Part shown: one piece after another, positions 1 through 64,000 of the stretch | How positions within the stretch are numbered: the first letter of the stretch is position 1 | Layout of the letters: every line of letters starts with the position of its first letter | NCBI GenBank assembly: GCA_041747735.1 | Contig: JBGTEP010000106.1 | Location: forward strand, 2,980 to 66,979 | Origin: Chryseolinea sp. | GTDB lineage: Bacteria; Bacteroidota; Bacteroidia; Cytophagales; Cyclobacteriaceae | DNA length: 64,000 bases | Direction: 5' to 3' | Notes under the pieces: model-generated | Databases searched by the model: none | What the model saw: the letters and a program-made list of their open reading frames with translations, nothing else | Told to the model about the DNA's origin: nothing | Translations under genes and position numbers: made by a program

Positions 1-1
1 G

Positions 2-460
2 GCAAGTGATCGCACCGTTACAATCGATTTTAATGGAAACAAAATGACTGCCCCTGTGGAAAACCAAATAGGTCTGCAATGGGTAGGTGACGATTTGTAT
101 CGGATGTCAAAGGATAAGTCCCCGCTCGAAAATTTTCATGGTTTCTATCGAAATGCCTCACAGGAAGAAATCGATAAAGCCATGGCCGTTGCTAACGCAC
201 AAGTAAAAAAGATGGAAGGCGTAACCGAGGAACAGGCAAATGCTGCAACCGACGTAGCCAAAGGCATAAGTGCTAAAACACGATTCAAGCCGGTGGAGGG
301 AATAGGTGACGCGGCTTCGTGGGTTGTGCAAGATAATTACTTAGTCGTGCTGGCAGGCAATGTAACCTTTCAAGTGATTGCCGATATTGGTGGCGAAGAA
401 GCGGATAGAATTGACTTGGCAAAAAAGTTAGCGGCAGAAGTTTTGACGCGATGTAAGTGA
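2..460 (+). CDS. Hypothetical protein, 5' end cut by the window edge
   Basis: The frame of ORF 44..460 is open back to position 2 (ASDRTVTIDFNGNKM...), so the real start lies upstream. No family recognised. Confidence 0.7.
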   Translation, partial: ASDRTVTIDFNGNKMTAPVENQIGLQWVGDDLYRMSKDKSPLENFHGFYRNASQEEIDKAMAVANAQVKKMEGVTEEQANAATDVAKGISAKTRFKPVEGIGDAASWVVQDNYLVVLAGNVTFQVIADIGGEEADRIDLAKKLAAEVLTRCK

Positions 461-739
461 GTTGTAGCTCCGCGTTATTAATGCCTGTACATGAATAACA
501 GCTGTGATTCGTTTACAGGATGGTTAAATGTTCAATTATTTATCATTGCCGGCTTCAATTTTGAATCGAATCATGATTCAATTTGCTGGTAAATTTGTTT
601 GTACAATCGCGCGAAGGGTGTAGCCAAGCATATAGAGTAACAGAGGAAAAAGTAAGGCTGGTGTCATGGTTTAATTATTTTTATCTTTGCCGGCATAGTG
701 AAAACACATTCAATCACATCACTCATGCAGATAGGATAA

Positions 740-2629
740 ATGAAAAAGTTGTTTATTCTTTTAGGCATTATATGTTTCACACTACCCACTGTTGCGCAGG
801 AGCGGTATCTCGACCTTGGCTCTTTGATAGAAGAAATTGAATTAACCGGATATTCTGACCGCTTTGCGTATTTTTATGGAACGCGTACTGATAGCAGTAG
901 CCAACGTGAATGGCCCTTCATCCAACAACAGCGTTTTACATTTCCACCGCCAGGCCAAAACGTTTCATTTATTCATTTTCTTGACAACCAAACACCTAAC
1001 TGGCATAAAATTAATATCTTACCCTACAACGGAACTGAGACTTTCTATTGGCGACTCATCAATCTTCGCTTTGGTGATGTGACGATTTACGAACCGCAAC
1101 CGGATTTTACTTTTGCAGAAATCAATCTTAGCGCCCGGGAATCGTTTGGTGAAAACACAAGTGTCGCTGGTGGAATAACCAAATCTATTCGTACATCAAC
1201 TGCTGATACGCTTACGTATTATTTTAAAACCTCATCGGAGACGAGAAATAAACAGATCATGGCGATTACAATTCCGCTACACAACGTTAGGCATACCTTG
1301 TTAAGAGACTTACCAAGATCTTTTTTACTGGGAATCGTTTTTGGTATGGTGATTTATAATCTGCTTTTGTTTTTTGCACTACGCGATAGGGCTTATGCAT
1401 GGTATGTTGGGTATGTTTTCTTTTACTTCGTTGCCTTGCTCAATTGGTATACTTTCGACTATCAATATTTAGCCCCAGCGTTTGGCTGGTGGAGTGTGCG
1501 GGGATTTTATATATGCCTTTCACTTTCTTTAGTGTGTATAATTGGATTTTCACAAATATTTTTGCAACTAAAATTACGTGTACCAACAACCTATTATCTT
1601 ACTGGCTTATTCCAACTTGGGTTGATATGCTATGCTCTTATGTTTGCTGTTTTTCCGTATTTCGAAAACAGGATTACTATTCTTCAACTTGGTCTTTTCA
1701 TCCCGTCTAGTTTACTCGTGGTTTGCACCGCTATTTTCATTTATAGGAGGTATCGCCAGAAACACGTAAAATATTATCTTATTGCTTTTCTGCCACTCAC
1801 CTTATTTGTTGCGATCCATTCTTTTCATCAACAATTTACAGGCAAACTATTTTATGTAGGAACATTAACGTTAATGGATATTGGGCTTGCCTCAGAAACG
1901 GTAATCATGTCGTTGGTATTGGCATTTCGATTTAATTTATTAAAAGAAGAAGCGGAGAAGGTACACAGTGAAAACGAGCGCATCATTGTGGAGAAAGGTG
2001 AAGAACTTACCAACACCATAATCGAAACACAAGAGAAGGAACGAAAACGCATTTCACAGGATTTACATGATGAGTTAGGTGCCACGCTTTCGACCATAAA
2101 ATTGCATATTAGTCAGTGGCATGAAAAACCCAACAGTAGTAATCAGATTTCAATCTTGCTGGATGCAGGTATTGGACAACTAAGAAGTATTTTGTTGAAC
2201 CTTAATCCGCAAACATTGGAAGAAGATGGATATGGTGAAGCGATGAAAGAATTGGCATTTCGTATTTCCCAAAGTGGGTTGTGTGAAACAAATTTCTTTG
2301 ACGTCAACGCAAGCCAATATCTCACCCGAAAAGAAAGTTCTGCGCTTTATCGTATTTCGCAGGAATTGATTAATAATACCTTGAAGTATGCAGGAGCTTC
2401 TTGTATCAACATACAATTAATTTGTGAACCCGACTTAAAGTTTACCTTTACATATGAGGATAATGGAAGAGGTATCGACAAAAATATTGTGCAAGGATAT
2501 GGGTTAAAAAACGTCCAGGCACGGGTTGAACTTTTACACGGATCATTTGAAATTGATACGTTGCCTGGTCAAGGTGTATTCGTTACAATTTCGTTTAAAG
2601 GAAAATTGCCTTCACCTGTTTATACTTAA
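740..2629 (+). CDS. 7TM-DISM membrane sensor histidine kinase (HisKA_3 + HATPase_c)
   Basis: Signal peptide, extracellular domain, about 7 hydrophobic helices, H-box ISQDLHDELG, N-box QELINNTLKYA, YEDNGRG and GYGLKN. Confidence 0.9.
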   Translation: MKKLFILLGIICFTLPTVAQERYLDLGSLIEEIELTGYSDRFAYFYGTRTDSSSQREWPFIQQQRFTFPPPGQNVSFIHFLDNQTPNWHKINILPYNGTETFYWRLINLRFGDVTIYEPQPDFTFAEINLSARESFGENTSVAGGITKSIRTSTADTLTYYFKTSSETRNKQIMAITIPLHNVRHTLLRDLPRSFLLGIVFGMVIYNLLLFFALRDRAYAWYVGYVFFYFVALLNWYTFDYQYLAPAFGWWSVRGFYICLSLSLVCIIGFSQIFLQLKLRVPTTYYLTGLFQLGLICYALMFAVFPYFENRITILQLGLFIPSSLLVVCTAIFIYRRYRQKHVKYYLIAFLPLTLFVAIHSFHQQFTGKLFYVGTLTLMDIGLASETVIMSLVLAFRFNLLKEEAEKVHSENERIIVEKGEELTNTIIETQEKERKRISQDLHDELGATLSTIKLHISQWHEKPNSSNQISILLDAGIGQLRSILLNLNPQTLEEDGYGEAMKELAFRISQSGLCETNFFDVNASQYLTRKESSALYRISQELINNTLKYAGASCINIQLICEPDLKFTFTYEDNGRGIDKNIVQGYGLKNVQARVELLHGSFEIDTLPGQGVFVTISFKGKLPSPVYT

Positions 2630-2655
2630 ACGCATCACAACCCCAACCCAGGAAT

Positions 2656-3294
2656 ATGCAGGAAAAATTGAAAATTCTACTGGCTGATGACCATCGCATG
2701 TTTATAGATGGAGTTAATTTACTCTTAATGGCTAACGCACAATATGACGTGGTATGCCTGTGCGCAAATGGAAGGGAAGCCGTATCTTTTGCCGAAGTCA
2801 ACCCGGTAGACGTGGCGCTCTTGGATGTGAACATGCCGGACATGGACGGTGCAGAGACAACAAAGGCTTTAAAGCAATTGCAACCGAATATAAAAGTGAT
2901 TATAATCACAATGCATCGAGAAATAGGTATAATCCGAAAAATGATGCGTGCGGGTGCAGATAGTTATTTATTAAAGGAGACTTCTGCTCATGAATTGTAT
3001 GCTGCCATTAACAAAGTAGTAGAAAATGAGCAATATTTAAGTCCGCTAATATCAGAAGCGGTGATCCAGGCACTTAAGGCTAATGGAAATGAAAACATAA
3101 CAAAGTTGACACTTAGAGAAACAGAAGTTCTCAAGCTGATATCAAACGGTTCCACTACATCAGAGATCGCTGTTCACATAGGCTTGAGCGTTAATACTAT
3201 TGAAACACACCGTAGAAACATGCTGTCGAAGCTTGGCTTGAAAAATACCGCGCAACTGGTTAGATACTCCGTAGAGCAAGGATTACTTGAATAA
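2656..3294 (+). CDS. NarL/LuxR-family response regulator
   Basis: ILLADDH, ALLDVNMPDMDG receiver; C-terminal LTLRETEVLKLI...TIETHRRNMLSKLG LuxR HTH. Confidence 0.95.
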   Translation: MQEKLKILLADDHRMFIDGVNLLLMANAQYDVVCLCANGREAVSFAEVNPVDVALLDVNMPDMDGAETTKALKQLQPNIKVIIITMHREIGIIRKMMRAGADSYLLKETSAHELYAAINKVVENEQYLSPLISEAVIQALKANGNENITKLTLRETEVLKLISNGSTTSEIAVHIGLSVNTIETHRRNMLSKLGLKNTAQLVRYSVEQGLLE

Positions 3295-3464
3295 AGTTAA
3301 ACTCGATCTAAACGAAAAGAATTTCAAGTAGGACCAAGCGGGAAATTTTGCGGCGTTTAGCTCTTTATCATGCGGAAAGCGTTGGAGATAGCGAATGCTT
3401 AGACCAGGGAAATTTAAAGAGGAATATCGACACATTAGCAGGCACCCTAATATGATACCAATGG

Positions 3465-3611
3465 CTCCAAGTTGCCATCGAATTTTCTATCGTACACCCT
3501 ACTGGTGGGTCGCCTTTCCAATACTGCTTCCAATCCCTCCTCCACAAACCGTTTCTTGACTCTATCTATTGTCCGCATACCAACTTTAAGCACTTTACTT
3601 ATTTGCTCGTT
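3465..3611 (-). mobile_element. IS630-family transposase N-terminal HTH remnant
   Basis: Minus strand reads NEQISKVLKVGMRTIDRVKKRFVEEGLEAVLERRPTSRVYDRKFDGNLE and then diverges and stops. No start codon and no DDE domain. Confidence 0.75.
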
Positions 3612-4463
3612 AGGGCTACAGGCAAACTACGCAAGACACGACGCTTGTCGGCATTGAAATCATACCTTGGCTAGTAAACTTCTTTGCCGCCGGAAGTGTC
3701 AGTCAGTGGGTCAGTCGATGAAGATGTTCGATCCACTGGCGCAATGACAAAATTAAAGAAATGAAGAATTGGCGTTTAGGAATCAACACGCGGATTAGCT
3801 CTGATAATTTGTACGATGAATATTGAGGTGTTAGGAATCGCGAGGAGATTTTCTTTATGTTTTAGTTGAACTCATTTTAATAGCTACGCACTCCAGGTAC
3901 TCACGCGAGATGGCACTATGATCAATGTTGCCCATGGTAAAATTATTATTCTATAAAATAAACAAACTAAAGTTCAAGTTCGGAAGTGGTGTCGTCTACG
4001 GAAGTGACGTTGAAAAAGGCGAAAATGATCTTGGAAACAAAAGAGATGACACATCACAATCCTTTCGTCTTGTTTCGACGACAGTGCATTTAAGTTTGAA
4101 TTATTTTTTCGGACAACGCGTGTATTTCAAGTTGAGCTATCAAAACTGATTTGAGTTTTTTTATTGAAGGCCCGCCATACTATTCAATTTCCAAAAGCCG
4201 GAGAACATGTCAGTTGTGTTTATAATTCTTGTCAATTTGGCTGATTAGGCCATAAAAAATGGGAACTCAGTTCAAAATTTGGTAAATTAGTAATTCAGGA
4301 ATTTTATATCTCCGTAGCAAGCCTTCAGTCTATTTCGGGGAATATCTGTTCAGATCTTTGAGTGCACTCAAGGTCCGCGTTATCGGGCTTTTCCAAGGCC
4401 GTCAAGCGAAGCAGTAATTTCATGGTTCATTTCGATCGGTGATGGCACGATCATTTTATCCAA

Positions 4464-4493
4464 TTAACTAATTATTACTTAACTAATTATTAC
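4464..4493 (+). repeat. Perfect 15-bp tandem duplication (TTAACTAATTATTAC)x2 just upstream of the gabT ATG
   Basis: Read directly: 4464-4478 and 4479-4493. Confidence 0.9.
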
Positions 4494-4495
4494 GA

Positions 4496-5833
4496 ATGGC
4501 TAAAACAACTACTCTGGATCGGCATCTATTATCATTTGAAAAAACTCAGCAACTCTTAGAAAGAAGGAGAGCAGTAGTAGCAAATGGCGTCAGCGTATTC
4601 GTTCCCTCGTCGGCGATGGAATCCAATGGGAGTACGATCATTGATGCGGATGGGAATCACCTGATTGATTTTGGCGGTGGGATTGGTGTGCTTAATGCCG
4701 GTCATTGTCCACCGACGGTTGTGGAAGCAATCCAAAGACAAGCCGGAAAACTTATTCATGCCTGTTTCAACATCTCAACATACATACCTTACCTGGAGCT
4801 ATGTGAAAAGTTGGTTGACCTATTTCCACATGGAGAGCAAACGAAAGCGATGTTAACCAATACAGGAGCGGAATCGGTCGAGAATGCAATAAAAATTGCA
4901 AGACAATCCACGAAGAGATCTGCGATACTTTGCTTCAGCGATGCATTTCATGGGCGCACCATGATGGCGATGACGCTAACCTCGAAAGTAGCTTACAAAA
5001 CAGACTGTGGGCCATTTGCTCCCGAAGTATACCGGCTTCCATTTCCGAATTATTATCACGATGGAAGTGGAATGTCCCAGGATGATTTTGCAGAGAAGGA
5101 ATTGAATAAACTATATGATTCAACGCATACACATGTTGATCCAAATTCAGTTGCCGCCATTATAATTGAGCTTGTTCAGGGTGAAGGAGGTTTCAACATC
5201 GCACCAAAAAGATACGTAGAGGGTCTTCGCAAATTCTGCGATGAATTCGGCATCATGTTGATTTTTGATGAAGTACAGACTGGTTTCTGCCGAACGGGAA
5301 GGTGGGCATCGTATCAGCACTATGGCGTCACCCCGGATATTTCCACGTGGGCGAAATCAATGGGTTCGGGAATGCCCATTGGTGCCGTGATCGGAAAGTC
5401 GGAAGTTATGGATGCCGCAGCCGTTGGGACCATAGGTGGAACCTATCCGGGAAATCCGGTTTGTTGTGCAGCGGCAATAGCCACGCTTAATTATATGGAG
5501 AACATAGACCTGAACGACAAGGCACAGCATATAAGTAAAATTATACACGGCCGTTTCTTAGCCCTGAAAGAAAAATGTCCGGCTATAGGAGACGTGCGAG
5601 GGCTGGGAGCCATGCAGGCGATTGAATTTGTAAAAGATAACGATCCATCACAGCCCGATGCTGAGACAGCAGCCCAGCTAGCCCGGGCGTGCCTGAGGCG
5701 CGGGTTGATTTTATTGAGCGCCGGAACAAACAAAAACGTTATTCGCGTGCTTAGCCCGCTGGTTATTTCAGAGGCATTGCTGAACGAAGGACTAAATATT
5801 ATTGAAGAGGAACTATTAAAACTAACTAACTAA
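4496..5833 (+). CDS. gabT: 4-aminobutyrate aminotransferase-like class III PLP aminotransferase
   Basis: DFGGGIGVLNAGH, TGAESVENA, FHGRT, QGEGG, FDEVQTGF, AKS (PLP Lys), GGTYPGNP. Confidence 0.85.
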   Translation: MAKTTTLDRHLLSFEKTQQLLERRRAVVANGVSVFVPSSAMESNGSTIIDADGNHLIDFGGGIGVLNAGHCPPTVVEAIQRQAGKLIHACFNISTYIPYLELCEKLVDLFPHGEQTKAMLTNTGAESVENAIKIARQSTKRSAILCFSDAFHGRTMMAMTLTSKVAYKTDCGPFAPEVYRLPFPNYYHDGSGMSQDDFAEKELNKLYDSTHTHVDPNSVAAIIIELVQGEGGFNIAPKRYVEGLRKFCDEFGIMLIFDEVQTGFCRTGRWASYQHYGVTPDISTWAKSMGSGMPIGAVIGKSEVMDAAAVGTIGGTYPGNPVCCAAAIATLNYMENIDLNDKAQHISKIIHGRFLALKEKCPAIGDVRGLGAMQAIEFVKDNDPSQPDAETAAQLARACLRRGLILLSAGTNKNVIRVLSPLVISEALLNEGLNIIEEELLKLTN

Positions 5834-5835
5834 GT

Positions 5836-6765
5836 ATGACGCCATTCTCCATAGCCGGAATTCAAATGCATGTTTCAGCAAGCCACACCAATGTACAGGT
5901 GATGAAACACAAAATCGACGTCATCATGTCCGTGTACCCTTGGGTTCAAATGGTCATGTTCAGTGAGCTTTGCCCCTTCGGCCCGCTAACATTTAACGCG
6001 CAGGAATTCCCGAATCAAACTGAAACCGACTTCTGTTTAATCGCGAAGCATTACGGGATCTGGCTTATCCCCGGAACAATGTTCCAGAAAAAGGAACAGG
6101 CTATCTATAACACTGCCACTGTCATTAATCCACAAGGGGAAATTGTTGGCAGGTATAACAAAATGTTTCCATTCTATCCCTATGAGGTAGGAGTTGCGGG
6201 CGGTGATGAATTTCTGATTTTCGACGTTCCGAAAGTCGGCAGGTTCGGGATTACGATCTGCTACGACATGTGGTTTCCTGAAACATCAAGGACACTTGCC
6301 GTGAACGGTGTGGAAGTTATTCTCCATCCCACACTTACCGCAACTATTGATCGGGACATTGAACTTGCATTGGTTCAGGCAACGGCCGCCACCAATCAAT
6401 GTTTCATTTTCGACATAAATGGATTGGGTGATGGTGGCACAGGCAGATCAATCGTGTGTGGACCAGATGGAAGAGTGCTGCACCAGGCCAGTACGGGTGA
6501 AGAACTGATTCCTATTGAAATTGATATGGAGCGCGTGCGACGCAGCCGCGAAATGGGTGTGCTGAGGTTGGGACAACCACTAAAAAGCTTTCGTGAAAGA
6601 AAAGTTCGGTTTGACATCTATCAGGATGATGCTCAAATACCATACCTCCATACGCTGGGAAAACTGAACAAGCCAACTCGCTTCGAGCAGATGAAAGAGG
6701 CACTGCAGTACAACGAACCTCCGTCACTTTCTTCAACACAGTCAAATAAATTTAAAAACAGTTGA
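5836..6765 (+). CDS. Carbon-nitrogen hydrolase (nitrilase superfamily amidase)
   Basis: E-K-C triad motifs FSE, YNKMFP, ICYDMWFPE. Confidence 0.9.
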   Translation: MTPFSIAGIQMHVSASHTNVQVMKHKIDVIMSVYPWVQMVMFSELCPFGPLTFNAQEFPNQTETDFCLIAKHYGIWLIPGTMFQKKEQAIYNTATVINPQGEIVGRYNKMFPFYPYEVGVAGGDEFLIFDVPKVGRFGITICYDMWFPETSRTLAVNGVEVILHPTLTATIDRDIELALVQATAATNQCFIFDINGLGDGGTGRSIVCGPDGRVLHQASTGEELIPIEIDMERVRRSREMGVLRLGQPLKSFRERKVRFDIYQDDAQIPYLHTLGKLNKPTRFEQMKEALQYNEPPSLSSTQSNKFKNS

Positions 6766-6782
6766 ATCTAACCGGTTGAAAA

Positions 6783-7193
6783 ATGAAAACATTAGTAAAA
6801 CACGTGAGCAAAGAAAAGTCATTAAACTTGAAACACTATGTTAATTGGTTTGAGCTACCTGCCTACAATTTTGAACGGGCTGTATCCTTTTACAATGCTA
6901 TCTACAGCATTAAGATGGAGACAACGGAAACAAACGGATATACTATGGGATTTTTTCCAGCGAAAGGCGGAATCGGTGGAGCGGTAGTTCAGGGAGAAGG
7001 ATGCGCGCCCAGCACAACCGGTCCATTAATTTATCTTAATGGAGGCAAGGATCTGAATGTTGTGCTCTCGAGGATCGAGGCCGCAGGTGGACGAGTCATT
7101 TTGCCAAAAACATTAATAAACGAGGCCGTTGGTCATTTTGCGCTTTTTATGGATACTGAGGGAAATCGGCTTGCCTTGCACTCAAAGAACTAG
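6783..7193 (+). CDS. VOC/glyoxalase family protein
   Basis: VNWFELPA...RAVSFY...GGRVILPKT...FMDTEGNRLALHS. Confidence 0.9.
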   Translation: MKTLVKHVSKEKSLNLKHYVNWFELPAYNFERAVSFYNAIYSIKMETTETNGYTMGFFPAKGGIGGAVVQGEGCAPSTTGPLIYLNGGKDLNVVLSRIEAAGGRVILPKTLINEAVGHFALFMDTEGNRLALHSKN

Positions 7194-7221
7194 AAGACCA
7201 TTCGGCCAATGACAATAAACA

Positions 7222-10026
7222 ATGCGGACAAAAAATAACGTTATGGACGGTACTCAACTAAAGGGACTCTATTATAATATCGCTCAGTTTCGTACGGAAA
7301 TTTGGGCTAACCTTAAATTAAAGGCTTACTCGCTTGCTAAGAATAAGAACAAACAAGAGCAAGAAGTGGAGAAAGCAGAGATACTGACGTTAATTAAGGA
7401 CATGCGGGAGGTTGAGCAATACTATGCATTTCCCGGAAATGAGATTTTGGAAACACTTAAAGGATTCATCAAACATGATGAATTTCAGATTCTTCGTAAT
7501 TCAATTACAGAGATTTTAAGATTGCTTGTGAGCGAGGGTTACCGGCAGGATCCTGAGACTCTTTCATTTTCATCCTTTCTAAAGAGGAAAGAAGGTAAAG
7601 GAACCCAAACACCAAAGTCAAGGAAAAGATATTTTGAGGTTTTATTTGTTGATAATCTTTCCGCCAATGATGAACAGCTAATCACCAGGAAGCCGCAGGA
7701 AGTGCGCGATCCCACGGAGCATTTTATTTATCAATTGGTGCATATTAAATCATATCAGGATTGCTTGATCGCATTGATCGCCAATCCTAACATACAAGCG
7801 TGTATCGTCCGAAGCGAAATTCCATTCAAGTCAAAAAACGCTAAAGATACTCTCGGCGCATTTACTTCGGATATCATAAATGACCAATACGAGGATCACC
7901 CCGAGTATGAGTTGGGTATTTTACTGGGCGACGCCATTCGAAAACTGCGTCCTGAAGTCGACATCTATTATGTCACAGACAAAGGAGTACAAAATGTGCA
8001 AGACAACTCATTGAAGAACTTCCAGCGGGTTTTTTACAGAAAAGAAGATTCACAAGAGCTGTATTTAAGTATCATAAGGGGAATTAAAGATCGCTACGAA
8101 ACTCCGTTTTATACGGCATTGAAAGAGTATAGCCAGAAACCAACGGGTGTCTTTCACGCAATGCCAATATCCCGTGGGAATTCAATTTTCAAATCCAATT
8201 GGATTGATGACTTCGGGGAATTTTACGGACGGAACTTGTTTCTCGCAGAAACTTCCTCAACAACTGGTGGCCTTGATTCATTGCTTCAACCTACCGGCCC
8301 TTTAAAGAAGGCCCAGGAACTGGCATCGAAAGCTTTTGGTTCCAGGCGCACTTACTTCGCAACGAATGGAACATCGACGTCTAACAAAATTGTATTGCAA
8401 GCATTGGTAGAACCGGAAGACGTGGTGCTGATAGATCGGGATTGCCATAAGTCACATCACTACGGCATGGTGCTTTCGGGTGCATACGTCACGTACCTGG
8501 ACTCGTATCCTTTACAAAAGTATTCCATGTATGGTGCTGTCCCGTTGGCCTCGATTAAGGAAAGACTGCTAGTGCTTAAGAAGGCCGGCCGGTTGGATCG
8601 GGTCAAAATGCTGCTGCTAACGAATTGTACATTTGACGGACTGGTTTATAACGTTGAACTCGTTATGGAAGAAGTGCTTGCCATAAAACCGGACATGATT
8701 TTTTTATGGGATGAAGCATGGTTTGCATTCGCTGCATTTGCACCAACCTATCGCAAGCGAACAGCAATGCACGTAGCCAATAAGCTGTTCAAAAAGTACA
8801 AGACTGAAGAATACAAGGAAGAGTACAAAAGACACCTCGCCGTCATTAAGAAAAAAGATACGGAGTCTTTACCATCGATGCCAGATCCGGACCTGGTGAA
8901 GATTAGGGTATACGCCACTCAGTCAACCCACAAGACGCTATCATCGCTTCGACAAGGTTCAATGATTCATATTTATGACGAAGAATTTGAGAGGAAGGCA
9001 GAAACTTCATTCCACGAAGCCTATATGACCCATACTTCGACTTCGGCAAACTATCAAATACTTGCATCTCTTGATATTGGAAGACGACAGGTTTCATTCG
9101 AGGGATATGAGCTTGTTGAAAAAAGTGTTGAGATGGCGATGATTTTGCGTGCAAAGATCAATGACCATCCAAAGCTGAAGAAGTATTTCAAGGTACTTAC
9201 CATCGCTGACTTAATCCCTGACCGACACCGTCAGTCAGGACTTTCAGAATATTATCGTCCGGGCTTTGGCTGGCAACGATTAGAAGAAGCATGGGACAAA
9301 GATGAGTTTGTTCTGGATCCGACTAAGATAAACCTTCATATCGGGAGAACAGGGATGGATGGAGATACCTTCAAGAACGAGTATCTGATGGACCAGTTCA
9401 ATATTCAGGTGAATAAGACCTCGCGCAATTCGGTGTTATTTATGACGAATATAGGGACCACAAGAAGTTCTGTGACCTATCTGATCAGCACTCTCCTAAA
9501 AATTTCCGAACAAATTGATGCTCGGTTTGATGCTCTCAACAATGAAGAGCACAGGATAATGCAGAACAAAATTTATTCACTAACGGAGGAAGCGCCGTCG
9601 CTGCCTGATTTCAGCTACTTCCATGATTCATTCCGTGCCGTAGCCGGCATTCCGGGTGGGCGAATGCGTGAGGCCTACTTCCTTGCCTACAAGGAAACAA
9701 AATGTGAATACGTCAAACTCTCCGAGTGTAATAAAATAATGCTGGAAGGAAGGATGCTTGTGAGTGCTGCATTTGTTATTCCATATCCGCCGGGCTTCCC
9801 GGTTCTTGTTCCAGGCCAGGTAATGACAAAAGAAATTCTTGATTTTCTTCAGGCACTTGATGTAAAAGAAATTCATGGTTACCGCCCGGATCTCGGCTTG
9901 CGCATTTTTACAGACGCCGCGCTCAACAGGCAGCAGTCGGGCTCAGGTTTAAGAGGTGCGACTGGAATGATGGGAGCACTCGGGAACGGTAACAGAAAGA
10001 GTAAAGTTGTTATCACCAAATCCTGA
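7222..10026 (+). CDS. Large fold-type-I PLP amino-acid decarboxylase (Orn/Lys/Arg decarboxylase class I, with N-terminal receiver-like wing)
   Basis: GGLDSLLQP, TNGTSTSNK, DRDCHKSHH, WDEAW, QSTHKT (PLP Lys), HTSTS, PYPPGFP; 934 aa. Confidence 0.9.
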   Translation: MRTKNNVMDGTQLKGLYYNIAQFRTEIWANLKLKAYSLAKNKNKQEQEVEKAEILTLIKDMREVEQYYAFPGNEILETLKGFIKHDEFQILRNSITEILRLLVSEGYRQDPETLSFSSFLKRKEGKGTQTPKSRKRYFEVLFVDNLSANDEQLITRKPQEVRDPTEHFIYQLVHIKSYQDCLIALIANPNIQACIVRSEIPFKSKNAKDTLGAFTSDIINDQYEDHPEYELGILLGDAIRKLRPEVDIYYVTDKGVQNVQDNSLKNFQRVFYRKEDSQELYLSIIRGIKDRYETPFYTALKEYSQKPTGVFHAMPISRGNSIFKSNWIDDFGEFYGRNLFLAETSSTTGGLDSLLQPTGPLKKAQELASKAFGSRRTYFATNGTSTSNKIVLQALVEPEDVVLIDRDCHKSHHYGMVLSGAYVTYLDSYPLQKYSMYGAVPLASIKERLLVLKKAGRLDRVKMLLLTNCTFDGLVYNVELVMEEVLAIKPDMIFLWDEAWFAFAAFAPTYRKRTAMHVANKLFKKYKTEEYKEEYKRHLAVIKKKDTESLPSMPDPDLVKIRVYATQSTHKTLSSLRQGSMIHIYDEEFERKAETSFHEAYMTHTSTSANYQILASLDIGRRQVSFEGYELVEKSVEMAMILRAKINDHPKLKKYFKVLTIADLIPDRHRQSGLSEYYRPGFGWQRLEEAWDKDEFVLDPTKINLHIGRTGMDGDTFKNEYLMDQFNIQVNKTSRNSVLFMTNIGTTRSSVTYLISTLLKISEQIDARFDALNNEEHRIMQNKIYSLTEEAPSLPDFSYFHDSFRAVAGIPGGRMREAYFLAYKETKCEYVKLSECNKIMLEGRMLVSAAFVIPYPPGFPVLVPGQVMTKEILDFLQALDVKEIHGYRPDLGLRIFTDAALNRQQSGSGLRGATGMMGALGNGNRKSKVVITKS

Positions 10027-10028
10027 AG

Positions 10029-11471
10029 ATGCAAGCGAACCAACCGAAACGACCCGAACTAAAAAGAGCGATCAGCAAAGCTGGATTTTTCTGCCTTGCA
10101 TTTGGTGCTATGATTGGGGTAGGCTGGGTTACCGCGATGGGGCCATGGCTTCGAACAGCAGGTCCTCTTGGTGCAGCAATTGCCTTCGCTATCGGAGGCC
10201 TGCTTATGTTGTTCATTGGCTTCTGCTACGCTGAAGTTACAGCCATGCTTCCTGTATCAGGAGGGGAAGTAGCCTATGCCTACAAAGCCTTTGGCAGCAG
10301 GCACTCTTTCTTAGTCGGATGGTTTCTTGCGTTCGGTTATATATCTGTTTCAGCGTTTGAGGCAATATCTGTCGGGAAAATTCTTAGCTATCTGTTCCCG
10401 TTTGTGGATCGGTGGCCGCTCTATTCAATTAATGGCGACACCATCTTTGGAACGCATTTGCTACTTGCTCTCTTTTTTGTTTCAGTGATCACCTACGTAA
10501 ACTATACTGGTGTTCGGAATTCGATGCGATTTCAAATATACCTGACTATAGTTTTTCTCCTTATAGTTTTGTGTGTTGCAATAGTAGGTCTTGTACAAGG
10601 AAAAATCGCTAACCTTCAACCGCTCTTTGTTGGGAACTCCTCCCCGGATATTGCGGCTGGCATAACGAGTGTGATCGTTACAGTTCCATTCTGGCTCGTA
10701 GGATTTGATACAATACCACAAGGGGCGGAAGAGGCCAAGGAAACAGTTTCTCACCGGACGATCGGCATCTTGATTTTAGTCTCAATAATTGCCGCAGTGC
10801 TGTTTTACATTTTGTTGATATTCAGCGCATCGATGGTGACGAGTTGGTCTTCATTATCGGGATCAGAATTATTTACAGCGAGTGCTTTTGAAATTGCTTT
10901 TGAATCCGATATCCTGGTAACTGGAATTTTAATTGCCATTATCATCGGACTTCTCACAAGTTGGAATGGTTTTTTCTTGGCAGGATCACGGGTGCTTTTT
11001 GCTATGGGTCGTGGTAAAATAGTTGCCCCTTCGCTTGGTGAATCTCACGCGAAATACGAAACACCATATAATGCGGTGATTTTTAGTGGCGTGATCACAC
11101 TGCTTTCCACATTGCTTGGCCGTGGGGCTATGATCGCATTTGTCAACGTTGGGTCTTTGTGTATCGCAGGCGCATTTCTTGGAGTCTCATTTTCGTACCT
11201 GCGTTTGAGAAAATCTTTCCCCGATCAACTGCGTCCCTATAAGGCGCCAGGAGGAAAACGGACAGGATACATTTCTATTGCTGGCTCAATATTGATCTTA
11301 CTTGCCATTACACTGCCCGGAAGTCCCGCCGCTTTGAAGTGGCCAATGGAGTGGGCCATTTTTTCGACTGTGTGTTTTTTGGGAGCAATTCTATGGATTG
11401 GTTCAAAATCAAGTCGCAGCGCGACTTCAAGCCAGGACAGGGACTATCTTATTTTAGAAAATTTCAATTAA
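10029..11471 (+). CDS. APC-family amino acid/polyamine permease
   Basis: GAMIGVGW, YAELxxxxPxxGG-like YAEVTAMLPVSGG, GFDTIPQGAEE; about 12 TM helices. Confidence 0.9.
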   Translation: MQANQPKRPELKRAISKAGFFCLAFGAMIGVGWVTAMGPWLRTAGPLGAAIAFAIGGLLMLFIGFCYAEVTAMLPVSGGEVAYAYKAFGSRHSFLVGWFLAFGYISVSAFEAISVGKILSYLFPFVDRWPLYSINGDTIFGTHLLLALFFVSVITYVNYTGVRNSMRFQIYLTIVFLLIVLCVAIVGLVQGKIANLQPLFVGNSSPDIAAGITSVIVTVPFWLVGFDTIPQGAEEAKETVSHRTIGILILVSIIAAVLFYILLIFSASMVTSWSSLSGSELFTASAFEIAFESDILVTGILIAIIIGLLTSWNGFFLAGSRVLFAMGRGKIVAPSLGESHAKYETPYNAVIFSGVITLLSTLLGRGAMIAFVNVGSLCIAGAFLGVSFSYLRLRKSFPDQLRPYKAPGGKRTGYISIAGSILILLAITLPGSPAALKWPMEWAIFSTVCFLGAILWIGSKSSRSATSSQDRDYLILENFN

Positions 11472-11487
11472 CAAACCCCATTTTACA

Positions 11488-13062
11488 ATGAATTCAACAC
11501 AAAGTAAAGAAAATAGCAGTCCGGCAATAAAGTCTGCTGCTGTTGCCGTTTCCGAGAGAAGAAATACCGGAACAGTCAGAAAAATGACATCTAAAAAGAA
11601 GAATACAAAGGTACTGAATGGGATTCCAGACATAAGAAGATTCTTTTACAGAAATGAAATACCGATATACTTTGTGAGTGCTACCAATTTCAATCTGCTT
11701 GGTGCCGACGAATGGATTAAAGGTTTCAAGTTTATCTGCTATATAGAATGCTTCGATGGGTTGCACCCGAACGTCTTTTCACCGAAGGAAGAAATAGCCC
11801 ACGATGAATTTAAAAGTATAGAAGACATTAACAATTACCTGCTCGAGCACAAAGAGGTGGTAGACTATCTAAAGGAACGAGGTGGAAAAGGAAAAGCATT
11901 GTTCCTGATGTTTGACGAGCGTACCGAGGAATTAGCGAAGCAACTTGGATTAGAAGTATGTTTTCCCTCCGCTGAGATGAGAACATTTATGGATAATAAA
12001 GTAAATACAAACCGAATCGCTGAGAAAGCCGGGGTTCCTTGTGTGCCGTATATTTTATCTAATGTTATGAGTTATGAACACCTGGTTTCGATCAGTAAAA
12101 AGAAACTCGGTACCGACCTTGTCATACAAACTCCTTTTGGTGACTCTGGGCACACGACTTTTTTTATTTCCAACCAGGAGGAATGGGAGAAGCATGCAGA
12201 TGAAATTATCGGGGAAAAAGAGGTGAAGATCATGAAACGTATTAACTGCCGCGGTTCTGCGATAGAGGCGTGCGTTACGAGACATGGTACTATCGTGGCT
12301 CCGTTAATGACAGAGCTAGTAGGATTCAAAGAACTTACACCGTACAAGGGAGGGTGGTGTGGAAATGAAATCTATGCTGACGCTTTCACACCCGAGATCA
12401 GAAAAAAGGCGCAGGAGTATACGCAGCTTTTCGGCAACCAGCTAAGGGACGAGGGTTATAAAGGTTATTTTGAACTTGACTTTCTTATCGACCTGGATGA
12501 TCAGCAGATTTACCTCGGTGAATTGAATCCCAGGATAACAGGCGCCAGTTCTATTACCAACCATGCGGTATTTGCTTTGTCAGATATGCCTATGCTGTTG
12601 TTTCATATGATGGAGTGGATGGATCAACCTTACAAGCTAAATGTCAAGGCACTTAACAGCCGTTGGTTCAAACCGGAAAACATTGATTCGTGGGGACAGC
12701 TTGTTATTAAACATACCGGAAAAAATATACAAGTGATAGCGGAAGCTCCGCGCTCCGGAATTTATAAAATGAACGAGGACGGCACGATTAAATTCTCAAG
12801 AATGGACACACACCGAAGGGCCGTGGAGACGGAGAAGGAAGCGTTCTTCCTTCGAATCAGCCGCACCGATGATTATTATTATGAGGGTGCTGACCTGGGC
12901 ATACTGGTTATGCGTGGACGCCTGATGACTGATGATTTTACGCTAAACCCAAGAGCGAAGAAGTGGATAAAGGCGATCAAGCAGTTATACGCTGCCGTGG
13001 CCTATGTGCCTCAGGCATCTGTTCCGGAAGTAGCTGAGATTGGAGGATTTAAAATGATGTAG
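11488..13062 (+). CDS. ATP-grasp carboxylate-amine ligase of unknown substrate
   Basis: DNKVNTNRIAEKAGVP, QTPFGDSGHTT, FELDFL, GELNPRITG. No biotin carrier gene nearby. Confidence 0.8.
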   Translation: MNSTQSKENSSPAIKSAAVAVSERRNTGTVRKMTSKKKNTKVLNGIPDIRRFFYRNEIPIYFVSATNFNLLGADEWIKGFKFICYIECFDGLHPNVFSPKEEIAHDEFKSIEDINNYLLEHKEVVDYLKERGGKGKALFLMFDERTEELAKQLGLEVCFPSAEMRTFMDNKVNTNRIAEKAGVPCVPYILSNVMSYEHLVSISKKKLGTDLVIQTPFGDSGHTTFFISNQEEWEKHADEIIGEKEVKIMKRINCRGSAIEACVTRHGTIVAPLMTELVGFKELTPYKGGWCGNEIYADAFTPEIRKKAQEYTQLFGNQLRDEGYKGYFELDFLIDLDDQQIYLGELNPRITGASSITNHAVFALSDMPMLLFHMMEWMDQPYKLNVKALNSRWFKPENIDSWGQLVIKHTGKNIQVIAEAPRSGIYKMNEDGTIKFSRMDTHRRAVETEKEAFFLRISRTDDYYYEGADLGILVMRGRLMTDDFTLNPRAKKWIKAIKQLYAAVAYVPQASVPEVAEIGGFKMM

Positions 13063-13066
13063 GCAG

Positions 13067-14056
13067 ATGCTCATCTCTTTCAATTGTATTCAGGAAGATA
13101 AGCCAGGCGAAAAATGGAAAGCCCTGTTTAAAAGAACATGGCGACACTATAAACACTGGTTTTTGTCGGAAGGATACCTGGCGAGGAAAGGATACCTCAC
13201 TTCTGTTAATCAATTGCAAACTTCAATGCCGGAGCTTATGCCAATTTATGAACGACTCGTTGAACTTGTTGGCGGCGGTGATCTCGAAGCCAGATTCCTT
13301 AGCATGTACTCGCCACCTGCGTACATGTCAGCGTGCTCGCAAGTAGCATGGACTCAGGATGGTGCTTCCTTGATAAGAAACTATGACTACAGTCTAAAGA
13401 TGTTCGAGGGAACGATGTTGTATTCCAATTGGTTGCAGCCGGTCGTTGGTGTTACCGATTGTAACTGGGGGCTTCTCGACGGAATGAATGGATCCGGGCT
13501 CGCAGCTTCTTTGACTTTCGGTGGTCGAAAAGTTGTTGGCGAAGGATTTGGGATTCCTCTTATTATGCGATACATCTTAGAAACTTCGCGAACAGTTAAG
13601 GACGCGATAAATGTTTTACATCGTGTCCCGGTTCACATGGCCTACAATGTTACGCTAATCGAACGTTCAGGACTATTCGCAACCGTATTTCTCTCTCCCG
13701 ACAGGCCACCTGTGGTTATCGACGAGCCGGTTGCAACAAACCATCAGACAGAAGTTGAATGGAGTGATTATGCTTCGTTAACCGGAACTATAGAGCGTAA
13801 GCGAGTTCTCGAGGAACTGATCGCATCAACCCGTGAGACTGAAACAAGTGTGCTTGGACATTTTCTGAACCCGCCGCTCTACAACACGAATTTTGAGAAA
13901 TTGTTCGGAACCCTGTACACGGTAATATATCGGTTACATAAACAAGAAGCGGAGGTCATATGGCCCGGAATGGAGATCAAACAGACATTTACATCTTTCG
14001 ATGAAATGTGTTTGGTCCCTTTTACAATCAACATGAACAAAGACCTGGCCCGGTAA
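13067..14056 (+). CDS. C45-family autoproteolytic Ntn-hydrolase/acyltransferase
   Basis: Candidate nucleophile Cys90 (SAC|SQ), IRNYDY, LDGMNGSGLA, ATNHQ. Confidence 0.85.
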   Translation: MLISFNCIQEDKPGEKWKALFKRTWRHYKHWFLSEGYLARKGYLTSVNQLQTSMPELMPIYERLVELVGGGDLEARFLSMYSPPAYMSACSQVAWTQDGASLIRNYDYSLKMFEGTMLYSNWLQPVVGVTDCNWGLLDGMNGSGLAASLTFGGRKVVGEGFGIPLIMRYILETSRTVKDAINVLHRVPVHMAYNVTLIERSGLFATVFLSPDRPPVVIDEPVATNHQTEVEWSDYASLTGTIERKRVLEELIASTRETETSVLGHFLNPPLYNTNFEKLFGTLYTVIYRLHKQEAEVIWPGMEIKQTFTSFDEMCLVPFTINMNKDLAR

Positions 14057-14137
14057 CAAACTGGTTCGGGTAGAAGAGATTCTCTTCTCTTCTTCTCTAC
14101 GTCTAAATAGAAAAATGGAAAGCTAAAATTTTAATTT

Positions 14138-14953
14138 ATGGATGTGTTGATTGAAGTATTTGATAACATAAAGAAAGCGCTCGTTGAAAACGTCGTGGAA
14201 CTCCTTCCAAACCTGGGTCTTTCCCTCATCGTGGTTCTTGTCGGTATTGCGATAGCCTGGATGGCCAGGAGGGTAACGATAAGGCTGATTCTTTATATTG
14301 ATCGGAAAGTCAACGAAAGGTTAAGTGTGCGTTTGTTAAAAATTGATCTACAAAGCGTCGCGAAGGCTTTAGCCAGGGCAATGTTTTGGACGATCATATT
14401 GTTCACAATTGCTGTGATTATCCAAATACTCGGAATGTCAATTCTTACTACGTGGGTCAATGACCTGATTAAATATGTCCCGAATATTCTGGCAGTACTA
14501 CTGATTATTGTTTTTGGAATTGTTTCCGGAAAGCTGGCTGGTGATTTGATTTCATCCGCATCCGCAAGAGCGGGACTGACTACCGGTAACCAACTCGGCA
14601 GGTTAGTTCACATACTTATACTGGTAGTGACTTTTATCATCGCTATTGACCAAATAGGGATTGATATGGAATTTCTAACTAACATACTGACCATTATTGT
14701 GGCTTCATTATTATTTGCGGCTGCACTGGCATTCGGGCTTGGCGCAAACGTTTCAGTTAGTAACATACTCGGATCATATTACCTCCAACAGGTTTACAAG
14801 GAGGGCGATAAGGTCAGAATAAATGACATCGAAGGAATCATCATAAGAGTTACAGCAACAGTTGTTCTGATCGAAACCGAATCCGGCAGGGTTGTCATTC
14901 CATCAAAAGTTTTCAATGAATCGAAGTCTGAACTAATTAAGTCTAACACATGA
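14138..14953 (+). CDS. Small-conductance mechanosensitive channel-like membrane protein (TM-helix repeat/MscS)
   Basis: Multiple TM helices; ALAFGLG...NILGS...GDKVRIND IEG MscS beta-domain. Confidence 0.8.
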   Translation: MDVLIEVFDNIKKALVENVVELLPNLGLSLIVVLVGIAIAWMARRVTIRLILYIDRKVNERLSVRLLKIDLQSVAKALARAMFWTIILFTIAVIIQILGMSILTTWVNDLIKYVPNILAVLLIIVFGIVSGKLAGDLISSASARAGLTTGNQLGRLVHILILVVTFIIAIDQIGIDMEFLTNILTIIVASLLFAAALAFGLGANVSVSNILGSYYLQQVYKEGDKVRINDIEGIIIRVTATVVLIETESGRVVIPSKVFNESKSELIKSNT

Positions 14954-15777
14954 ATTACGACACACTTTTACTTGAGAATTTCGTCAAATATCACACAACC
15001 GAAGCAGCGGTCCTGACTGAGAGTTTGCAAGATTCGGAGGTTGAAAAAGGGTTTAATACTTTACCAACGAAAGTATTACTTGCCCTGTTGAGTCAAATGG
15101 ATCGTTATAAAGTGTTGAAAGGTATCGAAACCTTAGACGAATCAAAGCTTACGGCCCTGTTTGAATCATTTCCAATTTCCGTCGCGAGAATACTGCTTTC
15201 TCAGATGGATGAGCAAAAAAGAAACTTGATTCTCGAAAACATATCTAAGGAGAAAGCAAGATCAATTCGGGTTGTTCTGAGCTATTCAGAAAATGCAGTC
15301 GGCGCCTACATGGATTCCCGTCCCTTCTTTCTCACGGACGACAGCAACGTAGGTGAAGCGATAGAGAAGATAAAAGAAAGCTCACAGGATGCCTTTCAAC
15401 ATCTCCCAATTATAGGACGTGATCAAAAATTGGTGGGCGTTGTCGATGTAAAATCATTGTTAGTTTCGGACAAGGAAAAATCTCTTCACTCCATCATGAT
15501 GGATGCCCCATTCAAAATATTGGCAGAAATGGATATGGAGGTTTTACTGGAACCTGGCGCCTGGGACGATGCATTTGTATCCTTGCCAGTAGTTGATGCC
15601 AGTGGAATATTCTTAGGTGTTTTACAGAGAAAAACGGTCACAAGTTTTGTCCCGTTCAAGAAGGTGCTTAGCAAAGAAGTGGCAGCGGCAAGCTCTGCTT
15701 TAGGTGATTTATACCGGATCGGGTTTCTAAGTATTGTCAGAGGCGCAAATGAAATTGGTTCAAGAAACGCAAAATAA
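14950..15777 (+). CDS. Soluble MgtE N-terminal + CBS-pair protein lacking the membrane domain
   Basis: YSENAVGAYM, CBS motifs (KLVGVVDVKSLL; LPVVDASGIFLG); no hydrophobic C-terminus. Confidence 0.75.
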   Translation: MNYDTLLLENFVKYHTTEAAVLTESLQDSEVEKGFNTLPTKVLLALLSQMDRYKVLKGIETLDESKLTALFESFPISVARILLSQMDEQKRNLILENISKEKARSIRVVLSYSENAVGAYMDSRPFFLTDDSNVGEAIEKIKESSQDAFQHLPIIGRDQKLVGVVDVKSLLVSDKEKSLHSIMMDAPFKILAEMDMEVLLEPGAWDDAFVSLPVVDASGIFLGVLQRKTVTSFVPFKKVLSKEVAAASSALGDLYRIGFLSIVRGANEIGSRNAK

Positions 15778-17096
15778 TGGAAGCTTTAACTCAACATAAA
15801 GAATTCACAACAACGCTATTGGACTATTATTTCAGGAAATATCCTGACGAAGTAGCCGAGTCACTAAATGAATTTCCCACGGATTATCTCGTCGAATGCT
15901 TAAAAGGATACTCGCCCGAGATCTCCCGTGAAATTCTATCAAAACTGTCCAGTCAGTCAGCAACAGAGGTTCTTACCCTCATGGACGAACCATCGTTTGT
16001 AAGTTTGATTTCCGGAATGGATACATACACTGCTGCAATTTTGATATCGCGATTGGAAAAACCGCTCGTGGAAGAAAGGCTCAGGTCGCTTGGTTCTAAA
16101 TTTTCATCCGCAATACGTGCGTTGTTGTCCTATCCACCGGAATCCGCAGCCTTTCTTATGGACACACGGATGAAGTTATTTAGAGAAACTGATTCCGTTA
16201 GCGATGTTCTCAATACGCTGCGTAACCATGGAGACAGAAGCCTGGTGGTTTTATATGTAGTAGACCCGGACGGTAAATTACTCGGAACCGTTCCCATCCA
16301 TGTTATTGCGGTTTCGCCTCCAGGGGAACAGATGGCTAACTTAGTCGGGAAGTCAGTCTTTGTTGAAGCGCTGGCGCCTCGCGAAGAAGTTGTCGAATTA
16401 CTTCAGGACGGTAAGTTAATAAGCCTTCCCGTGGTTGATGTCAACCATAGGATGCTTGGGGTTATTCGATATGATGCGCTTGTCAAAGCTGCTCAACACG
16501 ACGCAACCGAAGACTCCCTCGCCATGTTTGGTGCCGGACGTGAAGAGAAGGCATTGTCAGGTGTTTGGTTTGCGATAAGAAAACGATTGCCCTGGCTTGA
16601 AATAAATCTGGCAACAGCGTTCCTGGCCGCATCGGTCGTAGCACTTTTCGAAGATACTATTGCACGAATAACCGTCCTTGCCGTATTTCTTCCCGTAGTT
16701 GCCGGCCAGTCTGGAAATACAGGTTCTCAAGCACTGGCGGTAACAATCCGCGGTTTGGCATTACGTGAAATACACATTGGTCAATGGTTTAAAGTTGCCC
16801 GAAAGGAAGTATTAGTCGGACTCGTAAATGGTATTGTTATTTCTCTCAGCACAGCTATTATTGTCTTCTTTTGGGCCTCATCGCTTGGATTAGGAGTAGT
16901 GATCGGCGTGTCAATGATCTTTTCTATGGTCATTGCCGGATTTTCGGGAGCTGTGATTCCCATCCTCTTAAAATCGTTTGGACAGGATCCGGCGCAATCA
17001 TCGTCCATCGTATTAACCACAGTAACTGATATCGTTGGCTTTCTAAGTTTTCTCGGACTGGCAAATGTTTTGGGCGACATGTTGGGTGTTGTGTAA
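15777..17096 (+). CDS. mgtE: Magnesium transporter MgtE
   Basis: YPPESAAFLM, CBS pair, KRLPWL, GNTGSQ, DPAQSS...TDIVG. Confidence 0.9.
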   Translation: MEALTQHKEFTTTLLDYYFRKYPDEVAESLNEFPTDYLVECLKGYSPEISREILSKLSSQSATEVLTLMDEPSFVSLISGMDTYTAAILISRLEKPLVEERLRSLGSKFSSAIRALLSYPPESAAFLMDTRMKLFRETDSVSDVLNTLRNHGDRSLVVLYVVDPDGKLLGTVPIHVIAVSPPGEQMANLVGKSVFVEALAPREEVVELLQDGKLISLPVVDVNHRMLGVIRYDALVKAAQHDATEDSLAMFGAGREEKALSGVWFAIRKRLPWLEINLATAFLAASVVALFEDTIARITVLAVFLPVVAGQSGNTGSQALAVTIRGLALREIHIGQWFKVARKEVLVGLVNGIVISLSTAIIVFFWASSLGLGVVIGVSMIFSMVIAGFSGAVIPILLKSFGQDPAQSSSIVLTTVTDIVGFLSFLGLANVLGDMLGVV

Positions 17097-17153
17097 TGAC
17101 CGATTGTCTTTTCGCAAGACTAAACTGAAATTAGGTAAATAATACAAGGTTAT

Positions 17154-18509
17154 ATGAACTTCACAAGCATCAACCCATTCAACGGATCCAGGATAGGCAA
17201 TTATAAAAAACATAATGAAGCGGATGTTCTTAGGATAATAAACAAAGCACAGCAAACTTTTGATAGTTGGCGTAAGGTCTCGGTGAAAGAGCGTGCTGCG
17301 CTTATCTCAGCCGTAGGAGATGCCTTGCGGAAAAATACTGAAAAGTATGCGCGGATGATAACGCAGGAGATGGGAAAACCGATTGCGGAATCACGCGCGG
17401 AAATTAAAAAATGCGCCTGGGTATGTGATTATTATTCAGACCATGCCGAAAAATTGCTCGCTGAAGAAACGATAAAGACGGAGGCATCCTGGAGTTTTGT
17501 GAGACATGATGCTATCGGTTGTGTGTTGGCTATAATGCCATGGAATTTTCCTTTCTGGCAAGTATTTAGATTTGCGGCACCCGCACTTGCGGCAGGTAAT
17601 ACTGCCTTGCTAAAGCATGCACCCAATGTGTTTGGCTGCGCTACTTATATTTCCGATGCTTTCCGGGACGCGGGAATTCCCGATGGAGTATTTCAAAATC
17701 TTTTTATTGACACGGATGCTATTGGCGGCGTCATCGCTGACAAATCAGTGAAAGCGGTTACGCTGACAGGTAGCGAACGGGCAGGGTCTGCTGTGGCTGC
17801 CCTTGCTGGCAAACATCTAAAAAAAACTGTATTGGAATTGGGAGGAAGCAACGCATTCATAGTTCTTGAGGACGCGAATATTGCAGACGCCGTACGAATT
17901 GCTGTGACGTCAAGGATGCAGAACGCAGGACAAAGTTGTATTGCTGCAAAACGATTTTTAGTGGTCGAACAAGTATACGATGATTTTGTCGCGGGATTCA
18001 TATCAGAAGTTAAGAAACTGAAGTCAGGGGATCCCATGAATGAAACTACTCAGCTAGGCCCGCTTGCACGCATTGATCTCGCCAATCAACTACAACGGCA
18101 GGTTCAGGAGTCTGTCAAGGCTGGAGCGGAACTCCTCCTCGGAGGCAACCAGCAAGGTTGTTTTTATGAACCCACCGTTCTGGGAAACGTCACTCCGGGA
18201 ATGCCAGCATTTGACGAAGAGACATTTGGTCCGCTTGCACCAATGATCAAAGTGAGAGACGCAGCGGAAGCAATTAAGTTTTCAGAGATGTCTAGATATG
18301 GATTGGGTGTAACCCTCTTCACTCAAAATAAAAACAACGCCATGGCAATGGCTGAAGAGTTCACGGACGGCGCTTGCTTTGTTAATGAACTGGTTAAATC
18401 CGACCCAAGACTACCCTTTGGAGGGACGAAGTCCTCTGGTTATGGGCGAGAATTATCACGCGACGGCATGATGGAATTCGTGAACAGGAAGACGGTGTAC
18501 ATTAAGTAA
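17154..18509 (+). CDS. gabD: NAD(P)-dependent succinate-semialdehyde dehydrogenase
   Basis: MPWNFPFWQ, LKHA, TGSERAG, LELGGS, QSCIA, EETFGP, PFGGTKSSGYGREL. Confidence 0.85.
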   Translation: MNFTSINPFNGSRIGNYKKHNEADVLRIINKAQQTFDSWRKVSVKERAALISAVGDALRKNTEKYARMITQEMGKPIAESRAEIKKCAWVCDYYSDHAEKLLAEETIKTEASWSFVRHDAIGCVLAIMPWNFPFWQVFRFAAPALAAGNTALLKHAPNVFGCATYISDAFRDAGIPDGVFQNLFIDTDAIGGVIADKSVKAVTLTGSERAGSAVAALAGKHLKKTVLELGGSNAFIVLEDANIADAVRIAVTSRMQNAGQSCIAAKRFLVVEQVYDDFVAGFISEVKKLKSGDPMNETTQLGPLARIDLANQLQRQVQESVKAGAELLLGGNQQGCFYEPTVLGNVTPGMPAFDEETFGPLAPMIKVRDAAEAIKFSEMSRYGLGVTLFTQNKNNAMAMAEEFTDGACFVNELVKSDPRLPFGGTKSSGYGRELSRDGMMEFVNRKTVYIK

Positions 18510-18797
18510 TTTAGGTGACGTTTGGAACGCCGGATCGTCAAATTTGTCGGTGTACTTCAAGAACCCCAATCGACTTTACCTCTTGAAACGACTTCGGCGA
18601 AAGTACCTCCGTTGTACGTCTTAGAAGATGCGATGCCAAGGGAGTTCGAAAGAAATTTTACCGAATTATGAACGTCCGGGACTAATAATCGTTGCAGGAA
18701 AATTCAAAATGCCTAAATTCCCGGATTGTACGTAGCATAGGTTTTTGATGAGAATACATCTTTTCCAGCTAATAATACGCACAGTAATTAATACGAC

Positions 18798-20681
18798 ATG
18801 TTTCAAAAAAATAAGAGAATATTAGCTACCCTTTGTTGTCTCTGCCTAACGTGGGAGCTACCTGCGTTTAGCCAGTTCCAAAATCTCCCGATGAATCAAA
18901 TACCCCTCACCGATTTAAGCGCCTTTAAACCCGTTGATGGCAACTGGAAGCTGGTCGAGGATGTGTTTTTTGATCCTCTTAAAAACAAAAAACCGCAGAT
19001 CGACAAAGGCAGTGGCGTATTATTGAACATTCCTTCGGATAGTGAAAAAGATAATTTGTTTACGAACCTTGAACACGGCGATATAGAGCTGGAATTGGAT
19101 TACATGATCGCGAAAGGCTCCAATTCCGGGGTTTATCTACAGGGTCGCTACGAGGTGCAGATTTTTGATTCTTGGGTCAAAGCTAACCCAAATTTTTCGG
19201 ACGCAGGGGGTATCTACCAGCGTTGGAATACTAGCTTGGAAGCCGGAAAGAAAGGTTTTGAAGGACATTCACCTTTGGTAAGCGTAAGCAAAGCACCGGG
19301 CTTATGGCAGCACTATCGGATTATATTTCAGGCACCAAAGTTCAATGCGCAAGGCCAGAAAATTGCCAATGCCCGCTTTTTAAAAGTTTACCACAACGGA
19401 GTACTGGTGCATGATAACGTAGAATTATCCGGTCCCACGCAGTCAGCGGCGTTTGAAGATGAAAAACCGCTAGGGCCACTCATGATTCAGGGCGACCACG
19501 GACCGGTGGCTATCCGGAATATCAAATACAAAATTTTCTCGGACGATGAAGTGAAAGTGAGCAATATACGCTATGCCACCTACGATGGCGCCTTTCAGCA
19601 AATACCTGATTTTACGAAGCTAACTCTACAAAAGGAAGGGGAGAGCGAATACATTCAGCCGGGGATGGGTGCCAATACCAATAATTTCGCAGGACAAATT
19701 ACCGGTACGATAGAGATTCCAAAACGCGGGCAATACCTTCTTGAAATGCAGTATTCGGCTATTGTATCCGATCCGCATTTCGCGAATAACCCCAGTGGTG
19801 GCGGGGATCTAGAAATTGCCGGAAAAAAAATACTGGAGTTAGATCAGCGCGGGAAAGAAACTACAGCTCAGGTCGACTTGCCGGCTGGCTCTCATCCATT
19901 TACAATTCAGTACTACAGCCGTATCCCCAGTGAAAATAAGAGTATCCGATTGTATATAGAAGGAACAGGCACAAGGCGGCAGGCCGTAGGCAGTCCACCG
20001 GTTATTCCGGATCCGGACCCGGCAGGTGTAATAACCTTGGTTGCCAAAAATGAACCGATTGTGCAACGCAGCTTTGTGCAACACAACGAGGAAAAGAAAA
20101 CACATGCAGTTTCGGTAGGAGAGCCAGGCGGAGCAAACTATTCCCTTGATTTAAAAAATGGGGCCTTGTTACAAATTTGGCGCGGGCCTTTTCTTGAAAC
20201 GACACCGATGTGGCACCAGCGTGGCGATGATCAAATAGGCAAACCCCTGGGCAGCATCATCACGCTTTCGGGAGCCCCCTCGCTGGCAGCGCTACCAGAT
20301 AAAAATACTGAATGGCCCGACTCGATGACTACGGCTGCCAATTATAAATTCTTGGGGTATACCCTTGATAAAACCGGCAGACCTACTTTTAGATATACGT
20401 TGGGCAACGCACAGGTGCGAGAACAATTTGTACCGGAAAACGACATGCGGCAACTTAAGCGGCATTTTTCTTTCCAGGGCAGTACCCACAACATGTATTG
20501 TCGGGTAGCTACCGGCAAAATTAAAGAACTAGCAAACGGTCTTTACAGCATTAACGACAAGGAATATTTTATCAGCCTGTATGACACCAAAGTGCAACCA
20601 CTGGTGCGAAACATGGGCAGTGAACAGGAATTGTTACTGCCGGCGGAGAATAATCAAATCAGTTATACTATCATTTGGTAA
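18798..20681 (+). CDS. Secreted DUF1080 (3-keto-disaccharide hydrolase-like) + PA14-like protein
   Basis: Signal peptide; NSGVYLQGRYEVQI, GQW-like GLWQHYRI, NGVLVHDN, QGDHGPVAIRNI. Confidence 0.8.
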   Translation: MFQKNKRILATLCCLCLTWELPAFSQFQNLPMNQIPLTDLSAFKPVDGNWKLVEDVFFDPLKNKKPQIDKGSGVLLNIPSDSEKDNLFTNLEHGDIELELDYMIAKGSNSGVYLQGRYEVQIFDSWVKANPNFSDAGGIYQRWNTSLEAGKKGFEGHSPLVSVSKAPGLWQHYRIIFQAPKFNAQGQKIANARFLKVYHNGVLVHDNVELSGPTQSAAFEDEKPLGPLMIQGDHGPVAIRNIKYKIFSDDEVKVSNIRYATYDGAFQQIPDFTKLTLQKEGESEYIQPGMGANTNNFAGQITGTIEIPKRGQYLLEMQYSAIVSDPHFANNPSGGGDLEIAGKKILELDQRGKETTAQVDLPAGSHPFTIQYYSRIPSENKSIRLYIEGTGTRRQAVGSPPVIPDPDPAGVITLVAKNEPIVQRSFVQHNEEKKTHAVSVGEPGGANYSLDLKNGALLQIWRGPFLETTPMWHQRGDDQIGKPLGSIITLSGAPSLAALPDKNTEWPDSMTTAANYKFLGYTLDKTGRPTFRYTLGNAQVREQFVPENDMRQLKRHFSFQGSTHNMYCRVATGKIKELANGLYSINDKEYFISLYDTKVQPLVRNMGSEQELLLPAENNQISYTIIW

Positions 20682-20691
20682 GGCTCACAAA

Positions 20692-22809
20692 ATGAAAGCG
20701 AAATTTTTATCGATTGAGGCACATATTTCCGATTTGAGATTCCTGTTGCTGGGCTTAGCTTTTCTAAGCTACGTCGCCCACGCGCAAACCTCGCCCACCA
20801 GTAGCAAGCACCATGCCCCAACTCTTCGGGGCCCGGTTGCTCTTTCAGCTGTGCCCGCAAGCGAAGATGATTATTACAAAATTATAACCCTGCCGATTCC
20901 AGAAGGCGTGGTATTGGAAGTGGGTGGTTTGGCGTCCATGCCCGATGGCCGTTTGGCAGTCTCTACCAGACGCGGCGACGTATGGATGATTGGCAACCCT
21001 TATTTAGCTGGCAATGCCGGACCCTCTTACAGACGCTTTGCCTCAGGGTTACACGAACCGTTGGGTCTAGCCTATAATGATGGCGATCTCTATTTATCAC
21101 AGCGCAGCGAAGTAACTCGTTTGCGCGACCGGGATGGTGATAGCCGGGCTGATGATTATGATAATGTATATTCTTGGCCCCTCTCGGGCAACTACCACGA
21201 ATATTCATACGGACCGTTGTTTACCTCCGATGGCGGAATGTTAATAACTCTAAATTTAGCTTGGGTAGGCAAAGGAGCCAGTTTTGCTCCGTGGCGGGGC
21301 TGGATGATTAAAATTATGCCGGATGGCAAAATGCATCCGATTGCTTCTGGCATGCGCTCCCCGGCGGGTTTCGGCATGAACGCTCAGGGCGATGTGTTTT
21401 ACGCCGAAAACCAAGGCGATTGGGTGGGCTCGGGACGGATCACCCACGTAGTGCCGGGAGATTTTGTCGGTAACCCGGAAGGTTTGCGCTGGAGCGGCGA
21501 ACCCAATTCGCCTGTTAAGCTGAAGAAAACCGATATACCCAGTACTGATAATCCGATGTTTGAAGTCGCTAAAAAGATACCCGGTTTAAAACCTCCGGCT
21601 GTCTGGTTTCCGCACGGTCTACTTGGTACTTCTACTTCTGATATTATTACTGACACGACGAAAGGTTCTTTCGGACCATTTGAAGAGCAATTATTTGTTG
21701 GCGATCAGGGTCAAAGCAAGATTACACGGGTGGCATTAGAGAAAATAAACGGTGTGTATCAAGGTGCTGTGTTCCCTTTCCGGGAAGGTTTTATGTCGGG
21801 TATTTTGCGCATGGTGTGGGGCAACGATGGTTCCATGTTTGTTGGTATGACGAGTCGCGGATGGACGTCTACTGGTAAAGAACCGTTTGGTCTGCAGCGC
21901 CTGGTTTGGACCGGTAAAATGCCCTTTGAGATGAAGACGATTCGAGCCCAGCCCGATGGTTTTGAAATTGAATTCACCCGGTCTGTTGATAAAGCTGCGG
22001 CGAGTGACATGGAATCGTATAAAATTACCGGCTTCAATTACAAATACCATCTAGCCTATGGCAGCCCGGTCATCAACCAGGAGCCTTGCCCAATTACGGG
22101 GATAGTTGTCTCGGATGATGGGTTAAAAGTGCGGTTGGTAGTGGATAATCTACGCGAAGGATATATTCACGAGTTGAAGGCCGAAGGTGTTTATTCAACG
22201 GCAAATAATTCACTGTTGCACCCGGTCGGCTACTATACGCTAAACAGTATCCCGATCGGTGAAAAGTTGAATTTGCCTAAAACGGTCATTCCAAAACAAT
22301 CCGACAGTTCGCATACTGCTATAGGGCATAACATTCCGGGACCCAAAAAGCCAGCCCGTAAAAATTTAGTTGTTAAGGGTACCCCAACTGGAAGTATTGC
22401 CAAGCATGTAACTACTCGTCCGGCAAATTGGAGCGACGAGGTCGTAACGATTAATATGGGCACTAAACCCGGCTTAAAGTTCAATCCGGAGCAGTTTCAG
22501 GTAAAAGCCGGCAGCAGGATAAAGGTAGTATTCCATAACAACGATGATATGCTACATAATTTTGTTGTGGTACTACCTGGTACCGCTATTGATGTGGGCG
22601 AGCAAGCCATTAAATTAGGCCTCGATGGTTTAGAATTAAATTATATACCCAACACTGAAAAGGTGCTGCACTACACAACATTGTTGCAGCCGGAGTTGAC
22701 TCAAACAATCTACTTTACGGCTCCGGACAAACCCGGCGATTACACATACGTGTGTACAGTGCCCGGCCATTTTTATGTGATGCAAGGTATTATGAAAGTG
22801 GTGAAGTAA
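20692..22809 (+). CDS. Secreted beta-propeller (sugar/sorbosone dehydrogenase-like) protein with C-terminal auracyanin/azurin-like blue-copper domain
   Basis: Start moved to ATG 20692 (signal peptide; removes the overlap). GLHEPLGL, GMRSPAG, NQGDW; type-1 Cu ligands MLHN...CTVPGHFYVM. Confidence 0.8.
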   Translation: MKAKFLSIEAHISDLRFLLLGLAFLSYVAHAQTSPTSSKHHAPTLRGPVALSAVPASEDDYYKIITLPIPEGVVLEVGGLASMPDGRLAVSTRRGDVWMIGNPYLAGNAGPSYRRFASGLHEPLGLAYNDGDLYLSQRSEVTRLRDRDGDSRADDYDNVYSWPLSGNYHEYSYGPLFTSDGGMLITLNLAWVGKGASFAPWRGWMIKIMPDGKMHPIASGMRSPAGFGMNAQGDVFYAENQGDWVGSGRITHVVPGDFVGNPEGLRWSGEPNSPVKLKKTDIPSTDNPMFEVAKKIPGLKPPAVWFPHGLLGTSTSDIITDTTKGSFGPFEEQLFVGDQGQSKITRVALEKINGVYQGAVFPFREGFMSGILRMVWGNDGSMFVGMTSRGWTSTGKEPFGLQRLVWTGKMPFEMKTIRAQPDGFEIEFTRSVDKAAASDMESYKITGFNYKYHLAYGSPVINQEPCPITGIVVSDDGLKVRLVVDNLREGYIHELKAEGVYSTANNSLLHPVGYYTLNSIPIGEKLNLPKTVIPKQSDSSHTAIGHNIPGPKKPARKNLVVKGTPTGSIAKHVTTRPANWSDEVVTINMGTKPGLKFNPEQFQVKAGSRIKVVFHNNDDMLHNFVVVLPGTAIDVGEQAIKLGLDGLELNYIPNTEKVLHYTTLLQPELTQTIYFTAPDKPGDYTYVCTVPGHFYVMQGIMKVVK

Positions 22810-22974
22810 TTGAAAGGATCCGTTAGCGGCCCCGGTTTAACGATAAGAATGTGGGGGTGAAGTGATTTCGTTTTCTATAATTAATAAGATTCGATGATTC
22901 GTAGATTTATTGTATTGGTGACTTTCTGTATCCCATGCGCCGAACGGTAAAGTGTCTATCGTGTTTGTTGTCCA

Positions 22975-23070
22975 ATGGGAGATTCTTTCTACTTGTGCAA
23001 TGAATTCGGTGAAGTATGGATATCTGATGATAAGCAAGCTTGCGCTCTCATTCTATTTCCCGATACAAAA
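22975..23070 (+). pseudogene. Fragment resembling a Bacteroidetes GNAT acetyltransferase, ending at the att-like repeat
   Basis: Reads MGDSFYLCNEFGEVWISDDKQACALILFPDTK. Recalled family pattern is MDYSFxxCxxFGxVxLSxDxxACALxLxPDKK. Similarity stops after 23070. Confidence 0.45.
23053..23070 (+). repeat. Left 18-bp direct repeat (att core) CTATTTCCCGATACAAAA
   Basis: 18/18 identical to 30941-30958, the last 18 nt of mnmE; flanking bases differ on both sides. Confidence 0.9.
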
Positions 23071-23109
23071 TGTGTTCAATACAGAATGTCAATACGTTAG
23101 GTGGGTCGC

Positions 23110-23129
23110 GCAACGAACTAGCAACAAAA
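23110..23129 (+). repeat. Left arm-type-like site GCAACGAACTAGCAACAAAA
   Basis: 19/20 match to 30806-30825, same orientation, 40 bp inside the left core. Confidence 0.75.
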
Positions 23130-23361
23130 AATACCTAAGCATCGGTAACAAACCCTAACTATGCCGAAAGATGTTTTTAGGTGTTCATTGCTTTGACAAA
23201 GGTAGATAATGTCGAGTAGATCATCAAGAAATAGAAACAAGATCAACATTGAAACAACGTGATCGTGCTATTGCTAATTGCAGTTTCGTATCGGTCCAGT
23301 ACTCGCAAGAGGATGTCTTTTGCGAGCTGCAATGCGTTGAACTTCTGTATTAAGCAGCTTC

Positions 23362-24258
23362 TCAATTCATTTGCTTCTTTAGAAACGCCATGACTTTAGT
23401 CCTCACCTCATCCGCATCGAACATCTCACCGAAGTGAGGCGCATCTTTAACAAGAACAAGTTCACTTTTCACTCCGACAACATTCAACCATGAATTCAGT
23501 AGCTGCGAATGTTTGTTTGAAACGATATCGTCTTTTTCGCCATGAATAATCAGGAATGGCGGATCATTTTTGTCGACATACGTAACGGGACTCGCTGCCT
23601 TTGCAAGATCAGGACGAGAAAGGGGAGTGGCACCGATCAAAAGACTTTCGGGAGATTTTGGATCATTGGCTCCAGGGAATAATACTAGTTCTGCGGGACC
23701 ATAGAAATCAATTACAGCTTTGAACGCGAACGATTTATTTGTCCCCGTCATGAAAAAGTTCTCTACGTTATTATTTTTTGACAAACCCGTCAATGATGCT
23801 AGGTGCCCGCCAGCCGAAAAGCCCATGACGGCAATTCGTTTTTTGTCGAGCCCGTATTTATCTGCATTGTCAACCAGAAAAGAAATTGCGCGATTGCAGT
23901 CTTGTATCTGTGCAGGAAAAGTTGCTTGCGTTGCAAACCGGTAATCGATAGAGGCGAGTGCAAAACCACTGCTTACTATTTCCGCCACTGTTTTTCTCAT
24001 GTAACCAATATCAGCATACTTATCATTGCCTAACCAGCCACCTCCATGTATGAAGATGACCAGTGGTACTTTACCCTTTGCGTTTGGTGGAAGGTAAATG
24101 TCAAGCAAGTGTTTAGTTAGTGTATCATTGTTGTACCCTATGTTTCCATGTAAAGTGGTGCCCTTGGGAAATATATCCATGACAGGGTTGGTTTGAGAAA
24201 ACCCAAACGTGGAGATCAATATCAGGGAGAGAAGAATGAGGATAATTTGATGTTGCAT
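23362..24258 (-). CDS. Secreted alpha/beta hydrolase (esterase/lipase, BD-FAE-like)
   Basis: HGGGW, GFSAGG nucleophile, HGEKDDIV, APH. Confidence 0.9.
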   Translation of the reverse strand: MQHQIILILLSLILISTFGFSQTNPVMDIFPKGTTLHGNIGYNNDTLTKHLLDIYLPPNAKGKVPLVIFIHGGGWLGNDKYADIGYMRKTVAEIVSSGFALASIDYRFATQATFPAQIQDCNRAISFLVDNADKYGLDKKRIAVMGFSAGGHLASLTGLSKNNNVENFFMTGTNKSFAFKAVIDFYGPAELVLFPGANDPKSPESLLIGATPLSRPDLAKAASPVTYVDKNDPPFLIIHGEKDDIVSNKHSQLLNSWLNVVGVKSELVLVKDAPHFGEMFDADEVRTKVMAFLKKQMN

Positions 24259-24305
24259 ATTTGTTAAGATGTTGAAGTAGGTTAAATAATATATGGTTAA
24301 GGAGT

Positions 24306-24713
24306 TTACCTGGCTATATTGACTTGATATTGCTCATCACTTACTTTCTCCATCCAATCCACAACTTTCCCATTCAGCTCTTCTTGCGTAGCGATATGCG
24401 TCATTGCCATTGTTGGCGATGCTCCATGCCAATGCTTTTCACCTGGAGCAATCCAGACAATATCACCTGGCCTGATTTCTTCTATGGCGCCACCTTCAGT
24501 TTGCGCTAATCCTACCCCTGACAATACAATCAGGGTTTGGCCCAAAGGATGCGTGTGCCACGCGGTTCTTGCTCCAGCTTCAAAAGTTACTTCGGCTGCA
24601 CCAGCGCGCCTGTGTCCGTTTGGTTGAAATAAGTAGTTAATGCGAACGGAACCAGTAAACCAATCGTCCGGACCCTTGACTGATGGTTGAGAACCTAATT
24701 TGATAATTTCCAT
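24306..24713 (-). CDS. Cupin domain protein
   Basis: [14 protein letters not shown]...EKHWHGA. Confidence 0.9.
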
Positions 24714-24719
24714 TTCGTT

Positions 24720-25217
24720 CTAGTTGTTGGATTTATACTGCTCGTCTGTAACAGGCTCCAACCAGGTTACAATTCCATTTTCTGTCTTTGGCAATATATA
24801 CAATTGAGTTAGACTACTGTTTTCAGTTGCTCCGTGCCAGTGCCTTGTATTTGCCGGACATTTGATGACGTCACCCTTTTTCATCGTTTGCCTTGGCTGT
24901 CCCTCCAGTTGATGATATCCTTCACCATCTAATACAATCAGAATTTGCCCACTCGGGTGGACGTGCCAGTTTGATCGCGCGCTTTTTTCAAAATACACGT
25001 TGCCAACTAGTGTATTATAAATGGAGTCGTTTGGTACAAGACCAAAGTTGTAGGCGTTACCTGTGAAGTTTGTTGTAGGCCCAGGTTCGCCCTTCGGAAA
25101 AATTGTTTCATCAGAAGTACCCGATTCTGATTGTTGACTTTTGCCTTTATCATTGCAGCTAATCAGCGTGACCAGCAATAACAAGACAGTGATGGAATTA
25201 AAATGCGTGTGTTTCAT
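24720..25217 (-). CDS. Cupin domain lipoprotein
   Basis: Lipobox LISC; ARSNWHVHPSGQIL...HWHGA. Confidence 0.85.
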   Translation of the reverse strand: MKHTHFNSITVLLLLVTLISCNDKGKSQQSESGTSDETIFPKGEPGPTTNFTGNAYNFGLVPNDSIYNTLVGNVYFEKSARSNWHVHPSGQILIVLDGEGYHQLEGQPRQTMKKGDVIKCPANTRHWHGATENSSLTQLYILPKTENGIVTWLEPVTDEQYKSNN

Positions 25218-25232
25218 TGTTGAGTTTTAAGT

Positions 25233-25733
25233 TTATTTTTTTCTGAGCAACTCAAACGTCATCGTCACGTTACCAGAACCTACTGCCTGTGAAAGGCCGC
25301 TCGGGTTTTCTATTTTGCCGAGCCTTGCGTAACTATACGATGTGTTAAAAGTCTTATAAAACAATACCAGCGTGTTCGAACCCCAGAGCATCAAATCTCC
25401 TGAGTTGATGATTCGAGGGCTAGAGGCATTAGCCGGTAGGCTATTGGAAAAATCGAAAAATTTCTCATCGCTGTTGAGATCCTTCATGTTGACTGTTAGC
25501 GGTAGCATTTTTTTAAATTCTGTTGCTGCAGCGTTTGATTCAAGTATTGCAGTAAAATGAGCGTTGCCAATGATTATCTCAATTGTATCCTTCATAAGTT
25601 CTGAAGTTTTGGGTGCAGAATCTGGAACATTTTTTTCAAGCAACGCGGCTTCTTCGGTCGTGCACGTGGCCGAAACTATCAAAGGCAAGATGAATATAAT
25701 GATACTTGCGGATAACTTCATGATCTTGATCAT
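25233..25733 (-). CDS. Cyclophilin-like fold protein with export signal
   Basis: NAAATEFKKMLPLTVNMKDLN..EK, GDLMLWGSNTLVLFY. Confidence 0.85.
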   Translation of the reverse strand: MIKIMKLSASIIIFILPLIVSATCTTEEAALLEKNVPDSAPKTSELMKDTIEIIIGNAHFTAILESNAAATEFKKMLPLTVNMKDLNSDEKFFDFSNSLPANASSPRIINSGDLMLWGSNTLVLFYKTFNTSYSYARLGKIENPSGLSQAVGSGNVTMTFELLRKK

Positions 25734-25794
25734 TTCAATCTTTCGTTAATGTTGAATCCTGTTACGACATCGTCTGAGTTGTGCTTTGCTTATT

Positions 25795-26547
25795 TTATAG
25801 TTCCTGGGATGTAGGACGGAAGATAATTTCATTGACATCGACATCTTCCGGTTGACTGATGGCGAACGCGACCACACGTGCGAAACTATCTGGACTGATT
25901 CCGACAGCTCCCACGTAGTCTTTGTTAGCTTGCTGGATGTCTGCCTCAGTAATATGTTCCAGCAATTCGGTCTTAACTGCTCCGGGACAAACTATAGTGG
26001 TACGAATATTATAAGGCTTCACTTCCATCCGTAAGCCTTCAGTCAATGCCCGCACTGCAAATTTGGTAGCTGAATAAACTGCAGAGCCATTAAATATTTT
26101 GTGACCTGCTACTGAGGATGTGTTGATAATCTGACCTGATTTCTGCTCTTTCATGTAAGGCAGAGCTGCGGCAATTCCATTGAGCACTCCTTTGATATTA
26201 ACATCGATCATTGTATCCCACTCATCAACATTCAGCCTGTCCATTGGTGACAATGGCATGATGCCCGCGTTATTAATAATCACGTCAACGCGCCCAAATT
26301 GTTTAACAGCTGAGTCGACAAGATTCTTTACCTGATCCCGCTGCGTTACATCCGCAGCGATGGCAAGCGCTTTTCCACCTTTGTCACGAATCTCCTTGGC
26401 GAGCTTTTCAATTCTGTCAGCTCTTCTTGCGCCCAGTACTACTGTTGCACCAAGCTGTGACAGATGTTTTGCAGCAGCTTCGCCCATACCACTACTTGCG
26501 CCTGTAATTACAATTACTTTACCTTTTATATTATTTCCCATTTCCAT
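25795..26547 (-). CDS. SDR-family oxidoreductase
   Basis: [17 protein letters not shown]. Confidence 0.95.
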
Positions 26548-26598
26548 ATCTATTTTTACTAGTATTATTTATTTGCTACTCAAAAACACTCGAACGGA

Positions 26599-27708
26599 CT
26601 ATCGACGTTCTTCCACTACCACAGTCTTTTTTGCCGACACATCATTTAAGTTAGCCTTGAAGAATTCCTCGAGCTTTTGGAAAGGGATGATCTCTACTTT
26701 GTCATACAGATCAACATGAACTGCTTTAGGAATGATAACCAACTCTTTTGGTTCCGCTGCTGCCTTGTATGCGTCTTCGCTGAAGTAACGTGAATGAGCA
26801 TTTTCGCCAGCGATGATCAAGACGGGACGCGGAGAGATTTCTTTGATGTACGTGAGGAGCGGCATATTCATGAATGACCACGGATTGGTTGCAGTCCAGG
26901 AACTATTTGAATTGATAGAACGGGGATGAAACCCACGCGGTGTTTTGTAATAGTTAAAGTAGTCGACTACAAATTGCGGCTCATTACCAGTTAGCTTCTC
27001 GGGTAGATTGCTGGAGCTGGCGGCATACGATTCATTCTCGGCATCTTTCCAACGTTGCTCTCCAAGCTGCTCAAGGGTTTGGGTACGTTGCTCTGGTGTA
27101 AGCGCATCGTAGTATCCATTCGCCATTACGCGACTCATATTGTACATGCTGGTGACCGCCACTGCTTTTACCCGTTTGTCTACTGCAGCAGCATTCAATC
27201 CCATCCCGGCAAATCCACAAATACCGATAATACCGATCCGGCTTCTATCAATGTTCTTTTGCAGTCCAAGAAAGTCAACTGCTGCACTGAAATCTTCCGT
27301 ATTGATATCAGGTGATGCGACATTTCGTGGTTCGCCACCGCTTTCGCCTGTGTACGAAGGATCAAACGCAAGTGCGGCAAAACCTCGCTCGGCCATATTT
27401 TGCGCATAGAGTCCTGAAGATTGCTCCTTAACTGCGCCAAACGGCCCACTAATGGCAAGAGCTGCCAAAGATTTTCCTCCGGCATTTTTAGGAAGATATA
27501 AATCTCCGGCCAAAGAAATTCCATAACGGTTTTTAAAAGTTACTTTTTGGCGAGTGACCTTGTCGCTTAGTTTGAAAGTATACCGTTCTCCTTGATTTTC
27601 CTTATTCATAGTTTCCTTCTTTTGGTTTGAAACTGCGCTCTGATTTTGTGAATGGGCTTGTCCTATAATAAGTAGTGACAAAGCCGCTAAAATGGCTGTT
27701 GCTTTCAT
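26599..27708 (-). CDS. Secreted alpha/beta hydrolase (YcjY/dienelactone-hydrolase-like, Cys nucleophile)
   Basis: GPFGAVKEQ, FDPSYTGESGG, GICGFAG, HVDLYD. Confidence 0.9.
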   Translation of the reverse strand: MKATAILAALSLLIIGQAHSQNQSAVSNQKKETMNKENQGERYTFKLSDKVTRQKVTFKNRYGISLAGDLYLPKNAGGKSLAALAISGPFGAVKEQSSGLYAQNMAERGFAALAFDPSYTGESGGEPRNVASPDINTEDFSAAVDFLGLQKNIDRSRIGIIGICGFAGMGLNAAAVDKRVKAVAVTSMYNMSRVMANGYYDALTPEQRTQTLEQLGEQRWKDAENESYAASSSNLPEKLTGNEPQFVVDYFNYYKTPRGFHPRSINSNSSWTATNPWSFMNMPLLTYIKEISPRPVLIIAGENAHSRYFSEDAYKAAAEPKELVIIPKAVHVDLYDKVEIIPFQKLEEFFKANLNDVSAKKTVVVEERR

Positions 27709-27734
27709 GTTCTTTTTGATTTGATTTACTTATA

Positions 27735-27801
27735 CAAAGTTGGCGTGGTTGGGGCGCTTTTGGTTAAAGAAAATCAAACCAATCATTAAGATTTTCAAAC
27801 C
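27735..27801 (-). promoter_or_regulatory. Putative -7 element (CAACTTTG on minus strand) with a TCAAACC direct repeat at 21-bp spacing
   Basis: TCAAACC at 27774-27780 and 27795-27801; lies between the operon and the divergent AraC gene. Confidence 0.4.
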
Positions 27802-28150
27802 TATTTAGCCATCAGCTTATTAATATTGTGTGATAATGAGCAAAAAAAGCCGGTTTTATGGATTACAGAGTATTGTCGCAATACTCTCGCTTGCATTTTT
27901 CCGCATGATGACGGACCATCACAAGACTGAAAACATAGGTCACGCGAATTTCATTAGTTTGATAATCTTAATATAAAGATTGAATTTCTTACCTTCCGAT
28001 TGTGTTAAAATCAAGAGATTTGTGCTCTACAATTAAAGTAACGTGCAAATGATTTTTAGAGCGATAAAAAAGGCATTTGAATGGATCTGCAAGCAGGAGT
28101 CGTTTCCAGATTTTCAGAAATGAAATTGATACTCAATTAAAGGCATTGTT

Positions 28151-29028
28151 ATGGAGAAAGGTAATGAACGATCAGTCTCGACTTTTAACAGCGAGCTTAA
28201 GCTTAAAGGCTTTAACGCCTTCCAGATTGAAGACGACTCGAATGGTGTCAGAGAGTATAGTCGAAAAGATTTTATAAGATCTGCCTAACGACTGGAGAAA
28301 GTATTATTAACTACGCTGATCGGAGCTACGCAATGAAGGGCACGATCCTGTTCTTTGCTAATCCCAATGTTCCCTATTCATGGGAGACAATTTCTAGGAG
28401 TTACGTGGGTTATACGTGTTTGTTTTCTGAAGATTTTTATAAACCTTCAGACCGTACTGAAAGTTTGCAGCATTCATCACTCTTCAAAATTGGAGGAACA
28501 CCAATCTTCCAGATTTCTGAGGCGAAGCTTGAATTTTTGAATGGAATCTTTCGAAACATGATCACAGAACAAAGTACCAGCTATGCGTTCAAAGATGATC
28601 TGATTCGAAACTATGTGAATCTGATAATACATGAAGCTTTGAAACTTCAGCCAGCTCAGGATTTTGACCAGGTCAGGAATGCCTCACATAGGATCACAAA
28701 TGTTTTCCTTGAGCTACTGGAAAGACAATTCCCGATCGAGGGTAAAGATCGTCCACTTCTACTACGCACTGCGCAGGACTATGCCAGTAATTTGAATTTG
28801 CATGTCAACTACCTGAACAGAGCCGTTAAGGAAACAACAGGGAAATCGACAACAACGCATATCAGTGAGCGTATTGCAAGTGAAGCCAAAGCATTGCTTC
28901 TGCATACGGATTGGAATGTAGCGGACATTGCTTATGCGCTTGGGTTCGAGTATCCGACATATTTCAATAACTTTTTCAAACGAATTACAGGAACAAATCC
29001 AATGTCACTAAGGCCTGCTGAGGTATAG
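28151..29028 (+). pseudogene. AraC-family regulator with a 1-nt deletion frameshift at T4 28270-28273
   Basis: Frame from ATG 28151 reads ...YSRKDF then stops; the shifted frame reads YKICLTTGESIINYADRSYA into ORF 28333..29028. One extra T restores SRKDFYKICL and a 292-aa protein. Confidence 0.85.
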
Positions 29029-29047
29029 GAGATCAACTCGAGTAACC

Positions 29048-29617
29048 ATGTCAACCAAGACTGATATTTTTCAAAAGATGCTTGCTGGCGGTATCATCAG
29101 GAGTGATGAAATGGGCGAAGCGTGGGAAATTGTTTTCCGTGCGCAACGATTATCGCGTGCTCTTAATGCCTCAACTACAATCGATGAGATTAGAGAACGT
29201 TTGAGCGAGATCATCGATAGCCCAATTGACAAGAGTACAACCGTCTTTGTTCCGTTCTATACAAACTTTGGCAAGCATATTAAGCTCGGTAAAAATGTCT
29301 TCATCAATCATGCATGCAGCTTCCTGGACCTTGGCGGAATTACAATTGAAGATGATGTGCAGATTGGCCCTCGGGTAAATCTGGTAACAGAAAATCACCC
29401 GTTAGATCCGGCAACGAGAAAGCATCTTGACTTAAAGCCAATTGTTATTAAGCGAAACGCATGGATAGGAGCGGGCGCTACGATTCTTCCGGGTGTTACC
29501 GTAGGAGAGAACTCAATTGTTGCAGCAGGAGCGGTGGTGAACAAAAATGTTCCTGACAATAGTATTGTCGCGGGAATTCCAGCCAAACTTATCAAGGTTA
29601 TCGAGTCGCATCATTAA
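29048..29617 (+). CDS. Hexapeptide-repeat sugar O-acetyltransferase (maltose/galactoside type)
   Basis: FYTNFGKHIKLGKNVFIN, AWIGAGATILPGVTVGENSIVAAGAVV. Confidence 0.9.
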   Translation: MSTKTDIFQKMLAGGIIRSDEMGEAWEIVFRAQRLSRALNASTTIDEIRERLSEIIDSPIDKSTTVFVPFYTNFGKHIKLGKNVFINHACSFLDLGGITIEDDVQIGPRVNLVTENHPLDPATRKHLDLKPIVIKRNAWIGAGATILPGVTVGENSIVAAGAVVNKNVPDNSIVAGIPAKLIKVIESHH

Positions 29618-29789
29618 TCCTAAGTGAAGCTAGCGTATTGATGGCTTCGATTTTGAGCTTGTCATTCATATGAGTATATCGGTCTGTCGAGACAACGTAC
29701 CTATTCTCTAACGAAATTTCCTTGATATCAAACCCTAAATCCCTTAGAAAGGGCAAAAGTATTTTGCTACTTATTTCTTCTTCGCTCAT
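29598..29789 (-). pseudogene. Chimeric scar: HsdR N-terminal-like start fused to a tyrosine-integrase-like C-terminus
   Basis: MSEEEISSKILLPFLRDLGFDIKEISLE (HSDR_N-like) joined to STDRYTHMNDKLKIEAINTL (integrase catalytic-Tyr-like RYTH). Confidence 0.5.
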
Positions 29790-29824
29790 TCAGTTAGGGG
29801 TTAGTTAAGGGCACATCTATTGAT

Positions 29825-30280
29825 CTATATTAACCTGTCATCCAAAGTAATTGGCCTGCTATCACCGATTTTTACGTGACTAAAGTCCGGATGTTCTGGG
29901 TTAAGGAGAATATTATAATCCGGAGACGTCACTGAAGGGACGAGAACCGCAAGGGAAGATAAACCTTGCAGCCACATTGTTCCCCATCGTTGAACAGTCT
30001 CAAAGTATCCCTTCTTGTTCCAATTCTCAGGGAGGTCTTTTGTTTCGACTTTTACGATACTTTTATCTGGAACATCAATCGTAAGGAGGACCATATCCGG
30101 TGGTTTTACAGCACTTGGCAGATGCACGAGACACTCAAGAATAGCTAATGAGATATTGCTGGAGGCGTAGAGAATGGGATTCTTACCAGCTTGGTGCAAG
30201 CGACCAGAAACCAAGGTTGAGCCGATTCCACTTATATCGTTAGTATATTTTGCTTTTTGAATGCGATAGACAAGCATCAA
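29825..30280 (-). CDS. RES-domain toxin
   Basis: VYRI, LYAS..SLAILE, VPSV; 4-nt overlap with the antitoxin. Confidence 0.9.
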   Translation of the reverse strand: MMLVYRIQKAKYTNDISGIGSTLVSGRLHQAGKNPILYASSNISLAILECLVHLPSAVKPPDMVLLTIDVPDKSIVKVETKDLPENWNKKGYFETVQRWGTMWLQGLSSLAVLVPSVTSPDYNILLNPEHPDFSHVKIGDSRPITLDDRLI

Positions 30281-30696
30281 TAAATACCATATTCAATTCT
30301 TAACAACTCCTCCTTAACCAGCTCAATACCTAAACTTGACGATAGCATATGAACAGGTGTTTCATTGTTGAGCGATGGGATAAGCGAATTGAGCCAGGAA
30401 ACGAATGCCTTTTCATCATTATCAAAAGCGTTAAGACCAAGTTGAAATAACTCTGCAAGCTTCAAAACATTTTCTGACGCGGCATTGGTAATAGGAGTTG
30501 TATTTTTCTGTCGTTGGTAAGTCCTAACGGATACACCAATTAACTCAGCGGTTTCTTTCTGCTGCAATCCGAGCTTAAATGAAATGTGCGCAACATGCTT
30601 TTTCTTTAACGGGCGCTCTTTAATCACATGATAAAGACGCTGTCTTGAATCGACATTTCTTAAGCTCGCTTCTCCTAAATGTTCCAGAAATTTCAT
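30277..30696 (-). CDS. Xre/MbcA/ParS-type antitoxin
   Basis: HTH AELIGVSVRTYQR; C-terminal WLNSLIPSLNNETP...GIELVKEELLRIEYG. Confidence 0.9.
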   Translation of the reverse strand: MKFLEHLGEASLRNVDSRQRLYHVIKERPLKKKHVAHISFKLGLQQKETAELIGVSVRTYQRQKNTTPITNAASENVLKLAELFQLGLNAFDNDEKAFVSWLNSLIPSLNNETPVHMLSSSLGIELVKEELLRIEYGIY

Positions 30697-30707
30697 CCTA
30701 ATTTATG

Positions 30708-30725
30708 ATACGTCATTTGACGTAT
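30708..30725. promoter_or_regulatory. Palindrome ATACGTCA-TT-TGACGTAT, candidate TA operator
   Basis: Perfect 8-bp arms, about 12 bp upstream of the antitoxin ATG. Confidence 0.6.
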
Positions 30726-30768
30726 TAAGTTACGACATTTTGTGAATTGAATACCTAAATGAACCTAA

Positions 30769-30829
30769 ATACTTTTGTTGCTCATTTAGGGATGATTAGG
30801 TTTGAGCAACAAACTAGCAACAAAAGTAT
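30769..30829. repeat. Right-end arm-like repeats: GCAACAAACTAGCAACAAAA (30806-30825) plus a 14-bp inverted pair (30769-30782/30816-30829)
   Basis: Read directly; matches the left-end site 23110-23129. Confidence 0.75.
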
Positions 30830-30940
30830 GTTGATAATTAAGGTTTTTATTTTGTAAATATCTGTAAATGAGTGTGTTACCTTATAAAGCACATTTTGTC
30901 ACAAATTTCTATGCTTCTGATTATCAATGAGTTAAATCGG

Positions 30941-30958
30941 CTATTTCCCGATACAAAA
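30941..30958 (+). repeat. Right 18-bp direct repeat (att core), equal to the mnmE 3' end
   Basis: Reverse complement TTTTGTATCGGGAAATAG encodes FCIGK*. Confidence 0.9.
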
Positions 30959-32308
30959 CTTCGAGAAAATATTATCCAACAAATCATCCGTAGTGATTGT
31001 GCCCGTGATCTCGCCAAGGTAGTGCAACGATTGCCGAATATCCATCGCTAAAAAATCGCCGGTTATACCAGTGTCCATTCCATGTAATACTCGCTCCAAG
31101 GCATCGTTGGTTTGAATAAGATTCTGATAATGCCTTAGGTTCGTCACCATTACATCGCCTGAGGTAACAGTCTTAACCTGAAAGGTGGAAAGGATTTTGT
31201 CTTTGAGTTCTGTGATGTTGGTTTTGTTGGAAGCGCTTATGAAAATGAAATCATGTCCTTTTAAAACGGTGACGAGCTTTGGATCTGCTTTGTCAACTTT
31301 GTTTCCAGCTTTGATGTAGGGGATACCCAGCTGAATTAAGTTCTGTTCTTCTGTCGCGATTTCATCAAGAGTGGTTTGTGTGAGGTCAAACAGGTAGATA
31401 ATGAGGGAGGCCTTTTTCATTTTGTCACGTGTTCGCTCGACACCCATGGCTTCAACAACATCCTGTGTTTCTCGCAAGCCTGCAGTATCGGTAAAACGGA
31501 AGTTGATACCCCCGAGTACCATCTCATCTTCAATTACATCACGGGTAGTTCCGGGAATGTCGGAGACAATGGCCCTTTCTTCGTTGAGCAGTGTATTCAG
31601 CAACGTTGATTTTCCAGCATTCGGTTTCCCGGCTATAACGGTTGGTATACCGTTTTTGATAACATTACCCTGATCGAATGATGCAATCAATGATAGCAGG
31701 TATGTTTGGATCTTATGAATCAGTTTTTTCAGGTCATCGCGCTGCGCGAATTCTACATCTTCTTCTCCAAAATCCAACTCCAGTTCGATGAGGGATGCAA
31801 AGTGGATCAGTTCTTCGCGAAGCTGGTTAATTTCTTTTGAAAAACCACCGCGCATCTGATTTAGTGCAGCTTGTCGGGCATTGTCAGTTTCTGCGTGAAT
31901 CAGGTCGGCAACAGCTTCGGCTTGTGCGAGGTCAAAACGACCGCTAAGAAATGCTCGTTTTGTGAACTCACCCGGTTCTGCCAGTCTGGCGCCGTTCTTT
32001 AATAAAACTTTGATAATCTCTTTTACAATTATCGGTGAACCGTGGCAAGAGATTTCTGTGCTGTTTTCCGTGGTGAAAGAGTGCGGCTCGAGAAAGACAG
32101 CAACCAGCACTTCATCAATTATCTTTTCGCCATCGCGTAACGTACCAAAGTGAATGGTATGCGACGGCTGTTCTGTTAAATTCTTACCTCTGAAACATGC
32201 CTGAGTAATAGTAATCGCATCCTTACCCGACAAACGGATGACGGCAATAGCCGAAATTCCCTGGGCAGTAGCTGGTGCAACAATAGTTTCTTCCTGTGGT
32301 ATAGACAT
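30941..32308 (-). CDS. mnmE: tRNA uridine-5-carboxymethylaminomethyl(34) synthesis GTPase MnmE/TrmE
   Basis: Likely start MSIPQEETI at 32308; GKPNAGKS, GTTRD, DTAG, NKVD, FCIGK. Confidence 0.97.
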   Translation of the reverse strand: MSIPQEETIVAPATAQGISAIAVIRLSGKDAITITQACFRGKNLTEQPSHTIHFGTLRDGEKIIDEVLVAVFLEPHSFTTENSTEISCHGSPIIVKEIIKVLLKNGARLAEPGEFTKRAFLSGRFDLAQAEAVADLIHAETDNARQAALNQMRGGFSKEINQLREELIHFASLIELELDFGEEDVEFAQRDDLKKLIHKIQTYLLSLIASFDQGNVIKNGIPTVIAGKPNAGKSTLLNTLLNEERAIVSDIPGTTRDVIEDEMVLGGINFRFTDTAGLRETQDVVEAMGVERTRDKMKKASLIIYLFDLTQTTLDEIATEEQNLIQLGIPYIKAGNKVDKADPKLVTVLKGHDFIFISASNKTNITELKDKILSTFQVKTVTSGDVMVTNLRHYQNLIQTNDALERVLHGMDTGITGDFLAMDIRQSLHYLGEITGTITTDDLLDNIFSKFCIGK

Positions 32309-32345
32309 AGGGTGCAAGATACTGGCTTGTGGTAAAAGTCCAACG

Positions 32346-34241
32346 CTACTTCTCGCGAACAATCAACACCGGAATTTTTACTCTGTGCCGCACGGTATCG
32401 ACTGTAGTACCGAAGATCAAATCCTTAAAGAATTTATGTCCGTGAGCCCCCATAACCAAAAGATCGGCATTAAAATTTTTTACCATTTTCGGAATCTCAC
32501 GTTGTGGATTTCCATATTCGATTTTGATTTCCACTTCATATCCCATTGCTGTAAGTTGATTCTTATAATTTTCCAGCGAGACCGTGTCTTTACTGGATTC
32601 GTGATCGGCGATTTCGCTTCCATAAACCATGGCTCCGGCGGTTTCAACAACATGAAGCAGAATATAGCGTGCCTGGGTACCGCCCTGCGCCAGCGCACTT
32701 TGAATCGTAAGTGTATCGATGGCGCTAAAGTCGATCGTTATGGCAATTTGTTTATAAACCGGGCTATGGGAAATATCTAACGTTACCGCAGTACCATGTG
32801 GAATCTTAGCGTCGCGTTCAGCGCTGCGCTTATCAAGCAAGGGTTTGAACGTGATATACAACAGGAAAAGACCGGCTGCTGCGCACACGGGGATTACCGT
32901 TACCCAGAGCACCCAGGCGTTTTCGCCTGCCACTATAAGCCAGCCGCTGACTTCTTCCTGAACAAGTTTTACGTTGAGGGAAACGATAATGGCGGCGATC
33001 AGCCAGGCTAAAAACTTTACCCATGGCTTGATGGCAAAGACACCCATTTTTACTTTGTCGCTGGTAAAGTGTATCAAAGGGATAACTGCAAATCCCAATT
33101 GTAAACTTAAAACCACCTGACTGAAGATCAGCATAGTTCCGGTTTCCGATTCACCATAGATAAGGATGACCAGCACTGCAGGTATGATGGCGATGAGTCG
33201 GGTGATTATACGACGTAACCATGGTGCTATGCGCAAATTCAGATAACCCTCCATTACGATCTGTCCAGCCAGCGTTCCTGTGATCGTTGAACTTTGTCCC
33301 GCTGCTACTAACGCTACACCAAAAAGGATAGGGGCCAGTTCAGTACCTAAAAGCGTTGCCAGAAATTTATGAGCGTCCTGAATATCGGCAACTTCGTGCA
33401 TCCCTGCTTTAAAAAATGTCGACGCGGCTAAAACCAGTATGGCTGCATTTACAAAAAAGGCGGCATTGAGGGCAATGGCTGAATCGATAAAGTTATATTT
33501 GATGGCGGACCAGATACCTTTTTCTGACTGGTTTATCCTCCGTGTCTGGACGAGGGAAGAGTGAAGGTATAAGTTGTGAGGCATTACCGTTGCTCCAATG
33601 ATTCCGATGGCGATATAAAGAGCCCCATCACCTGGCAGCGACGGTACAAATCCTTTTACTAGTTCACTCATATCAGGCTTAGCCAAAACCATTTCGACGA
33701 CAAATGCTCCTCCTATGATGGCAACCAGCGCGATGATAAATGCTTCCATCTTGCGCATGCCATAGCTCTGAAGCAAAAGCAGAAGCAGGGTATCTAATAC
33801 AGTCAGACTAACACCCCAGATTAACGGCAACCCGAAGAGTAGTTGCAACCCTATGGCCATACCCAATACTTCAGCCAGGTCACAGGCAGCAATGGCAATC
33901 TCGGCTAGAACCCAAAGAAAGAAGTTCACCGGACGGCTATAGGTGCTTCGCGAGGCTTGAGCAAGATCCAATTGGCGAACGACGCCGAGGCGGGCACTCA
34001 GACTCTGAAGTAACAACGCCATCAGGTTGGACATTAAGAGTACCCAGATGAGCGCATAGCCAAACTTACTTCCACCCGCAATATCTGTTGCCCAGTTACC
34101 GGGATCCATGTACCCCACACTTACGAGGTACGCCGGGCCCATGAAAGCAACAACTTTACGCCATCCTTTCCGGTTGGAAGCATCAATCGATGCATTGACT
34201 TCACTCAGCGATTTGCGCTGACCTCTGTTTTCATTTCCCAT
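32346..34241 (-). CDS. mntH: Nramp Mn2+ transporter with C-terminal universal stress protein domain
   Basis: YMDPGNW, MPHNLYLHS; C-terminal ADLLVMGAHGH...FGTTV USP motif. Confidence 0.93.
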   Translation of the reverse strand: MGNENRGQRKSLSEVNASIDASNRKGWRKVVAFMGPAYLVSVGYMDPGNWATDIAGGSKFGYALIWVLLMSNLMALLLQSLSARLGVVRQLDLAQASRSTYSRPVNFFLWVLAEIAIAACDLAEVLGMAIGLQLLFGLPLIWGVSLTVLDTLLLLLLQSYGMRKMEAFIIALVAIIGGAFVVEMVLAKPDMSELVKGFVPSLPGDGALYIAIGIIGATVMPHNLYLHSSLVQTRRINQSEKGIWSAIKYNFIDSAIALNAAFFVNAAILVLAASTFFKAGMHEVADIQDAHKFLATLLGTELAPILFGVALVAAGQSSTITGTLAGQIVMEGYLNLRIAPWLRRIITRLIAIIPAVLVILIYGESETGTMLIFSQVVLSLQLGFAVIPLIHFTSDKVKMGVFAIKPWVKFLAWLIAAIIVSLNVKLVQEEVSGWLIVAGENAWVLWVTVIPVCAAAGLFLLYITFKPLLDKRSAERDAKIPHGTAVTLDISHSPVYKQIAITIDFSAIDTLTIQSALAQGGTQARYILLHVVETAGAMVYGSEIADHESSKDTVSLENYKNQLTAMGYEVEIKIEYGNPQREIPKMVKNFNADLLVMGAHGHKFFKDLIFGTTVDTVRHRVKIPVLIVREK

Positions 34242-34247
34242 GTTGTG

Positions 34248-34901
34248 TTACACCGCCATTAGTATATTCTCTGATACCACTTTCGAAATGGAAATACGTT
34301 GATCATCAATTTCGATTTCCAGACTTCCATCATACTCTTCTTTATTGATGAGCTTCACTTTTTTACCGGGTATTGCACCGATCTTATTAAGATATTTTAG
34401 AAGGGTTGAATCGGAATCTTTCACTGCGATGATGATTCCCTTATAGCCAGGCATCAAATCGAATAGCGGCATTTGTGCTTTAATGTTGATTTTACCGTGT
34501 TTATCCGGAATTGGTTCACCGTGAGGATCGGCGGTGGGAAAACCGAGGAACTCATCCAGCTTCTGGATAAGTAGTGGAGATTGAATGTGCTCGAGTTGTT
34601 CTGCGATTTCATGTACTTCATCCCAGTCGAAATTCAGTTTTTCTACAAGAAAAGTTTCCCAAAGCCGGTGCTTGCGGATTACCATCAGAGCTTCGGCTTT
34701 ACCTTGTTTAGTAATCTTCACCCCATAGTACTTTTCATAAGAGATGAATTTCTTTGCCGAAAGCTTCTTTATCATATCCGTTACCGAGGCTGCCTTTGTA
34801 CTCATCGCATCGGCGATGGCATTGGTCAGAACTTCTTTCGTTCCGTCATCTGAAAGGTGGTAAATGGCTTTAAGATAGTTCTCTTCTGTATAGCTTAACA
34901 T
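34248..34901 (-). CDS. mntR: DtxR/MntR metal-dependent repressor
   Basis: Start MLSYTEENYLKAIY at 34901; RKHRLWETFL, AEQLEH, DPHGEPIP, FeoA-like tail. Confidence 0.92.
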   Translation of the reverse strand: MLSYTEENYLKAIYHLSDDGTKEVLTNAIADAMSTKAASVTDMIKKLSAKKFISYEKYYGVKITKQGKAEALMVIRKHRLWETFLVEKLNFDWDEVHEIAEQLEHIQSPLLIQKLDEFLGFPTADPHGEPIPDKHGKINIKAQMPLFDLMPGYKGIIIAVKDSDSTLLKYLNKIGAIPGKKVKLINKEEYDGSLEIEIDDQRISISKVVSENILMAV

Positions 34902-34922
34902 ACCGTATGATTTAAAGCTAGA

Positions 34923-34950
34923 CAAAAGTAAAAGTTTAGACGAGTCTAAA
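34923..34950 (-). promoter_or_regulatory. Bacteroidetes -7 element TACTTTTG (34923-34930) and palindromic DtxR/MntR-type box TTTAGAC-GA-GTCTAAA (34935-34950)
   Basis: Perfect 7-bp arms immediately upstream of a TAnnTTTG match in front of mntR-mntH. Confidence 0.75.
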
Positions 34951-34981
34951 AAAATATTTAGAAAGAATTATTTTTTTAACG

Positions 34982-36103
34982 TTAGATCGGGAGTATATGG
35001 GAAATGCTGCCAATCAATTTCTTTTCTTCGGCATCCCAGAACACATCCTGTGGTATTGATGAAAAAAAGGAATTTTCAAGCATTTTAGCAAGGATCGGGT
35101 CAGCCTGAATATTCATCGGATCGAAAGGTATTGCGGCATTGTATTGTTCGCAGATCGAAACCCAGGGCTGGTGATTAATTAGAATAACTGGAAGTTGATA
35201 GCCCAGGTACTCGTACAGTTTTGTTGGTATTGAATTAGCAGTTGATGGATTGTAAGGGTAGGAGATAATGCCAAAATCAGCTTGCTGGATACTCTCCAGA
35301 ATTTTTTGGTGCGGTACTAATACATTACCACCCTCCATCGTGATAAAAAAATAACTCCCTGTCTCACGTTTGAGTCGTTCGTAGATACCAGGTAGTGCCG
35401 CCCATCCGACGATGTGCAACCTGATTCTTTGATCTTGTGCATGTAACTGTTTTGCAATTTCGATTGCCGTAAAAACTCCAGTTGTTTCAGCAAGCGTTCC
35501 GCTAAACAATAGATGTATGTTTCCATCGTGTTGACTTTTCGGAGTTAATAAAGGCAGTGCAGGTTTTTTCAGTTTATTTTCGATTACAGTTTTTTTCTTT
35601 CCCGGAAAGCCGATCTCTTTTTCATAACCTTTTTCTGCCAGATAATAATAGTCAACAACGGGGCTTGTAATCCATTCTTTGAACCTGACAAATAAAGCAA
35701 TGAAAGGGGCGATTAAAAATGGAAATGTTTTGCCGTAAAGAATATTTCTCCAGTAGTTCTCTTGCACGTCATAAATTATTTTGCAGCGGGTCAACGCTTT
35801 GGCAATTACTGCTGTAAACAATAACTCGTGGGTACAGAAAATTAAAACTTCTGGTTTAATAGAAAGTATTTTTTTGAGAACAGTAAAGGGCGTCGCAATT
35901 CTTGAGATACTAAGACGGCTGAAGGGTTTGAAAGTATGAAGCGTAATTGAGGTGTAATCCGCCTTCGCTTCACTGGGGTAACCGATAACGTGCACTTCGT
36001 AATTTTCCGACAGACTTTGTCCTATCTTTTCAAACATGCGCGGATCATTTACGGGTTTAAGTACCGAAGCAATGACTATTCTTCTTTTTTTTATTTCTTG
36101 CAT
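34982..36103 (-). CDS. GT-B (GT4-like) glycosyltransferase
   Basis: DPRMFEK, IIYDVQE, PTKLYEYLG. Confidence 0.8.
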   Translation of the reverse strand: MQEIKKRRIVIASVLKPVNDPRMFEKIGQSLSENYEVHVIGYPSEAKADYTSITLHTFKPFSRLSISRIATPFTVLKKILSIKPEVLIFCTHELLFTAVIAKALTRCKIIYDVQENYWRNILYGKTFPFLIAPFIALFVRFKEWITSPVVDYYYLAEKGYEKEIGFPGKKKTVIENKLKKPALPLLTPKSQHDGNIHLLFSGTLAETTGVFTAIEIAKQLHAQDQRIRLHIVGWAALPGIYERLKRETGSYFFITMEGGNVLVPHQKILESIQQADFGIISYPYNPSTANSIPTKLYEYLGYQLPVILINHQPWVSICEQYNAAIPFDPMNIQADPILAKMLENSFFSSIPQDVFWDAEEKKLIGSISHILPI

Positions 36104-36123
36104 GCTGATTTAAATCTAAGATA

Positions 36124-36936
36124 ATGGAATTGAAACAACGTGTTGAAAAAATCTGGGACGACCGCTCACTTCTTCAACAACCTGATAGTCAGGAGATCAT
36201 TCGTTCAGTAGTAGAAAAACTTGATAAAGGTGAATTGCGGGTAGCTGAGCCTTCTGAGGGTGGATGGCAGGTAAATGAATGGATAAAGAAAGCTGTGATC
36301 CTGTATTTCCCAATCCAGCAGATGGAAACCATTGAAGTTGGTCCTTTTGAGTTTCACGATAAAATCCAGTTAAAGCGGAATTATAAGGCGTTGGGCGTTC
36401 GTGTGGTACCTCATGCAATTGCAAGATATGGATCATACCTCAGCAAAGGTGTTATTATGATGCCCTCGTATGTAAACATTGGTGCTTATGTCGATGAAGG
36501 TACGATGGTCGATACCTGGGCCACTGTCGGAAGCTGCGCTCAGATCGGAAAAAACGTACATTTAAGTGGGGGAGTAGGCATTGGAGGGGTTCTTGAGCCA
36601 GTTCAGGCTGCACCGGTTATCATTGAAGATGGTGCTTTTGTGGGTTCCCGTTGTATTGTCGTAGAAGGTGTTCGGGTAGGAAAAGAGGCAGTTTTGGGCG
36701 CAAATGTGGTTTTGACAGGCAGTTCTAAAATAATTGATGTAACCGGATCGTCTCCTAAAGAGTATAAGGGCTATGTTCCTGAGCGCTCGGTAGTTATCCC
36801 GGGTTCTTATGCTAAAAAGTTTGCGGCAGGAGACTTTCATGTACCTTGCGCCTTGATCATTGGTCAGCGAAAGGAAAGTACGGATAAAAAAACCTCGCTA
36901 AATGATGCTCTACGCGATAATAATGTTTCGGTTTAA
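36124..36936 (+). CDS. dapD: Tetrahydrodipicolinate N-succinyltransferase
   Basis: WQVNEWIKKAV, MVDTWATVGSCAQIG, GVLEPVQA, SLNDALR. Confidence 0.97.
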   Translation: MELKQRVEKIWDDRSLLQQPDSQEIIRSVVEKLDKGELRVAEPSEGGWQVNEWIKKAVILYFPIQQMETIEVGPFEFHDKIQLKRNYKALGVRVVPHAIARYGSYLSKGVIMMPSYVNIGAYVDEGTMVDTWATVGSCAQIGKNVHLSGGVGIGGVLEPVQAAPVIIEDGAFVGSRCIVVEGVRVGKEAVLGANVVLTGSSKIIDVTGSSPKEYKGYVPERSVVIPGSYAKKFAAGDFHVPCALIIGQRKESTDKKTSLNDALRDNNVSV

Positions 36937-37024
36937 ACTTCGTTAAACAGTTGGCACATACTTTGAATTTCATAAATCCATTACAGAACAGTAATATGCT
37001 TTATGTAAATTTGAAAAATAAACT

Positions 37025-37840
37025 ATGAAGCGAGTTTTATTTAGTTTATTTCTCATAGCCCTTTTATCTGGTTTTGTTTCGGAGGAGAACGACATATTCC
37101 CGGTTGTGAGGAATGTGAGTTTTGCTCGGGGGGAAGTTATCAACTTCAAGATGACCTACGGCATTTTTACTGTCGGCAAGGGGAGCGTAACAATAAATCC
37201 AAAATACTACAGGATCAACGACCGGGATTGTTTCAAAATTGATGTTTATGGTAAAACCGTCGGCATGGTCGACTGGGTTGCTGATGTAGATGATCGATGG
37301 GGAGCGTATATCGATACAGTGGCGATTGTACCGCATCAATTCTACCGGTTTATTCGCGAAGGTAGATATAAAAAAGACGAGTGGACAAACTTCGATCATG
37401 TTAATCGGAAGATTGAAGTAAAGACCCTTGACAATAAAACCGGAAAATTGCGTGAACCCAAATACTATGACGCACCGGCACAAGTACGGGATATGGTTGC
37501 CGGCTTTTTATATCTCCGGAATATGGACCTTACCAGGATCAAAGTCGGCGACACTGTTGCCGTGAAAGGTTTTTTTGAAGATGAATTCTACAATTTCAAA
37601 ATCATTTATTCAGGTAAAGAAACAATCCGTGTAAAGGCGGGTAAAATCAGAACAATTGTGTTCAAGCCTGTCATGCCAAAGAATAAAGTCTTCGACGGAG
37701 AGAACTCAGTAACAGCATGGTTCTCGGATGATAAAAATAGAATCCCTGTAAAAATAAATGCCGCGATGTTTATTGGAAGCGCGGGCGTCGAACTCACCGA
37801 TTATCGCGGACTAAAAAACCCACTCAACCTGGCAAAGTAA
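37025..37840 (+). CDS. DUF3108-family exported protein
   Basis: Signal peptide; WFSDDKNRIPVKI at the C-terminus. Confidence 0.8.
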   Translation: MKRVLFSLFLIALLSGFVSEENDIFPVVRNVSFARGEVINFKMTYGIFTVGKGSVTINPKYYRINDRDCFKIDVYGKTVGMVDWVADVDDRWGAYIDTVAIVPHQFYRFIREGRYKKDEWTNFDHVNRKIEVKTLDNKTGKLREPKYYDAPAQVRDMVAGFLYLRNMDLTRIKVGDTVAVKGFFEDEFYNFKIIYSGKETIRVKAGKIRTIVFKPVMPKNKVFDGENSVTAWFSDDKNRIPVKINAAMFIGSAGVELTDYRGLKNPLNLAK

Positions 37841-37851
37841 ATTGCCTACGA

Positions 37852-38259
37852 TCAGGCCGCTGCTTTCTTTATAACCTCTATTAATTTCTCGCGGCTTACC
37901 GGTTTAATAATGTATTCGCGGACATTAGCATCGAGCTTGGCACGGCTAACATCCCGCGGATCGATCGAAGAACTTACCATGAATATAGAAATCTCCTTTT
38001 TGAGATCGAACTTCAACGATGCATAATCTTCCAGAAACATCCACCCATCTACATAGGGCATATTTATATCCAGAAAAATATAATCAGGAAGATTTTCTGA
38101 TTCGGCTGCATGCTCCTTGAGAAACAAAAGCGCTTCTTCGCCATTTTCAAATTGCAACACCTTGTCAGTAAGCTTTGCTGCCTGTATGGTTCTTAACGTT
38201 GTGAGTTGAAAGATCTTGTCATCATCCACCAGCGCTATAATCGGTGCCTTCGTTTCCAT
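37852..38259 (-). CDS. Single-domain response regulator
   Basis: LVDDD, FLDINMPYVDGW, YIIKP. Confidence 0.93.
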   Translation of the reverse strand: METKAPIIALVDDDKIFQLTTLRTIQAAKLTDKVLQFENGEEALLFLKEHAAESENLPDYIFLDINMPYVDGWMFLEDYASLKFDLKKEISIFMVSSSIDPRDVSRAKLDANVREYIIKPVSREKLIEVIKKAAA

Positions 38260-40960
38260 GTAGAATATGCTTGTTAAAATTCACAATAATAGTACTGCCT
38301 CGGTTTACCTGACTGGAGATTTTGATTTCTCCTCCCATGGCCTCAATTTGATTTTTTATCATGAATAATCCTATACCCCTACTTTCAGGGTGTCTGTGAA
38401 AGGTCTTGTGAAGCTTAAATACCTGATGGCCATAACGTTCCAGATCAATACCCAATCCATTGTCACTGGCCTCCAGCATCATGCTCCTGCCGTCGTAATA
38501 GGTTTTGAACCTAATAACCGGCTTTTGATTAGGTTGTACATACTTCAATGAGTTACTAAGAAGGTTTAATAAAATACTCTCCATATAAATATTAGGATAC
38601 TTAATTGTCGGTGCCTCGCCAAAATCTGATTCTAAAATGGCCCCAACTTCTGTAATTCGTGCGCTCAACATACTTTGAACTCGCCCGAAGACTTCAACAA
38701 AACTGATATCATCGTGGGCTATACCTTTGTTTTGTTTGATGTTGAGTACCTCATGAAGTTCCTGAAGTGTTTTTTGCGTTGTTGCTCCTGATTCTTTTAA
38801 CAGGTTTAAGTATTCTGTTTTCTCTTCTTCTTTTTCTGACGTTTCAATAAAATTGATAAGGGTCAGGATGTTGCCGACTGGCGAACGGAGGTTATGAGAA
38901 ACGATCTGTGTAAACTCCTCCAGCTGTTCGTTTTTTCTTTTCAGATCTTCGGTGAAGGAAAGTAAGCGGGCATTTTGCTCCTTTATTTTTTGTTCCGCGA
39001 GTTTACGCTCATTGATATTCCGGAATTCGGTTACGCGAATCGTTCTTCCCTTGTATGGAATATTCTTAGCTTGAACCTCAAGAAAATATCGGGTGCCATC
39101 TTTATGGAGGCCTTCAACATCATACTGTTTTTCATATCCGGCTTTTATGTTCTCTATCACCAAAGGGCGCCACTCAGGAGCAATAAGGTTTACTCCGTTG
39201 GAATTAATCAGTTCTTCTCGGCTGTACCCTGTCAAATCACTTAGTCCTTGATTACAGTCTATGATGATTCCATTGTCGTGCATACCAATACCGCCGAACG
39301 AAGCTTGCTGCAGAGTTCTGAAACGTTGTTCACTTTCTTTCAGTTCTTCTTCAATTTTTTTCCGGTCGGTAATATCCCGCGCAGTAGCGATAATAATTTC
39401 CTTACCGAAATAATGACCCTTTGTAACCTGCACTTCCATTAAAAATATTTCGCCATTTTTTTTCTTCCCCCAGAATTCAAAAAGTTGTGGAGCTCCTTCA
39501 AGAGCCAATGCGATTTTACGAACAACTATTTCAAAATTATTCTTGTCTTCAGCCGAAAGGAAAACGGGGGTTTTGCCGATAAATTCCTCGCGCGTATATC
39601 CATACAGTTTGCAAGCGCCTTCATTTACATCCACAAATGTACCATCAGGATTTTGCATGTAAATCGCTTCATTTACCGAGTTGAAAAGTGCACGGTAACT
39701 TTGTTCACTTTCATAGAGTTGTGCCTCGGACTCCTTTCGCTCAGTTATATCCTGCGCTATACCAATAATCTGGGTAACGGTTCCATCAATACCTTTCTGA
39801 AATACGGTATCACGCCCCATAAACCATCGCCATTCTCCTTCTTTGGTTTGCATTCTGTACTCAGATTCTTTGATGGTGCCATAGGCCTCATTTGTCCATT
39901 CAGGCATTCGACTCGTATCCTCAGGATGAGATACTTTTTTAATGAACTCAGAACCCATACCCTGAATTTCGTCCAGAGTGTAGCCAAGTGCGCGGATCAT
40001 ATTGTTATTGGAGTATAAATTTTTGCCCGACCGCATGTCATAGACATATAAAACACCGGGCATTGTATTTTCTAAGCTTTCTTTGAATCGGTTGCTTTGT
40101 AGCAGATCTTCTTGCGCCTGTGTGATATCCGATATGTCGTGCATGGTGCCCAGCATCCGGTAGGCTTTGCCGCTATTGTCACGCAGATAAAAGCCCCGGT
40201 CGCGCAATGAAACATAGTTAGCAATTTTTGTTTTGAACCTGTATTGAATGCTATAAGGGGTATTTTTCTTTTCTGACTCATCAAGCTGCCGGAGTGCTGA
40301 GTCGCGGTCGTTGGGATGAATAAGCGCAGCCCATGTGTCGATGTCTCCCATCTCACTGGGATTGTATCCTAATACTTCTTGAATATTTCCACTCCAAATA
40401 ATGTTTCCGGAGAAAATATCATAATCGTAAACTACCTGACCTGAGGCCGCTGCGACCATCTCGTACCTTACCTTCCATTCTTCACGATCTTGCTCCAATT
40501 CTTTTTTGTCAGTGATGTCTTGAACAGTGCCTATCAACTTAACCTGTTGGCCGCTTTTGTTAAGGACTACATTTCCGATTGCTTCAATCCACTGCAGTTT
40601 TCCGTCACTAAGAATTACGCGGTGTTGGACAAAGTATCCTTTCAAACATGCAAGTGAATGCTCAATAGCTTTTACAACGTTAGGTTTATCCTCCGGATAG
40701 ATAAGTTGAAGGTATGCATCGTAAGTACCACCAAATTCCTTTTGTGACTTTCCAAAAATTTCGTGAACATGGGCAGACCATCGGACCTTATTCGTTTTTA
40801 AAGTCCACTCCCACGTTCCCATTTTGGCAGCTTGTAGCGCAAGATCAAGCGATGATTTCTTATGGCGTTTGGGTGTATTGCTATCCAATTTGCGGCGAGA
40901 AATCTTTTTGGAGTGATTTTTCCCGGAATCTTTATTTTTTAGCTTCTTGTTTCCGGCCAT
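38222..40960 (-). CDS. Cytoplasmic multi-PAS (about 5) sensor histidine kinase
   Basis: Likely start MAGNKK at 40960; repeated PAS/PAC (DITD/E) units; SHNLRSP H-box, NSLKY, DNGLG, GIGLF. Confidence 0.9.
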   Translation of the reverse strand: MAGNKKLKNKDSGKNHSKKISRRKLDSNTPKRHKKSSLDLALQAAKMGTWEWTLKTNKVRWSAHVHEIFGKSQKEFGGTYDAYLQLIYPEDKPNVVKAIEHSLACLKGYFVQHRVILSDGKLQWIEAIGNVVLNKSGQQVKLIGTVQDITDKKELEQDREEWKVRYEMVAAASGQVVYDYDIFSGNIIWSGNIQEVLGYNPSEMGDIDTWAALIHPNDRDSALRQLDESEKKNTPYSIQYRFKTKIANYVSLRDRGFYLRDNSGKAYRMLGTMHDISDITQAQEDLLQSNRFKESLENTMPGVLYVYDMRSGKNLYSNNNMIRALGYTLDEIQGMGSEFIKKVSHPEDTSRMPEWTNEAYGTIKESEYRMQTKEGEWRWFMGRDTVFQKGIDGTVTQIIGIAQDITERKESEAQLYESEQSYRALFNSVNEAIYMQNPDGTFVDVNEGACKLYGYTREEFIGKTPVFLSAEDKNNFEIVVRKIALALEGAPQLFEFWGKKKNGEIFLMEVQVTKGHYFGKEIIIATARDITDRKKIEEELKESEQRFRTLQQASFGGIGMHDNGIIIDCNQGLSDLTGYSREELINSNGVNLIAPEWRPLVIENIKAGYEKQYDVEGLHKDGTRYFLEVQAKNIPYKGRTIRVTEFRNINERKLAEQKIKEQNARLLSFTEDLKRKNEQLEEFTQIVSHNLRSPVGNILTLINFIETSEKEEEKTEYLNLLKESGATTQKTLQELHEVLNIKQNKGIAHDDISFVEVFGRVQSMLSARITEVGAILESDFGEAPTIKYPNIYMESILLNLLSNSLKYVQPNQKPVIRFKTYYDGRSMMLEASDNGLGIDLERYGHQVFKLHKTFHRHPESRGIGLFMIKNQIEAMGGEIKISSQVNRGSTIIVNFNKHILHGNEGTDYSAGG

Positions 40961-41090
40961 ACTTTTTTTTTCTATCTCGGGAAAAGTTACAATAATTGTG
41001 TTCACTAAAAAAGACAGAATTTCCAAATTACAGGATGTTGTTTCCTGATTATGAAGTAACTAAATTTCAAAAAACCTAATCTACTAGACT

Positions 41091-41477
41091 ATGCTTAAGG
41101 AATTCAAAGCTTTTGCGATGCGGGGTAATGTTATCGATCTCGCAATCGGTGTTATCATAGCTGCCGCATTTGGAAAAATTGTAGGGTCACTTATCGACGA
41201 TGTGATTACACCCCTGATTTTGAAGCCTGCATTAGATGCCGCTAACCTTAGCGAGTTAGCTGAACTGACCTGGCTCGGTACTGTTAAGTATGGCAGCTTT
41301 CTCTCTGCTGTTATCAACTTTCTGATCGTAGCGTTTATCCTGTTCTTGATAATTAAAGGTGTTAACATCAGGAAGAAAAAGGACGCAACTGCTCCTGTAC
41401 CTGTCGAGCCACCCGCGGATATCAAGTTGCTAACCGAAATTAGAGATCTGTTAAAGAAACAAGATCCAACTTCATAA
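41091..41477 (+). CDS. mscL: Large-conductance mechanosensitive channel
   Basis: MLKEFKAFAMRGNVIDLAIGVIIAAAF; LLTEIRDLLK. Confidence 0.97.
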   Translation: MLKEFKAFAMRGNVIDLAIGVIIAAAFGKIVGSLIDDVITPLILKPALDAANLSELAELTWLGTVKYGSFLSAVINFLIVAFILFLIIKGVNIRKKKDATAPVPVEPPADIKLLTEIRDLLKKQDPTS

Positions 41478-42377
41478 ATCATTTTTTATGTTCTTAAACC
41501 TGGTACTAACAACAAGTTCTTTGCTACCCAACGTGTATGTATAAAATCCCTGACCGGATTTCACTCCGAGATGGCCGGCTTGAACCATGTTTACCAGTAG
41601 GGGACAGGGTGCATACTTTGGGTTGCCAAAACCATCATGAAGTACAGATAGAATGGATAAGCATACATCTAGTCCAATGAAATCGGCTAGCTGTAGCGGA
41701 CCCATTGGATGCGACATTCCTAGTTTCATTACGGTGTCAATTTCAGCAACGCCGGCTACTCCTTCATAAAGGGAATAGATCGCTTCATTGATCATGGGCA
41801 TTAGTATTCGGTTTGCAATAAAGCCGGGGTAGTCGTTTACTTCAACAGGTATTTTTTCAAGCTTGGTTGACACGTCCATAACAGATTTAGTTGTCTCATC
41901 GCTGGTACTGTAGCCCCGGATTACTTCTACCAGTTTCATAAGAGGAACTGGATTCATAAAATGCATCCCGACAATTTTGTCTGGTCGCTTTGTAATGGAA
42001 GCAATTTTTGTAATCGATATTGACGAGGTGTTGGTTGCCAAAATGGCTTTGTCCGAAGCATAACTGTCTAAATCCTGGAAAATCTTCAGCTTGAGGTCGA
42101 CGTTCTCTGTCGCCGCTTCAATGATCAAATCGGCATCGCTTACACCAGACTTCATATCAGTTTGCGTTACGATGTTTTTAAGTGCACGGATTTTAGCATT
42201 GGCAGTTACTGTTCCTTTCTCTACCTGACGGGTCAGGTTTTTGTCAATGGTCGCTACCGCTTTCTTCAGTGCATCCTCCGAAATATCAATGAGGGATACT
42301 GCATAATCATATTGAGCAAAAACGTGAGCGATACCATTCCCCATTGTACCCGAACCAACTATTGCAATTTTTTTCAT
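41472..42377 (-). CDS. hbd: 3-hydroxybutyryl-CoA dehydrogenase
   Basis: GSGTMGNG, IEAATE, TNTSS, GMHFMNP, HPMGP. Confidence 0.92.
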   Translation of the reverse strand: MKKIAIVGSGTMGNGIAHVFAQYDYAVSLIDISEDALKKAVATIDKNLTRQVEKGTVTANAKIRALKNIVTQTDMKSGVSDADLIIEAATENVDLKLKIFQDLDSYASDKAILATNTSSISITKIASITKRPDKIVGMHFMNPVPLMKLVEVIRGYSTSDETTKSVMDVSTKLEKIPVEVNDYPGFIANRILMPMINEAIYSLYEGVAGVAEIDTVMKLGMSHPMGPLQLADFIGLDVCLSILSVLHDGFGNPKYAPCPLLVNMVQAGHLGVKSGQGFYTYTLGSKELVVSTRFKNIKNDL

Positions 42378-42494
42378 AGAACATTCATTTTCGATTTACA
42401 ACTGTGCACTATACGATTGGTTCAATTTGATCAATTAGCTCATTTTTAGGTGGTGCAAGTCCGAACTCACAATTTCAGATTTAAGGAACGTAAT

Positions 42495-42875
42495 TCAGTT
42501 TTCGACACTAACTTCTTTCGACAGTCCGACAGCATTAAAGCGTATCACCAGGCGATATGGATTTTCAACTTCAGAAACATTACAAGCCTCTGCAGGTTGA
42601 ACAAAATAAGAATAGAACTTTTGATTGCGTTTGTACAATTCATTCTTATCCGGGCGACCCAGGAGTTGGACAATTTGAACTTCGCTTAAAGCTAACAATT
42701 TATCTTTTTGTGCCTGAAGACTTTCAACCATGCCGGATCTTTTTCCCAAACATGCATTTTTATCACTTTTCCAGGAAACGATATCAAGATCATCCAGTGC
42801 CGGAAGATCCTTGCCGCAGGAAGAGAAAATAAGCCATAATAATACTGCACTATACCAACTGAACTTCCCTGACAT
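42495..42875 (-). CDS. Lipoprotein, SmpA/OmlA(BamE)-like
   Basis: Lipobox FSSC; LSEVQIVQLLGRPD motif. Confidence 0.65.
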   Translation of the reverse strand: MSGKFSWYSAVLLWLIFSSCGKDLPALDDLDIVSWKSDKNACLGKRSGMVESLQAQKDKLLALSEVQIVQLLGRPDKNELYKRNQKFYSYFVQPAEACNVSEVENPYRLVIRFNAVGLSKEVSVEN

Positions 42876-44082
42876 ATTTACTTTGAATTTGATAAAACCA
42901 GTATACGGAGACTAAGAAGTAACTCAGCCCCAAAAAATAAAACCACGGCGACCATTCATTTAGGTAACATAAAATAATAAGAACCAAAGGATACACGACT
43001 ATACGCATCCACTCTGAATATCTGGCCCACGGCCTTTGCTCGAACAGAACACCACTGTTAACAACAACAATAGAAATTAACGTAGCAATGATCGCTTTTT
43101 CAATCAGTGAGAAGGAAGATGCGTTAAACAGGAACAATGCTGTTCCGACAAGGCATAATACATACTGGAATAGTACGTAAAGGTTCAACAGCATAGGAGC
43201 GGGGGTCTCATACTTTGCGTAGGATGACTTGTCAACTTCAGGAGGCGACTGGTATCCGCCGAGATAGTCGGGCAACCATCCTGGTTTTTTAAACAAATAT
43301 TTTATTCTATCAGTCCAGGTTGGAATTCGTTTCAGATCTTTCCCCATTTCGACATAGTGGCTTACATTCGCATAAGCCGCATTCCAGCTTTGCAGAGGCT
43401 TTGTGATGCCATAGGTTGGTTTTTCCTCTTCTTTCTGAAATGTTCCAAACATTTTATCCCAAATGATAAGGGATCCCGCGTGATTTTTATCGATGTATTT
43501 TGGATCCCGACCGTGGTGAACGCGGTGATGCGAAGGCGTATTGAATATATATTCAAACCATCCCATCTTCCCAATGGCTTCAGTGTGGATCCAAAACTGA
43601 TACAGTGTATTGAAGGCCGCTACTAAAGCGAAATCCAGGGTTTCAAACCCCAGGAATGCAATGGGCAGGCTAAACCCAAAGGTCCATACTACCTGCAAGG
43701 AACTTTGACGCAGAGCAACAGAAAGATTATAGTCTTCGCTCTGATGGTGCACCACATGCCCTCCCCAGAAAAGGTTAACTTCATGGCTCATTCTATGGGC
43801 CCAGTAGTACGCAAAATCCACCAACAGGAAGAGGCCCAGCCAGTAATACCAGGTTTTTTCAAGTGTGAAAAAGGCAAAATGCTCGAAAAGAATCTGGTAT
43901 ATCCCTATTCCGAAGATTCTAAGAAACATTCCGGACAGTTGCGAGGTTACACCACAGCTAATGTTGGCAATGGCGTCTGGTAGTCGATAAAGCTTCTGAT
44001 GCGTTAGACGCTCTACCAGTAGTTCGATCCCGATCAGGACGAAAAAAACAGGGATTGAGAGAACGATAGGATTGAAGTTCAA
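42850..44082 (-). CDS. Sterol desaturase/fatty-acid hydroxylase family (alkylglycerol monooxygenase-like)
   Basis: YWAHRMSHE, HVVHHQSE, FWIHTE, PSHHRVHHG His boxes. Confidence 0.9.
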   Translation of the reverse strand: MNFNPIVLSIPVFFVLIGIELLVERLTHQKLYRLPDAIANISCGVTSQLSGMFLRIFGIGIYQILFEHFAFFTLEKTWYYWLGLFLLVDFAYYWAHRMSHEVNLFWGGHVVHHQSEDYNLSVALRQSSLQVVWTFGFSLPIAFLGFETLDFALVAAFNTLYQFWIHTEAIGKMGWFEYIFNTPSHHRVHHGRDPKYIDKNHAGSLIIWDKMFGTFQKEEEKPTYGITKPLQSWNAAYANVSHYVEMGKDLKRIPTWTDRIKYLFKKPGWLPDYLGGYQSPPEVDKSSYAKYETPAPMLLNLYVLFQYVLCLVGTALFLFNASSFSLIEKAIIATLISIVVVNSGVLFEQRPWARYSEWMRIVVYPLVLIILCYLNEWSPWFYFLGLSYFLVSVYWFYQIQSKYVREVQLV

Positions 44083-44120
44083 GATTTATTATCGCTTTAT
44101 TTGCAGCCAAATTTACAAAG

Positions 44121-44543
44121 ATGGGATTAAAAATTTTCAAGGCGTTCTGGTTTCTTTCGATGATTGTTGTGTTGGCGAATCTGCTGTATGTCTATGCGAG
44201 CTTACCACCAACGGTAGTCATACAAGATCAAGGAACTGATTCGTTTTCTGTGGGGAGGGATGCTTTTTTCTACGTTGTGACCGCCGTCATTGCCAGTGTA
44301 AATGGATTGGTATATATCATTTCAAATGTTTTTAAAAGGGATGTCGATTTCAGAGCCTGGTTCCATGGATTGATTATCACGCTAAACATATTTTTTATGG
44401 TATCCCTGAACTTTATTGCATTGTTCAACAGTGGTGAGAAATTCGATTACAGCAAGATCGATTTTGTGGTGTACGGAAGTATTTCGCTTTTTGTGCTTTG
44501 GGCTTTAGGCTGGCCGGTCTATAGACTGGTTCGTAAAATTTAA
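44121..44543 (+). CDS. Hypothetical 4-TM membrane protein
   Basis: Four hydrophobic segments; divergent from the desaturase. Confidence 0.75.
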   Translation: MGLKIFKAFWFLSMIVVLANLLYVYASLPPTVVIQDQGTDSFSVGRDAFFYVVTAVIASVNGLVYIISNVFKRDVDFRAWFHGLIITLNIFFMVSLNFIALFNSGEKFDYSKIDFVVYGSISLFVLWALGWPVYRLVRKI

Positions 44544-44805
44544 TTAGATAATAAGTTTATTAGTTTTGTATTAATACATTCATCATCAGTGTTTTATCCT
44601 TGTTTATCTCAACTAACTTTGTAATTGTTGGTCTCGGCTCACCACTTGTAGTGATTTCAAAAATTGTTTTATTCGAACCCAAATCATGTTTAGATATCCG
44701 GGTATACATGTAAAATGATGATCCGGGGTAATGCGAGTAAAATTTTTTGAGCTATTGTTGTTGATTTTTTTGACTTGTCTTTCTTAAAATTATTCCTGTA
44801 CGCAT

Positions 44806-46710
44806 ATGGGTAAAGCAGAAAAACCTTCGGCTATGTTTGAGTATAACGAATCCAGTATAAAGTCGCTCGATTGGCGAGAACATATCCGTCTTCGTCCGGG
44901 TATGTATATCGGTAAACTCGGTGATGGGTCATCAAAAGACGATGGGATTTATGTCCTGGTAAAAGAGGTGGTCGACAACTGTATCGATGAGCATATGATG
45001 GGATATGGGAAAACCATCGATATCAAGATTACAGATCAGCGCGTCGTTGTACGGGATTATGGAAGGGGTATACCGCTGGGGAAAGTGGTTGATGTCGTTT
45101 CCAAAATTAATACAGGAGCAAAATACGATTCCGGAGCTTTCCAGAAATCTGTCGGGTTGAACGGTGTGGGAACGAAAGCAGTAAACGCACTCTCTAACTA
45201 TTTTAAGGTTCAGGCCTTTCGTGAAGGGCAGGCGAAGCTGGCTGAATTCAAGCGTGGGGTTCTGGTAACGGATTCAAAAATAACGAAGAGCGACGAGCGT
45301 AACGGTACGCTGGTTGAGTTTGAACCCGATAATACTATGTTCAAGCACTATCATTTCATTCCGGAATATCTGGAAGATCTAATGTGGAATTATGCTTTTT
45401 TAAATGCAGGCCTGATTATTAACTACAACGGAAAGAAGTACTACTCGAAAGACGGGCTTCTCGACTTACTGGTACAGAAGGCTGATGCTGAAGAATTACG
45501 CTATCCAATTGTTCATTTTAAGGGCGAGGATATCGAAGTCGCCCTTACACATGGCAACCAATATGGTGAAGAATATTACTCTTTTGTGAACGGTCAGAAT
45601 ACCACGCAGGGTGGAACCCACCTTGCAGCATTCCGTGAAGGAATTGTAAAAGGCGTGCGGGATTTTTATAAAAAAGACTATGATGCGGCCGACATCCGGG
45701 CCAGTATTGTGGCAGCGGTTGCCGTTCGCGTTCAGGAGCCGGTGTTTGAGTCACAGACAAAAACTAAGCTTGGATCCACAAACATGGCACCCGATGGTGC
45801 TACGGTAAGAAGTTTTGTTGTAGATTTTGTTTCAAGGGAGCTGGAAATTTATCTCCATAAAAACCCTACCGCTGCGGATGCCATGCAGAAGCGTATCCTT
45901 CAGTCCGAAAGAGAACGAAAGGAAATAGCGGGTATTAAGAAGCTGGCGAATGACCGTGCGAAAAAGGCTAACCTTCACAATAAGAAGCTGCGGGATTGCC
46001 GCTATCATTTTGATGAAAAGAATGAGAAGGGTGTAGACTCTGTCATTTTTATCACTGAAGGAGATTCTGCCAGTGGGTCAATTACCAAATCACGTGATGT
46101 AGAGACGCAGGCTGTATTCAGTTTGCGTGGAAAGCCCTTGAACTGTTATGCCCTCACAAAAAAGGTAGTGTATGAAAATGAAGAGTTTAACCTTCTTCAG
46201 CATGCCCTCAACATTGAAGATGGAATTGAAAACCTTCGGTACAATAAGGTGATCATTGCAACTGATGCTGATGTGGACGGAATGCACATCCGGCTGTTAT
46301 TGATGACCTTCTTCCTTCAGTTTTTCCCCGAACTGGTAAAGGCCGGTCATGTGTTTATCTTGGAGACACCCCTTTTCAGAGTGCGTAATAAAAAGGAAAC
46401 GATTTACTGTTATTCCGATGAAGAGCGACAAAATGCAATAGCAAAACTGGGTAGCAAGCCTGAGATCACCCGATTCAAGGGACTTGGAGAAATCTCCCCG
46501 GATGAATTTGGTGGATTCATAGGAGAGAATATCCGCCTGGCACCCGTGCTGCTGGGGGATGGGCATCTTGCAAAATTGTTGGAGTTCTACATGGGAAAAA
46601 ACACGCCTGACAGGCAAGAGTTTATTATTGATAATCTCCGAATTGAGTTGGATAAAGTCGATGCGAAAGAAACGGGGGTCAGTGAAGTGGTAAATGAAGC
46701 CGCGGCATGA
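44806..46710 (+). CDS. parE: DNA topoisomerase IV subunit B
   Basis: [45 protein letters not shown]. Confidence 0.95.
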
Positions 46711-46713
46711 TCG

Positions 46714-46787
46714 TTGCATTATTTCTGCAATATTGTACTTATTGCATTATTTATGCAATAAATGTTAAATTGCATTATTTATGCAAT
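46714..46787. promoter_or_regulatory. Three phased palindromes TTGCAT-TATTT-ATGCAA (cores at 46714, 46742, 46770; 28-bp period); the third overlaps the satD ATG
   Basis: Read directly; copy 1 has one mismatch. Confidence 0.8.
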
Positions 46788-47425
46788 TTATGGTAATTCT
46801 AATGGCTGATATTGTCGGTAGCTCAAAACGCAAGGGCAAAGCCCTGATGGCTGATTTTAAAGCCGCAGTGGTGTGGGTGAATGATAAACATAAAAAGCAG
46901 ATAGCTTCTCCACTTACCATAACGCTTGGCGATGAGTTTCAGGGTGTAATCAAAACTTCGCTTGCAGCATTCTGCATCGTCTTTGACTTAGAAGAATACC
47001 TGATGAAATTGAAAAAGCCTTTTAAGCTGCGTTATGTTATCCATGAAGGGGAAATTGAAACTGAGATTAATAAAAAGATTGCCTACGAAATGCTCGGTCC
47101 CGGATTGACAATGGCACGGGAAGAACTGATTACTTTGAAGTCCAACAAAAATCGTTTCAGAATTAGTTTAAAAGATGAATCCCTTACCGAAAAGCTTTCG
47201 CTGAGTATGGTTATCTATCAGGGAATAGTCGATCAATGGACAGAGGCTCAACAAAAAGTTGTTTCTGTTTTTGCAACAGAACAAGGCGACTATCGAAAAG
47301 TAGCGGAGCGGTTAAAAAAAGATCCAACCGTAATGTGGCGACGAAAGCGATCGCTCATGATAGATGAAATCAATAGCTTGAAAAAGCTCATACTGCTAAC
47401 GATAGATCCCGCATGGCAGAAGTAA
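46781..47425 (+). CDS. SatD-family protein (nucleotide-cyclase-like N-domain + C-terminal HTH)
   Basis: MADIVGSS, ITLGDEFQG, MLGPGL..ARE; C-terminal YRKVAERLKKDPTVMWRR. Confidence 0.8.
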   Translation: MQFMVILMADIVGSSKRKGKALMADFKAAVVWVNDKHKKQIASPLTITLGDEFQGVIKTSLAAFCIVFDLEEYLMKLKKPFKLRYVIHEGEIETEINKKIAYEMLGPGLTMAREELITLKSNKNRFRISLKDESLTEKLSLSMVIYQGIVDQWTEAQQKVVSVFATEQGDYRKVAERLKKDPTVMWRRKRSLMIDEINSLKKLILLTIDPAWQK

Positions 47426-47751
47426 TCATTCGTTTTATTTTACTGGTGATTGTTGGTGAACTTATACTCCACATCCTTTTTTTATTGCTTAGCAAGTTAG
47501 TGGGGAAAACAGTTAAGGATAAGGTAAGCAGAACCAGTATCATAAAAGGTGTTCTTGAAAGAGGATTTATTGTTGTGTCCCTTTATTTCAATGTTTCCCA
47601 GGCTTTAACACTTTTAGGGGCACTGAAAATAGCCACACGCATAAAAGACACAGAGGATAAAGTTTCGAATGATTTTTTTCTTATAGGCAACCTCACTTCC
47701 GTGTTGGTTAGTATTTTATATTTCGTTTTACTTCAGCATTTATTGACATAG
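47413..47751 (+). CDS. Small 3-TM membrane protein, similar to the C-terminal half of DUF3307
   Basis: GVLER, LKIATR, FLIGNLTS; overlaps satD by 13 nt. Confidence 0.65.
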   Translation: MAEVIIRFILLVIVGELILHILFLLLSKLVGKTVKDKVSRTSIIKGVLERGFIVVSLYFNVSQALTLLGALKIATRIKDTEDKVSNDFFLIGNLTSVLVSILYFVLLQHLLT

Positions 47752-47755
47752 AGTA

Positions 47756-50683
47756 ATGAGCAAAAAGCAAAAACCAATTGTTCCAAAAGTAAACATACCG
47801 GTTAAAAGTAGTTCCGATGGGGGAGATGATATCATACATTCTATCGCCATTGATGGTATGTATCAAAACTGGTTTCTGGATTATGCGTCATACGTAATTC
47901 TCGAACGCGCCGTTCCTCGCATTGAAGACGGGTTCAAGCCCGTTCAGCGAAGGATTATGCACTCGCTAAAAGAGATGGACGATGGGCGTTTTAATAAAGT
48001 TGCTAACGTCATCGGAAACACTATGCAATATCACCCGCATGGAGACGCCTCTATTGGAGATGCTATTGTTAACATTGGACAGAAAGATATCCTTATTGAA
48101 ACACAAGGTAATTGGGGTGATGTCCGGACAGGTGACGGTGCGGCTGCACCACGTTATATCGAAGCACGGCTTTCAAAATTTGCTCTGGATGTAGCGTTTA
48201 ACGGGCAGACTACCGAATGGCAATTATCATACGATGGCAGGAAAAAGGAACCTGTTACTCTTCCGGTTAAATTCCCACTGCTGCTAGCTCAGGGCGTTGA
48301 AGGTATAGCGGTAGGGTTATCAACGAAAATTCTTCCGCATAACTTTTGTGAACTGATCAAAGCTTCAATTGATATTTTGAAAGGAAAGAACCCCAAGATC
48401 TATCCTGACTTTTTCACGGGAGGTATAGCTGATTTTTCTGAATACAACCAGGGGCTACGAGGCGGTAAGATCAAGGTTAGGGCACGAATGGATATTCTCG
48501 ATAAGAAAACACTGGTCGTCAGAGATATTCCATTTTCTACTACGACCACTTCGCTGATGGAATCCATTGTGAAGGCCAGTGAAAAAGGACAGATTAAAGT
48601 AAAGCAGGTAATCGACAATACAGCCAAAGATGTCGAAATACAAATCCTTCTTCAGCCAGGCCAGTCACCTGAGATTGCGCTGGATGCTCTCTACGCATTT
48701 ACCGACTGTGAAATCAGTATTTCACCAAACGCCTGCGTAATTGTTGAAGACAAGCCTAAGTTTTTACCGGTAGGAGAAATTCTGAAGTACAACACCAATC
48801 ATACGCTTCAGCTTCTTAAACAGGAATTGCAAATCCGGAAAGGGGAGTTGATGGAGAAAATACTGTTCTCATCGCTTGAAAAAATCTTTATCGAGAAACG
48901 TATCTATCGTGATATTGAAGAAGCAGAAAGCTGGGAGGAAGTAATCGATACAATTGATAAGGGCTTAAAGCCACATAAAAAGAAATTCTATCGTGAGATC
49001 ACCCGCGATGATATCGTTAGACTAACGGAAATCAGAATAAAACGGATTTCTAAATTCGATTCATTCAAGGCTGATGAACTGATGAAGGACCTTGAAAAGG
49101 AACTCAAAGAAACGGAACATCACCTCAGACATCTTACTGACTATGCGATCGCATACTTTCAAAACCTTCTTGAGAAGTATGGCAAAGGGCGTGAACGTAA
49201 AACTGAAATCAAGAGCTTCCAGTCAGTAACGGCAGTAGAAGTAATTGCCAATAACCAAAAACTGTATGTTAACCGTTCTGACGGATTCATCGGTTACGGA
49301 TTAAAAAAGGATGAATACATCTGTGACTGCTCTGAACTGGATGACGTTATTGTAATCCGTAAAGACGGTAAAGCACGAGTTTCACGCATTGCAGATAAAG
49401 TATTTATGGGCAAAGACATTTTGTATGTCGGTATCTGGAAAAAGGGCGACGACAGAATGGTGTATAACGTGGTGTACGCCGACGGCAAGAGTGGTAAAGG
49501 CTTCGCCAAACGCTTTACCATGCCTGGCATTACTCGTGATAAAGAGTATCCAATTGCAACAGATGATAAGAATTCCAGGATTTACTACGTTAGTGGTAAT
49601 CCAAATGGAGAAGCTGAAATGGTTGAAGTAAAACTATCGCAGGCGAGTACCGCACGGAAGAAGGTATTTGAATATGACTTCTCTGAGCTTGAAGTAAAAG
49701 GTCGCGGTTCCCGTGGGAATACGATCACGAAATATCCTATGCGTAAAGTTGACTTCCTCAAAGCGGGAACGTCTACTTTGAGTAAATTGAATTTGTGGTA
49801 TGATGAAGATGCCGGCAGACTTAATAAGGACAGTCGTGGGAAATACCTCGGCAAATTTGACGGCGATGACAAGATTATAACCTTTACAAGGAATGGTTCA
49901 TACAAAATCACCAACTATGAATTGACCAATCGTTTTGAGCCAGAGAAAACATTATTGGTTGAAAAATTCCATCCGAATAAACCTGTATCGGCTATCTATG
50001 TTGACGGTGAAAGTAAACAGCATATGGTGAAGCGTTTCATGATTGAAACTACAACGCAGGATAAGGAGTTTGGATTTATTACTGAATCAATTGGATCAAG
50101 GCTCGTGGTAGTGACCACTTCAGAATCTCCTGAAGTTGAGTTGGAATTAATAAAAGGAAAAGAAAAGGAGAAATCTGCTGAGGTTGTAAACCTGGAGGAT
50201 CTGATCGATGTAAAAGGCTGGAAGGCGCTCGGTAATCGACTTACACAGTTCAAGGTTTCAAAAGTTAACCTGGTGAAGGAAGAAGAAGCGGCGAGCGAAC
50301 AAGCTGATGATGAAAGCGATGATGAGACGCAACCCGACGACAATCGGGAAAAAAAAAAGAGTACCAGACTCAAGACCCCAACCAGTGGATTGAAGAAGGG
50401 GAACAAGCCAGTCTCTTCGGTGAAGCCGAAAAGCCAAAGCAAGCTCCCAGCCACCAGCAAAAAAGCGAGCCCACTAAAAAAGTCAAAGTCGAGCAGGCAA
50501 ACCTCTTCGGCGAAGAACCAAAAACCGAAGCCAGCCAAAAAGCAGGCAGTGGAGAAGAAGGTAGCAAAGAAAGTATCGAAGAAGATCGCAAAGAAAGTAG
50601 CGAAGAAAGTGGTAAAGAAGGCAGGGAAGAAGATCGCAAAAACATCGCCGAAGAAAACAGCAAAGAAGGGACGGAAGAAATAG
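47756..50683 (+). CDS. parC: DNA topoisomerase IV/gyrase subunit A, frame-0 product with a Lys-rich (xxKK)n tail
   Basis: DGFKPVQRR, YHPHGD, AAPRYIEAR (catalytic Tyr); downstream of parE. Confidence 0.95.
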   Translation: MSKKQKPIVPKVNIPVKSSSDGGDDIIHSIAIDGMYQNWFLDYASYVILERAVPRIEDGFKPVQRRIMHSLKEMDDGRFNKVANVIGNTMQYHPHGDASIGDAIVNIGQKDILIETQGNWGDVRTGDGAAAPRYIEARLSKFALDVAFNGQTTEWQLSYDGRKKEPVTLPVKFPLLLAQGVEGIAVGLSTKILPHNFCELIKASIDILKGKNPKIYPDFFTGGIADFSEYNQGLRGGKIKVRARMDILDKKTLVVRDIPFSTTTTSLMESIVKASEKGQIKVKQVIDNTAKDVEIQILLQPGQSPEIALDALYAFTDCEISISPNACVIVEDKPKFLPVGEILKYNTNHTLQLLKQELQIRKGELMEKILFSSLEKIFIEKRIYRDIEEAESWEEVIDTIDKGLKPHKKKFYREITRDDIVRLTEIRIKRISKFDSFKADELMKDLEKELKETEHHLRHLTDYAIAYFQNLLEKYGKGRERKTEIKSFQSVTAVEVIANNQKLYVNRSDGFIGYGLKKDEYICDCSELDDVIVIRKDGKARVSRIADKVFMGKDILYVGIWKKGDDRMVYNVVYADGKSGKGFAKRFTMPGITRDKEYPIATDDKNSRIYYVSGNPNGEAEMVEVKLSQASTARKKVFEYDFSELEVKGRGSRGNTITKYPMRKVDFLKAGTSTLSKLNLWYDEDAGRLNKDSRGKYLGKFDGDDKIITFTRNGSYKITNYELTNRFEPEKTLLVEKFHPNKPVSAIYVDGESKQHMVKRFMIETTTQDKEFGFITESIGSRLVVVTTSESPEVELELIKGKEKEKSAEVVNLEDLIDVKGWKALGNRLTQFKVSKVNLVKEEEAASEQADDESDDETQPDDNREKKKSTRLKTPTSGLKKGNKPVSSVKPKSQSKLPATSKKASPLKKSKSSRQTSSAKNQKPKPAKKQAVEKKVAKKVSKKIAKKVAKKVVKKAGKKIAKTSPKKTAKKGRKK

Positions 50684-50778
50684 TTCGTTCCGCTGAAGAG
50701 TCAAAGGACGACAAACGTGATGACGATGATGATGATGATACACTTGGCGTAGGCCAAACAGTAGAGTGGAAGGTGTAA
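50359..50778 (+). other. Startless -1 reading frame (139 aa, acidic) overlapping the parC tail, entered at A_AAA_AAG 50353-50359
   Basis: The -1 frame is blocked by TGA codons up to 50325 and open to TAA 50776-50778; contains EQASLFGE, EQANLFGE, D7 and TLGVGQTVEWKV. Confidence 0.7.
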
Positions 50779-50873
50779 GTGTTGTTGTTTCTAATTGGAA
50801 GGGTGGGAATTCACAATTAACATCTTTTACTTTTGTTAAACTTCAACTTGGATAAGCGTTGGATGCTTTTCTA

Positions 50874-50904
50874 AGCGTCGTCTTTTGAGATGCTATTTTT
50901 GTTT
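50874..50904 (+). terminator. Possible intrinsic terminator after parC
   Basis: AGCGTC-G-TC-TTTT-GA-GATGCT stem-loop followed by ATTTTTGTTT. Confidence 0.45.
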
Positions 50905-50987
50905 AACACGCTTGTCACCTTTTCATAATTATTTGATAATCCGCTGTGCTTTGATCTCTAACGTCGATAGTCAACCTTTGGCTGAAG

Positions 50988-51587
50988 ATGCTTCAGCTAA
51001 CCGACGATAACGATCAAAACCTTTTTAAACGGATACAAAAAGACGACAGGTTTGCATTGAACCTGTTGTTCACACAGTATTATCAGAGACTTTGTTTTTT
51101 TGCCAATACATTTCTTCGCAGCACAGAAGAAGCAGAAGAAGTAGTAGCAGATGTATTTCTTACTATCTGGAAAAACCGTAAACACCTTTCTGTCGAGAAA
51201 AACTTTAAGGCATATCTTTATGTATCGGTCAGGCATGCTTCGCTTGCTATGTTAAAAAAGCGTCAACCGTTATTTGAAGACGTTGAGGATATTTTGTTTA
51301 GCACCAATCTTTTAGATGACAATGATCCCGGTCGGATTTTAGAACATAAAGAACTTCAGCACCAGTTATCCGTTGCGATAGAAAGTCTTCCGTCGCGTTG
51401 TAAGCAAATTTTTTTGATGAGCAGAATGGAAGCATTAACCTACCGCGAAATCAGCGAAGTGTTGGGAATTGCTGAAAAGACTGTTGAAAACCAACTTGTA
51501 AAAGCATTAAGCATTCTCCGCGATTGTTTGGGATATTATCAACGATCAAAACCTGGGCACCATCCTGCTCCCTTAACAGAAGCTTAA
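50988..51587 (+). CDS. ECF sigma-70 factor
   Basis: EAEEVVADVFL, LPSRCKQIFLMSR...YREISEVLGIAEKTVENQL. Confidence 0.95.
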   Translation: MLQLTDDNDQNLFKRIQKDDRFALNLLFTQYYQRLCFFANTFLRSTEEAEEVVADVFLTIWKNRKHLSVEKNFKAYLYVSVRHASLAMLKKRQPLFEDVEDILFSTNLLDDNDPGRILEHKELQHQLSVAIESLPSRCKQIFLMSRMEALTYREISEVLGIAEKTVENQLVKALSILRDCLGYYQRSKPGHHPAPLTEA

Positions 51588-51656
51588 TGTTTAAATAATA
51601 TTGCGACGTAGTGGGGTGATCGAATAATACTACTCCTCCCGGGTAGATCACACACT

Positions 51657-52661
51657 ATGGAAAATATAAATCCTGAGAACCTTATTGTTCGATACTTATC
51701 GAAAGAAGCCTCCGATGCTGAACAAGAGGAACTGCTCAGCTGGATTGCGAAAGATCCTTCAAATCAAAAAATGTTCGATGAGTGGCTAGCTCTATGGGAG
51801 AAGAGACTACCCGATCAGCCGGTATTTGATTTGTCTCAAAGCCTCCGAAAATTAAATGAACAGATTGACGAATACGATAAAGTTGAAAAGGACAAAGCGA
51901 TTGAAGATAGTTCATTTGCCTGGCGGAAAATAGCAGCATCCGTTATAGTTTTTCTGATGGCTTGCGTCGGTATCTTTTTCCTTGGGAAGCATTCCGAGTT
52001 CCGTTCAAAGGAGAGTGTGTTATTGGAAAAGACAACCAAATCCCGGGAAAAGACAACGGTATCGCTTGCAGATGGATCCGTTGTTTATCTGAATGGAGAA
52101 TCAAGTATCAGATTTCCGGAAGCATTTACCGGGTTCAAGCGTGAGGTGTACCTTACGGGTGAAGCTTTTTTTGAAGTGAAAAAGGATACCCTTCGGCCTT
52201 TCATTATCCACACAGAGAATTTGCAGACCCAGGTGCTGGGAACTTCTTTCAATATTAATTCTTCATCCAGTCACATCGTTGTAACGGTTGCTACTGGTCG
52301 GGTCAGGGTATCATCAGATAAAGAAGATCACATGCTTTTGCCGGAAGAGAAAATTACCTACTCAATAGGTTCTTCGCAAATCAAAAAGTCCCGGGCCGAT
52401 CTTGATCATGAATTAGCCTGGCGGACAAATACTATCATCTTCGAAGATGCACTTCTCGTAGATGCCGTTCGAAAATTGGAGGAGTCCTTCGGCGTTAGTA
52501 TCACCTTCCAAAACAAATTACTTGAGAAGTGCCTGATCACTGGAAAGTATAAAAACCAGTCTCTTGAAAAAATTCTCCAGGCTATGTGCTTTAGTACTGG
52601 TATGAAATATCAAATCATAGATAAAAAAATTATCCTCTCCGGACAAGGATGTGAAGACTAA
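51657..52661 (+). CDS. FecR-family anti-sigma factor
   Basis: One TM helix; LADGSVVYLN, GEAFFEV, VLGTSFN. Confidence 0.95.
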   Translation: MENINPENLIVRYLSKEASDAEQEELLSWIAKDPSNQKMFDEWLALWEKRLPDQPVFDLSQSLRKLNEQIDEYDKVEKDKAIEDSSFAWRKIAASVIVFLMACVGIFFLGKHSEFRSKESVLLEKTTKSREKTTVSLADGSVVYLNGESSIRFPEAFTGFKREVYLTGEAFFEVKKDTLRPFIIHTENLQTQVLGTSFNINSSSSHIVVTVATGRVRVSSDKEDHMLLPEEKITYSIGSSQIKKSRADLDHELAWRTNTIIFEDALLVDAVRKLEESFGVSITFQNKLLEKCLITGKYKNQSLEKILQAMCFSTGMKYQIIDKKIILSGQGCED

Positions 52662-52732
52662 GCAAGCTCAATTCTGGCTGGGGAAACAGAATACTAATTT
52701 AAAAAGAAACTAACTATCTAAACATTAATCCT

Positions 52733-55700
52733 ATGCAAAAAAAGTTACGAACGCTTACAACTACTGCGCTCAGGCTTTCCAGGTACGCAACCCTGGGTTT
52801 AATTCTTCAGTGCTTCTTGCTGAATCTGCTGCTGGCGAACGTAACAGCGCAGAACATCTACGATGTAAAGCTTGAACTGCAACTAAAAGATAAAACGTTA
52901 AAAGAAGTGTTCTCGCTCATCGAATCGAAAACTGAATTCACTTTTACCTATAGCAGCCGAAAAATTGATCTCTCGAAAAGACTTACACTCGATGGAAGCC
53001 TGAAAAATTTGGGACAGATTTTAGAGTCCGTCTCAAAACAGTCAAACATTGAAGTCGAACAGATCGACAATCTCCTCATGGTTAAACCCTCGGCTACGGT
53101 GCAACGAACACAACGGGTTGTTATAGGCGCTATTCGAGGCAGAGTGATCGATGACCAGATGAATTCAGTCCTTCCTGGAGCTACCATCATGCAAATGGGA
53201 ACAAACAATGGAACAACATCGGATATTAATGGGGAATTTCTACTACGCGTTCCACCAGGAGATGTTGAAATCGAAGTTAGTTACATCGGTTTCAAAAAGT
53301 ACTCCGAAGTCGTAACAGTAAGCGATGGAGAGGTAAAGGATGTTGAATTCAAAATGATCAGCGATGCGACCCAGCTTCAGGATGTTATTATAACCGGTGT
53401 ATTACAGGGACAGCAACGTGCGTTGAACCAACAAAAGACGGCAGACAATATCAAGAACGTTGTCAGTGCCGATCAAATCGGAAGATTTCCGGATCCCAAC
53501 GTCGCTGAAGCTTTGCAGCGTGTGCCTGCCGTTAATATTGAAAGAGATCAGGGTGAAGGACGTTACGTACTCGTTCGTGGTCTTGCACCACAGTTCACGA
53601 ACATCAATGTCAATGGTGAACAAATCCCATCTCCGGAAGCAGGTGTCCGGTATGTAGCTCTTGATGCGATACCTGCAGATCAGCTGGCTTCCATTGAAGT
53701 AAGTAAGTCGCTTACACCTGATATGGATGGCGATGCAATAGGAGGATCCGTTAACCTGATTACACGTACAGCGCAGTCTGAGGAACTTAGTGTGAGTGCA
53801 TCAGGATTGGTAGGGTATAATGATATTAGCGGTAGAGCAAACTTGCAGGGTTCTCTTCAGTTAAGCAAAAGATTCCTCAATAATAAATTGGGTATAATGC
53901 TTAACTCAAGTTATTATGAGACTGAACGCGGATCTGATAACTGGGAACGTGATGATGATGCACTCGATTTCAGAGACTATGAGCTCACACGAACGCGCCT
54001 TGGGCTTAGTAGTACCATCGATTATAAATTCGATGATAAGAATGAAATTTATTTCAGAACACTTTACAATCGATTCTCAGACCGCGAGTTTAGAAGAAGT
54101 ACGGTCTTCATTCCAGATTTAGATGAATCGCCATTTGAAGACAACGAAATCGAACGATTCACAAAAGATCGATTGGAAAAACAAATTGTTACCAGTTTCA
54201 ACCTGGGCGCTAAGCATGCATTTTCAAAGTTCAATTTAGACTATGAAGTGTCATATTCTGAAGCCATTCAGGATACTCCATTTGATATTGAAGTCGGAAG
54301 CGTTACATCAGTTGACCAACTTTCGATTGACTTTGATTCTAACCCGGATTTCCCATCGTTTGTTGTGGATGACTTACCCCATACCAGTGCTGGCAATATT
54401 TATCTGGACAATTCGACTTATGAATTTGATGAGGTGACCATGGGAAGTTCCTATGCAAAAGATTTTAACAAAACGGCCAAGTTTAACATCGGTGTTCCTT
54501 ATAAAGCCGGAGAAACCGAAGGGTTGTTTAAGTTTGGTGGAAAGGTGAGACTAAAAGAAAAGAATTTTAGTATCAATGAAAACGTGTTTGGTTATACGGG
54601 AACAGATGACCTTACCCTCGATCAGTATGCCGGAGGCACGGTAGATGATAATTTCCTTGGTAACCGATACAAGTTAAGTGCAAATGCAGACCCGGAAACT
54701 TTTGTAAAATACTTCAACGCGAACACAGAGAGTTTTGAGTTGTCGGTTGATGACAAGCTAGTAACGGAAGCTGCTGAAGCATATACCTCCAGTGAAGACG
54801 TTTATGCAGGTTATATGATGACCAAACTCCAGTTTAGCCGGTTAATGCTCCTGGGTGGTTTCCGATACGAACATACTAAAGTTGCGTATCAGTCATTTAA
54901 CGTTGTAAATGAAAGCGACATCCTCCCTGAAAGTGGAGGAACGGAGTACGGCTACTTTTTACCGCAGCTGCATGCACGTTACAAAGTAAACGACAATACC
55001 AATCTTCGTGCTGCTGTTACGAGAACTTATGCAAGACCTAACTTCGAAGATATTATTCCCGCACAGGAAATCAGTATAAATGAAAGGGAAGGTACGATCG
55101 GTAATCCTCAGATCAAGCCGGTTTCTGCTACCAATGTTGATCTACTTGGCGAAAAGTATTTTGGTACAATAGGGATATTGTCAGGTGGATTATTTTATAA
55201 GAGACTTAATGACTTCATTTTTACACGAAGATTTCAGTCGAGTGTTTATCCTGGTTCAGAAGGCATACCGATCAATCTCACGCAGGCTCAAAATGGCGAG
55301 GATGCAAGTTTGTTTGGTTTTGAAGTTGCGTATCAGCAGAATCTTGCATTTCTTCCTGGTTTCCTGAAGGGGTTTAGTATTTATAGTAATTACACCTTTA
55401 CTAATTCGAATGCAAACATTCAATCTCGCGAAAATGACAATCAGGAGGAAGAGATTCGCTTACCCGGCCAGGCAAAGCACGTAGGAAATTTCTCTATCGG
55501 ATATGATTTAAAGCGTTTTAACTTTCGTGTATCGGCGAATTTTAATGGTGAATACATTAGTGAGATTGGTGAAGATGTTGATGAAGATGTTTACGTCAAA
55601 GATCGGGTTCAGTTTGATGCTACCGCTACTGTTACAATTACACCCAAGCTTAGGTTCTTCGCTGAATTTCTGAATATCACTAACCAGCCTTTTGAAGTCT

Positions 55701-55780
55701 ATCAAGGCACGGAAGATCGCTACATCCAGCGCGAATTTTATTCATGGTGGACCCGTGTAGGTTTGAAGTTTGATTTTTAA
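52733..55780 (+). CDS. TonB-dependent receptor with N-terminal STN-like signalling domain
   Basis: N-terminal LKEVFSLIESKTEFTF; plug GRFPDPNVAEALQR...GEGRY; ends in GLKFDF. Confidence 0.95.
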   Translation: MQKKLRTLTTTALRLSRYATLGLILQCFLLNLLLANVTAQNIYDVKLELQLKDKTLKEVFSLIESKTEFTFTYSSRKIDLSKRLTLDGSLKNLGQILESVSKQSNIEVEQIDNLLMVKPSATVQRTQRVVIGAIRGRVIDDQMNSVLPGATIMQMGTNNGTTSDINGEFLLRVPPGDVEIEVSYIGFKKYSEVVTVSDGEVKDVEFKMISDATQLQDVIITGVLQGQQRALNQQKTADNIKNVVSADQIGRFPDPNVAEALQRVPAVNIERDQGEGRYVLVRGLAPQFTNINVNGEQIPSPEAGVRYVALDAIPADQLASIEVSKSLTPDMDGDAIGGSVNLITRTAQSEELSVSASGLVGYNDISGRANLQGSLQLSKRFLNNKLGIMLNSSYYETERGSDNWERDDDALDFRDYELTRTRLGLSSTIDYKFDDKNEIYFRTLYNRFSDREFRRSTVFIPDLDESPFEDNEIERFTKDRLEKQIVTSFNLGAKHAFSKFNLDYEVSYSEAIQDTPFDIEVGSVTSVDQLSIDFDSNPDFPSFVVDDLPHTSAGNIYLDNSTYEFDEVTMGSSYAKDFNKTAKFNIGVPYKAGETEGLFKFGGKVRLKEKNFSINENVFGYTGTDDLTLDQYAGGTVDDNFLGNRYKLSANADPETFVKYFNANTESFELSVDDKLVTEAAEAYTSSEDVYAGYMMTKLQFSRLMLLGGFRYEHTKVAYQSFNVVNESDILPESGGTEYGYFLPQLHARYKVNDNTNLRAAVTRTYARPNFEDIIPAQEISINEREGTIGNPQIKPVSATNVDLLGEKYFGTIGILSGGLFYKRLNDFIFTRRFQSSVYPGSEGIPINLTQAQNGEDASLFGFEVAYQQNLAFLPGFLKGFSIYSNYTFTNSNANIQSRENDNQEEEIRLPGQAKHVGNFSIGYDLKRFNFRVSANFNGEYISEIGEDVDEDVYVKDRVQFDATATVTITPKLRFFAEFLNITNQPFEVYQGTEDRYIQREFYSWWTRVGLKFDF

Positions 55781-55798
55781 TTCTAATCACCTGTTAAA

Positions 55799-56836
55799 AT
55801 GAAAAAATATCAGAATATAAATTCCCTTCTATTAGTAAGTGCACTGTTCTTTGGTTGCGCCGACAATACATTTGATGAATTACCGCTTGATAACAATTTC
55901 GCCTTTCAGCTCGTGCTTGATGTTGAAGAAGGAGCTGACTTACCCGATGCCGAGGATTTCGGCCTTGAAGTAAAGTTCGCCGACTACCTTCCAGATCTGG
56001 ATTTGCCTGGAAGTACGATTATATTGAGCTATGAAATTTTTGACCTCGAAGATGATATGGTGGGCAATGTTGTAATTGATAAGGTGATCTATGAAATTGA
56101 ATTGGACGATTGTGTTTATGAACGCGAGCTTACGTTTACCTCAGCAGGTGACGGTTTGAACGGAACAATAACGATTTCGCCTGACGCCGATTTGGGCACT
56201 GTCCCCGAAGCTTTTGAAATAGTATTTACGCTGCCCGGTCTGGATAACACAGAGGGAAGTTTTAAAATGCAACTTTCAAATCTGCAATCCTCTGCTAATC
56301 TCCTCTTGGGTTACCCCAGGGTATTTGAATACAATGTACTGGACAACGATGTGGCTGGTGAATGGCAACTCGAAATTAAATCCGAAGAGGAGTTTGAAGA
56401 ATTTAAGGCAGTGTTTGGTGAATTAAATCCGGACTTGCAGGAACTTTCTTTCGAGGATATCACCGGAAGCATAAAAGCTGAGTTTGGCTTTGAGGAAATG
56501 AAGTTTGAAATCGAACTCGTAGAGACAGAAACGATAGTAACCTGCGAAGACGGAGAAGAAGAAACTGAAATAGAAAATAAAGTTATAGAGTTCGAAGCTG
56601 AGTATGAAGCTGAAGACGGTGAACTTGTATTGGAAGGAAGCCGTGAAATCATAAATGATGCCGGTCTTGTGGAAGATGAACTTGATTTCATTGTGGAAGG
56701 CGAGTATGAAATCGATGAAGTCGAGGACACGGTCATCTTTCGCTTTTTCTCCGTCATCGATGAAGATAACTACCGTGAAGGTGAGGAGTTATTTCAGAGA
56801 AGCGAAGGAGTAATATTTACCTTTAAAAAGGACTAG
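55799..56836 (+). CDS. Very acidic hypothetical lipoprotein
   Basis: Lipobox FFGC (Cys20); strongly Asp/Glu-rich. Confidence 0.8.
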   Translation: MKKYQNINSLLLVSALFFGCADNTFDELPLDNNFAFQLVLDVEEGADLPDAEDFGLEVKFADYLPDLDLPGSTIILSYEIFDLEDDMVGNVVIDKVIYEIELDDCVYERELTFTSAGDGLNGTITISPDADLGTVPEAFEIVFTLPGLDNTEGSFKMQLSNLQSSANLLLGYPRVFEYNVLDNDVAGEWQLEIKSEEEFEEFKAVFGELNPDLQELSFEDITGSIKAEFGFEEMKFEIELVETETIVTCEDGEEETEIENKVIEFEAEYEAEDGELVLEGSREIINDAGLVEDELDFIVEGEYEIDEVEDTVIFRFFSVIDEDNYREGEELFQRSEGVIFTFKKD

Positions 56837-56855
56837 TCAAATAGCACTTATTAAA

Positions 56856-57938
56856 ATGAATAAAAATATAGTGTATCTGTTCACGTTTTTTTATTGCCTT
56901 GGATTTATGGGTTTGGTTTCCTGTGATCGAAACCCACCGGTTTCTAAAAATGCAATTAAGCCGAAGATAATTACGGAGCCCGCAGTTCATGATACAGATG
57001 ATCCTGCTATCTGGATAAACGAAGAAAATCCGGCAGAAAGTCTTATCATCGGTACAGATAAGGATGAAGATGGTGCATTGATGGTTTATAATCTTGATGG
57101 GAAAATTATTGAAGAGAAGACTGTAAGAGGAATTAAGCGACCCAATAACGTTGATGTTATAGACGTGAAAGTAAATGACAGTACGAATATTTCCATTGCT
57201 GTAACGACCGAGCGCCTTGCGAATAAAATCAGAATATTCTGCCTTCCCGATATGAAGCCTGTTGACAATGGAGGTATTGAAGTTTTTGAAGGTGAGGTAG
57301 AACGAGATCCAATGGGTATAGCACTTTACAGGCGTGTATCCGACAGTGTCGTGTTTGCAATCGTAGGCCGAAAGACAGGACCCACCGATAATTATTTATG
57401 GCAGTACAGGCTTGATTGGGATAATGCCGGGAATATCAAAGCAACGAAGGTAAGAGAATTTGGAAAGTACAGTGGCAAAAAGGAGATCGAAGCCATAGCA
57501 GTCGATCATGAGTTGGGATATGTATATTGCTCCGATGAACAGGTGGGGGTGCGGAAATATTATGCAGATCCAGACAAAGGAAATGCTGAACTCGCGCTCT
57601 TTGCTACAGAAGGTTTTGCGGGTGATCATGAAGGTATCAGTATTTATCGAACGGATTCTGTATCCGGATATATTCTGGTGTCAGATCAACAAGCGAATAA
57701 GTTTCATATTTATACGCGCGAAGGGACTTCAGCAAATCCACATGAACACGTAGAAGTGAAGGTGATTGATGTTTCCGCTGTCGAAAGCGATGGATCTGAG
57801 GTAACGCATCGATCGTTGGGAGCCAGGTTTCCGAATGGCCTTTTTGTTGTCATGTCAACGGATAAGACGTTTCACCTTTACGATTGGGTTGACATTGCTG
57901 GCGACGATCTTAAACGGGCGAGGCAAACAGATAGATAA
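56856..57938 (+). CDS. Beta-propeller phytase (lipoprotein)
   Basis: Lipobox LVSC; DDPAIW, PNNVD, EIEAIAVD, EGISIY, SDGSEV. Confidence 0.92.
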   Translation: MNKNIVYLFTFFYCLGFMGLVSCDRNPPVSKNAIKPKIITEPAVHDTDDPAIWINEENPAESLIIGTDKDEDGALMVYNLDGKIIEEKTVRGIKRPNNVDVIDVKVNDSTNISIAVTTERLANKIRIFCLPDMKPVDNGGIEVFEGEVERDPMGIALYRRVSDSVVFAIVGRKTGPTDNYLWQYRLDWDNAGNIKATKVREFGKYSGKKEIEAIAVDHELGYVYCSDEQVGVRKYYADPDKGNAELALFATEGFAGDHEGISIYRTDSVSGYILVSDQQANKFHIYTREGTSANPHEHVEVKVIDVSAVESDGSEVTHRSLGARFPNGLFVVMSTDKTFHLYDWVDIAGDDLKRARQTDR

Positions 57939-58058
57939 CAAATCCGGCAGTCTTTCGATGTATGGTTTACGTGGCACATTAATTGCCTAAATCGATTGTA
58001 CAAAAGACTTCAACCAAAAACATGTACATCAATCGGTTCCTACGATCACAGAGAGGCT

Positions 58059-58066
58059 TAAATTTG
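58059..58066 (+). promoter_or_regulatory. Bacteroidetes -7 element TAAATTTG
   Basis: TAnnTTTG match about 34 bp upstream of ATG 58100. Confidence 0.5.
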
Positions 58067-58099
58067 GGTACTTTCATATCCTTTTCTAATTTCGGGGAT

Positions 58100-58768
58100 A
58101 TGAAAAAAATAGTCAGCGTATTCATCCTTTCTTTTAGCGTATTCTATGTTGCCGCTCAGTCGAATGAGATTTTAGCAGAAGGTAAGGTCAGTGATGCAAG
58201 AACAGGAAAGGGTATAAAAGCGAACATCCGGTACAGTAGTATTCCAACCGGCGGTATTTTTGGAAGGTTTAATGATAGTACATTTTCATTTCCAATCTTC
58301 GGTACGGCAAAGTATCAGATCACAGCGGAGGCTGCGGGTTATAATCCACGAACAGTAATTGTTGATCCCAAAGATATCAATACCGATAAAAAGGTATTGC
58401 GAGATATTTCATTGACTCAGTCTGGGCAGACCATGCGTTTAACGAATCTAATTTTTCCTCAAGGGAAGTCGACGATAGATTCGAAATCATTTCCTGAACT
58501 CGATGAAGTAGGGCAGATGATGCAAGAGAATACCAAAATTGTCATTCAACTGGAAGGCCATACTGATAACCAGGGAAGTTCAAAAGCAAACCTTAAGCTT
58601 TCTGAGGATAGGGTGGAGGCTGTAAAACGATATCTGGTGTCAAAAGGGATATCAAAAGATCGTATTAAGACCAAAGCCTATGGGGGAAGTCAACCGCTTT
58701 CCAATGAATTAACACAAGAGGCCCGGGCAATGAACAGAAGGGTAGAGATGCGTATTTTGAAAGACTAG
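58100..58768 (+). CDS. OmpA-family (peptidoglycan-binding) protein
   Basis: Start moved to MKKIVSVF (signal peptide); EGHTDNQG, LSEDRVEAV, NRRVE. Confidence 0.9.
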   Translation: MKKIVSVFILSFSVFYVAAQSNEILAEGKVSDARTGKGIKANIRYSSIPTGGIFGRFNDSTFSFPIFGTAKYQITAEAAGYNPRTVIVDPKDINTDKKVLRDISLTQSGQTMRLTNLIFPQGKSTIDSKSFPELDEVGQMMQENTKIVIQLEGHTDNQGSSKANLKLSEDRVEAVKRYLVSKGISKDRIKTKAYGGSQPLSNELTQEARAMNRRVEMRILKD

Positions 58769-58780
58769 CACTCCCGATTT

Positions 58781-59920
58781 TTACTTTAATGTCAACATTT
58801 TTATACACACAGGCGACGGGACTTTCACCGGCTTTCCCACCTGCACCATCTTTCCAGTCTTAGGATTTATTCTGAAGAGTACAATTGAATCGGTATCCTG
58901 ATTAGCAACAAAAACAAATTCACCCTTCGGATCAACCAGAAAATTTCTTGGTGTTTTTCCCAGCGTTGGCTGTTGACCTATGAGTGAGAGCTTCCCAGCC
59001 GGCGATATGGAGAAGATACTTAATGAATTCATACCACGGTTAGACATATACAAGAACTTACCTGACACGGCTGTGTGAATATCAGCACTGGTATTTGTTC
59101 CTTTAAAACTTTCAGGTAATGCTTTTACGTTGTCTTCTAAAATCGTGAGTTCGCCCGTTGTTTTATTTACAGAGAACGCGCAAATGGAAGACGTCAATTC
59201 TTCTGCGAGAAATGCAAACTTTCCGTTAGGATGAAAAGTAAAATGGCGTGGCCCACTTCCAGGTGTAACAGATACTTCAGGTGTTTTCGCTGGCGTTAGG
59301 GTTCCGTTTGCAGCATTAAATTCATAAATGTAAATCTTGTCCGTTCCAAGATCGGAGACATACAGAAATCGATTGTCAGCAGAGATAACTGCAGAATGTA
59401 TATGCGAACTTTCCTGACGTGATTCATTGATACTTCGACCGGTATATTTTTTTGCGTCAGAGGGACTTCCGATTAATCCATCATCGAAAAGAGGAAGCAC
59501 TACCAGGTTTCCCTCACTGTAATTTGCAACGAAAATATACTTACCTGTCTTGTCAATGGAAACATAGCAAGGCCCACTACCATAAGAGGGGCGGTTGTTT
59601 AGTCCGCTGAGTTTGCCAGTCTTTGCATCAATACCATATGCGGAAACAGACCCACCGTTATCCGATACTTCTGCTTTCCCACGGTTGACAGAATACAGAA
59701 ACTTTCCGGTGGGATGGATTTCAAGATAAGATGGGCTTTCTAAACTGGGTACTGACTGAATTAACTTCAGCGTTCGTTTAACGCGATCGAATGAGTAAGC
59801 ATAAACTCCCTGACTACCACGGACTGAAAACGTTCCCACATAGAGTATTTCCTTTTTTGCCTGAGCACTACCCGATAGGTAAACAAGAATAGCAACAAGT
59901 GAGAACAGGATTTTTTTCAT
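58781..59920 (-). CDS. pgl: 6-phosphogluconolactonase-like beta-propeller lactonase
   Basis: SHIHSA, DLGTD, GSGPRH, EELTS, SNRG, PRNF. Confidence 0.88.
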   Translation of the reverse strand: MKKILFSLVAILVYLSGSAQAKKEILYVGTFSVRGSQGVYAYSFDRVKRTLKLIQSVPSLESPSYLEIHPTGKFLYSVNRGKAEVSDNGGSVSAYGIDAKTGKLSGLNNRPSYGSGPCYVSIDKTGKYIFVANYSEGNLVVLPLFDDGLIGSPSDAKKYTGRSINESRQESSHIHSAVISADNRFLYVSDLGTDKIYIYEFNAANGTLTPAKTPEVSVTPGSGPRHFTFHPNGKFAFLAEELTSSICAFSVNKTTGELTILEDNVKALPESFKGTNTSADIHTAVSGKFLYMSNRGMNSLSIFSISPAGKLSLIGQQPTLGKTPRNFLVDPKGEFVFVANQDTDSIVLFRINPKTGKMVQVGKPVKVPSPVCIKMLTLK

Positions 59921-60015
59921 GGGAGGCTGAATAGAGCCTAAAGCTAATTAACTTTTAGAAATCTATTGCTCTAAATGTGTAGTATATTGGGATGCTGCTA
60001 TGACCAGGAAATAAA

Positions 60016-61221
60016 TCAGACAGTAACTTTATTTTTTTTGCTGGCAACATTAATTTTTTTTGAATAAGCAAGAGATGCGTATAGATCACCACTAGGTCTT
60101 CTCATTCTATTCATGGTGTTAAGGTCACATTCGTAAAGCCCAAATCGCATGGTTGGTCCAAGGTGCCACTCAAAGTTATCCCATGCACTCCAAAAATAAT
60201 ATCCTCTTATGTCGATGCCATCATGAATCGCTTCGTGTACTACCTGGGCATAATCCTGTATCGCCTGAAGGCGAAGGAAGTCACTTTCGTCACAGACCCC
60301 GTTCTCGGTAATCATAATTGGTTTATTATACCTTTTCCAATAACGATCTATACATGTTCGTAGCCCTTCAGGATGATATTCCCAAATGTCATCATGAGCA
60401 AGTCCAAGTCCTTTTATTTTCTCAGGTGTTTCGAGAAACGTAATAGGGAGAGGATCGTGAGGCACGCGGCCATAATAGCTCATCCCAAAAAAATCTACTT
60501 TTTCAAAATGCGTTGGAACATAGTCCATAAACCACCAGTCCGAAAGACGCGCAGGAAACCATCCTAATAAATTCTCAGCTGAAAATACGGTGGCATTGTG
60601 AGAGATACCAACGGGCTGGTCAGGGTTTTTCGCTTTGATGTAGTCATACACTGCATTGTGAGCAATGCCCATGTTCTTAACTACTTTGCCCGCTAAAAAG
60701 GGATTGATTTTGAACGGAGGAAAAAACCCCGTTATCCATCCATAGCTTGCATACACGTTAGGTTCATTAAAAGTATTCCAAAATGATACATAGGATCCAA
60801 ATTCGTCGACCACCTTCATCGCAAAATCAATCCAAAGTGGAATATTTTCTATCTTTTCCCATCCGCCCAATTTTGAGAACCATATTGGATTCGTAAAATG
60901 ATGCAGTACCATCATAATATCAACTCCCTTTAGTTTAAGGTCCTGGATGAAAAGATGATATTCCTTTGAGGTTGCTTCATGAAATGTACCGTATGGCTCC
61001 CGTTGTAGTTTACTCCACATAAGCCCCATGCGGTAATTTGGCGCGAGCGACGCAATTATTTCTGCATCCTCCTTGAATCGTTTTTCGTGATCGGTGGTTC
61101 GATCGAATATAAATCCCTTTCGGGCTTTTACACCCTGCCAGTCGTGCTCAAAGGCAGTTTCAATCTGCGCAGCCGCGGTACTCGTTCCAAAAATGAAATT
61201 ATCAGGGAAGGTAAGTTTCAT
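60016..61221 (-). CDS. Glycoside hydrolase family 1
   Basis: Start MKLTFPDNFIFGTS at 61221 (TAATG overlap); TFNEP acid/base, ITENG nucleophile, WDNFEW. Confidence 0.92.
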   Translation of the reverse strand: MKLTFPDNFIFGTSTAAAQIETAFEHDWQGVKARKGFIFDRTTDHEKRFKEDAEIIASLAPNYRMGLMWSKLQREPYGTFHEATSKEYHLFIQDLKLKGVDIMMVLHHFTNPIWFSKLGGWEKIENIPLWIDFAMKVVDEFGSYVSFWNTFNEPNVYASYGWITGFFPPFKINPFLAGKVVKNMGIAHNAVYDYIKAKNPDQPVGISHNATVFSAENLLGWFPARLSDWWFMDYVPTHFEKVDFFGMSYYGRVPHDPLPITFLETPEKIKGLGLAHDDIWEYHPEGLRTCIDRYWKRYNKPIMITENGVCDESDFLRLQAIQDYAQVVHEAIHDGIDIRGYYFWSAWDNFEWHLGPTMRFGLYECDLNTMNRMRRPSGDLYASLAYSKKINVASKKNKVTV

Positions 61222-62000
61222 TACTTGCGCGTAAACGAACTTTGGGATGTTTCCCATTCCTTCCAATACCTGGTTAGACGCCTTAAGTCTTCCTCCAGGC
61301 AGGGATACTGCTGATCTTTGTTGGGTACTTCCGGGAATGATCCGCTGAAAAGGTCGGAAGTAGTCATTCCTCCTGTCCATTCAAAGTGCCCGGGGTCGTA
61401 GGGCTTCCTCCAACGGCCACCCCATCGAAGGCCTAATCTTTCACCTATCGTGCCCACCTTTTTCCAGAGGACTACATTGTTCCAGACTGCCACCGAGTCA
61501 ATGACAGGGACTAAATCTACAGCCAGGCCGTATTGATGTTTAGACTTACCTGCACGTGAGCTAGTATAGCCCCGACCCATTACTTTATACTCATCCTGCT
61601 TGGCGTGAGTCCTGTACGTTTCTACGATTGCAAGCTCGATCCCCTTCTCTCCGCAGATACTGATAAGTTCACTCACCTTATCACGAAAATAAGGATGGAG
61701 CGCATCAAGCGCTGTGATCATTGGAATTGTACCCCTATTCTTGCCAAAGGAAAAATTTTCTACATATTGCCAGTTCTTCCATCCGTCAATAGTATCAATC
61801 AGGACCAAGGGCTCAATTACTTCGGAAAGTAATAGTGAAGAATCGATAGTTATCACTTCTACTGGTAATTCATAAAAAGGCTCAGCACGCTCCCGGCAAT
61901 CAAATGAAGCAAAAAAATAATTTTGAGCTTGAACGATATCCCCTGCACTCAAAATTAATGAGGCACTTAGTAAGAGGTTTTTTAGCATGTTGCCTACCAA
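61221..62000 (-). CDS. Exported M15-family Zn metallopeptidase (L-Ala-D-Glu peptidase-like)
   Basis: ETYRT...Q, SKHQYGLAVD, DPGHFE; start may be MLKNLL at 61988. Confidence 0.85.
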   Translation of the reverse strand: MVGNMLKNLLLSASLILSAGDIVQAQNYFFASFDCRERAEPFYELPVEVITIDSSLLLSEVIEPLVLIDTIDGWKNWQYVENFSFGKNRGTIPMITALDALHPYFRDKVSELISICGEKGIELAIVETYRTHAKQDEYKVMGRGYTSSRAGKSKHQYGLAVDLVPVIDSVAVWNNVVLWKKVGTIGERLGLRWGGRWRKPYDPGHFEWTGGMTTSDLFSGSFPEVPNKDQQYPCLEEDLRRLTRYWKEWETSQSSFTRK

Positions 62001-62010
62001 ATTGAAGCTG

Positions 62011-62018
62011 CAAAGATA
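62011..62018 (-). promoter_or_regulatory. Bacteroidetes -7 element TATCTTTG
   Basis: TAnnTTTG match on the minus strand just upstream of the M15 gene. Confidence 0.55.
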
Positions 62019-62093
62019 TGTTTTTTTGCGAACTACAAGTTTACCACAAAGTTAACATTGCTCTATTAAAGTTATCTCCCTGAAACAATTGCA

Positions 62094-62552
62094 TTAATTC
62101 ACATCATCAGTTTCTAACTCCTTCATGAATACCTCGTACCGGGACTTTACTTCGCTGTCAGAGGCAAGTGCCTTCTTTACCTTATTGTAAGATGCCGCTC
62201 CAATGTATTCCTTGGCGAGCATTTGAAACGTTTCGGAGATTTTGGCAGTACCTTCATCTTTTTTAGTCACTACTTCACGAATGAATGCAATCTCTTCTGG
62301 GGTTGCCTTAGCGGCAGTAAGCTTCGCATCGTCACTTGCGATTTTCGAAAGCTGATTATAACGTTCATTCGACATAGATTCATTCTCCTTCACCATCTCA
62401 ACAATATCTTCCAACAGCGTTTCCTTCATGCCGTTAATGGAGTCCATTGTAACGGCATACTTCTTTAAGTCTTCATCGGTAATCTCATCCTGTGCGAAAA
62501 TGGTATGGGTTGTAATGGATAACAAAGCGAATAAGAAAAGTCTGTATTTCAT
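62094..62552 (-). CDS. Exported helical hypothetical protein (DUF4168-like)
   Basis: Signal peptide; ITDEDLKKYA start, YNQL and YNKV motifs. Confidence 0.7.
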   Translation of the reverse strand: MKYRLFLFALLSITTHTIFAQDEITDEDLKKYAVTMDSINGMKETLLEDIVEMVKENESMSNERYNQLSKIASDDAKLTAAKATPEEIAFIREVVTKKDEGTAKISETFQMLAKEYIGAASYNKVKKALASDSEVKSRYEVFMKELETDDVN

Positions 62553-62730
62553 ACAAAATATGATTTAGGTTAAAACTCAATTTAACAACGATTTTAACAA
62601 CGTAAGAATTGCAATGCGCCAAAAAATGACATCAACGGTAAATGGCTACTATAAAAGGTATCACTAAAACACGGAAACAATATCCCCGATTTAGTACCGC
62701 CTGAATATCTTCCGTTATCAAGCTGATCTT

Positions 62731-64000
62731 CTAAGCATGTACCTTCACCTTCGGCGCCCCTAGTATAATTTCGTCGCTCGCATCGGCTTCAAACTTTTTG
62801 AAGTTGTTCAGGAAAGATTCAGCCAGAAAGTTCGTTTTCTGATCATATGCTTCTTTATCAGACCAGGTACACTTTGGATTAAGCATTTCAGCCGGGACTC
62901 CGGGACATTCTTTTGGAATGGAAACGCCAAACACTTCGTGATTTTGATATTGAATATCATCAAGTTCGCCATTCAAGGCGGCCTTAATTAGCGCACGAGT
63001 ATACTTTAGTTTAATCCGGTTTCCGGAACCATAAGAACCACCAGTCCAGCCAGTATTTACTAACCACACGTTTACATTAGCTTTCATGATCTTTGCACTT
63101 AGCATCGATGCATAGTGTGTGGGGTGCAAGGGCATAAACGGTGCGCCAAAACACGCAGAGAATGTCATCGTGGGTTCGGTGATTCCTGCTTCTGTCCCGG
63201 CGACTTTCGCGGTGTATCCGGATATAAAATGAAATGCTGCCTGTCCAGGGGAAAGTTTCGAGATAGGGGGGAGTACACCGAAAGCATCGCAGGTAAGAAA
63301 GAAAATATTTTGCGGGTTGTTGCCAAGTGATGGGATTGCGATGTTTTCGATATGATGGATCGGATAGCTTACCCTTGTGTTCTCTGTAATTGAAGTATTT
63401 GAAAAGTCAACATCATCGGTACCATCTTTAAAGCTCACATTTTCGAGTAACGCGCCTTCTTTGATTGCACGAAAGATATCGGGTTCTGTTTCTTCAGAGA
63501 GGTCGATTGTCTTCGCATAACATCCTCCTTCGAAGTTAAAAATGACATCATCATCCGTCCATCCGTGCTCATCGTCACCAATTAGTTTTCGATCCGGATC
63601 AGCCGATAAAGTTGTTTTGCCAGTTCCTGACAAACCAAAAAATATGGCAGTGTCTCCTTTTTTTCCCACGTTGGCGGAACAATGCATAGCCAATACGTTA
63701 TGTTGATAAGGTAGAATAAAATTCAAGGCGGAAAAAACTGCTTTTTTAATTTCGCCGGTATATCCACTTCCGCCGATCAGAATCAACTTCCGTTTGAAAT
63801 CAATGATAGAAAAATTATGTCGCCTGGTCCCATCCGTAACAGGATTTGCATAAAACCCCGGTGCATTTAGGATCATCCATTCCGGACTAAAGTTTTTTAG
63901 TTCTTGTTCTGATGGCCGTAAAAACATGTTGTGTGCAAACAGGTTTGACCACGCATATTCATTTACCACGCGGATATTCAGACGATACCGTGTATCCGCA
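62731..64000 (-). CDS. pckA: ATP-dependent PEP carboxykinase, 5' end cut by the window edge
   Basis: MHCSAN, GLSGTGKTTLS, GDDEHGW, NFEGGCYAK, ENTR; frame open to the window end. Confidence 0.97.
   Translation of the reverse strand, partial: ADTRYRLNIRVVNEYAWSNLFAHNMFLRPSEQELKNFSPEWMILNAPGFYANPVTDGTRRHNFSIIDFKRKLILIGGSGYTGEIKKAVFSALNFILPYQHNVLAMHCSANVGKKGDTAIFFGLSGTGKTTLSADPDRKLIGDDEHGWTDDDVIFNFEGGCYAKTIDLSEETEPDIFRAIKEGALLENVSFKDGTDDVDFSNTSITENTRVSYPIHHIENIAIPSLGNNPQNIFFLTCDAFGVLPPISKLSPGQAAFHFISGYTAKVAGTEAGITEPTMTFSACFGAPFMPLHPTHYASMLSAKIMKANVNVWLVNTGWTGGSYGSGNRIKLKYTRALIKAALNGELDDIQYQNHEVFGVSIPKECPGVPAEMLNPKCTWSDKEAYDQKTNFLAESFLNNFKKFEADASDEIILGAPKVKVHA

Follow-up and report, generated by a model that had tools for sequence, protein, structure and literature searches.

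A cluster of eleven co-directional genes in Chryseolinea sp. is best explained, in a reading that as a whole we hold with modest confidence, as a horizontally acquired operon that takes glutamate via GABA to succinate and carries a GABA-conjugating ligase/hydrolase pair, to which a lineage-specific permease and a Mg2+-channel module have been added. The cluster lies in a 64,000-nucleotide stretch of contig JBGTEP010000106.1, referred to here as the window. As the initial annotation had supposed, no named pathway spans the whole gene set, and a search of the searchable literature found no description of the operon as a whole.

Layout and conservation of the gene cluster

The ORF listing of the window contains exactly eleven plus-strand ORFs across 4496–18509, with intergenic gaps, in gene order, of 2, 17, 28, 2, 16, 4, 81, −4, −1 and 57 bp (Table 1). 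By these coordinates and gaps, the tightly spaced, co-directional genes reported in the initial annotation are all present as described. Upstream of the operon, an IS630-type remnant sits in a 1.2-kb ORF-free stretch.

Table 1 Features of the operon and its upstream region, with window coordinates.
Feature	Position	Strand	Basis
IS630-type transposase N-terminal remnant	3447..3593	-	48-aa ORF, HTH_29 28.8 bits vs cut-off 28.1
Class-III aminotransferase, GabT-type (GABA:2-oxoglutarate transaminase)	4496..5833	+	PF00202, TIGR00700
Nitrilase-superfamily C-N hydrolase (amidase)	5836..6765	+	PF00795
Small VOC (glyoxalase I-fold) protein	6783..7193	+	Profile search, AlphaFold, Foldseek
Long-form (four-domain) 'KOR-family' PLP decarboxylase, predicted L-glutamate decarboxylase	7222..10026	+	OKR_DC_1, Rv2531c match
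APC-superfamily amino-acid permease (CAT/BcaP-like), accessory insert	10029..11471	+	PF13520, PF00324
ATP-grasp ligase, predicted GABA-acceptor ligase related to GabtS/Rv1722	11488..13062	+	NF005096
C45-family self-processing Ntn (Cys) hydrolase/acyltransferase, predicted conjugate hydrolase	13067..14056	+	PF03417, NF040521
Minimal MscS-like membrane channel protein, trio gene 1	14138..14953	+	PF05552, PF00924
Pore-less MgtE N-domain + CBS protein (soluble sensor paralog), trio gene 2	14950..15777	+	PF03448, PF00571
Full-length MgtE Mg2+ channel, trio gene 3	15777..17096	+	TIGR00400
Aldehyde dehydrogenase, succinate-semialdehyde-dehydrogenase-like	17154..18509	+	PF00171

The order AT-CNh-(VOC)-DC-(APC)-AGr-C45-(ALDH), where AT stands for aminotransferase, CNh for C-N hydrolase, DC for decarboxylase, APC for permease, AGr for ATP-grasp and ALDH for aldehyde dehydrogenase, recurs in ~80 loci from Bacteroidota, Balneolales and Planctomycetota, and no further flanking family occurs in more than nine loci. 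This co-conservation is far beyond chance. The conserved module comprises 6–8 genes, encoding the AT, the CN-hydrolase, the VOC protein, the decarboxylase, the ATP-grasp ligase, the C45 protein and usually the ALDH; the eleven genes are not one ancestral unit, and both the permease and the MscS/MgtE trio were inserted later, in particular lineages. Our neighborhood comparison, which finds the core order in several phyla, thus upholds the earlier expectation that the genes are co-conserved, and the idea of a single 11-gene unit was not borne out. The cluster is patchy in its distribution: among 25 genomes from the genus only 1 has the ligase family, and among 151 from the taxonomic family only 4 do. 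From this patchiness, the upstream IS remnant and the presence of both Rv1722 and Rv2531 on a list of horizontally acquired M. tuberculosis genes (PMC3087520), we infer that the locus was acquired horizontally.

A predicted L-glutamate decarboxylase within a proposed GABA shunt

The 934-residue decarboxylase matches Rv2531c (9n0n, 9n0o) with 803 bits over residues 59–913 in a single stretch of ~850 residues, and its OKR_DC_1 match begins only at residue 294. It has the long-form four-domain architecture (~930–950 residues), in which an extra N-terminal domain precedes the wing, catalytic and C-terminal domains. Rv2531c, itself a long-form 'cloaked' decarboxylase with cryoEM structures 9N0N, 9N0O and 9N0P (PMC12329521), was shown in 2026 to be a Mg2+-requiring L-glutamate decarboxylase that feeds the GABA shunt and is without activity on Lys, Orn or Arg (PNAS 2026, PMC13506015). 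It is the only characterized member of the long-form family. Residues H409, K410, K571, R577, T607, S608 and N731 of the cluster enzyme are invariant in 67 of 67 orthologs, their counterparts in Rv2531c being H405, K406, K570 (the PLP lysine), R576, T606, S607 and N731, respectively; the position of Rv2531c R718 is occupied by Lys in all 67. On these grounds of sequence the cluster decarboxylase is predicted to be an L-glutamate decarboxylase.

The AT scores 392 bits against PF00202 and 508.6 bits against TIGR00700, barely above the cut-off of 506.65, and falls under the cut-off for other GabT models (NF005376 and others). An ortholog is present in 58 of the 82 loci, as the first gene of the cluster every time. 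The ALDH (PF00171, 452 bits) stays below the SSADH equivalog cut-offs (NF006915, 521 vs 730 bits; TIGR01780, 340 vs 646 bits); its best NCBIfam matches are NADP-SSADH models, and by best match and context we describe it as SSADH-like. It is 60–66% identical to the ALDH encoded directly after the AGr or C45 gene in other clusters, but has no counterpart in the closest Cyclobacteriaceae-type clusters. With the AT passing TIGR00700 and the ALDH matching SSADH models best, the GABA route that the initial annotation had assigned to GabT and SSADH is retained. Because an Rv2531c-like decarboxylase with invariant substrate-contact residues accompanies a GabT-type AT and an SSADH-like ALDH, the genes point to a GABA shunt and not to a polyamine route. 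The permease between the decarboxylase and the ligase matches TIGR00909 with 154 bits, under the cut-off; it occupies this position in only 19 of 82 loci, all of one Cyclobacteriaceae-like clade, and is missing in the closest relative (locus L110).

An ATP-grasp ligase paired with a hydrolase

The ligase reaches 778.1 bits against NF005096, a family named 'biotin carboxylase' with an equivalog cut-off of 684, and is 69–91% identical across phyla. Its sequence has an ELNPR motif and, at the C-terminus, an invariant tail of the form G-hydrophobic-K, and Foldseek returned generic ATP-grasp relatives only. Over its full length it is 44% identical to the M. barrassiae protein P0373, which scores 737.6 bits against NF005096. 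Rv1722 (GabtS) of M. tuberculosis is an ATP-dependent GABA-trehalose synthetase forming the 6'-ester, and among the Rv1722 homologs in Table S1 of the GabtS preprint is an M. barrassiae protein with E = 2.8e-168 (bioRxiv 10.64898/2026.04.15.718621). The NF005096 family appears to include Rv1722, by way of this M. barrassiae bridge and on the assumption that P0373 is the M. barrassiae protein of that table. An ester to trehalose is the only known product of the ligase family.

Starting 4 bp downstream of the ligase gene, the C45 gene encodes a protein that scores 140.8 bits against NF040521 (cut-off 85) and 102 bits against PF03417. Its Cys90 is invariant in 64 of 64 orthologs, the preceding residue being Gly in 57 and Ala in 7, and the segment R104-N-Y-D107 is likewise invariant; autoprocessing is predicted, with the Gly/Ala-Cys site supplying the N-terminal Cys nucleophile. 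The partner of the ligase is C45 in 64 of 82 loci from Bacteroidota, Planctomycetota and Balneolales, and a β-lactamase-fold hydrolase in four of four actinobacterial loci. The ligase-hydrolase pairing thus holds across phyla, and the pair probably ties GABA to a partner molecule and frees it again. In 9 of the 11 other cluster-carrying genomes, no gene scores above the cut-offs for OtsA, TreS or TreY; the window genome has OtsA-like and TreS genes. Since most cluster genomes are without trehalose synthesis genes and the ligase partner here is C45, the GABA acceptor is probably not trehalose, and the C45-linked clade as a whole is unlikely to use trehalose as its common acceptor.

The CN-hydrolase and the VOC protein

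The CN-hydrolase gene begins 2 bp past the AT gene and is conserved as well as the core. All 57 orthologs examined have E44, K109, C142 and E149, the first three of which form the Glu-Lys-Cys triad. The protein scores below the cut-off for every named NCBIfam equivalog and branch, and its best PDB relatives, at ~80 bits, are PH0642, an archaeal nitrilase, aliphatic amidases and the Nit2/Nit3 ω-amidases. The 136-residue VOC protein, present in 45 of 82 loci, has no Pfam match. A profile search matched it to 2r6u, 3oxh and 4pav, and its AlphaFold model (pLDDT 84) matched glyoxalase I and FosX in Foldseek with TM values of 0.6–0.7; its VOC fold is confirmed by the profile search together with the predicted structure.

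A mobile Mg2+-channel trio

The MscS-like protein scores slightly above threshold (PF05552, 31 bits; PF00924, 22 bits), matches the 171-residue minimal MscS structures weakly and is absent from 18 genomes of the same genus. The MgtE_N-CBS gene overlaps its neighbors on both sides, and its product shares 27% identity with the cytosolic portion of the MgtE encoded by the next gene. MgtE itself scores 240.9 bits against TIGR00400 (cut-off 232.75) and contains PF03448, PF00571 and PF01769. The order of the three genes is identical in genomes G265, G135 and G354 and at loci L081 and L110, and the trio occurs in only ~1% of Bacteroidota genomes. In the window it is inserted between C45 and the ALDH; it also follows C45 in L110, whose ligase is 91% identical, and lies 1.5 kb from the cluster in L081, from an unrelated flavobacterium. 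The trio is a mobile module that is also found alone, in genomes without the cluster.

Discussion

The proposed scheme would begin with the 934-residue decarboxylase, which by close homology is expected to convert L-glutamate to GABA and to need Mg2+. As their family membership suggests, the GabT-type AT and the SSADH-like ALDH would then take GABA through succinate semialdehyde to succinate, and these steps together would complete a GABA shunt. At the expense of ATP, the NF005096 ligase would couple GABA, via its carboxyl group, to an acceptor, more likely through an amide bond, and the C45 Cys-hydrolase would split the conjugate again; the two may provide a GABA buffer or reserve at times when GABA cannot be oxidized. 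More speculatively, the Nit-like amidase and the VOC protein might handle a by-product of this conjugation branch or a second amide formed in it. Judged from context, the lineage-specific additions may serve the same chemistry, the APC permease by transporting glutamate and/or GABA, and the trio by delivering Mg2+ to the decarboxylase and the ligase and perhaps by releasing solute. The initial annotation left the ligase-hydrolase pair unassigned to a pathway, and we agree; its wider description of the pathway as uncharacterized now holds only in part, since Rv2531c and Rv1722, homologs of two of the members, were characterized in 2026.

The initial annotation also spoke of polyamines, and the enzyme set formally fits Puu logic, with a ligase, amine oxidation, an ALDH and an amide hydrolase; Pfam and NCBIfam, moreover, name the decarboxylase an Orn/Lys/Arg decarboxylase. 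On such a route, the decarboxylase would turn Orn or Lys into putrescine or cadaverine, the diamine would be acylated by the ATP-grasp enzyme in the manner of PuuA, its free end would be oxidized by the AT and ALDH, and C45 and the CN-hydrolase would free GABA or 5-aminovalerate (as PuuD does). We regard this chain of steps, taken jointly, as very improbable, and the polyamine half of the earlier proposal was not borne out, because the sole characterized long-form relative decarboxylates L-glutamate and is inactive on Lys, Orn and Arg (PMC13506015). In addition, the Arg modeled to bind the γ-carboxylate (R576, here R577) is invariant, the characterized relative of the ligase activates GABA, and matches to LdcC, AdiA and SpeF reach at most 208 bits vs 803 for Rv2531c. 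None of the eleven proteins matched the PuuA, PuuB oxidase or PuuD families among Pfam/NCBIfam profiles. Tethering to a carrier also seems improbable. The ligase would here load glutamate or GABA onto a Lys of its own flexible C-terminal tail, or onto another protein, and by the logic of LysW/LysX the decarboxylase, AT and ALDH would act on the tethered substrate before C45 and the CN-hydrolase release the product. A C-terminal G-hydrophobic-K after a variable linker is indeed found in 79 of 79 cluster ligases, with similar tails in actinobacterial members; the tail has low pLDDT, compatible with a flexible segment, the conservation of the ligase across phyla is unusually high, and the cluster holds two amide hydrolases. 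However, purified Rv1722 by itself yields free GABA-trehalose (bioRxiv 10.64898/2026.04.15.718621), free glutamate is the substrate of Rv2531c (PMC13506015), the invariant R577 favors a free γ-carboxylate, and a near-C-terminal Lys is frequent in these AT-rich genomes (background 53–62%).

A doubtful but more serious possibility is that the trio, perhaps with the permease, was inserted by chance and serves general Mg2+ homeostasis only, unrelated to GABA metabolism, such that the eleven genes are not one functional unit. Three genomes without an NF005096 gene have the trio by itself with its gene order unchanged, it lies near the cluster in only two independent lineages among ~80 loci, and the 81-bp gap ahead of it contains a weak hairpin (14072–14088). 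Against chance, the trio shares the operon orientation and comes between C45 and an ALDH, which are direct neighbors in other clusters, it is kept in the second organism (L110), and its independent adjacency in L081 compares with ~0.004 expected by chance, an estimate based on a trio frequency of ~1%. The long-form decarboxylase Rv2531c and ATP-grasp enzymes both require Mg2+, and MscS-family genes also adjoin the cluster in three further loci (L070, L024 and L019). The link to Mg2+ and solute stress made in the initial annotation is plausible.

Beyond the GABA operon that we favor, we tentatively suggest a widespread ATP-driven cycle in which a GABA conjugate, probably an amide and not GABA-trehalose, might be formed and split again as a stress solute or a store of nitrogen and carbon; its enzymes would be the ligase, C45 and the Nit-like amidase that is always linked to them, in many cases together with the VOC protein. 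If so, GABA conjugation would not be peculiar to mycobacteria but a general bacterial stress response, and in the lineage of the window it would be coupled directly to Mg2+ import and to a release valve of the mechanosensitive type.

Compared with known systems, the cluster decarboxylase resembles Rv2531c in its four domains, length (~935–947 residues), PLP lysine, H-K pair and equivalents of R576/T606/S607/N731, and in its association with GabT and SSADH. It differs in the R718 to Lys replacement, and identity to the characterized enzyme is moderate, as it is for the ligase. The M. tuberculosis gene is solitary, whereas this one lies in a conserved operon between the VOC protein and the ATP-grasp ligase. 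With GabtS/Rv1722, the ligase shares its apparent family, a hydrolase gene directly after it and ties to GABA metabolism. However, the hydrolase here is a C45 Cys Ntn enzyme and in Actinobacteria a β-lactamase-fold protein, the acceptor is probably a molecule other than trehalose, the bond may be an amide rather than an ester, and the ligase gene is physically linked to those for the decarboxylase, GabT, the CN-hydrolase and the VOC protein.

The canonical GABA shunt and gab operon of E. coli (GadB/GadC, GabT, GabD, GabP) share with the cluster its expected chemistry, in which glutamate is converted through GABA and succinate semialdehyde into succinate. The cluster likewise encodes a transaminase of the GabT type and an ALDH resembling SSADH, and here an APC-superfamily permease adjoins the decarboxylase. 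Unlike GadB, the decarboxylase has an Orn/Lys/Arg-decarboxylase fold; the permease matches the GadC and GabP models weakly and is an ortholog of neither, and four conserved genes (CN-hydrolase, VOC, ATP-grasp and C45) have no counterpart in the E. coli set. Conjugation of a small amine or ω-amino acid by an ATP-dependent ligase and its release by a Cys-nucleophile hydrolase recall both the E. coli Puu pathway and Drosophila Ebony/Tan, in which Tan is a C45-family β-alanyl-amine hydrolase and parallels the C45 protein. The cluster enzymes have no sequence kinship to PuuA (glutamine-synthetase fold) or PuuD (class-I amidotransferase fold), and their substrate is probably GABA rather than putrescine. 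Finally, the third trio gene encodes an MgtE of the Thermus thermophilus type, with N-domain, CBS pair and pore domain, but here it is preceded by a separate pore-less N-domain/CBS paralog and a minimal MscS-like protein, and the three-gene module lies within a metabolic operon.

Gene content of the operon

The ORF listing of the window contains eleven forward-strand ORFs at 4496–18509, with successive intergenic distances of 2, 17, 28, 2, 16, 4, 81, −4, −1 and 57 bp, which bears out the eleven co-directional genes and the spacing described in the initial annotation. Genes were assigned with Pfam and NCBIfam profile searches. For the third gene, a profile built from 24 orthologues matches 2r6u, Rv0577 and 4pav, and a confident AlphaFold model (pLDDT 84) retrieves glyoxalase I and FosX in Foldseek (TM 0.6–0.7); judged by its profile and predicted fold, this 136-aa protein is a VOC protein.

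Features of the operon and its flanks, with the profile evidence for each assignment (score vs cut-off where two values are given)
Feature	Position	Strand	Evidence
HK, two-component system	740–2629
LuxR-type RR, two-component system	2656–3294
IS630-type winged-HTH remnant, 48 aa	3447–3593	−	HTH_29, 28.8 bits
Gene 1, class-III aminotransferase		+	GabT equivalog TIGR00700 barely passed, 508.6 vs 506.65
Gene 2, nitrilase-superfamily C-N hydrolase		+
Gene 3, VOC protein, 136 aa		+	No Pfam match; profile, model and Foldseek
Gene 4, decarboxylase, 934 aa	7222–10026	+	OKR_DC_1
Gene 5, APC permease		+
Gene 6, ATP-grasp protein		+	NF005096 'biotin carboxylase' passed, 778 vs 684
Gene 7, C45/AAT proenzyme		+	NF040521, 141 vs 85
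Gene 8, MscS-like protein		+	Weak match
Gene 9, MgtE_N+CBS protein, pore absent		+
Gene 10, full MgtE		+	TIGR00400, 241 vs 233
Gene 11, SSADH-like aldehyde dehydrogenase		+
PF06439 protein, 627 aa	18798–20681	+
Cupredoxin/DUF7133 protein, 742 aa	20581–22809	+

The operon is separated from the two-component system by 1.2 kb (3294–4496) containing no ORF longer than 74 aa, of which the ~100 bp directly before the aminotransferase gene are conserved with L110, a metagenome contig from ENA and the closest relative. This leader gave no Rfam match to a riboswitch or known RNA at E ≤ 1, and a scan for consensus promoters and terminators returned counts at background level, the sole hairpin before the channel genes being a weak one at 14072–14088. 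A sigma-54 promoter was considered on the basis of a TGGCAC element 53 bp upstream of the aminotransferase gene and rejected, as no good −12 element accompanies it and a comparison with 55 other loci shows no conservation. The two ORFs downstream of the operon overlap by 101 bp, and the second probably starts further downstream than listed.

A probable GABA shunt based on a long-form decarboxylase

The best solved relative of the window decarboxylase is M. tuberculosis Rv2531c (803 bits, residues 59–913), whose structure was described without an enzyme assay (PMC12329521). Genetics, metabolomics and enzymology show that Rv2531c is inactive on Lys, Orn and Arg and instead decarboxylates L-glutamate, supplying the GABA shunt (PMC13506015, PNAS 2026). 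The enzyme depends on Mg2+ and shows hysteresis and cooperativity; the same study highlights residues H405, K406, R576, T606, R718 and N731, and does not discuss gene neighbourhoods (PMC13506015). We read the equivalent positions of the window protein off the printed alignment. All 67 cluster orthologues have His409, Lys410, Lys571 (the PLP lysine), Arg577, Thr607, Ser608 and Asn731, and all 67 have Lys at the position of Arg718.

With a GabT-type transaminase and an SSADH-like aldehyde dehydrogenase alongside the decarboxylase in the operon, the sequence is most simply read as a GABA shunt that relies on the long-form decarboxylase, an enzyme type recognised only recently, and not as a polyamine route. 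The initial annotation had combined the two: its GABA half is supported and its polyamine half is not, and in view of the work on Rv2531c and the conserved glutamate-binding residues we dropped the polyamine/Puu reading as the main model.

Conservation of the core cluster

The eleven window proteins were mapped onto 84 loci by tblastn, and the ORFs of 82 loci were clustered all-against-all. The order aminotransferase, CN-hydrolase, (VOC), decarboxylase, (permease), ATP-grasp, C45, (aldehyde dehydrogenase) is near-universal in these loci. The families were found in the 82 loci as follows, many absences reflecting contig ends: ATP-grasp 79, decarboxylase 70, C45 64, CN-hydrolase 63, aminotransferase 58, VOC 45, aldehyde dehydrogenase 34 and permease 19. 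Rhodohalobacter and a planctomycete share an identical order, aminotransferase, CN-hydrolase, (VOC), decarboxylase, ATP-grasp, C45, aldehyde dehydrogenase. No further family occurs in more than nine of the ~80 loci whose flanks were compared, those present being lineage-specific neighbours, and the flanks of 80 loci yielded no conserved regulators or extra partners. No description of the operon came up in full-text literature searches for this combination of genes.

In L110 (705–1847) the GabT gene is broken into three ORFs of 134, 101 and 141 aa, which points either to a decaying transaminase or to frameshifts that arose as assembly errors. The assembly of the window's own genome contains a partial second cluster tail (ATP-grasp, C45 and aldehyde dehydrogenase) on a 2873-bp contig, C10, whose ligase and C45 are 74% and 45% identical to the window copies; this is either a second cluster of the genome or assembly contamination (estimated at 1.84%).

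An inserted Mg2+ channel module

The neighbourhood conservation search proposed in the initial annotation supports the core order and leaves the permease and the channel genes outside it. The permease is restricted to one Cyclobacteriaceae-like clade among the 82 loci. The MscS-like, MgtE_N-CBS and MgtE trio has one other case only in the mapped and clustered loci, L081, an unrelated flavobacterial MAG in which it lies convergent, 1.5 kb after the aldehyde dehydrogenase gene; on the environmental contig L110, which lacks the permease and has a 91% identical ligase, the trio is likewise placed after C45. The window aldehyde dehydrogenase is 60–66% identical to those lying directly after the ATP-grasp or C45 gene in other loci, which argues that the trio was inserted between C45 and this gene. 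The same trio order is kept in three Bacteroidota genomes with no GABA genes near it and no NF005096 gene anywhere in the genome, and the trio is thus a module in its own right, with a frequency of ~1% in the sampled phylum. The single 11-gene unit first described therefore breaks down into a core, a clade-restricted permease and a separate inserted module.

With a trio frequency of ~1%, a 20-kb interval, a ~4.5 Mb genome and 80 loci, we estimate that ~0.004 adjacencies would be expected by chance, so that the adjacency in L081 is unlikely to be fortuitous. Canonical MscS genes adjoin the cluster in three further loci, L070 (36 bp after the aldehyde dehydrogenase gene), L024 and L019, and in the planctomycete locus the cluster comes after an MscL gene and a CBS-ClC gene. 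ATP-grasp enzymes use Mg-ATP. As the long-form decarboxylase also needs Mg2+, functional coupling of the GABA operon to MgtE is reasonable but unproven, and the MscS-like protein would be a putative release valve for GABA or glutamate.

The ATP-grasp ligase and its partner hydrolase

The window ATP-grasp protein has thousands of relatives (69–91% identity) in several phyla, and its family comprises ~315 clusters at 50% identity (E < 1e-30). With its AlphaFold model, which has medium confidence (pLDDT 65), Foldseek retrieved only generic ATP-grasp folds (PurK, biotin carboxylase, Ddl) and no specific structural relative. M. tuberculosis Rv1722, earlier annotated as a possible (biotin) carboxylase, is the ATP-grasp GABA-trehalose synthetase GabtS, and its authors state that the pathway of GABA-trehalose breakdown is unknown (bioRxiv 10.64898/2026.04.15.718621). 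Homologue searches from the ligase family reached environmental and non-tuberculous relatives only; the window ligase was linked to Rv1722 indirectly, by a bridge from an actinobacterial representative to a Mycobacterium barrassiae 'biotin carboxylase' (P0373). This protein passes NF005096 with 737.6 bits and is 44% identical to the window ligase over its full length, and Table S1 of the GabtS preprint lists an M. barrassiae protein, possibly the same one, as an Rv1722 homologue with E = 2.8e-168 (bioRxiv 10.64898/2026.04.15.718621).

A beta-lactamase-fold hydrolase directly follows the ligase in 4/4 actinobacterial loci, and C45 follows it in Bacteroidota-type loci, indicating that ligase and hydrolase form a conserved unit in which the hydrolase type alone varies. 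The C45 Cys90 is invariant and preceded by Gly or Ala in 64/64 orthologues, in which an RNYD motif is also invariant. A partner of the serine-esterase type agrees with the mycobacterial trehalose ester, and the Cys Ntn amidase partner suggests an amide bond here. The window's own genome has an OtsA-like gene and TreS. We rejected trehalose as a general acceptor because 9 of 11 other cluster-bearing genomes have no OtsA, TreS or TreY above cut-off, and the acceptor is probably a different one. Based on the hydrolase pattern and these absences, we propose a GABA-acceptor cycle of making and breaking, in which the ATP-grasp enzyme would join GABA to an acceptor and C45 would split the conjugate.

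In three loci the cluster has neighbours from families named for trehalose or 3-keto-disaccharide metabolism: PF06439 (3-keto-disaccharide hydrolase) immediately downstream in the window, and ThuA in Rhodohalobacter (L001, 756–1676) and a Bacteroidia MAG (L059, 6809–7855). This is curious given that GABA-trehalose is the one product known for the ligase family, but both phyla and loci of this kind are rich in such families and the adjacency may be chance. A G-hydrophobic-K tail (GGFKMM, GGFKML or GSLTK) ends 79/79 cluster ligases (window 12990–13062), preceded by a variable, low-confidence linker; actinobacterial ligases end VGVKSG or DVGVK. Proteins of these genomes commonly have a Lys close to the C-terminus, yet the motif itself is kept across phyla.

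The CN-hydrolase gene is always next after the transaminase gene in the cluster loci, and its Glu-Lys-Cys triad is intact and invariant among orthologues. It reached no named NCBIfam branch cut-off; its nearest solved relatives are small-amide enzymes, namely archaeal nitrilase/PH0642, aliphatic amidases and Nit2/Nit3 omega-amidases. A transaminase paired with an omega-amidase-like protein recalls the MtnE/MtnU and Nit1/Nit2 repair systems, which we take as a lead only. In an NF005096 locus of Arthrobacter sp. CJ23 (L111, 2399–10783) the genes encode, in this order, an amino acid permease, M20 peptidase, CN-hydrolase, amine oxidase, ATP-grasp protein and beta-lactamase-fold hydrolase; the association of ligase, hydrolase and CN-hydrolase thus recurs without the long decarboxylase, an amine oxidase replacing the transaminase.

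Distribution and possible transfer

The NF005096 cut-off is exceeded in one of 25 genomes of the genus, the window's own and none of the 24 others, in none of 16 further genomes of the order, and in 4 of the 151 family genomes. The IS630-type remnant is situated in the ORF-free 1.2 kb upstream of the operon. For the M. tuberculosis lineage, a table of genes acquired horizontally with high confidence (Table 2) names both Rv1722 ('carboxylase') and Rv2531 ('arginine decarboxylase') (Veyrier et al. 2009, PMC3087520). In environmental bacteria the homologues of the two lie side by side. The joint listing fits an origin of the M. tuberculosis genes from one linked pair, but is only suggestive.

Discussion

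As predicted from sequence, what is new here is an undescribed ligase/hydrolase/amidase branch on a GABA shunt, together with a lineage-specific inserted Mg2+ channel module. In the window the pathway and this module are naturally fused, which fits the unusual Mg2+ need of the long-form decarboxylase. The labels 'Orn/Lys/Arg decarboxylase' and 'biotin carboxylase', both in wide use, would be corrected, and GABA conjugates are predicted to occur well beyond mycobacteria, with a different acceptor. The operon supplies a candidate type of breakdown enzyme for such conjugates, a question left open by the authors of the GabtS work. The 'cloaked' glutamate decarboxylase Rv2531c and the GABA-trehalose synthetase Rv1722 come from separate studies of 2026; environmental bacteria have homologues of both physically linked in a single conserved operon, alongside GabT, a C45 hydrolase, a nitrilase-family amidase and a VOC protein.

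Follow-up and report, generated by a model that had tools for sequence, protein, structure and literature searches.

A long-form, Rv2531c-type decarboxylase predicted to act on glutamate lies in a conserved operon with a GabtS-family ligase in Chryseolinea sp.

Gene content of the locus

The window analyzed here is a 64,000-nucleotide stretch of DNA from Chryseolinea sp., of which positions 1-22000 were covered by the listing of open reading frames. A series of genes on the forward strand was found in the order gabT, C-N hydrolase, VOC, decarboxylase, permease, ATP-grasp ligase, C45 hydrolase and gabD. The decarboxylase gene (7222..10026, +) is an uninterrupted reading frame of 934 aa in which both the FHAMPISRG core described in the initial annotation and GEFYGRNLFLAETS are present. 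Upstream of it, gabT (4496..5833, +; 445 aa) encodes a 4-aminobutyrate:2-oxoglutarate transaminase, which scored 508.6 bits on TIGR00700 (cut-off 506.65) and whose top PDB matches were all GabT/PuuE. It is followed by a C-N hydrolase of the nitrilase superfamily (5836..6765, +; PF00795) with a putative E44/K109/C142 triad, which reached no NCBIfam equivalog; its assignment as AguB was rejected (70 bits against a cut-off of 410, with a better AguB-like gene beside aguA elsewhere in the genome). The small 136-aa protein encoded next (6783..7193, +) had no Pfam or NCBIfam match at 1e-3, and its VOC/glyoxalase-like label was read from the sequence.

Downstream of the decarboxylase, an accessory APC-family amino-acid permease (10029..11471, +; PF13520), which scored only 59 bits on the GABA permease model, precedes an ATP-grasp ligase (11488..13062, +) belonging to PRK06524 (NF005096, 778 bits, cut-off 684). 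The latter is mislabelled as 'biotin carboxylase', a function rejected at 28 bits against a cut-off of 626. The next gene encodes a C45 self-cleaving Ntn hydrolase/acyltransferase (13067..14056, +; PF03417; NF040521, 141 bits, cut-off 85) with a putative nucleophile C90. For both the C45 and the C-N hydrolase, searches of the PDB and the ESM Atlas turned up no hint of the substrate. Profile matches identified an MscS-like channel, an MgtE-N/CBS protein and an MgtE Mg2+ transporter at 14138..17096 (+), beyond which lies a 451-aa succinate semialdehyde dehydrogenase (SSADH) of the Sad/cyanobacterial type (17154..18509, +; putative E228 and C262). Its best NCBIfam model was PRK09406 (521 bits, below the cut-off of 730), compared with 296 bits on the aminobutyraldehyde model (cut-off 615), and its top seven PDB matches were all SSADH (E down to 5e-126). 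Thus, the cluster has neither an amine oxidase nor an aminobutyraldehyde dehydrogenase, in agreement with the initial annotation. The same annotation had described the decarboxylase as flanked by gabT, gabD and a permease. The permease is indeed adjacent (2-nt gap), but gabT ends 1.39 kb upstream, with the C-N hydrolase and VOC genes between, and gabD starts 7.1 kb downstream, beyond six genes including the ligase and the C45 hydrolase. Scans for promoters and terminators gave numbers in line with chance (35 versus 28.7 and 15 versus 16.9, respectively).

A member of the Rv2531c family

The 934-aa protein is a member of the long-form family of Mycobacterium tuberculosis Rv2531c, on which sequence, domain layout, fold, active-site residues and gene context agree. 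In a PDB search, the Rv2531c entries 9N0O/9N0N matched residues 59-913 (E 4e-240, 803 bits), whereas the top Lys/Orn/Arg enzyme reached 202 bits over residues 293-517 only, which bears out the likeness to Rv2531c proposed in the initial annotation. Identity was 50-51% to Rv2531c over its structurally resolved catalytic and C-terminal part, and 24-28% to E. coli AdiA, CadA, LdcC, SpeC and SpeF. The protein falls within PF01276/PF03711 but is far under the cut-offs of all four curated Lys/Orn/Arg models (208/968, 183/1056, 170/1167 and 168/794 bits), and Pfam and NCBIfam profiles gave no match to the GadA/GadB families PF00282 and TIGR01788. An AlphaFold2 model built with an alignment (pLDDT 81.8) comprises an N-terminal four-helix bundle (~20-104), a receiver-like domain (~136-292), a catalytic domain (K571, R577) and a C-terminal domain; the extra bundle (helices 20-40, 44-65, 72-84 and 88-104) was modelled with pLDDT ~90. 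Foldseek ranked 9N0O first (rmsd 2.9 A; target-normalised TM 0.93), compared with TM values of at most 0.61 for full-length Lys/Orn/Arg enzymes. In a tree built without Rv2531c, the clade of the protein lay apart from all five E. coli enzymes, with long branches.

A 2026 study identified Rv2531c as a glutamate decarboxylase that depends on Mg and has no activity on Lys, Orn or Arg, and the Rv2531c knockout changed GABA alone (PMC13506015); the report of such activity mentioned in the initial annotation therefore exists. Rv2531c is the sole assayed member of the long-form family, whose cluster takes in Flavobacteriia, and aspartate is absent from the paper and not among the reported substrates (PMC13506015). 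Its conversion of glutamate to GABA is cooperative, with a K0.5 near 0.5 M and a lag, and involves a tetramer-dimer switch (PMC13506015, PMC12329521). Since this family has been published and Rv2531c tested, the 934-aa protein represents a new member of a known family.

Residues of Rv2531c were placed on the decarboxylase by hand from a pairwise alignment. The PLP lysine and its contacts are K571, H409, K410, D497, T607 and S608 (K570, H405, K406, D493, T606 and S607 in Rv2531c); these PLP-site residues, including K406 and T606, are common to Lys/Orn/Arg enzymes and hence not diagnostic. R576 and N731 of Rv2531c correspond to R577 and N731, a pattern present in 81 of 82 homologues, the remaining one being broken. 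The five E. coli enzymes all have Ser in the R577 column and Glu/Thr in the N731 column, and their amine-binding Glu is absent here: E526, which forms part of the ammonium-pocket lining in LdcI (PMC12091041) and is the acidic side-chain-amine residue of LdcI/CadA, is replaced by N731. K718 stands conservatively for R718 of Rv2531c and R735 for I735, and the three basic residues R577, K718 and R735 are conserved across the family. R576 was proposed as the gamma-carboxylate arginine of Rv2531c, a role that rests on modelling because R576 mutants were unstable (PMC13506015). Taken with the tested relative, this pattern makes it very likely that the 934-aa protein is an L-glutamate decarboxylase, and by analogy it is probably Mg2+-dependent.

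Conservation of the operon and genome background

Conservation was assessed in 80 homologous loci of related genomes, whose counts are not independent since the loci were chosen by similarity to the decarboxylase. Where there was room for the gene in question, the ATP-grasp ligase accompanied the decarboxylase most consistently (64 of 65 loci), followed by the C-N hydrolase (60/73), gabT (59/72) and the C45 hydrolase (42/60); the VOC-like gene was conserved in 56 of the 80. The permease, found in three loci as well as in G378 and a Chondrinema plasmid, was rejected as a core part, as were the MscS/MgtE genes, which occurred in none of the 80 loci nor in the examined stretches of G378 and G082 and are a local insert outside the conserved operon. 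Among 400 genomes of the phylum, the decarboxylase was found in eight and the ligase in seven, every one of these ligases adjoining the decarboxylase and none occurring alone. In mycobacteria, Rv1722 and Rv2531 both appear in a list of genes gained by the ancestor of the slow growers (PMC3087520). A Rhizobium copy of the decarboxylase adjoins a Glu/Leu/Phe/Val dehydrogenase. The operon aldehyde dehydrogenases were SSADH-like in all seven cases from other genomes and in the window's own, none matching the malonate-semialdehyde dehydrogenase model. They represent three different SSADH subfamilies (the Sad type, a GabD type above the TIGR01780 cut-off, and a type nearest ALDH21 in the PDB, a known SSADH), a diversity that points to GABA. 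No publication on PRK06524 or on an ATP-grasp/C45/decarboxylase operon was found in the part of the literature covered. The operon is widespread and unstudied.

The genome (99% complete) holds a single PF01276 gene and no GadB, the sole full PF00282 gene scoring 31 against a cut-off of 380 on TIGR01788. It also has a separate polyamine route with SpeA-like and AguA/AguB-like genes. The lack of an amine oxidase applies to the cluster, since unclassified PF01593 matches occur elsewhere in the genome. A role of the shunt as a stand-in for a missing 2-oxoglutarate dehydrogenase was rejected, as E1 is present.

The ATP-grasp ligase and its acceptor

Rv1722 (GabtS) is the GABA-trehalose synthetase of M. 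tuberculosis (bioRxiv 10.64898/2026.04.15.718621). The window ligase aligned over 474 aa with P0532 (42% identity, 65% similarity, three gap positions, E 1e-154), which was equated with Rv1722 from its length (494), its genomic neighbours and the names in its cluster; a clustered relative, UQX12652.1, is listed as an Rv1722 match in Table S1 of the same preprint. The GabtS subclade was defined there at 50% identity or above (bioRxiv 10.64898/2026.04.15.718621), so the window ligase lies under this bound, and a quick tree placed it in a separate clade. Relatives of the ligase also occur in actinobacterial-type loci without an adjoining decarboxylase or gabT. ATP-grasp enzymes readily shift substrate. 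On balance, homology to Rv1722 favours the use of GABA by the window ligase, with appreciable room for doubt.

Genes for making trehalose, the acceptor of Rv1722, were found in only part of the operon genomes. The window genome has an OtsA domain in a 748-aa frame, and OtsA was found in 17 of 50 operon genomes; among the other 33, TreY was found in none and TreS above its cut-off in two. None of the three was thus found in 31 of the 50, five named isolates included, although many are MAGs, the search left TreT, TreP and trehalose uptake aside, and background frequency does not enter the count. Trehalose is therefore probably not the acceptor in every case. In addition, the recurrent operon neighbours, which were clustered without annotation, showed no recognisable sugar-related family. 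It is therefore rather unlikely that the ligase makes GABA-trehalose as Rv1722 does, with the C45 protein as an esterase degrading it, a reading that shares the decarboxylase with the main one and departs from it only in its named acceptor, even though full-length homology to Rv1722 and the OtsA-domain protein speak for it; the different subclade also argues against it.

Slightly less probable still is a reading in which the decarboxylase acts on glutamate while the ligase and hydrolases handle a non-GABA substrate, for instance glutamate, and are linked to it by shared regulation only. The actinobacterial-type loci would fit this, and 42% identity does not fix a substrate, but the near-perfect adjacency in Gram-negative genomes (the 64/65 and 7/7 above) and the use of GABA by the single tested relative oppose it.

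Proposed mechanism and its alternatives

The complete Glu-GABA-succinate shunt with a non-GadB enzyme predicted in the initial annotation is supported by the decarboxylase family, the same-strand gabT and SSADH genes and the lack of GadB in the genome. As the whole story it is incomplete, since the gene that accompanies the decarboxylase most regularly is neither gabT nor gabD but that of a GabtS/Rv1722-family ligase absent from that account, which indicates that the cluster goes beyond a three-step shunt. We consider it likely that the operon combines a GABA shunt with a GABA ligase/hydrolase cycle through a conjugate, with the decarboxylase as the glutamate-to-GABA entry. The PLP-dependent (K571) decarboxylase would convert glutamate to GABA and CO2; GabT would move the amine of GABA to 2-oxoglutarate, and SSADH would oxidise the resulting succinate semialdehyde to succinate. 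In the second branch, the GabtS-family enzyme would use ATP to activate the carboxylate of GABA and couple it to an acceptor. GABA would be freed from the conjugate by the C45 hydrolase, possibly together with the C-N hydrolase, so that the system might serve as an overflow or store during spikes of glutamate/GABA pools. Family membership, residue pattern and gene linkage are direct observations on the operon; glutamate decarboxylation (Rv2531c) and GABA ligation (Rv1722) are carried over from the M. tuberculosis papers, and we infer the same activities in the window organism, co-transcription and both hydrolase roles.

Decarboxylation of aspartate to beta-alanine, alone or besides glutamate, with the ligase and C45 protein making and splitting beta-alanyl amides in the manner of carnosine synthase and insect Tan, is very improbable: the basic pocket would fit aspartate too, and aspartate does not figure among the reported Rv2531c substrates, but the operon dehydrogenases are SSADH-like and only GABA changed in the Rv2531c knockout. 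Least credible is that the existing annotation is correct. On that reading, a decarboxylase of basic amino acids would supply a Puu-like pathway, with the diamine acylated by the ATP-grasp enzyme, deacylated by the hydrolases and processed to the end by GabT/GabD. The PF01276/PF03711 membership and the resemblance of the ligase-hydrolase-GabT-GabD layout to the E. coli Puu pathway are outweighed by the low Lys/Orn/Arg model scores, the lost amine-binding Glu and conserved basic residues, the operon's lack of both an oxidase and an aminoaldehyde dehydrogenase, the inactivity of Rv2531c on Lys, Orn and Arg, and the separate polyamine route.

A broader extension of the shunt-and-conjugate reading is offered tentatively, and may well not hold: the operon could be the native context of the two mycobacterial enzymes, making a previously undescribed GABA conjugate other than GABA-trehalose (candidates include GABA oligomers, esters with another polyol, and gamma-aminobutyryl amides of amino acids or amines) that is cycled by the ligase and C45 hydrolase as a stress/osmotic carbon-nitrogen store.

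Significance

These findings call for an annotation correction, as more than 1000 such long-form proteins are filed in the Lys/Orn/Arg family, and searches based on GadB miss the GABA-producing capacity of Rv2531c-type decarboxylases. Weightier than the decarboxylase alone is that the operon unites two enzymes characterised separately in M. tuberculosis, in papers of which neither names the other's gene or touches on gene context (PMC13506015; bioRxiv 10.64898/2026.04.15.718621), and supplies candidate hydrolases for the breakdown of GABA conjugates. A findable metabolite is predicted in Bacteroidota that are harmless and can be cultured, among them Salegentibacter, Christiangramia and Taibaiella; if the native-context reading is true, it would be a stress/osmotic store in many aquatic and soil Gram-negative bacteria.

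Comparison with known systems

The closest known protein is the 'cloaked' long-form Rv2531c (947 aa; PDB 9N0N/9N0O/9N0P; PMC13506015, PMC12329521), with which the window decarboxylase shares the four-domain layout, fold, PLP site, R576/R577, N731, T606/T607 and K406/K410; it differs in K718 and R735 and, unlike Rv2531c, lies in an operon with gabT, SSADH, the ligase and two hydrolases. The wing-domain enzymes AdiA, CadA, LdcC, SpeC and SpeF have the same PF01276 fold and PLP-binding residues but lack the extra N-terminal bundle, and the Lys/Orn/Arg enzymes have Ser in place of R577 and an acidic pocket for the substrate (E526 in CadA). As in the classical GadA/GadB-GabT-GabD shunt, the predicted route leads from glutamate through GABA and succinate semialdehyde to succinate, whereas its entry enzyme lies outside the GadB family (PF00282) and a ligase/hydrolase branch is added. 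The window ligase resembles Rv1722 in its ATP-grasp family and full-length homology, but its partner is a C45 hydrolase rather than the beta-lactamase-fold neighbour found beside Rv1722, and its acceptor may differ, most operon hosts being without found trehalose synthesis genes. The proposed cycle is also similar to Ebony/Tan of animals, in which an omega-amino acid is conjugated and then freed by a C45 hydrolase (Tan), and to animal carnosine synthase, an ATP-grasp enzyme making GABA-His, a likeness offered as functional analogy and not as orthology.

Identity of the decarboxylase

The forward-strand open reading frame at 7222-10026 is intact, encodes 934 aa and carries the motifs quoted in the initial annotation, confirming that observation. 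The product is an Orn/Lys/Arg decarboxylase by Pfam and falls far under each of the curated Lys, Orn and Arg models (best score 208 vs. a cut-off of 968). In a PDB search, Mycobacterium tuberculosis Rv2531c was by far the top match (E 4e-240, 803 bits, residues 59-913), so the likeness noted in that annotation was correct; the top Lys/Arg enzyme reached 202 bits over the core only. Foldseek with the model of the window enzyme ranked all ten Rv2531c chains on top (9N0O, TM 0.93 by target, rmsd 2.9 Å), while full-length Lys/Orn/Arg enzymes gave TM values of at most 0.61. The glutamate decarboxylase activity of Rv2531c mentioned in the annotation is indeed published: knockout metabolomics, isotope tracing and NMR demonstrated decarboxylation of Glu, not Lys, Orn or Arg, with a requirement for Mg2+, a K0.5 of about 509 mM and a Hill number of 4 (PMC13506015). 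Rv2531c, whose four-domain structure has been reported (PMC12329521), is the one assayed member of its family, and its sequence cluster comprises 1,231 proteins, Flavobacteriia among them (PMC13506015). The window decarboxylase is a new member of this already published family and, by analogy with Rv2531c, very probably converts Glu to GABA and CO2, a reaction that would take place at PLP-K571.

In the pairwise PDB alignment, H405, K406, K570, R576, T606, R718 and N731 of Rv2531c correspond to H409, K410, K571, R577, T607, K718 and N731 of the window enzyme. R577, K718, N731 and R735 are kept in 81 of 82 homologues, the remaining one being a broken gene. Column 577 is Ser in all five E. coli Lys/Orn/Arg enzymes, and column 731 is Thr in AdiA and Glu in CadA, LdcC, SpeC and SpeF, this Glu being E526 in the ammonium pocket of LdcI (PMC12091041). 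Relative to these enzymes, the predicted pocket thus has one acidic residue fewer and additional basic ones, which is what a glutamate enzyme should show; the role of Rv2531c R576 is modelled, not proven (PMC13506015). P158 (about 7693-7695) falls in a helix predicted for the receiver-like domain; the five relatives inspected have Ile or Leu there, and the proline is either a natural variant or an assembly error. The enzyme ends in a disordered basic tail (about 9940-10026; pLDDT <50 for residues 907-934), and the first 40 or so residues of the ligase discussed below (11488-11610) are of low complexity and rich in Lys; similar tails occur in many homologues.

Organization and conservation of the operon

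The region 4496-18509 contains eleven genes on one strand, separated by -4 to 81 nt, in the order gabT, C-N hydrolase (nitrilase superfamily, 5836-6765), VOC-like, decarboxylase, APC permease, ATP-grasp ligase (11488-13062), C45 self-cleaving Ntn hydrolase/acyltransferase (13067-14056), MscS, MgtE-N, MgtE and succinate-semialdehyde dehydrogenase (SSADH). Among 80 homologous loci, picked by similarity to the decarboxylase, the ligase was found in 71 (64 of 65 when restricted to loci with room), the C-N hydrolase in 66, gabT in 59, VOC in 56, aldehyde dehydrogenase and C45 in 46 each, the permease in three and MscS/MgtE in none; the genomes are related, and these counts describe linkage rather than a statistical test. 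Of 400 genomes drawn evenly across the phylum, eight had the decarboxylase and seven the ligase, which always adjoined the decarboxylase and never occurred alone. The two genes are also near neighbours on plasmids of alpha- and betaproteobacteria, with C45 at both plasmid loci inspected. The initial reading of a glutamate decarboxylase in a GABA shunt is supported by membership in the Rv2531c family but was incomplete, as the ligase and hydrolase branch was absent from it.

Several local features were also observed. Between C45 and SSADH lies a local insert (14138-17096) that encodes the MscS-like channel, a stand-alone MgtE-N/CBS protein (26% vs. the adjoining MgtE) and MgtE itself; Mg2+ is needed by Rv2531c and ATP-grasp enzymes, and the insert may be tied to this need, or possibly reflect chance. 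The upstream region (740-4495) encodes a membrane sensor kinase and a LuxR-type response regulator and ends in 1.2 kb that lack any ORF of 100 aa; no regulator recurred broadly beside the operon among the 80 loci. On a Rhizobium leguminosarum plasmid (NZ_CP007048.1, 3665-18587), a divergently oriented Glu/Leu/Phe/Val dehydrogenase gene precedes those for decarboxylase, ligase and C45, and genes for an ABC transporter and an amidase come after them; neither gabT nor gabD was found in this stretch. Signs of decay were detected at two loci: L051 (about 4970-7684), whose decarboxylase frame is interrupted by stops near codons 516 and 527, and L120 of genome G375 (5548-9379), which kept VOC and decarboxylase, with no ligase and only SSADH fragments.

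Substrate of the pathway and genomic background

The operon aldehyde dehydrogenase belongs to more than one lineage: Sad-type in the window and most Flavobacteriaceae, GabD-type above the SSADH cut-off at three loci (L030, L033, L079), and a common third type at three others (L025, L037, L045), of which the L025 protein has as its top PDB match ALDH21, an NADP-dependent SSADH (PMC7823795). By family assignment, the operon draws on three different SSADH-like subfamilies, a pattern that favours succinate semialdehyde and hence a C4 amino acid and that argues against an operon built on beta-alanine from Asp and equally against one built on diamines.

At 99% completeness and 1.8% contamination, the window genome, whose nearest relatives are Cyclobacteriaceae/Cytophagales MAGs, has one PF01276 gene and no GadB. 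It also carries a short SpeA-like gene (463 aa) beside arginase-like and deoxyhypusine/homospermidine-synthase-like genes (contig C79, locus L117, 4714-9183), and aguB/aguA-like genes directly 3' of glutamate synthase genes (contig C90, locus L116, 850-9016). The SpeA-like, arginase-like and aguA/aguB-like genes, every score of which is under cut-off, plausibly form a polyamine route, so the window decarboxylase is probably unneeded for polyamine supply. A GABA shunt patching a broken TCA cycle is ruled out by the presence of 2-oxoglutarate dehydrogenase E1. A 2.9-kb contig (C10, 1-2873) holds a second partial set of ligase (74%), C45 (45%) and SSADH (57%), which may be a second copy or bin contamination.

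The ligase branch and its mycobacterial relative

The window ligase is a PRK06524 member labelled 'biotin carboxylase', with an AccC score of only 28 bits. Homology searches found an M. tuberculosis member, a 494-aa 'possible carboxylase' whose gene is flanked by a PIN-domain toxin-antitoxin pair on one side and by the gene for a 415-aa beta-lactamase-fold protein on the other. We take this neighbourhood to be the Rv1722 locus. The two ligases share 42% identity over 474 aa, and a quick tree placed the window ligase in a Gram-negative subclade separate from Rv1722. Rv1722 joins GABA to trehalose with ATP (bioRxiv 10.64898/2026.04.15.718621); neither this preprint nor the Rv2531c paper (PMC13506015) names the other's enzyme or the gene context. 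Rv1722 and Rv2531 were listed among 28 genes gained by the ancestor of slow-growing mycobacteria (2009 study, PMC3087520), which fits a split operon without proving it.

Trehalose looks unlikely as the general acceptor of the operon ligases. OtsA was present in 17 of 50 operon genomes, and the 33 others had TreY in none and TreS in two, leaving 31, five named isolates included, with none of the three, a count that covers these three genes only and in which incomplete MAGs weaken the absences. The window genome itself has an OtsA-domain gene. Ligase relatives usually adjoin a hydrolase (C45, amidase, beta-lactamase fold, peptidase S51 or M20, or GATase), suggesting a make-and-break cycle. Such neighbours also accompany most relatives lacking an adjoining decarboxylase (L107-L115), L111 being an exception; in M. 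fortuitum (L113), the ligase lies downstream of PntAB transhydrogenase genes.

GABA is a reasonably likely substrate of the window ligase, which would activate it with ATP to an acyl phosphate before conjugation, and C45 would release it from the conjugate; judging from the assigned families, GABA would otherwise pass via succinate semialdehyde to succinate. If the high K0.5 and cooperativity of Rv2531c hold here, one may speculate that the system is on only at glutamate spikes, e.g., osmotic upshock. As far as the literature searched shows, the operon is an unpublished GABA-shunt variant. By analogy only, both halves of the cycle have precedents among omega-amino acid conjugates: carnosine synthase, an ATP-grasp enzyme that makes GABA-His, for synthesis, and Tan, a C45 enzyme that cleaves beta-alanyl amides, for release.

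Follow-up and report, generated by a model that had tools for sequence, protein, structure and literature searches.

In Mycobacterium tuberculosis, the ATP-grasp enzyme Rv1722 (GabtS) ligates GABA to trehalose with the use of ATP, according to a preprint in which the enzyme assays were n=1 and in which GABA conjugation is presented as apparently unique to mycobacteria (bioRxiv 10.64898/2026.04.15.718621). The same species makes GABA with Rv2531c, a decarboxylase without activity on Lys, Orn or Arg (PMC13506015), and both Rv1722 and Rv2531 were flagged as horizontally acquired by Veyrier et al. (PMC3087520). Making and breaking of a small-molecule conjugate is established for the glutathionylspermidine/trypanothione synthetase-amidase, in which an ATP-grasp-type synthetase forms an amide that a Cys-nucleophile amidase cleaves again; in that system a single protein carries both activities, the amidase part is of the CHAP fold and the substrates are glutathione and spermidine (PMC2427367). 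Among the bacterial C45 enzymes, Streptomyces AzsT (AzsT/Tri14) removes a small C4-acyl (succinyl) amide that is carrier-bound (PMC10445470). No literature was found on PRK06524, or on an ATP-grasp enzyme, a C45 enzyme and a decarboxylase together.

We analysed a stretch of 64,000 nucleotides from Chryseolinea sp. (the window), in which a gene for an ATP-grasp ligase is followed by a gene for a C45-family hydrolase (Table 1). Most likely, this pair attaches GABA to a partner molecule using ATP and then cleaves the conjugate again. The earlier note had described adjacent genes 4 bp apart with intact ELNPR and Cys90 motifs, and the open reading frames, the gap (stop codon TAG at 13060-13062, spacer GCAG at 13063-13066, ATG from 13067) and the two motifs were all confirmed. 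No Rfam families were found in positions 2500-19500, and scans for promoters and terminators gave background levels. No sequence relationship was detected between the pair and the glutathionylspermidine/trypanothione synthetase-amidase.

Table 1. Positions of the ligase, the C45 enzyme and associated genes in the window, with predicted functions.
Feature	Position	Strand	Basis or remark
ATP-grasp ligase, 524 aa	11488..13062	+	NCBIfam NF005096 member (Rv1722/GabtS family; legacy name "biotin carboxylase")
ELNPR motif (E345, N347, R349)	12520..12534	+	Mg-ATP/acyl-phosphate site of the ATP-grasp fold
C-terminal tail EIGGFKMM with Lys522, after a variable linker	13036..13059	+	Conserved in orthologues
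C45-family N-terminal-nucleophile (Cys) hydrolase/acyltransferase proenzyme, 329 aa	13067..14056	+	PF03417, NF040521
Cys90 codon, predicted nucleophile and autoprocessing site (Ala89/Cys90)	13334..13336	+	Invariant residue, model
Long-form (Rv2531c-type) L-glutamate decarboxylase, 934 aa	7222..10026	+	PDB 9n0o/9n0n match; function from PMC13506015
APC-family amino-acid permease	10029..11471	+	PF13520, PF00324
GABA aminotransferase (GabT-like, class III)	4496..5833	+	TIGR00700
CN-hydrolase (nitrilase-superfamily amidase), intact E44-K109-C142 triad	5836..6765	+	PF00795
Small VOC/glyoxalase-fold protein, 136 aa	6783..7193	+	PF00903 matches in orthologues
Succinate-semialdehyde dehydrogenase-like ALDH	17154..18509	+	PF00171; top NCBIfam matches are SSADH models

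Judged by its sequence, the ligase is a member of the Rv1722/GabtS family of ATP-grasp ligases (NF005096 / PRK06524). It scored 778.1 bits against NF005096, for which the equivalog cut-off is 684, and the match covered positions 5-483 of the 493 in the profile. The alignment with Rv1722 spans 474 residues with 3 gaps (42% identity, 65% positives, E 1e-154), thus the full catalytic length, and the conserved ATP-grasp motifs are the same in the two proteins. Residues E345, N347, P348 and R349 of the ELNPR motif (345-349) were invariant in 42 aligned family members. The MTBC genome contained a single match to NF005096, which had the top score in these searches (about 925-926 bits). Examination of the surrounding 4.5 kb showed that this match adjoins a 415-aa SxxK hydrolase with Ser107, corresponding to Rv1723 (bioRxiv 10.1101/2025.02.25.640225), which identifies it as Rv1722. 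In the AF2 model of the window ligase (pLDDT 84.4), residues 1-36 and 511-524 are disordered. In the family tree, the window clade and the Rv1722 clade are two sister major clades, joined by a node with a support of 98/94. This placement speaks against our model to the extent that the substrates of the two clades may differ.

The downstream enzyme is, on the evidence of its profile matches and structure model, a Cys-Ntn member of the peptidase C45 family with a fold like that of isopenicillin-N acyltransferase (IAT), and autoproteolysis is predicted. Scores were 102.3 bits for PF03417 (cut-off 23.2) and 140.8 bits for NF040521 (cut-off 85). The predicted nucleophile Cys90 lies within the sequence YMSA/CSQVAW, and C90, R104, D107, N141, R168, H190 and N225 were invariant in 39 orthologues. 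In the AF2 model (pLDDT 91.9), a strand at residues 89-95 that is started by Cys90 follows a helical pro-region at residues 15-79; the predicted autoproteolysis would expose this nucleophile. A PDB sequence search gave nothing significant, and the best PDB fold identified by Foldseek was the P. chrysogenum IAT (2x1c, E 1.5e-14, TM 0.69/0.65), followed by NAAA, acid ceramidase, BSH and PVA. The closest folds were thus all Cys-Ntn amide hydrolases or acyltransferases. The similarity to IAT is restricted to 16% sequence identity, and the gene context is unrelated to the beta-lactam or hydrazine natural products of IAT and AzsT.

Upstream of the pair, the decarboxylase is an orthologue of Rv2531c, the long-form glutamate decarboxylase of M. 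tuberculosis. Residues 59-913 matched PDB 9n0o with 803 bits, and the protein has the extra N-terminal domain of the long form. Six of the seven key residues are identical (H405, K406, K570, R576, T606 and N731, all invariant in 65 orthologues), and the position of R718 is a Lys in 65 of 65 orthologues. Since the enzyme is of the Rv2531c type and its glutamate-recognising residues are conserved, the amine that it supplies would be GABA rather than a diamine.

The other genes of the cassette were compared across 80 related loci. The GABA aminotransferase, which scored 508.6 bits against TIGR00700 (cut-off 506.65), was kept in 56-57 of these, and the CN-hydrolase, the triad of which was invariant in 54 orthologues, in 62-63. 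As a point against our model, the CN-hydrolase could be the real "break" enzyme of the cassette. The VOC/glyoxalase-fold protein, with profile matches to PDB 2r6u, 3oxh and 4pav, has orthologues of which 11 of 16 matched PF00903. The APC permease was found in 18-19 loci, exclusively in the Cyclobacteriaceae-type version of the cassette, and an ALDH is located downstream of the C45 gene in many relatives. In the window, the C45 gene is followed by MscS and MgtE genes, which lack conservation with the pair and were dropped from the model.

We examined the co-occurrence of these proteins in 401 evenly sampled Bacteroidota genomes and found a nested set: the decarboxylase was present in 9 genomes, the ligase in 8 (always beside the decarboxylase) and the C45 enzyme in 6. 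In all six, the C45 gene was located directly downstream of the ligase gene, and window-type C45 proteins were found nowhere else in the sample (Fisher p = 5e-12). Taken together with the position of C45 directly after the ligase in 69 of the 80 related loci, this is far more than chance adjacency. The gene order decarboxylase-ligase-C45 was kept at ligase identities of only 40-44%, with the C45 proteins equally diverged, to 42%. The C45 enzyme was absent from the whole genome in two of the eight ligase-bearing Bacteroidota and in 5-6 of the 7 loci that lack an adjacent C45 gene, which counts against our model in that the ligase can do without C45.

The ligase gene of other lineages adjoins the gene of an amidase-signature enzyme in one locus and those of M20, GATase and C45 proteins in another; a 339-aa gene behind a Myxococcales homolog was considered as a further C45 and found not to be one. 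In M. tuberculosis, the hydrolase gene also follows immediately after the ligase gene, with an overlap of 4 bp (GTGA), but Rv1723 is a beta-lactamase-fold serine hydrolase. Unlike that of the window ligase, the gene of Rv1722 lies apart from the decarboxylase gene, and the genetic tie between the two is nevertheless seen in both systems: among mycobacteria, an Rv2531c-type decarboxylase was present in 25 of 30 ligase-positive as compared to 8 of 31 ligase-negative genomes. The ligase was not found in M. shinjukuense.

As far as can be judged from comparative genomics, the C45 enzyme and the ligase thus depend on each other functionally, as a hydrolase and a ligase that act after the decarboxylase. 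This part of the earlier note, which had proposed a make/break pair, is borne out by the nested co-occurrence, the gene order, the co-divergence and the replacement of the hydrolase by non-homologous hydrolases in other lineages, while its analogy to the diamine pathway of PuuA and PuuD was not supported. A novel dipeptide, osmolyte or storage polymer, the other suggestion made there, may still be the product.

We infer that GABA is the carboxylate substrate of the ligase, that the product is an amide and that C45 is the hydrolase of this amide. Within a mobile GABA operon, the two enzymes would form the branch that handles conjugation. GABA would come from the long-form glutamate decarboxylase, and the ligase would activate the carboxylate of GABA as an acyl phosphate and couple the acyl group to an acceptor. 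C45 would process itself between Ala89 and Cys90, and Cys90 would then cleave the conjugate, so that GABA is released for GabT and SSADH. We lean towards this model as a whole, in which the ligase joins GABA to an acceptor and C45 cleaves the conjugate again, with moderate confidence. Co-expression of a ligase and its hydrolase from one operon is a consideration against it, as this would be an ATP-wasting cycle unless regulated.

The acceptor is probably an amine, in which case the conjugate would be a gamma-aminobutyryl amide; such a product is suggested by the hydrolase partners found in other lineages, most of which are amidases. Trehalose, the acceptor of Rv1722, is an unlikely candidate for a general acceptor: no more than 4 of the 27 cassette genomes showed OtsA or TreS (OtsA in 4 and TreS in 2, the two routes covered by the search), and most of them thus could not make trehalose by these routes. 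The genome from which the window derives does encode OtsA-OtsB and TreS, so that trehalose may be the acceptor in this organism.

Three other readings of the pair were considered. In the first, the ligase would attach GABA (or a different acid) to the lysine epsilon-amine in its own EIGGFKMM tail, which would serve as acceptor or swinging arm, and C45 would release or transfer the tethered group, possibly with GabT, ALDH and the CN-hydrolase acting on it too. The logic would resemble that of LysW/LysX, with the carrier placed within the ligase. A variable, disordered linker leads up to the tail, which itself shows strong conservation; tails of this type (FK[ML][MLI]) were seen in about 58 orthologues, and an adjacent C45 gene accompanied them at every locus on a contig that extends far enough. 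Rv1722 works with a free acceptor and lacks the Lys-bearing tail, and more distant family members also show tails with a lysine. The cassette encodes an aminotransferase, an ALDH and hydrolases like the LysW pathway, and the substrate of AzsT is carrier-bound, as noted above. The homology shown to LysX does not, however, go beyond the ATP-grasp fold, and LysW is a separate small protein in which a glutamate of the tail provides the carboxylate. Moreover, the GSLTK tail that replaces EIGGFKMM in the Flavobacteriaceae-type orthologues was found both with and without C45, GabT and SSADH resemble ordinary enzymes for free substrates, and the cost of one ATP per GABA would bring no obvious benefit over the free GABA shunt. 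Overall, we consider a tethered intermediate unlikely.

It is similarly doubtful that the pair is biosynthetic, with C45 passing the acyl group made by the ligase on to a second acceptor in the manner of IAT, and builds an end product, for example an osmolyte, a dipeptide-like compound or oligo-GABA. Such a role would agree with the acyltransferase activity of the closest solved fold, with the strict dependence of C45 on the ligase in its distribution and with a GT1 glycosyltransferase gene that adjoins a related ligase gene. However, plain hydrolases (Rv1723, the amidase-signature enzyme, M20, GATase) replace C45 elsewhere, the rest of the cassette is catabolic (GabT, SSADH), and no export or tailoring genes were conserved with it in the 80 loci.

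The ligase may instead activate another carboxylate, for example the gamma-carboxyl of glutamate, with GABA serving as the amine; the product would then be gamma-glutamyl-GABA and C45 a PuuD-like hydrolase. The split of the window enzyme and Rv1722 into different major clades leaves space for such a change, a related ligase has a neighbouring gene of the class-I GATase type, to which PuuD belongs by fold, and C45 enzymes cleave omega-linked acyl amides, such as the aminoadipyl group of the IAT substrate. Yet it is usually the carboxylate for which specificity is better conserved within an ATP-grasp family, and GABA itself is the acid activated by the sole characterised member (bioRxiv 10.64898/2026.04.15.718621), which makes this reading improbable as well.

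Much less probable is the earlier note's suggestion of a non-homologous PuuA/PuuD analogue, in which a diamine (putrescine or cadaverine) from the decarboxylase is glutamylated. The pathway logic is similar, as a ligase, an aminotransferase, an ALDH and a hydrolase are encoded in one operon, and the Puu pathway of E. coli likewise combines an ATP-dependent conjugation with a later Cys-hydrolase step and ends in GABA, GabT-type transamination and SSADH. But PuuA (gamma-glutamylputrescine synthetase) is glutamine-synthetase-like, PuuD (gamma-glutamyl-GABA hydrolase) is a class-I GATase, and the pathway starts from putrescine, whereas the amine of the window would be GABA straight from glutamate. 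The decarboxylase is of the type that is inactive on Lys, Orn and Arg (PMC13506015), with the glutamate-binding residues R576, T606, K406 and N731 invariant; no amine oxidase is present, and GabT and SSADH fit free GABA.

Finally, a true biotin carboxylase, which the earlier note had raised as the alternative to an amide ligase and for which the NCBIfam name of the family and the nearest solved folds of the model (biotin carboxylases and PurK, TM about 0.5-0.6) could be cited, can be practically dismissed: the accC equivalog TIGR00514 gave 27.9 bits against a cut-off of 626.5, Biotin_carb_N and Biotin_carb_C were lacking and ATP-grasp_3 and CPSase_L_D2 were sub-threshold, the PDB sequence search returned weak biotin-carboxylase matches only, the central domain alone aligned to AccC, with E345/N347/R349 on E288/N290/R292, T351 on Q294 and the invariant Ala353 on the catalytic base E296 (hhalign, E. 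coli AccC), no BCCP or carboxyltransferase genes were present in the conserved clusters of the 80 loci, and Rv1722 of the same family is reported as a ligase. PGM1-like enzymes, also brought up there for comparison, were represented neither by a PGM1-type Pfam match nor among the best 50 folds, which were biotin carboxylases, PurK and PurD. Thousands of related sequences thus carry the wrong label "biotin carboxylase" in databases.

Until now, the only description of ATP-dependent GABA conjugation has been a 2026 preprint on M. tuberculosis. Our comparison places the ligase family in a mobile glutamate-to-GABA cassette, with relatives in Bacteroidota, Balneolota, Planctomycetota and beyond, where it is almost always accompanied by a dedicated hydrolase. 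The mycobacterial genes Rv2531c, Rv1722 and Rv1723 resemble a dispersed version of this cassette, and Rv1723 is predicted to be the obvious candidate for the missing GABA-trehalose breakdown enzyme. If the tethered reading were true, the cassette would encode a self-contained, carrier-tethered pathway of LysW/LysX-like logic with the carrier built into the ligase. The model that we prefer, with free conjugation of GABA, predicts that environmental bacteria contain an undescribed GABA conjugate, probably an amide, which would be turned over by a C45 Ntn hydrolase.

The ligase and the C45 gene are adjacent, as the earlier note had read them, with GCAG alone as the 4 bp between them, and the motifs described there as intact, ELNPR (ligase residues 345-349) and Cys90 within YMSA|CSQVAW of C45, are both invariant in the orthologues. 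The N-terminal extensions of the ligase orthologues are basic, low in complexity, Lys/Ala/Pro-rich and histone-H1-like, and vary widely in length, up to ~60 aa. The family HMM begins at residue 32 of the window ligase, and Met33 is an alternative start.

Features of the window and of compared loci
Feature	Position	Strand	Remarks
Region upstream of gabT	3295-4495		1.2 kb; no ORF of at least 80 aa, no Rfam match
ATP-grasp ligase	11488-13062	+	524 aa; stop TAG
Ligase N-terminus	11488-11607		~40 disordered residues, Lys/Ser/Thr-rich
C45 gene	13067-14056	+	329 aa; start ATG at 13067
Terminator-like hairpin	14072-14088		weak; 7 pairs (3 GC), 16 nt past C45 stop
MscS-like channel gene and MgtE genes	14138-17096		inserted stretch between C45 and SSADH gene
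Stand-alone MgtE_N/CBS protein	14950-15777		same inserted stretch
Full MgtE	15777-17096		same inserted stretch
Rv1722/Rv1723 overlap, M. tuberculosis complex	L092 2979-2982 (G249:C1, ~1.949 Mb)		4 bp, GTGA
C45 orthologue, other Bacteroidota genome	G661:C9:5638-6612		one in-frame TAA
Decarboxylase orthologue, other Bacteroidota genome	G410:C15:49452-52184		one in-frame TAA
Second, partial copy of the set, window's assembly (G000)	contig C10, locus L107, 1-2873		contig 2.9 kb; ligase 3' part, 419-aa C45 with C-terminal extension, ALDH start

The ligase matched the Pfam ATP-grasp models weakly and NF005096 of NCBIfam (PRK06524) over its whole length (778 bits, cut-off 684), a model that carries the database name "biotin carboxylase". 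The possibility, raised in the earlier note, of a true biotin carboxylase is effectively excluded: the accC model scored 28 bits against a cut-off of 626, neither the N-terminal nor the C-terminal biotin carboxylase domain is present, and in a profile alignment with E. coli AccC the central domain alone aligns. There, E345/N347/R349 fall on AccC E288/N290/R292, and the catalytic base E296 is aligned with an invariant alanine, which also argues against this identity. The predicted model (pLDDT 84.4) resembles biotin carboxylase, PurK and PurD with TM scores no higher than 0.5-0.6.

In an evenly sampled set of 401 high-quality Bacteroidota genomes, the long-form decarboxylase was found in 9, the ligase in 8, always adjoining the decarboxylase, and the window-type C45 in 6, always directly after the ligase and in none of the remaining 393 genomes sampled (Fisher p = 5e-12 for co-occurrence of C45 and ligase). 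Such nesting is expected if each enzyme takes the product of the preceding one. The decarboxylase-ligase-C45 set is kept down to 40-44% ligase identity, and C45 is equally diverged in those loci (42%). Elsewhere in the family, the hydrolase beside the ligase differs by lineage: Rv1723 in mycobacteria, an amidase-signature enzyme that abuts a related ligase with zero gap, or an M20 peptidase, a class-I GATase and C45. Other decarboxylases, of a 727-aa OKR type and of PLP group II, recur upstream of family ligases. The nested distribution, co-divergence and lineage-specific hydrolases support the make/break pairing proposed earlier.

The neighbourhood comparison took in 80 related loci, drawn from Bacteroidota, Balneolota and Planctomycetota; many of the compared genomes are MAGs. 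The conserved order is GabT, CN-hydrolase, (small VOC protein), 920-aa decarboxylase, (APC permease), ATP-grasp ligase, C45, (ALDH), and no recurrent gene families beyond this set were found among the 80 loci. The MscS and MgtE genes of the window lie outside it; similar genes occur near one other locus only (L077), on the opposite strand. The region upstream of gabT could house the promoter of the operon along with its regulatory region, or be what is left of a decayed gene. The in-frame TAA codons in two orthologues suggest that cassette genes decay now and then, or that the sequences contain errors.

The window decarboxylase matched the cryo-EM structure of M. tuberculosis Rv2531c with 803 bits. 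Rv2531c was identified in 2026 as a long-form L-glutamate decarboxylase, inactive on Lys, Orn and Arg (PMC13506015). Across 65 orthologues, residues H405, K406, K570, R576, T606 and N731 do not vary, and all 65 have Lys at position R718. The match and the kept key residues indicate that the amine made is GABA rather than a diamine, so that the earlier analogy with PuuA/PuuD acting on a diamine fails and is effectively excluded. GabT scored over the GABA-transaminase equivalog cut-off, and SSADH models are the closest to the cassette ALDH.

From its profile matches (PF03417, 102 bits; NF040521, 141 bits; both over cut-off), the second protein is clearly assigned to the C45 Ntn enzymes, and C90, R104, D107, N141, R168, H190 and N225 are invariant. 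The best solved relative of its high-confidence model (pLDDT 91.9) is the isopenicillin-N acyltransferase precursor 2x1c (TM 0.69), followed by NAAA, acid ceramidase, bile-salt hydrolases and penicillin V acylases; these closest relatives are all Cys-Ntn enzymes with amide substrates. A biosynthetic acyltransferase role for C45 is a less likely alternative. AzsT, a characterised bacterial C45, takes off a succinyl amide (PMC10445470). The hairpin past C45 fits a conserved core that, in close relatives, finishes with this gene.

Rv1722, an ATP-grasp protein once annotated as a carboxylase and now named GabtS, is reported to use ATP to link GABA, through its carboxylate, to trehalose (preprint 10.64898/2026.04.15.718621). 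The M. tuberculosis complex genome, picked by a 100% match to Rv2531c, has one NF005096 match only, with the highest score observed for that model (925 bits), and its stop is overlapped by the gene for a 415-aa SxxK hydrolase with Ser107 as motif serine. Since the active-site residue published for Rv1723 is Ser107 (10.1101/2025.02.25.640225), the hydrolase is Rv1723 and the ATP-grasp gene Rv1722. Aligned with Rv1722, the window ligase shows 42% identity and 65% similarity across 474 residues, with three gaps; judged by sequence, homology is certain, but the family tree places the two enzymes in sister major clades and the same substrates are not certain, activation of an acid other than GABA being a less likely alternative. 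Rv1723 is an active Ser107 hydrolase for which we know of no natural substrate and, as it overlaps Rv1722, is an obvious candidate for GABA-trehalose breakdown. Rv2531c-type decarboxylases were found in 25/30 ligase-positive versus 8/31 ligase-negative mycobacterial genomes (p = 8e-6), and Rv1722 and Rv2531 are both among the horizontally acquired genes of Veyrier et al. (PMC3087520). Several mycobacteria have a second long-form decarboxylase, just 44-46% identical to Rv2531c, and two genomes (G040, G054) have two NF005096 ligases each; some species may carry a second, more cassette-like copy.

Trehalose is unlikely to be the general acceptor, since a search covering two routes of its synthesis, OtsA and TreS, recovered OtsA in 4/27 cassette genomes, TreS in 2/27 and either one in 4/27; the window's own genome has both. 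Outside mycobacteria, the ligase partners are all amide hydrolases (C45, CN-hydrolase, amidase-signature enzyme, M20, GATase), and the CN-hydrolase triad E44-K109-C142 is intact. These partners, with the AzsT analogy, make a GABA amide conjugate the more likely product than an ester.

At the C-terminus of the ligase, a disordered linker leads into a strongly conserved tail, EIGGFK[ML][MLI]; wherever this tail occurs and the contig extends far enough, C45 is adjacent. A Flavobacteriaceae-type subgroup has another tail, GSLTK, with C45 divergent or absent; genome-wide searches of its seven C45-less genomes found none in 5-6 of them. The tail could serve as acceptor, as swinging arm or as a peptide on which C45 docks, and a tail-tethered pathway is a further, less likely alternative; a similar tail is absent from Rv1722, and distant family members often have other Lys-bearing tails. 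The ligase of the partial second copy in the window's assembly ends in KLTGSLTK, of Flavobacteriaceae type; this copy may represent a genuine paralogous pair, or its contig may be contamination from another organism (estimated contamination 1.84%).

On balance, we lean towards a GABA operon with the pair as its conjugation branch, in which the GabtS-family ligase would form a GABA conjugate and C45, its putative hydrolase, would break it down.

Follow-up and report, generated by a model that had tools for sequence, protein, structure and literature searches.

A probable CIME-like island without integrase in the last 18 nucleotides of mnmE in Chryseolinea sp.

The last 18 bp of trmE (the same gene as mnmE and thdF) are the target of SGI1, PGI1, AGI1, and MGIVchHai6 in Gammaproteobacteria, and the gene is restored by the copy of this end that the element itself carries (PMC9035990, PMC6531882, PMC7449626, PMC2297512). 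A repeat of the mnmE end is also present in a stretch of 64,000 nucleotides from Chryseolinea sp., here called the window, which raises the question of whether the 7.9 kb of DNA enclosed by this repeat (23053-30958) is a mobile element, to which family it belongs, and whether it could still move. A sequence-only reading of the window had proposed an island that lacks an intact integrase and that belongs to a Bacteroidota family targeting the mnmE 3' end. The features of the locus are collected in Table 1.

Table 1. Features of the mnmE locus and its left flank, in coordinates of the window
Feature	Position	Strand	Remarks
mnmE (tRNA modification GTPase), target gene	30941-32362	-	
Proximal direct repeat (attL core)	30941-30958	-	Last 15 coding nt and TAG stop of mnmE (FCIGK-stop)
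Proximal arm (P arm)	30697-30940	-	Arm-type sites: 20-mer GCAACAAACTAGCAACAAAA at 30806-30825, inverted TTTTGTTGC at 30773-30781
Xre/ParS-type antitoxin, 139 aa	30277-30696	-	NCBIfam Xre_ParS_antitoxin, 95.7 bits (cut-off 90); Pfam Xre_MbcA_ParS_C
RES/ParT-type toxin, 151 aa	29825-30280	-	Pfam RES; NCBIfam, 140.1 bits (cut-off 110)
Integrase C-terminal remnant	29607-29750	-	Corresponds to about residues 328-377 of 381 and covers the catalytic-Tyr region
Hexapeptide-repeat O-acetyltransferase (maltose/galactoside acetyltransferase-like), cargo	29048-29617	+	Homologous block in G009 and G042
AraC-family regulator, cargo	28151-29028	+	Disrupted by a frameshift of 1 nt within a T run (about 28270-28288); intact ORF only 28333-29028
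Cargo operon	23362-27708	-	Six genes
Alpha/beta hydrolase (cargo operon)	26599-27708	-	
SDR oxidoreductase (cargo operon)	25795-26547	-	
Cyclophilin-like protein (cargo operon)	25233-25733	-	
Two cupins (cargo operon)	24720-25217 and 24306-24713	-	
BD-FAE esterase (cargo operon)	23362-24258	-	
Distal arm (arm A)	23071 to about 23234	-	Arm-type 20-mer GCAACGAACTAGCAACAAAA at 23110-23129
Distal direct repeat (attR core)	23053-23070	-	Identical to the mnmE end
GNAT acetyltransferase pseudogene, frameshifted 5' fragment	22880-23072	+	Abuts and includes the distal repeat

The 18-mer CTATTTCCCGATACAAAA occurs in exactly two exact copies in the whole genome (6.2 Mb, 213 contigs), which are the two direct repeats of Table 1. 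Both had been correctly placed in the sequence-only reading, which had also recognized the right copy as the end of mnmE; this copy is the reverse complement of TTTTGTATCGGGAAATAG and reads F-C-I-G-K-stop. In shuffles of the window, the mean number of matches to the 18-mer was 0.01 even when two mismatches were allowed. Besides the exact pair, the genome contains one site with two mismatches, on contig C21; it has no arms and was rejected as a third att copy. Identity between the two repeats ends exactly at both edges of the 18-mer, and one of these edges coincides with the mnmE stop codon. Gene order breaks at the same place: on the 5' side of mnmE, the Nramp-Usp gene retains its synteny in every examinable relative of the genus, while synteny stops at the mnmE stop codon and none is seen on the 3' side, neither the island nor its left flank being syntenic downstream of mnmE in genus relatives. 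The two outcomes that had been named as speaking against an island, many copies of the 18-mer throughout the genome and a place for 23071-30940 in the syntenic core of relatives, were thus not encountered.

Each repeat is accompanied on its island side by an arm that is shared with other genomes. The 20-mer of the proximal arm is identical in G002 and G010, where it lies 107 nt past the mnmE stop and is followed by xis-int. An alignment of 27 distinct copies of the distal arm from relatives revealed a conserved hairpin followed by a T run (23153-23181 in the window) and a promoter-like TAnnTTTG box (23197-23204). Arm A together with the core was found in 21 of the 40 genomes of the genus, in up to 10 copies per genome and often in arrays on the same strand; the arm 20-mer is present in the Chryseolinea sp. 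genome at the two island ends only. Matching changes across the repeated arm sites (GTTGC, GTTAC, or GTACC) distinguish sub-families. The noncoding arm A is 77-86% identical to the copies of G005, G009, and G022, while identity to G005 and G009 is only 71-72% in mnmE and Nramp. Reading the DNA just past the mnmE stop as native flank, comparable to the 29 nt after the distal repeat of G003, was considered but abandoned, since in G005 the same arm accompanies a toxin-antitoxin (TA) unit. When the family is defined by the xis-int module of G002 and G008 plus its att arms, the island shares with it a direct repeat that bounds both ends and consists of the final ~18 nt of mnmE, as well as the proximal and distal arms with their arm-type TTTGTTGC repeats. 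Judged from these motifs, both att junctions have survived, each with a core and arm-type TTTGTTGC sites, as a functional-looking attL and attR.

Among the best 80 loci of the integrase family across Bacteroidota, mnmE is located directly upstream in 75, ending 150-620 nt away, and the upstream sequence is missing in the remaining five. The hosts are Cytophagales, Flavobacteriales, Sphingobacteriales, Chitinophagales, Bacteroidales, Saprospirales, and Ignavibacteria. The proposal of a Bacteroidota family aimed at the mnmE 3' end was borne out by these loci, and membership of the island by the proximal arm-type site and the distal arm of about 170 nt that it has in common with relatives. The integrases of the relatives carry Arm-DNA-bind_5, SAM_5, and Phage_integrase domains, and their excisionase-like protein combines a Zn-ribbon with HTH_17; in the relatives examined, the 6 kb downstream of int showed no mobilization gene. 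A search of the literature for Bacteroidota elements at mnmE turned up no paper on this family. In 9 of the 15 Chryseolinea mnmE loci, at least one direct copy of the mnmE end is present 2-17 kb downstream; all of these copies still read FCIGK-stop and there are often several in series. In the other six, xis/int directly follows mnmE or the contig ends. A search for an empty site in relatives, which had been suggested earlier, found none among the 15 loci, some of which are on contigs that end early. The exact same mnmE protein was found in only one other assembly, a Logan contig (SRR28170462, 100% identical).

No integrase domain is encoded by any of the ten island ORFs, and none of these matches a relaxase, conjugation, or replication family of Pfam. 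What is left of the integrase is a C-terminal remnant within a 63-aa ORF (29598-29789). It matches the integrase of G002 with E = 0.014 and the phylum-wide family profile only weakly (E = 0.35), yet as the top match in the whole window; the tail of the integrase pseudogene of G011 is 61% identical (E = 1e-7) and the remnant of G045 60% (E = 3e-5). The absence of an intact integrase was thus correctly anticipated. Unlike the family members that have an excisionase-like gene and a tyrosine integrase with Arm-DNA-bind_5, SAM_5, and catalytic domains beside mnmE, the island has lost xis and about 85% of int. Since only a stub of some 50 C-terminal int codons is left, without xis, it is a defective derivative and not an autonomous member of the family. 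The genome elsewhere contains no cognate integrase, homologues being at most 30-32% identical over part of their length and none reaching E ≤ 1e-30; the island is therefore stranded unless helped in trans.

The place of xis/int, between the proximal arm and the integrase stub, is taken by two adjacent genes that overlap by 4 nt. Their products score above the curated family cut-offs, which makes them a type II TA pair of the RES/Xre (ParST) type. The P arm and the TA pair together match a 1.35-kb TA-only unit of G005 (73.5% nucleotide identity). Arrays of G009 and G042 contain the cargo block but not the TA module; identity of the cargo operon is 69-82% at the nucleotide level with G009 (69-77% in long blocks) and 77% with G042. 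Homologues of the AraC regulator occur in arm-A islands of G022 (54% at the amino acid level) and G011 (41%). Two modules have probably been fused in this island.

The composition profile that had been proposed as a check gave no sign of foreign origin: the GC content of the island is 41.8% against 41.5% for the genome, and its tetranucleotide usage lies at the 84th percentile. Neither structured RNA nor tRNA was found in the island region, and a scan for promoters and terminators gave nothing above shuffles. Blocks of the island are 73-77% similar between species. As this is only slightly above the value for core genes (71-72%), the copy may be old and vertically inherited rather than recently mobile.

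At the left end, the repeat bounds the island, as the sequence-only reading had it, but the left copy does not lie in anonymous DNA; it forms the last part of a GNAT pseudogene fragment. Homology of this fragment to intact genes of G017, G043, G054, G050, and G005 stops 2 nt beyond the repeat, and an nhmmer search delimited it to 22956-23072. The left 18-mer is identical to the GNAT homologues compared at 14 of its 18 positions, a match reached by only 136 of approximately 12.4 million genome positions, and the two departures from the GNAT consensus are on the arm-A side. The native GNAT sequence, CTATTYCCNGATAAGAAA, would be identical to the core at about 16 of 18 positions. The 3' half of the GNAT gene was not found elsewhere in the genome, and GNAT is not a neighbour of the 742-aa gene in relatives. 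By homology, then, what lies beyond the left repeat is not the native flank of mnmE but a GNAT pseudogene, and we infer that a later deletion at a pseudo-att site produced the GNAT junction.

Cis-mobilizable elements (CIMEs), such as CIME19258 and CIME302 at the 3' end of fda in Streptococcus thermophilus, are the closest parallel. They have been reviewed together with IMEs (PMC5704250). Like a CIME, the island is flanked by the functional-looking attL and attR of an integrative family and lacks genes for recombination or transfer, the recombination module having been lost by deletion from an int-bearing element. Its target, too, is the 3' end of a housekeeping gene, and any movement would be expected to depend on a related element integrating next to it. 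It differs from the CIMEs in phylum, target gene, and integrase family and in the TA pair that replaces the lost module. The tandem arrays of relatives are compatible with mobilization of the CIME kind through tandem integration.

With the SGI1 family, the island shares the insertion in the last 18 bp of trmE/mnmE and the 18-bp direct repeat. Unlike in SGI1, the integrase of its relatives is of the Bacteroidota type (Arm-DNA-bind_5 and SAM_5), a resistance integron is absent, and the host is a soil Cytophagales bacterium. Its genes, too, are different: hydrolases, oxidoreductases, an AraC regulator, an acetyltransferase, and the TA pair. Judged by the annotations of the island, the integrase type, and the host, the SGI1 backbone (Int/Xis, mpsAB/oriT, traN/G/H, and AcaCD control) is not present. 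The use of one target by SGI1 and by the Bacteroidota family looks convergent and is explained by the invariant FCIGK-stop end of mnmE. NBU1 and NBU2 of Bacteroides target tRNA genes. These elements, and perhaps those of the Tn4555 type, resemble the family in having a Bacteroidota-type tyrosine integrase with an arm-binding domain and small recombination-directionality proteins, and in inserting where a conserved gene has its 3' end, over a short segment of identity. Unlike the NBUs, the family uses mnmE instead of a tRNA gene, and the copy in the window is without any intact integrase.

The island is thus very probably a defective, integrase-less, CIME-like element in an att site consisting of the final 18 nt of mnmE. 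It would descend from Bacteroidota elements with an excisionase-like protein and a tyrosine integrase carrying an N-terminal arm-binding domain; as such elements bring their own copy of the mnmE end, integration would restore the gene and leave the 18-nt direct repeat. A TA unit may have fused with an int-bearing cargo element, or one may have been partially replaced by the other. After integration, recombination between the distal core and the core-like GNAT sequence would have deleted the native downstream flank together with the 3' part of GNAT. The order of TA fusion, integrase loss, and GNAT deletion is itself inferred. The island could be mobile only with a GTTGC-type integrase in trans, such as that of G002 or G045, which might be supplied by a related element integrating in tandem, and the TA pair may help to keep the island in the meantime.

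That the two 18-mers are a coincidence, with a GNAT gene that natively resembles the mnmE end and with 23071-30940 as normal chromosome, is hardly conceivable. The left copy is indeed largely native GNAT sequence (14 of 18 positions), the composition is not anomalous, and some 18-nt repeat in a 64-kb window is not rare when many windows are scanned; but the edge of the repeat falls exactly at the mnmE stop, GNAT homology ends at the repeat, and an integrase stub lies inside the island. This reading was rejected on the conserved arms: some 170 nt adjoining the left copy, and the 20-mer that accompanies the right one, are conserved element ends, and 21 genomes have them alongside copies of the mnmE end. 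Integration of an element into the core-like site in GNAT, followed by a rearrangement that joined the two loci, for instance through a second element at mnmE, is improbable. It agrees with the core-like GNAT sequence and the junction lying exactly there, and both a secondary site and tandem arrays have been documented for SGI1 (PMC2297512). However, two elements and a deletion would be needed, while one deletion reaching from the distal att to the pseudo-site would yield this structure as well, and neither the 3' part of GNAT nor a second pair of arms is present anywhere in the genome.

It is possible, though rather unlikely, that the mnmE end of Chryseolinea and other Bacteroidota is a working, integron-like platform for gene capture, in which the integrase-less units, this island included, are true cassettes that never had an integrase of their own and are moved and shuffled in trans by the resident xis-int next to mnmE. 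The array would then be a gene-shuffling device and not a graveyard. Array units beyond the first position almost never carry an integrase, the unit of G005 has both arms and nothing but the TA pair between them, homologous units occupy different array positions in different species, and conservation of the arms exceeds that of core coding genes. Chromosomal integrons typically contain TA cassettes, and the arrays of relatives further resemble those of integrons in their serial units on the same strand, each with a conserved recombination site, and in the single position of the integrase. Unlike integrons, they have no IntI, attI, or attC-like hairpin sites (NCBIfam integron-integrase models scored far below their cut-offs), and their units are multigenic, with a regulator and promoters of their own and with lambda-like arm-type sites in arms of about 170 nt. 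The integrase stubs in this island and in one unit of G045 and the integrase pseudogenes of G010 and G011 are visible signs of decay from autonomous, int-bearing elements, and most genomes with arm A lack a cognate integrase.

Taken alone, the island is an ordinary decayed mobile element. The landing site behind the success of SGI1-type resistance islands in Gammaproteobacteria, the 18 bases that end mnmE, also serves another type of tyrosine integrase throughout Bacteroidota, and in Chryseolinea it is occupied in every genome examined, by serial, mostly integrase-less units with metabolic, regulatory, and TA genes. The mnmE end combined with the arm motifs provides a simple marker for islands of accessory genes in environmental Bacteroidota, and attL and attR with xis-int in trans form a tractable test system. 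If the mnmE end were a capture platform after all, it would be an analogue of the integron in function, built on a lambda-type att system, and the conservation of the arms above that of core genes would reflect ongoing use.

The 18-nt sequence CTATTTCCCGATACAAAA bounds the island on both sides, and no third copy was found in the window, even at two mismatches. A genome-wide search of the 6.2-Mb assembly returned the two island ends as the only exact copies; the nearest further site, on contig C21, has two mismatches and is without element features. The sequence is thus not a many-copy repeat. On the minus strand the right copy reads TTT TGT ATC GGG AAA TAG (F-C-I-G-K-stop), the end of the 455/473-aa mnmE and hereafter the core, and identity between the two copies ends exactly at both 18-mer edges. 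These data bear out the claim of the sequence-only reading that an exact 18-bp repeat is present with the mnmE 3' end as its second copy. Ten ORFs lie between the repeats, encoding a BD-FAE esterase, two cupins, a cyclophilin-like protein, an SDR oxidoreductase, an alpha/beta hydrolase, an AraC regulator, a hexapeptide acetyltransferase and a RES/Xre toxin-antitoxin (TA) pair. Domain searches revealed no integrase domain in any of them, and no tRNA genes, Rfam families or notable terminators were found in the region. A 1-nt frameshift in a T run breaks the AraC gene and leaves ~45 N-terminal codons and the 231-aa remainder in different frames. The frameshift is also present in the Logan contig, which is of the same run, so a homopolymer assembly error is possible. 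Exactly the same mnmE occurs on just one other public contig, from run SRR28170462, which matches the window at 100% identity.

Features of the island and its left flank (window positions)
Feature	Position	Strand	Remark
Left flank	15000-23052		
GNAT profile alignment	22956-23072		six homologues
Distal 18-nt repeat	23053-23070	+	core
Arm A (distal arm)	23071-~23234		60-170 nt inside left repeat conserved
Arm A hairpin	23153-23181		followed by T run (23150-23230 region)
TAnnTTTG box	23197-23204	minus	
AraC frameshift	~28270-28288		T run; window 28151-28333
63-aa integrase remnant	29598-29789	mnmE strand	between RES and acetyltransferase
Cargo with relatives in arrays	leftwards of 29633		acetyltransferase, AraC, hydrolase, cupins
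Core-proximal arm-Xre-RES	29821-30956		
20-mer of proximal arm	30806-30825		116 nt past mnmE stop
Proximal 18-nt repeat	30941-30958	+	core, mnmE end

The absence of an intact integrase, also claimed before, holds for the ten ORFs, and a C-terminal remnant is all that is left of the gene. The 63-aa ORF aligns with residues 328-377 of a tyrosine integrase from another Chryseolinea genome, G002 (E = 0.014), over the catalytic-tyrosine region and the KIEAIN tail, and no other part of the window matches the family profile better, though this match is weak (E = 0.35). It is 61% identical to the tail of an integrase pseudogene in G011 (E = 1e-7) and 60% identical to an integrase stub in an array of G045 (E = 3e-5). 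From these matches it follows that an integrase gene was once present in the island, and that its first ~85% is gone together with the excisionase-like gene (xis). The suggestion that the island lost its integrase and needs one in trans stands as to the loss: no cognate integrase was found elsewhere in the genome, where the best matches show 30-32% identity over part of their length, none at E<=1e-30, and belong to other Bacteroidota-type integrases. Within the genus, intact close homologues occur only in G002 (C24:21953-23095) and G045 (C149:21529-22668). These two, from different species, are 97% identical, far above the 76-89% at which the mnmE proteins of the genus match that of the window, which suggests recent horizontal spread of an active element. 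G045 also has an array of five or more units.

Arm A is kept beside the distal repeat in G022, G018, G011, G016 and G001. Together with the core it occurs in 21 of 40 genus genomes, at up to 10 copies per genome, frequently several per contig on one strand (e.g. G045:C99, G018:C264, G054:C25). In such same-strand arrays, also seen on G042:C60 and C174, up to five arm-A/core junctions lie over 46 kb; the cores in the arrays are variously decayed, and across these arrays only a single integrase stub was seen. Alignment of 27 distinct copies gave a common layout of a TAnnTTTG box, a hairpin with compensatory variants followed by a T run, the repeat TTTTGTTGCTAGTTTGTTGC, a spacer of ~40 nt and the core. 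The box forms part of a Bacteroidetes-type promoter-like pair (TTG ... TAnnTTTG), which with the hairpin could give a very short transcript or act as an insulating terminator. The proximal arm, on the mnmE side, has the same 20-mer followed by the inverted GCAACAAAA, and in the genome the 20-mer is found at the two island ends only. In G002 and G010 an identical 20-mer lies 107 nt past the mnmE stop, followed by genes for a 119-aa Zn-ribbon/HTH_17 protein and a 381-aa tyrosine integrase. Further sub-families share this layout, and in each of them the three site copies have changed alike (GTTAC in G012 and G011, GTACC in G008 and G005). Because of these matching changes and the Arm-DNA-bind_5 domain of the relatives' integrase, the pattern looks like that of arm-type integrase binding sites in both att arms, with TTTGTTGC as the predicted site. 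Arm A is 77-86% identical to its copies in G005, G009 and G022, and between species the island blocks share 73-77% identity; the values for mnmE and Nramp against G005 and G009 are 71-72%. Conservation of the arms thus exceeds that of an essential gene, consistent with either functional constraint or exchange at a later time.

The region downstream of mnmE was compared in 14 other Chryseolinea species, giving 15 loci with the window; across the genus it is a hot spot of integration. Neither the island genes nor the left-flank genes of the window were found there, and the Nramp-Usp gene on the opposite side of mnmE is kept in all of them, which places the synteny break exactly at the mnmE stop. 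Nine of the 15 loci, the window counted, carry between one and three additional copies of the mnmE end in direct orientation, 2-17 kb downstream, all still reading FCIGK-stop (TTYTGYATYGGNAANTRR). The contigs of the remaining six stop within a few kb and have an xis-like gene and/or an integrase directly behind mnmE. The proposed comparison with relatives therefore showed that the island is not core synteny in these species and yielded no empty mnmE site among the 15 loci. Assembly breaks are frequent 0.6-4.5 kb after mnmE (G002, G010, G008, G021, G005, G012), which fits repeated element sequence at the locus. In G017, rated 98% complete, no mnmE match was found at E<=1e-50; a contig break at the hot spot may have divided the gene. 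The mnmE of G022 (locus L054, G022:C41) lacks the normal last codon and stop and has ~35 extra codons (...FFIKAKIC*); a deletion of the proximal junction of the arm-A island there seems to extend into the end of the gene.

The flank outside the left repeat is not the native mnmE flank. It holds the frameshifted 5' part of a GNAT acetyltransferase gene reading towards the repeat, of which intact homologues occur in G017, G043 (two copies), G054, G050 and G005. The span of the DNA profile of six homologues shows that GNAT homology passes through the 18-mer and ends 2 nt past it. With the homologues compared, the 18-mer shares 14/18 positions, a match equalled at only 136 of ~12.4 million genome positions, and it would be ~16/18 identical to the family consensus at that position, CTATTYCCNGATAAGAAA; the two departures of the core from this consensus are on the arm-A side. 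No GNAT 3' half was found in the assembly. The simplest account would be loss of the DNA lying between the distal core and a core-like pseudo-site of a GNAT gene further downstream. Such a deletion could have been made by the integrase, as with SGI1, the gammaproteobacterial island for which use of a secondary site is documented (PMC2297512); alternatively, it could have arisen via the 12-nt microhomology.

At the other end, the RES/Xre pair occupies the place of the missing xis and integrase part. The core-proximal arm-Xre-RES module is 73.5% identical to its counterpart in G005, where 78 nt separate it from arm A and a core; together these make up a complete unit of 1.35 kb that holds nothing more. 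The cargo is 75-77% identical in long blocks to arrays of G009 and G042, and the G009 block begins 45 nt after a core, without TA or proximal arm. AraC homologues occur in the arm-A islands of G022 (54%) and G011 (41%), the latter keeping its integrase pseudogene in front. In the order of events that we infer, a TA unit would have fused with an integrase-bearing cargo element to give the island, at the cost of xis and most of the integrase gene.

The proposed composition profile gave no signal: island GC is 41.8% (genome mean 41.5 +/- 1.4%) and its tetranucleotide distance lies at the 84th percentile. GC in the left flank is 45.9%, which exceeds the genome mean for windows of that size by ~3 SD. 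Its genes include those for a cupredoxin-containing dehydrogenase-like protein and a 3-keto-disaccharide hydrolase domain protein, and no mobile-element marks were seen in it.

An alignment of two of these integrases, used to scan one genome per species, found 373 relatives. Of the best 80 loci, 75 have an mnmE gene in the orientation of the integrase, with its end 150-620 nt upstream; for the other five, upstream sequence is lacking. Hosts include Flavobacterium, Winogradskyella, Pedobacter, Mucilaginibacter, Chitinophagaceae, Saprospiraceae, Bacteroidales and Ignavibacteria. The family is thus specific for mnmE and spans the phylum, which supports the predicted Bacteroidetes family at the mnmE 3' end. 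Each of these loci with a readable gene end has FCIGK-stop there, which makes the mnmE end so dependable a target. In full elements, the 381-aa integrase is directly followed by a second, shorter tyrosine recombinase (279-296 aa; loci L074, L076, L078 and L079: 7150-8035), and these elements also encode another HTH_17 protein. According to Pfam, the second recombinase of L074 has SAM_5 and catalytic domains and no arm-binding domain. A small reverse-strand ORF after it is excisionase-like by eye; the L074 copy matched no Pfam family. L074 carries an AbiEii-type toxin gene as cargo, and cargo ORFs in L076 and L079 resemble, by eye only, metal-handling genes.

In conclusion, the observation is real and its first interpretation is supported. 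Judged from its sequence, it is in function a CIME-type (cis-mobilizable element) derivative, att-flanked and without a recombinase. It has the target and the 18-bp repeat in common with SGI1-family elements, but not the backbone, integrase type or host. The literature found on this site covers gammaproteobacterial SGI1-type elements only, with none for Bacteroidota, and the wider mnmE-end family is of more interest than the window's own copy.
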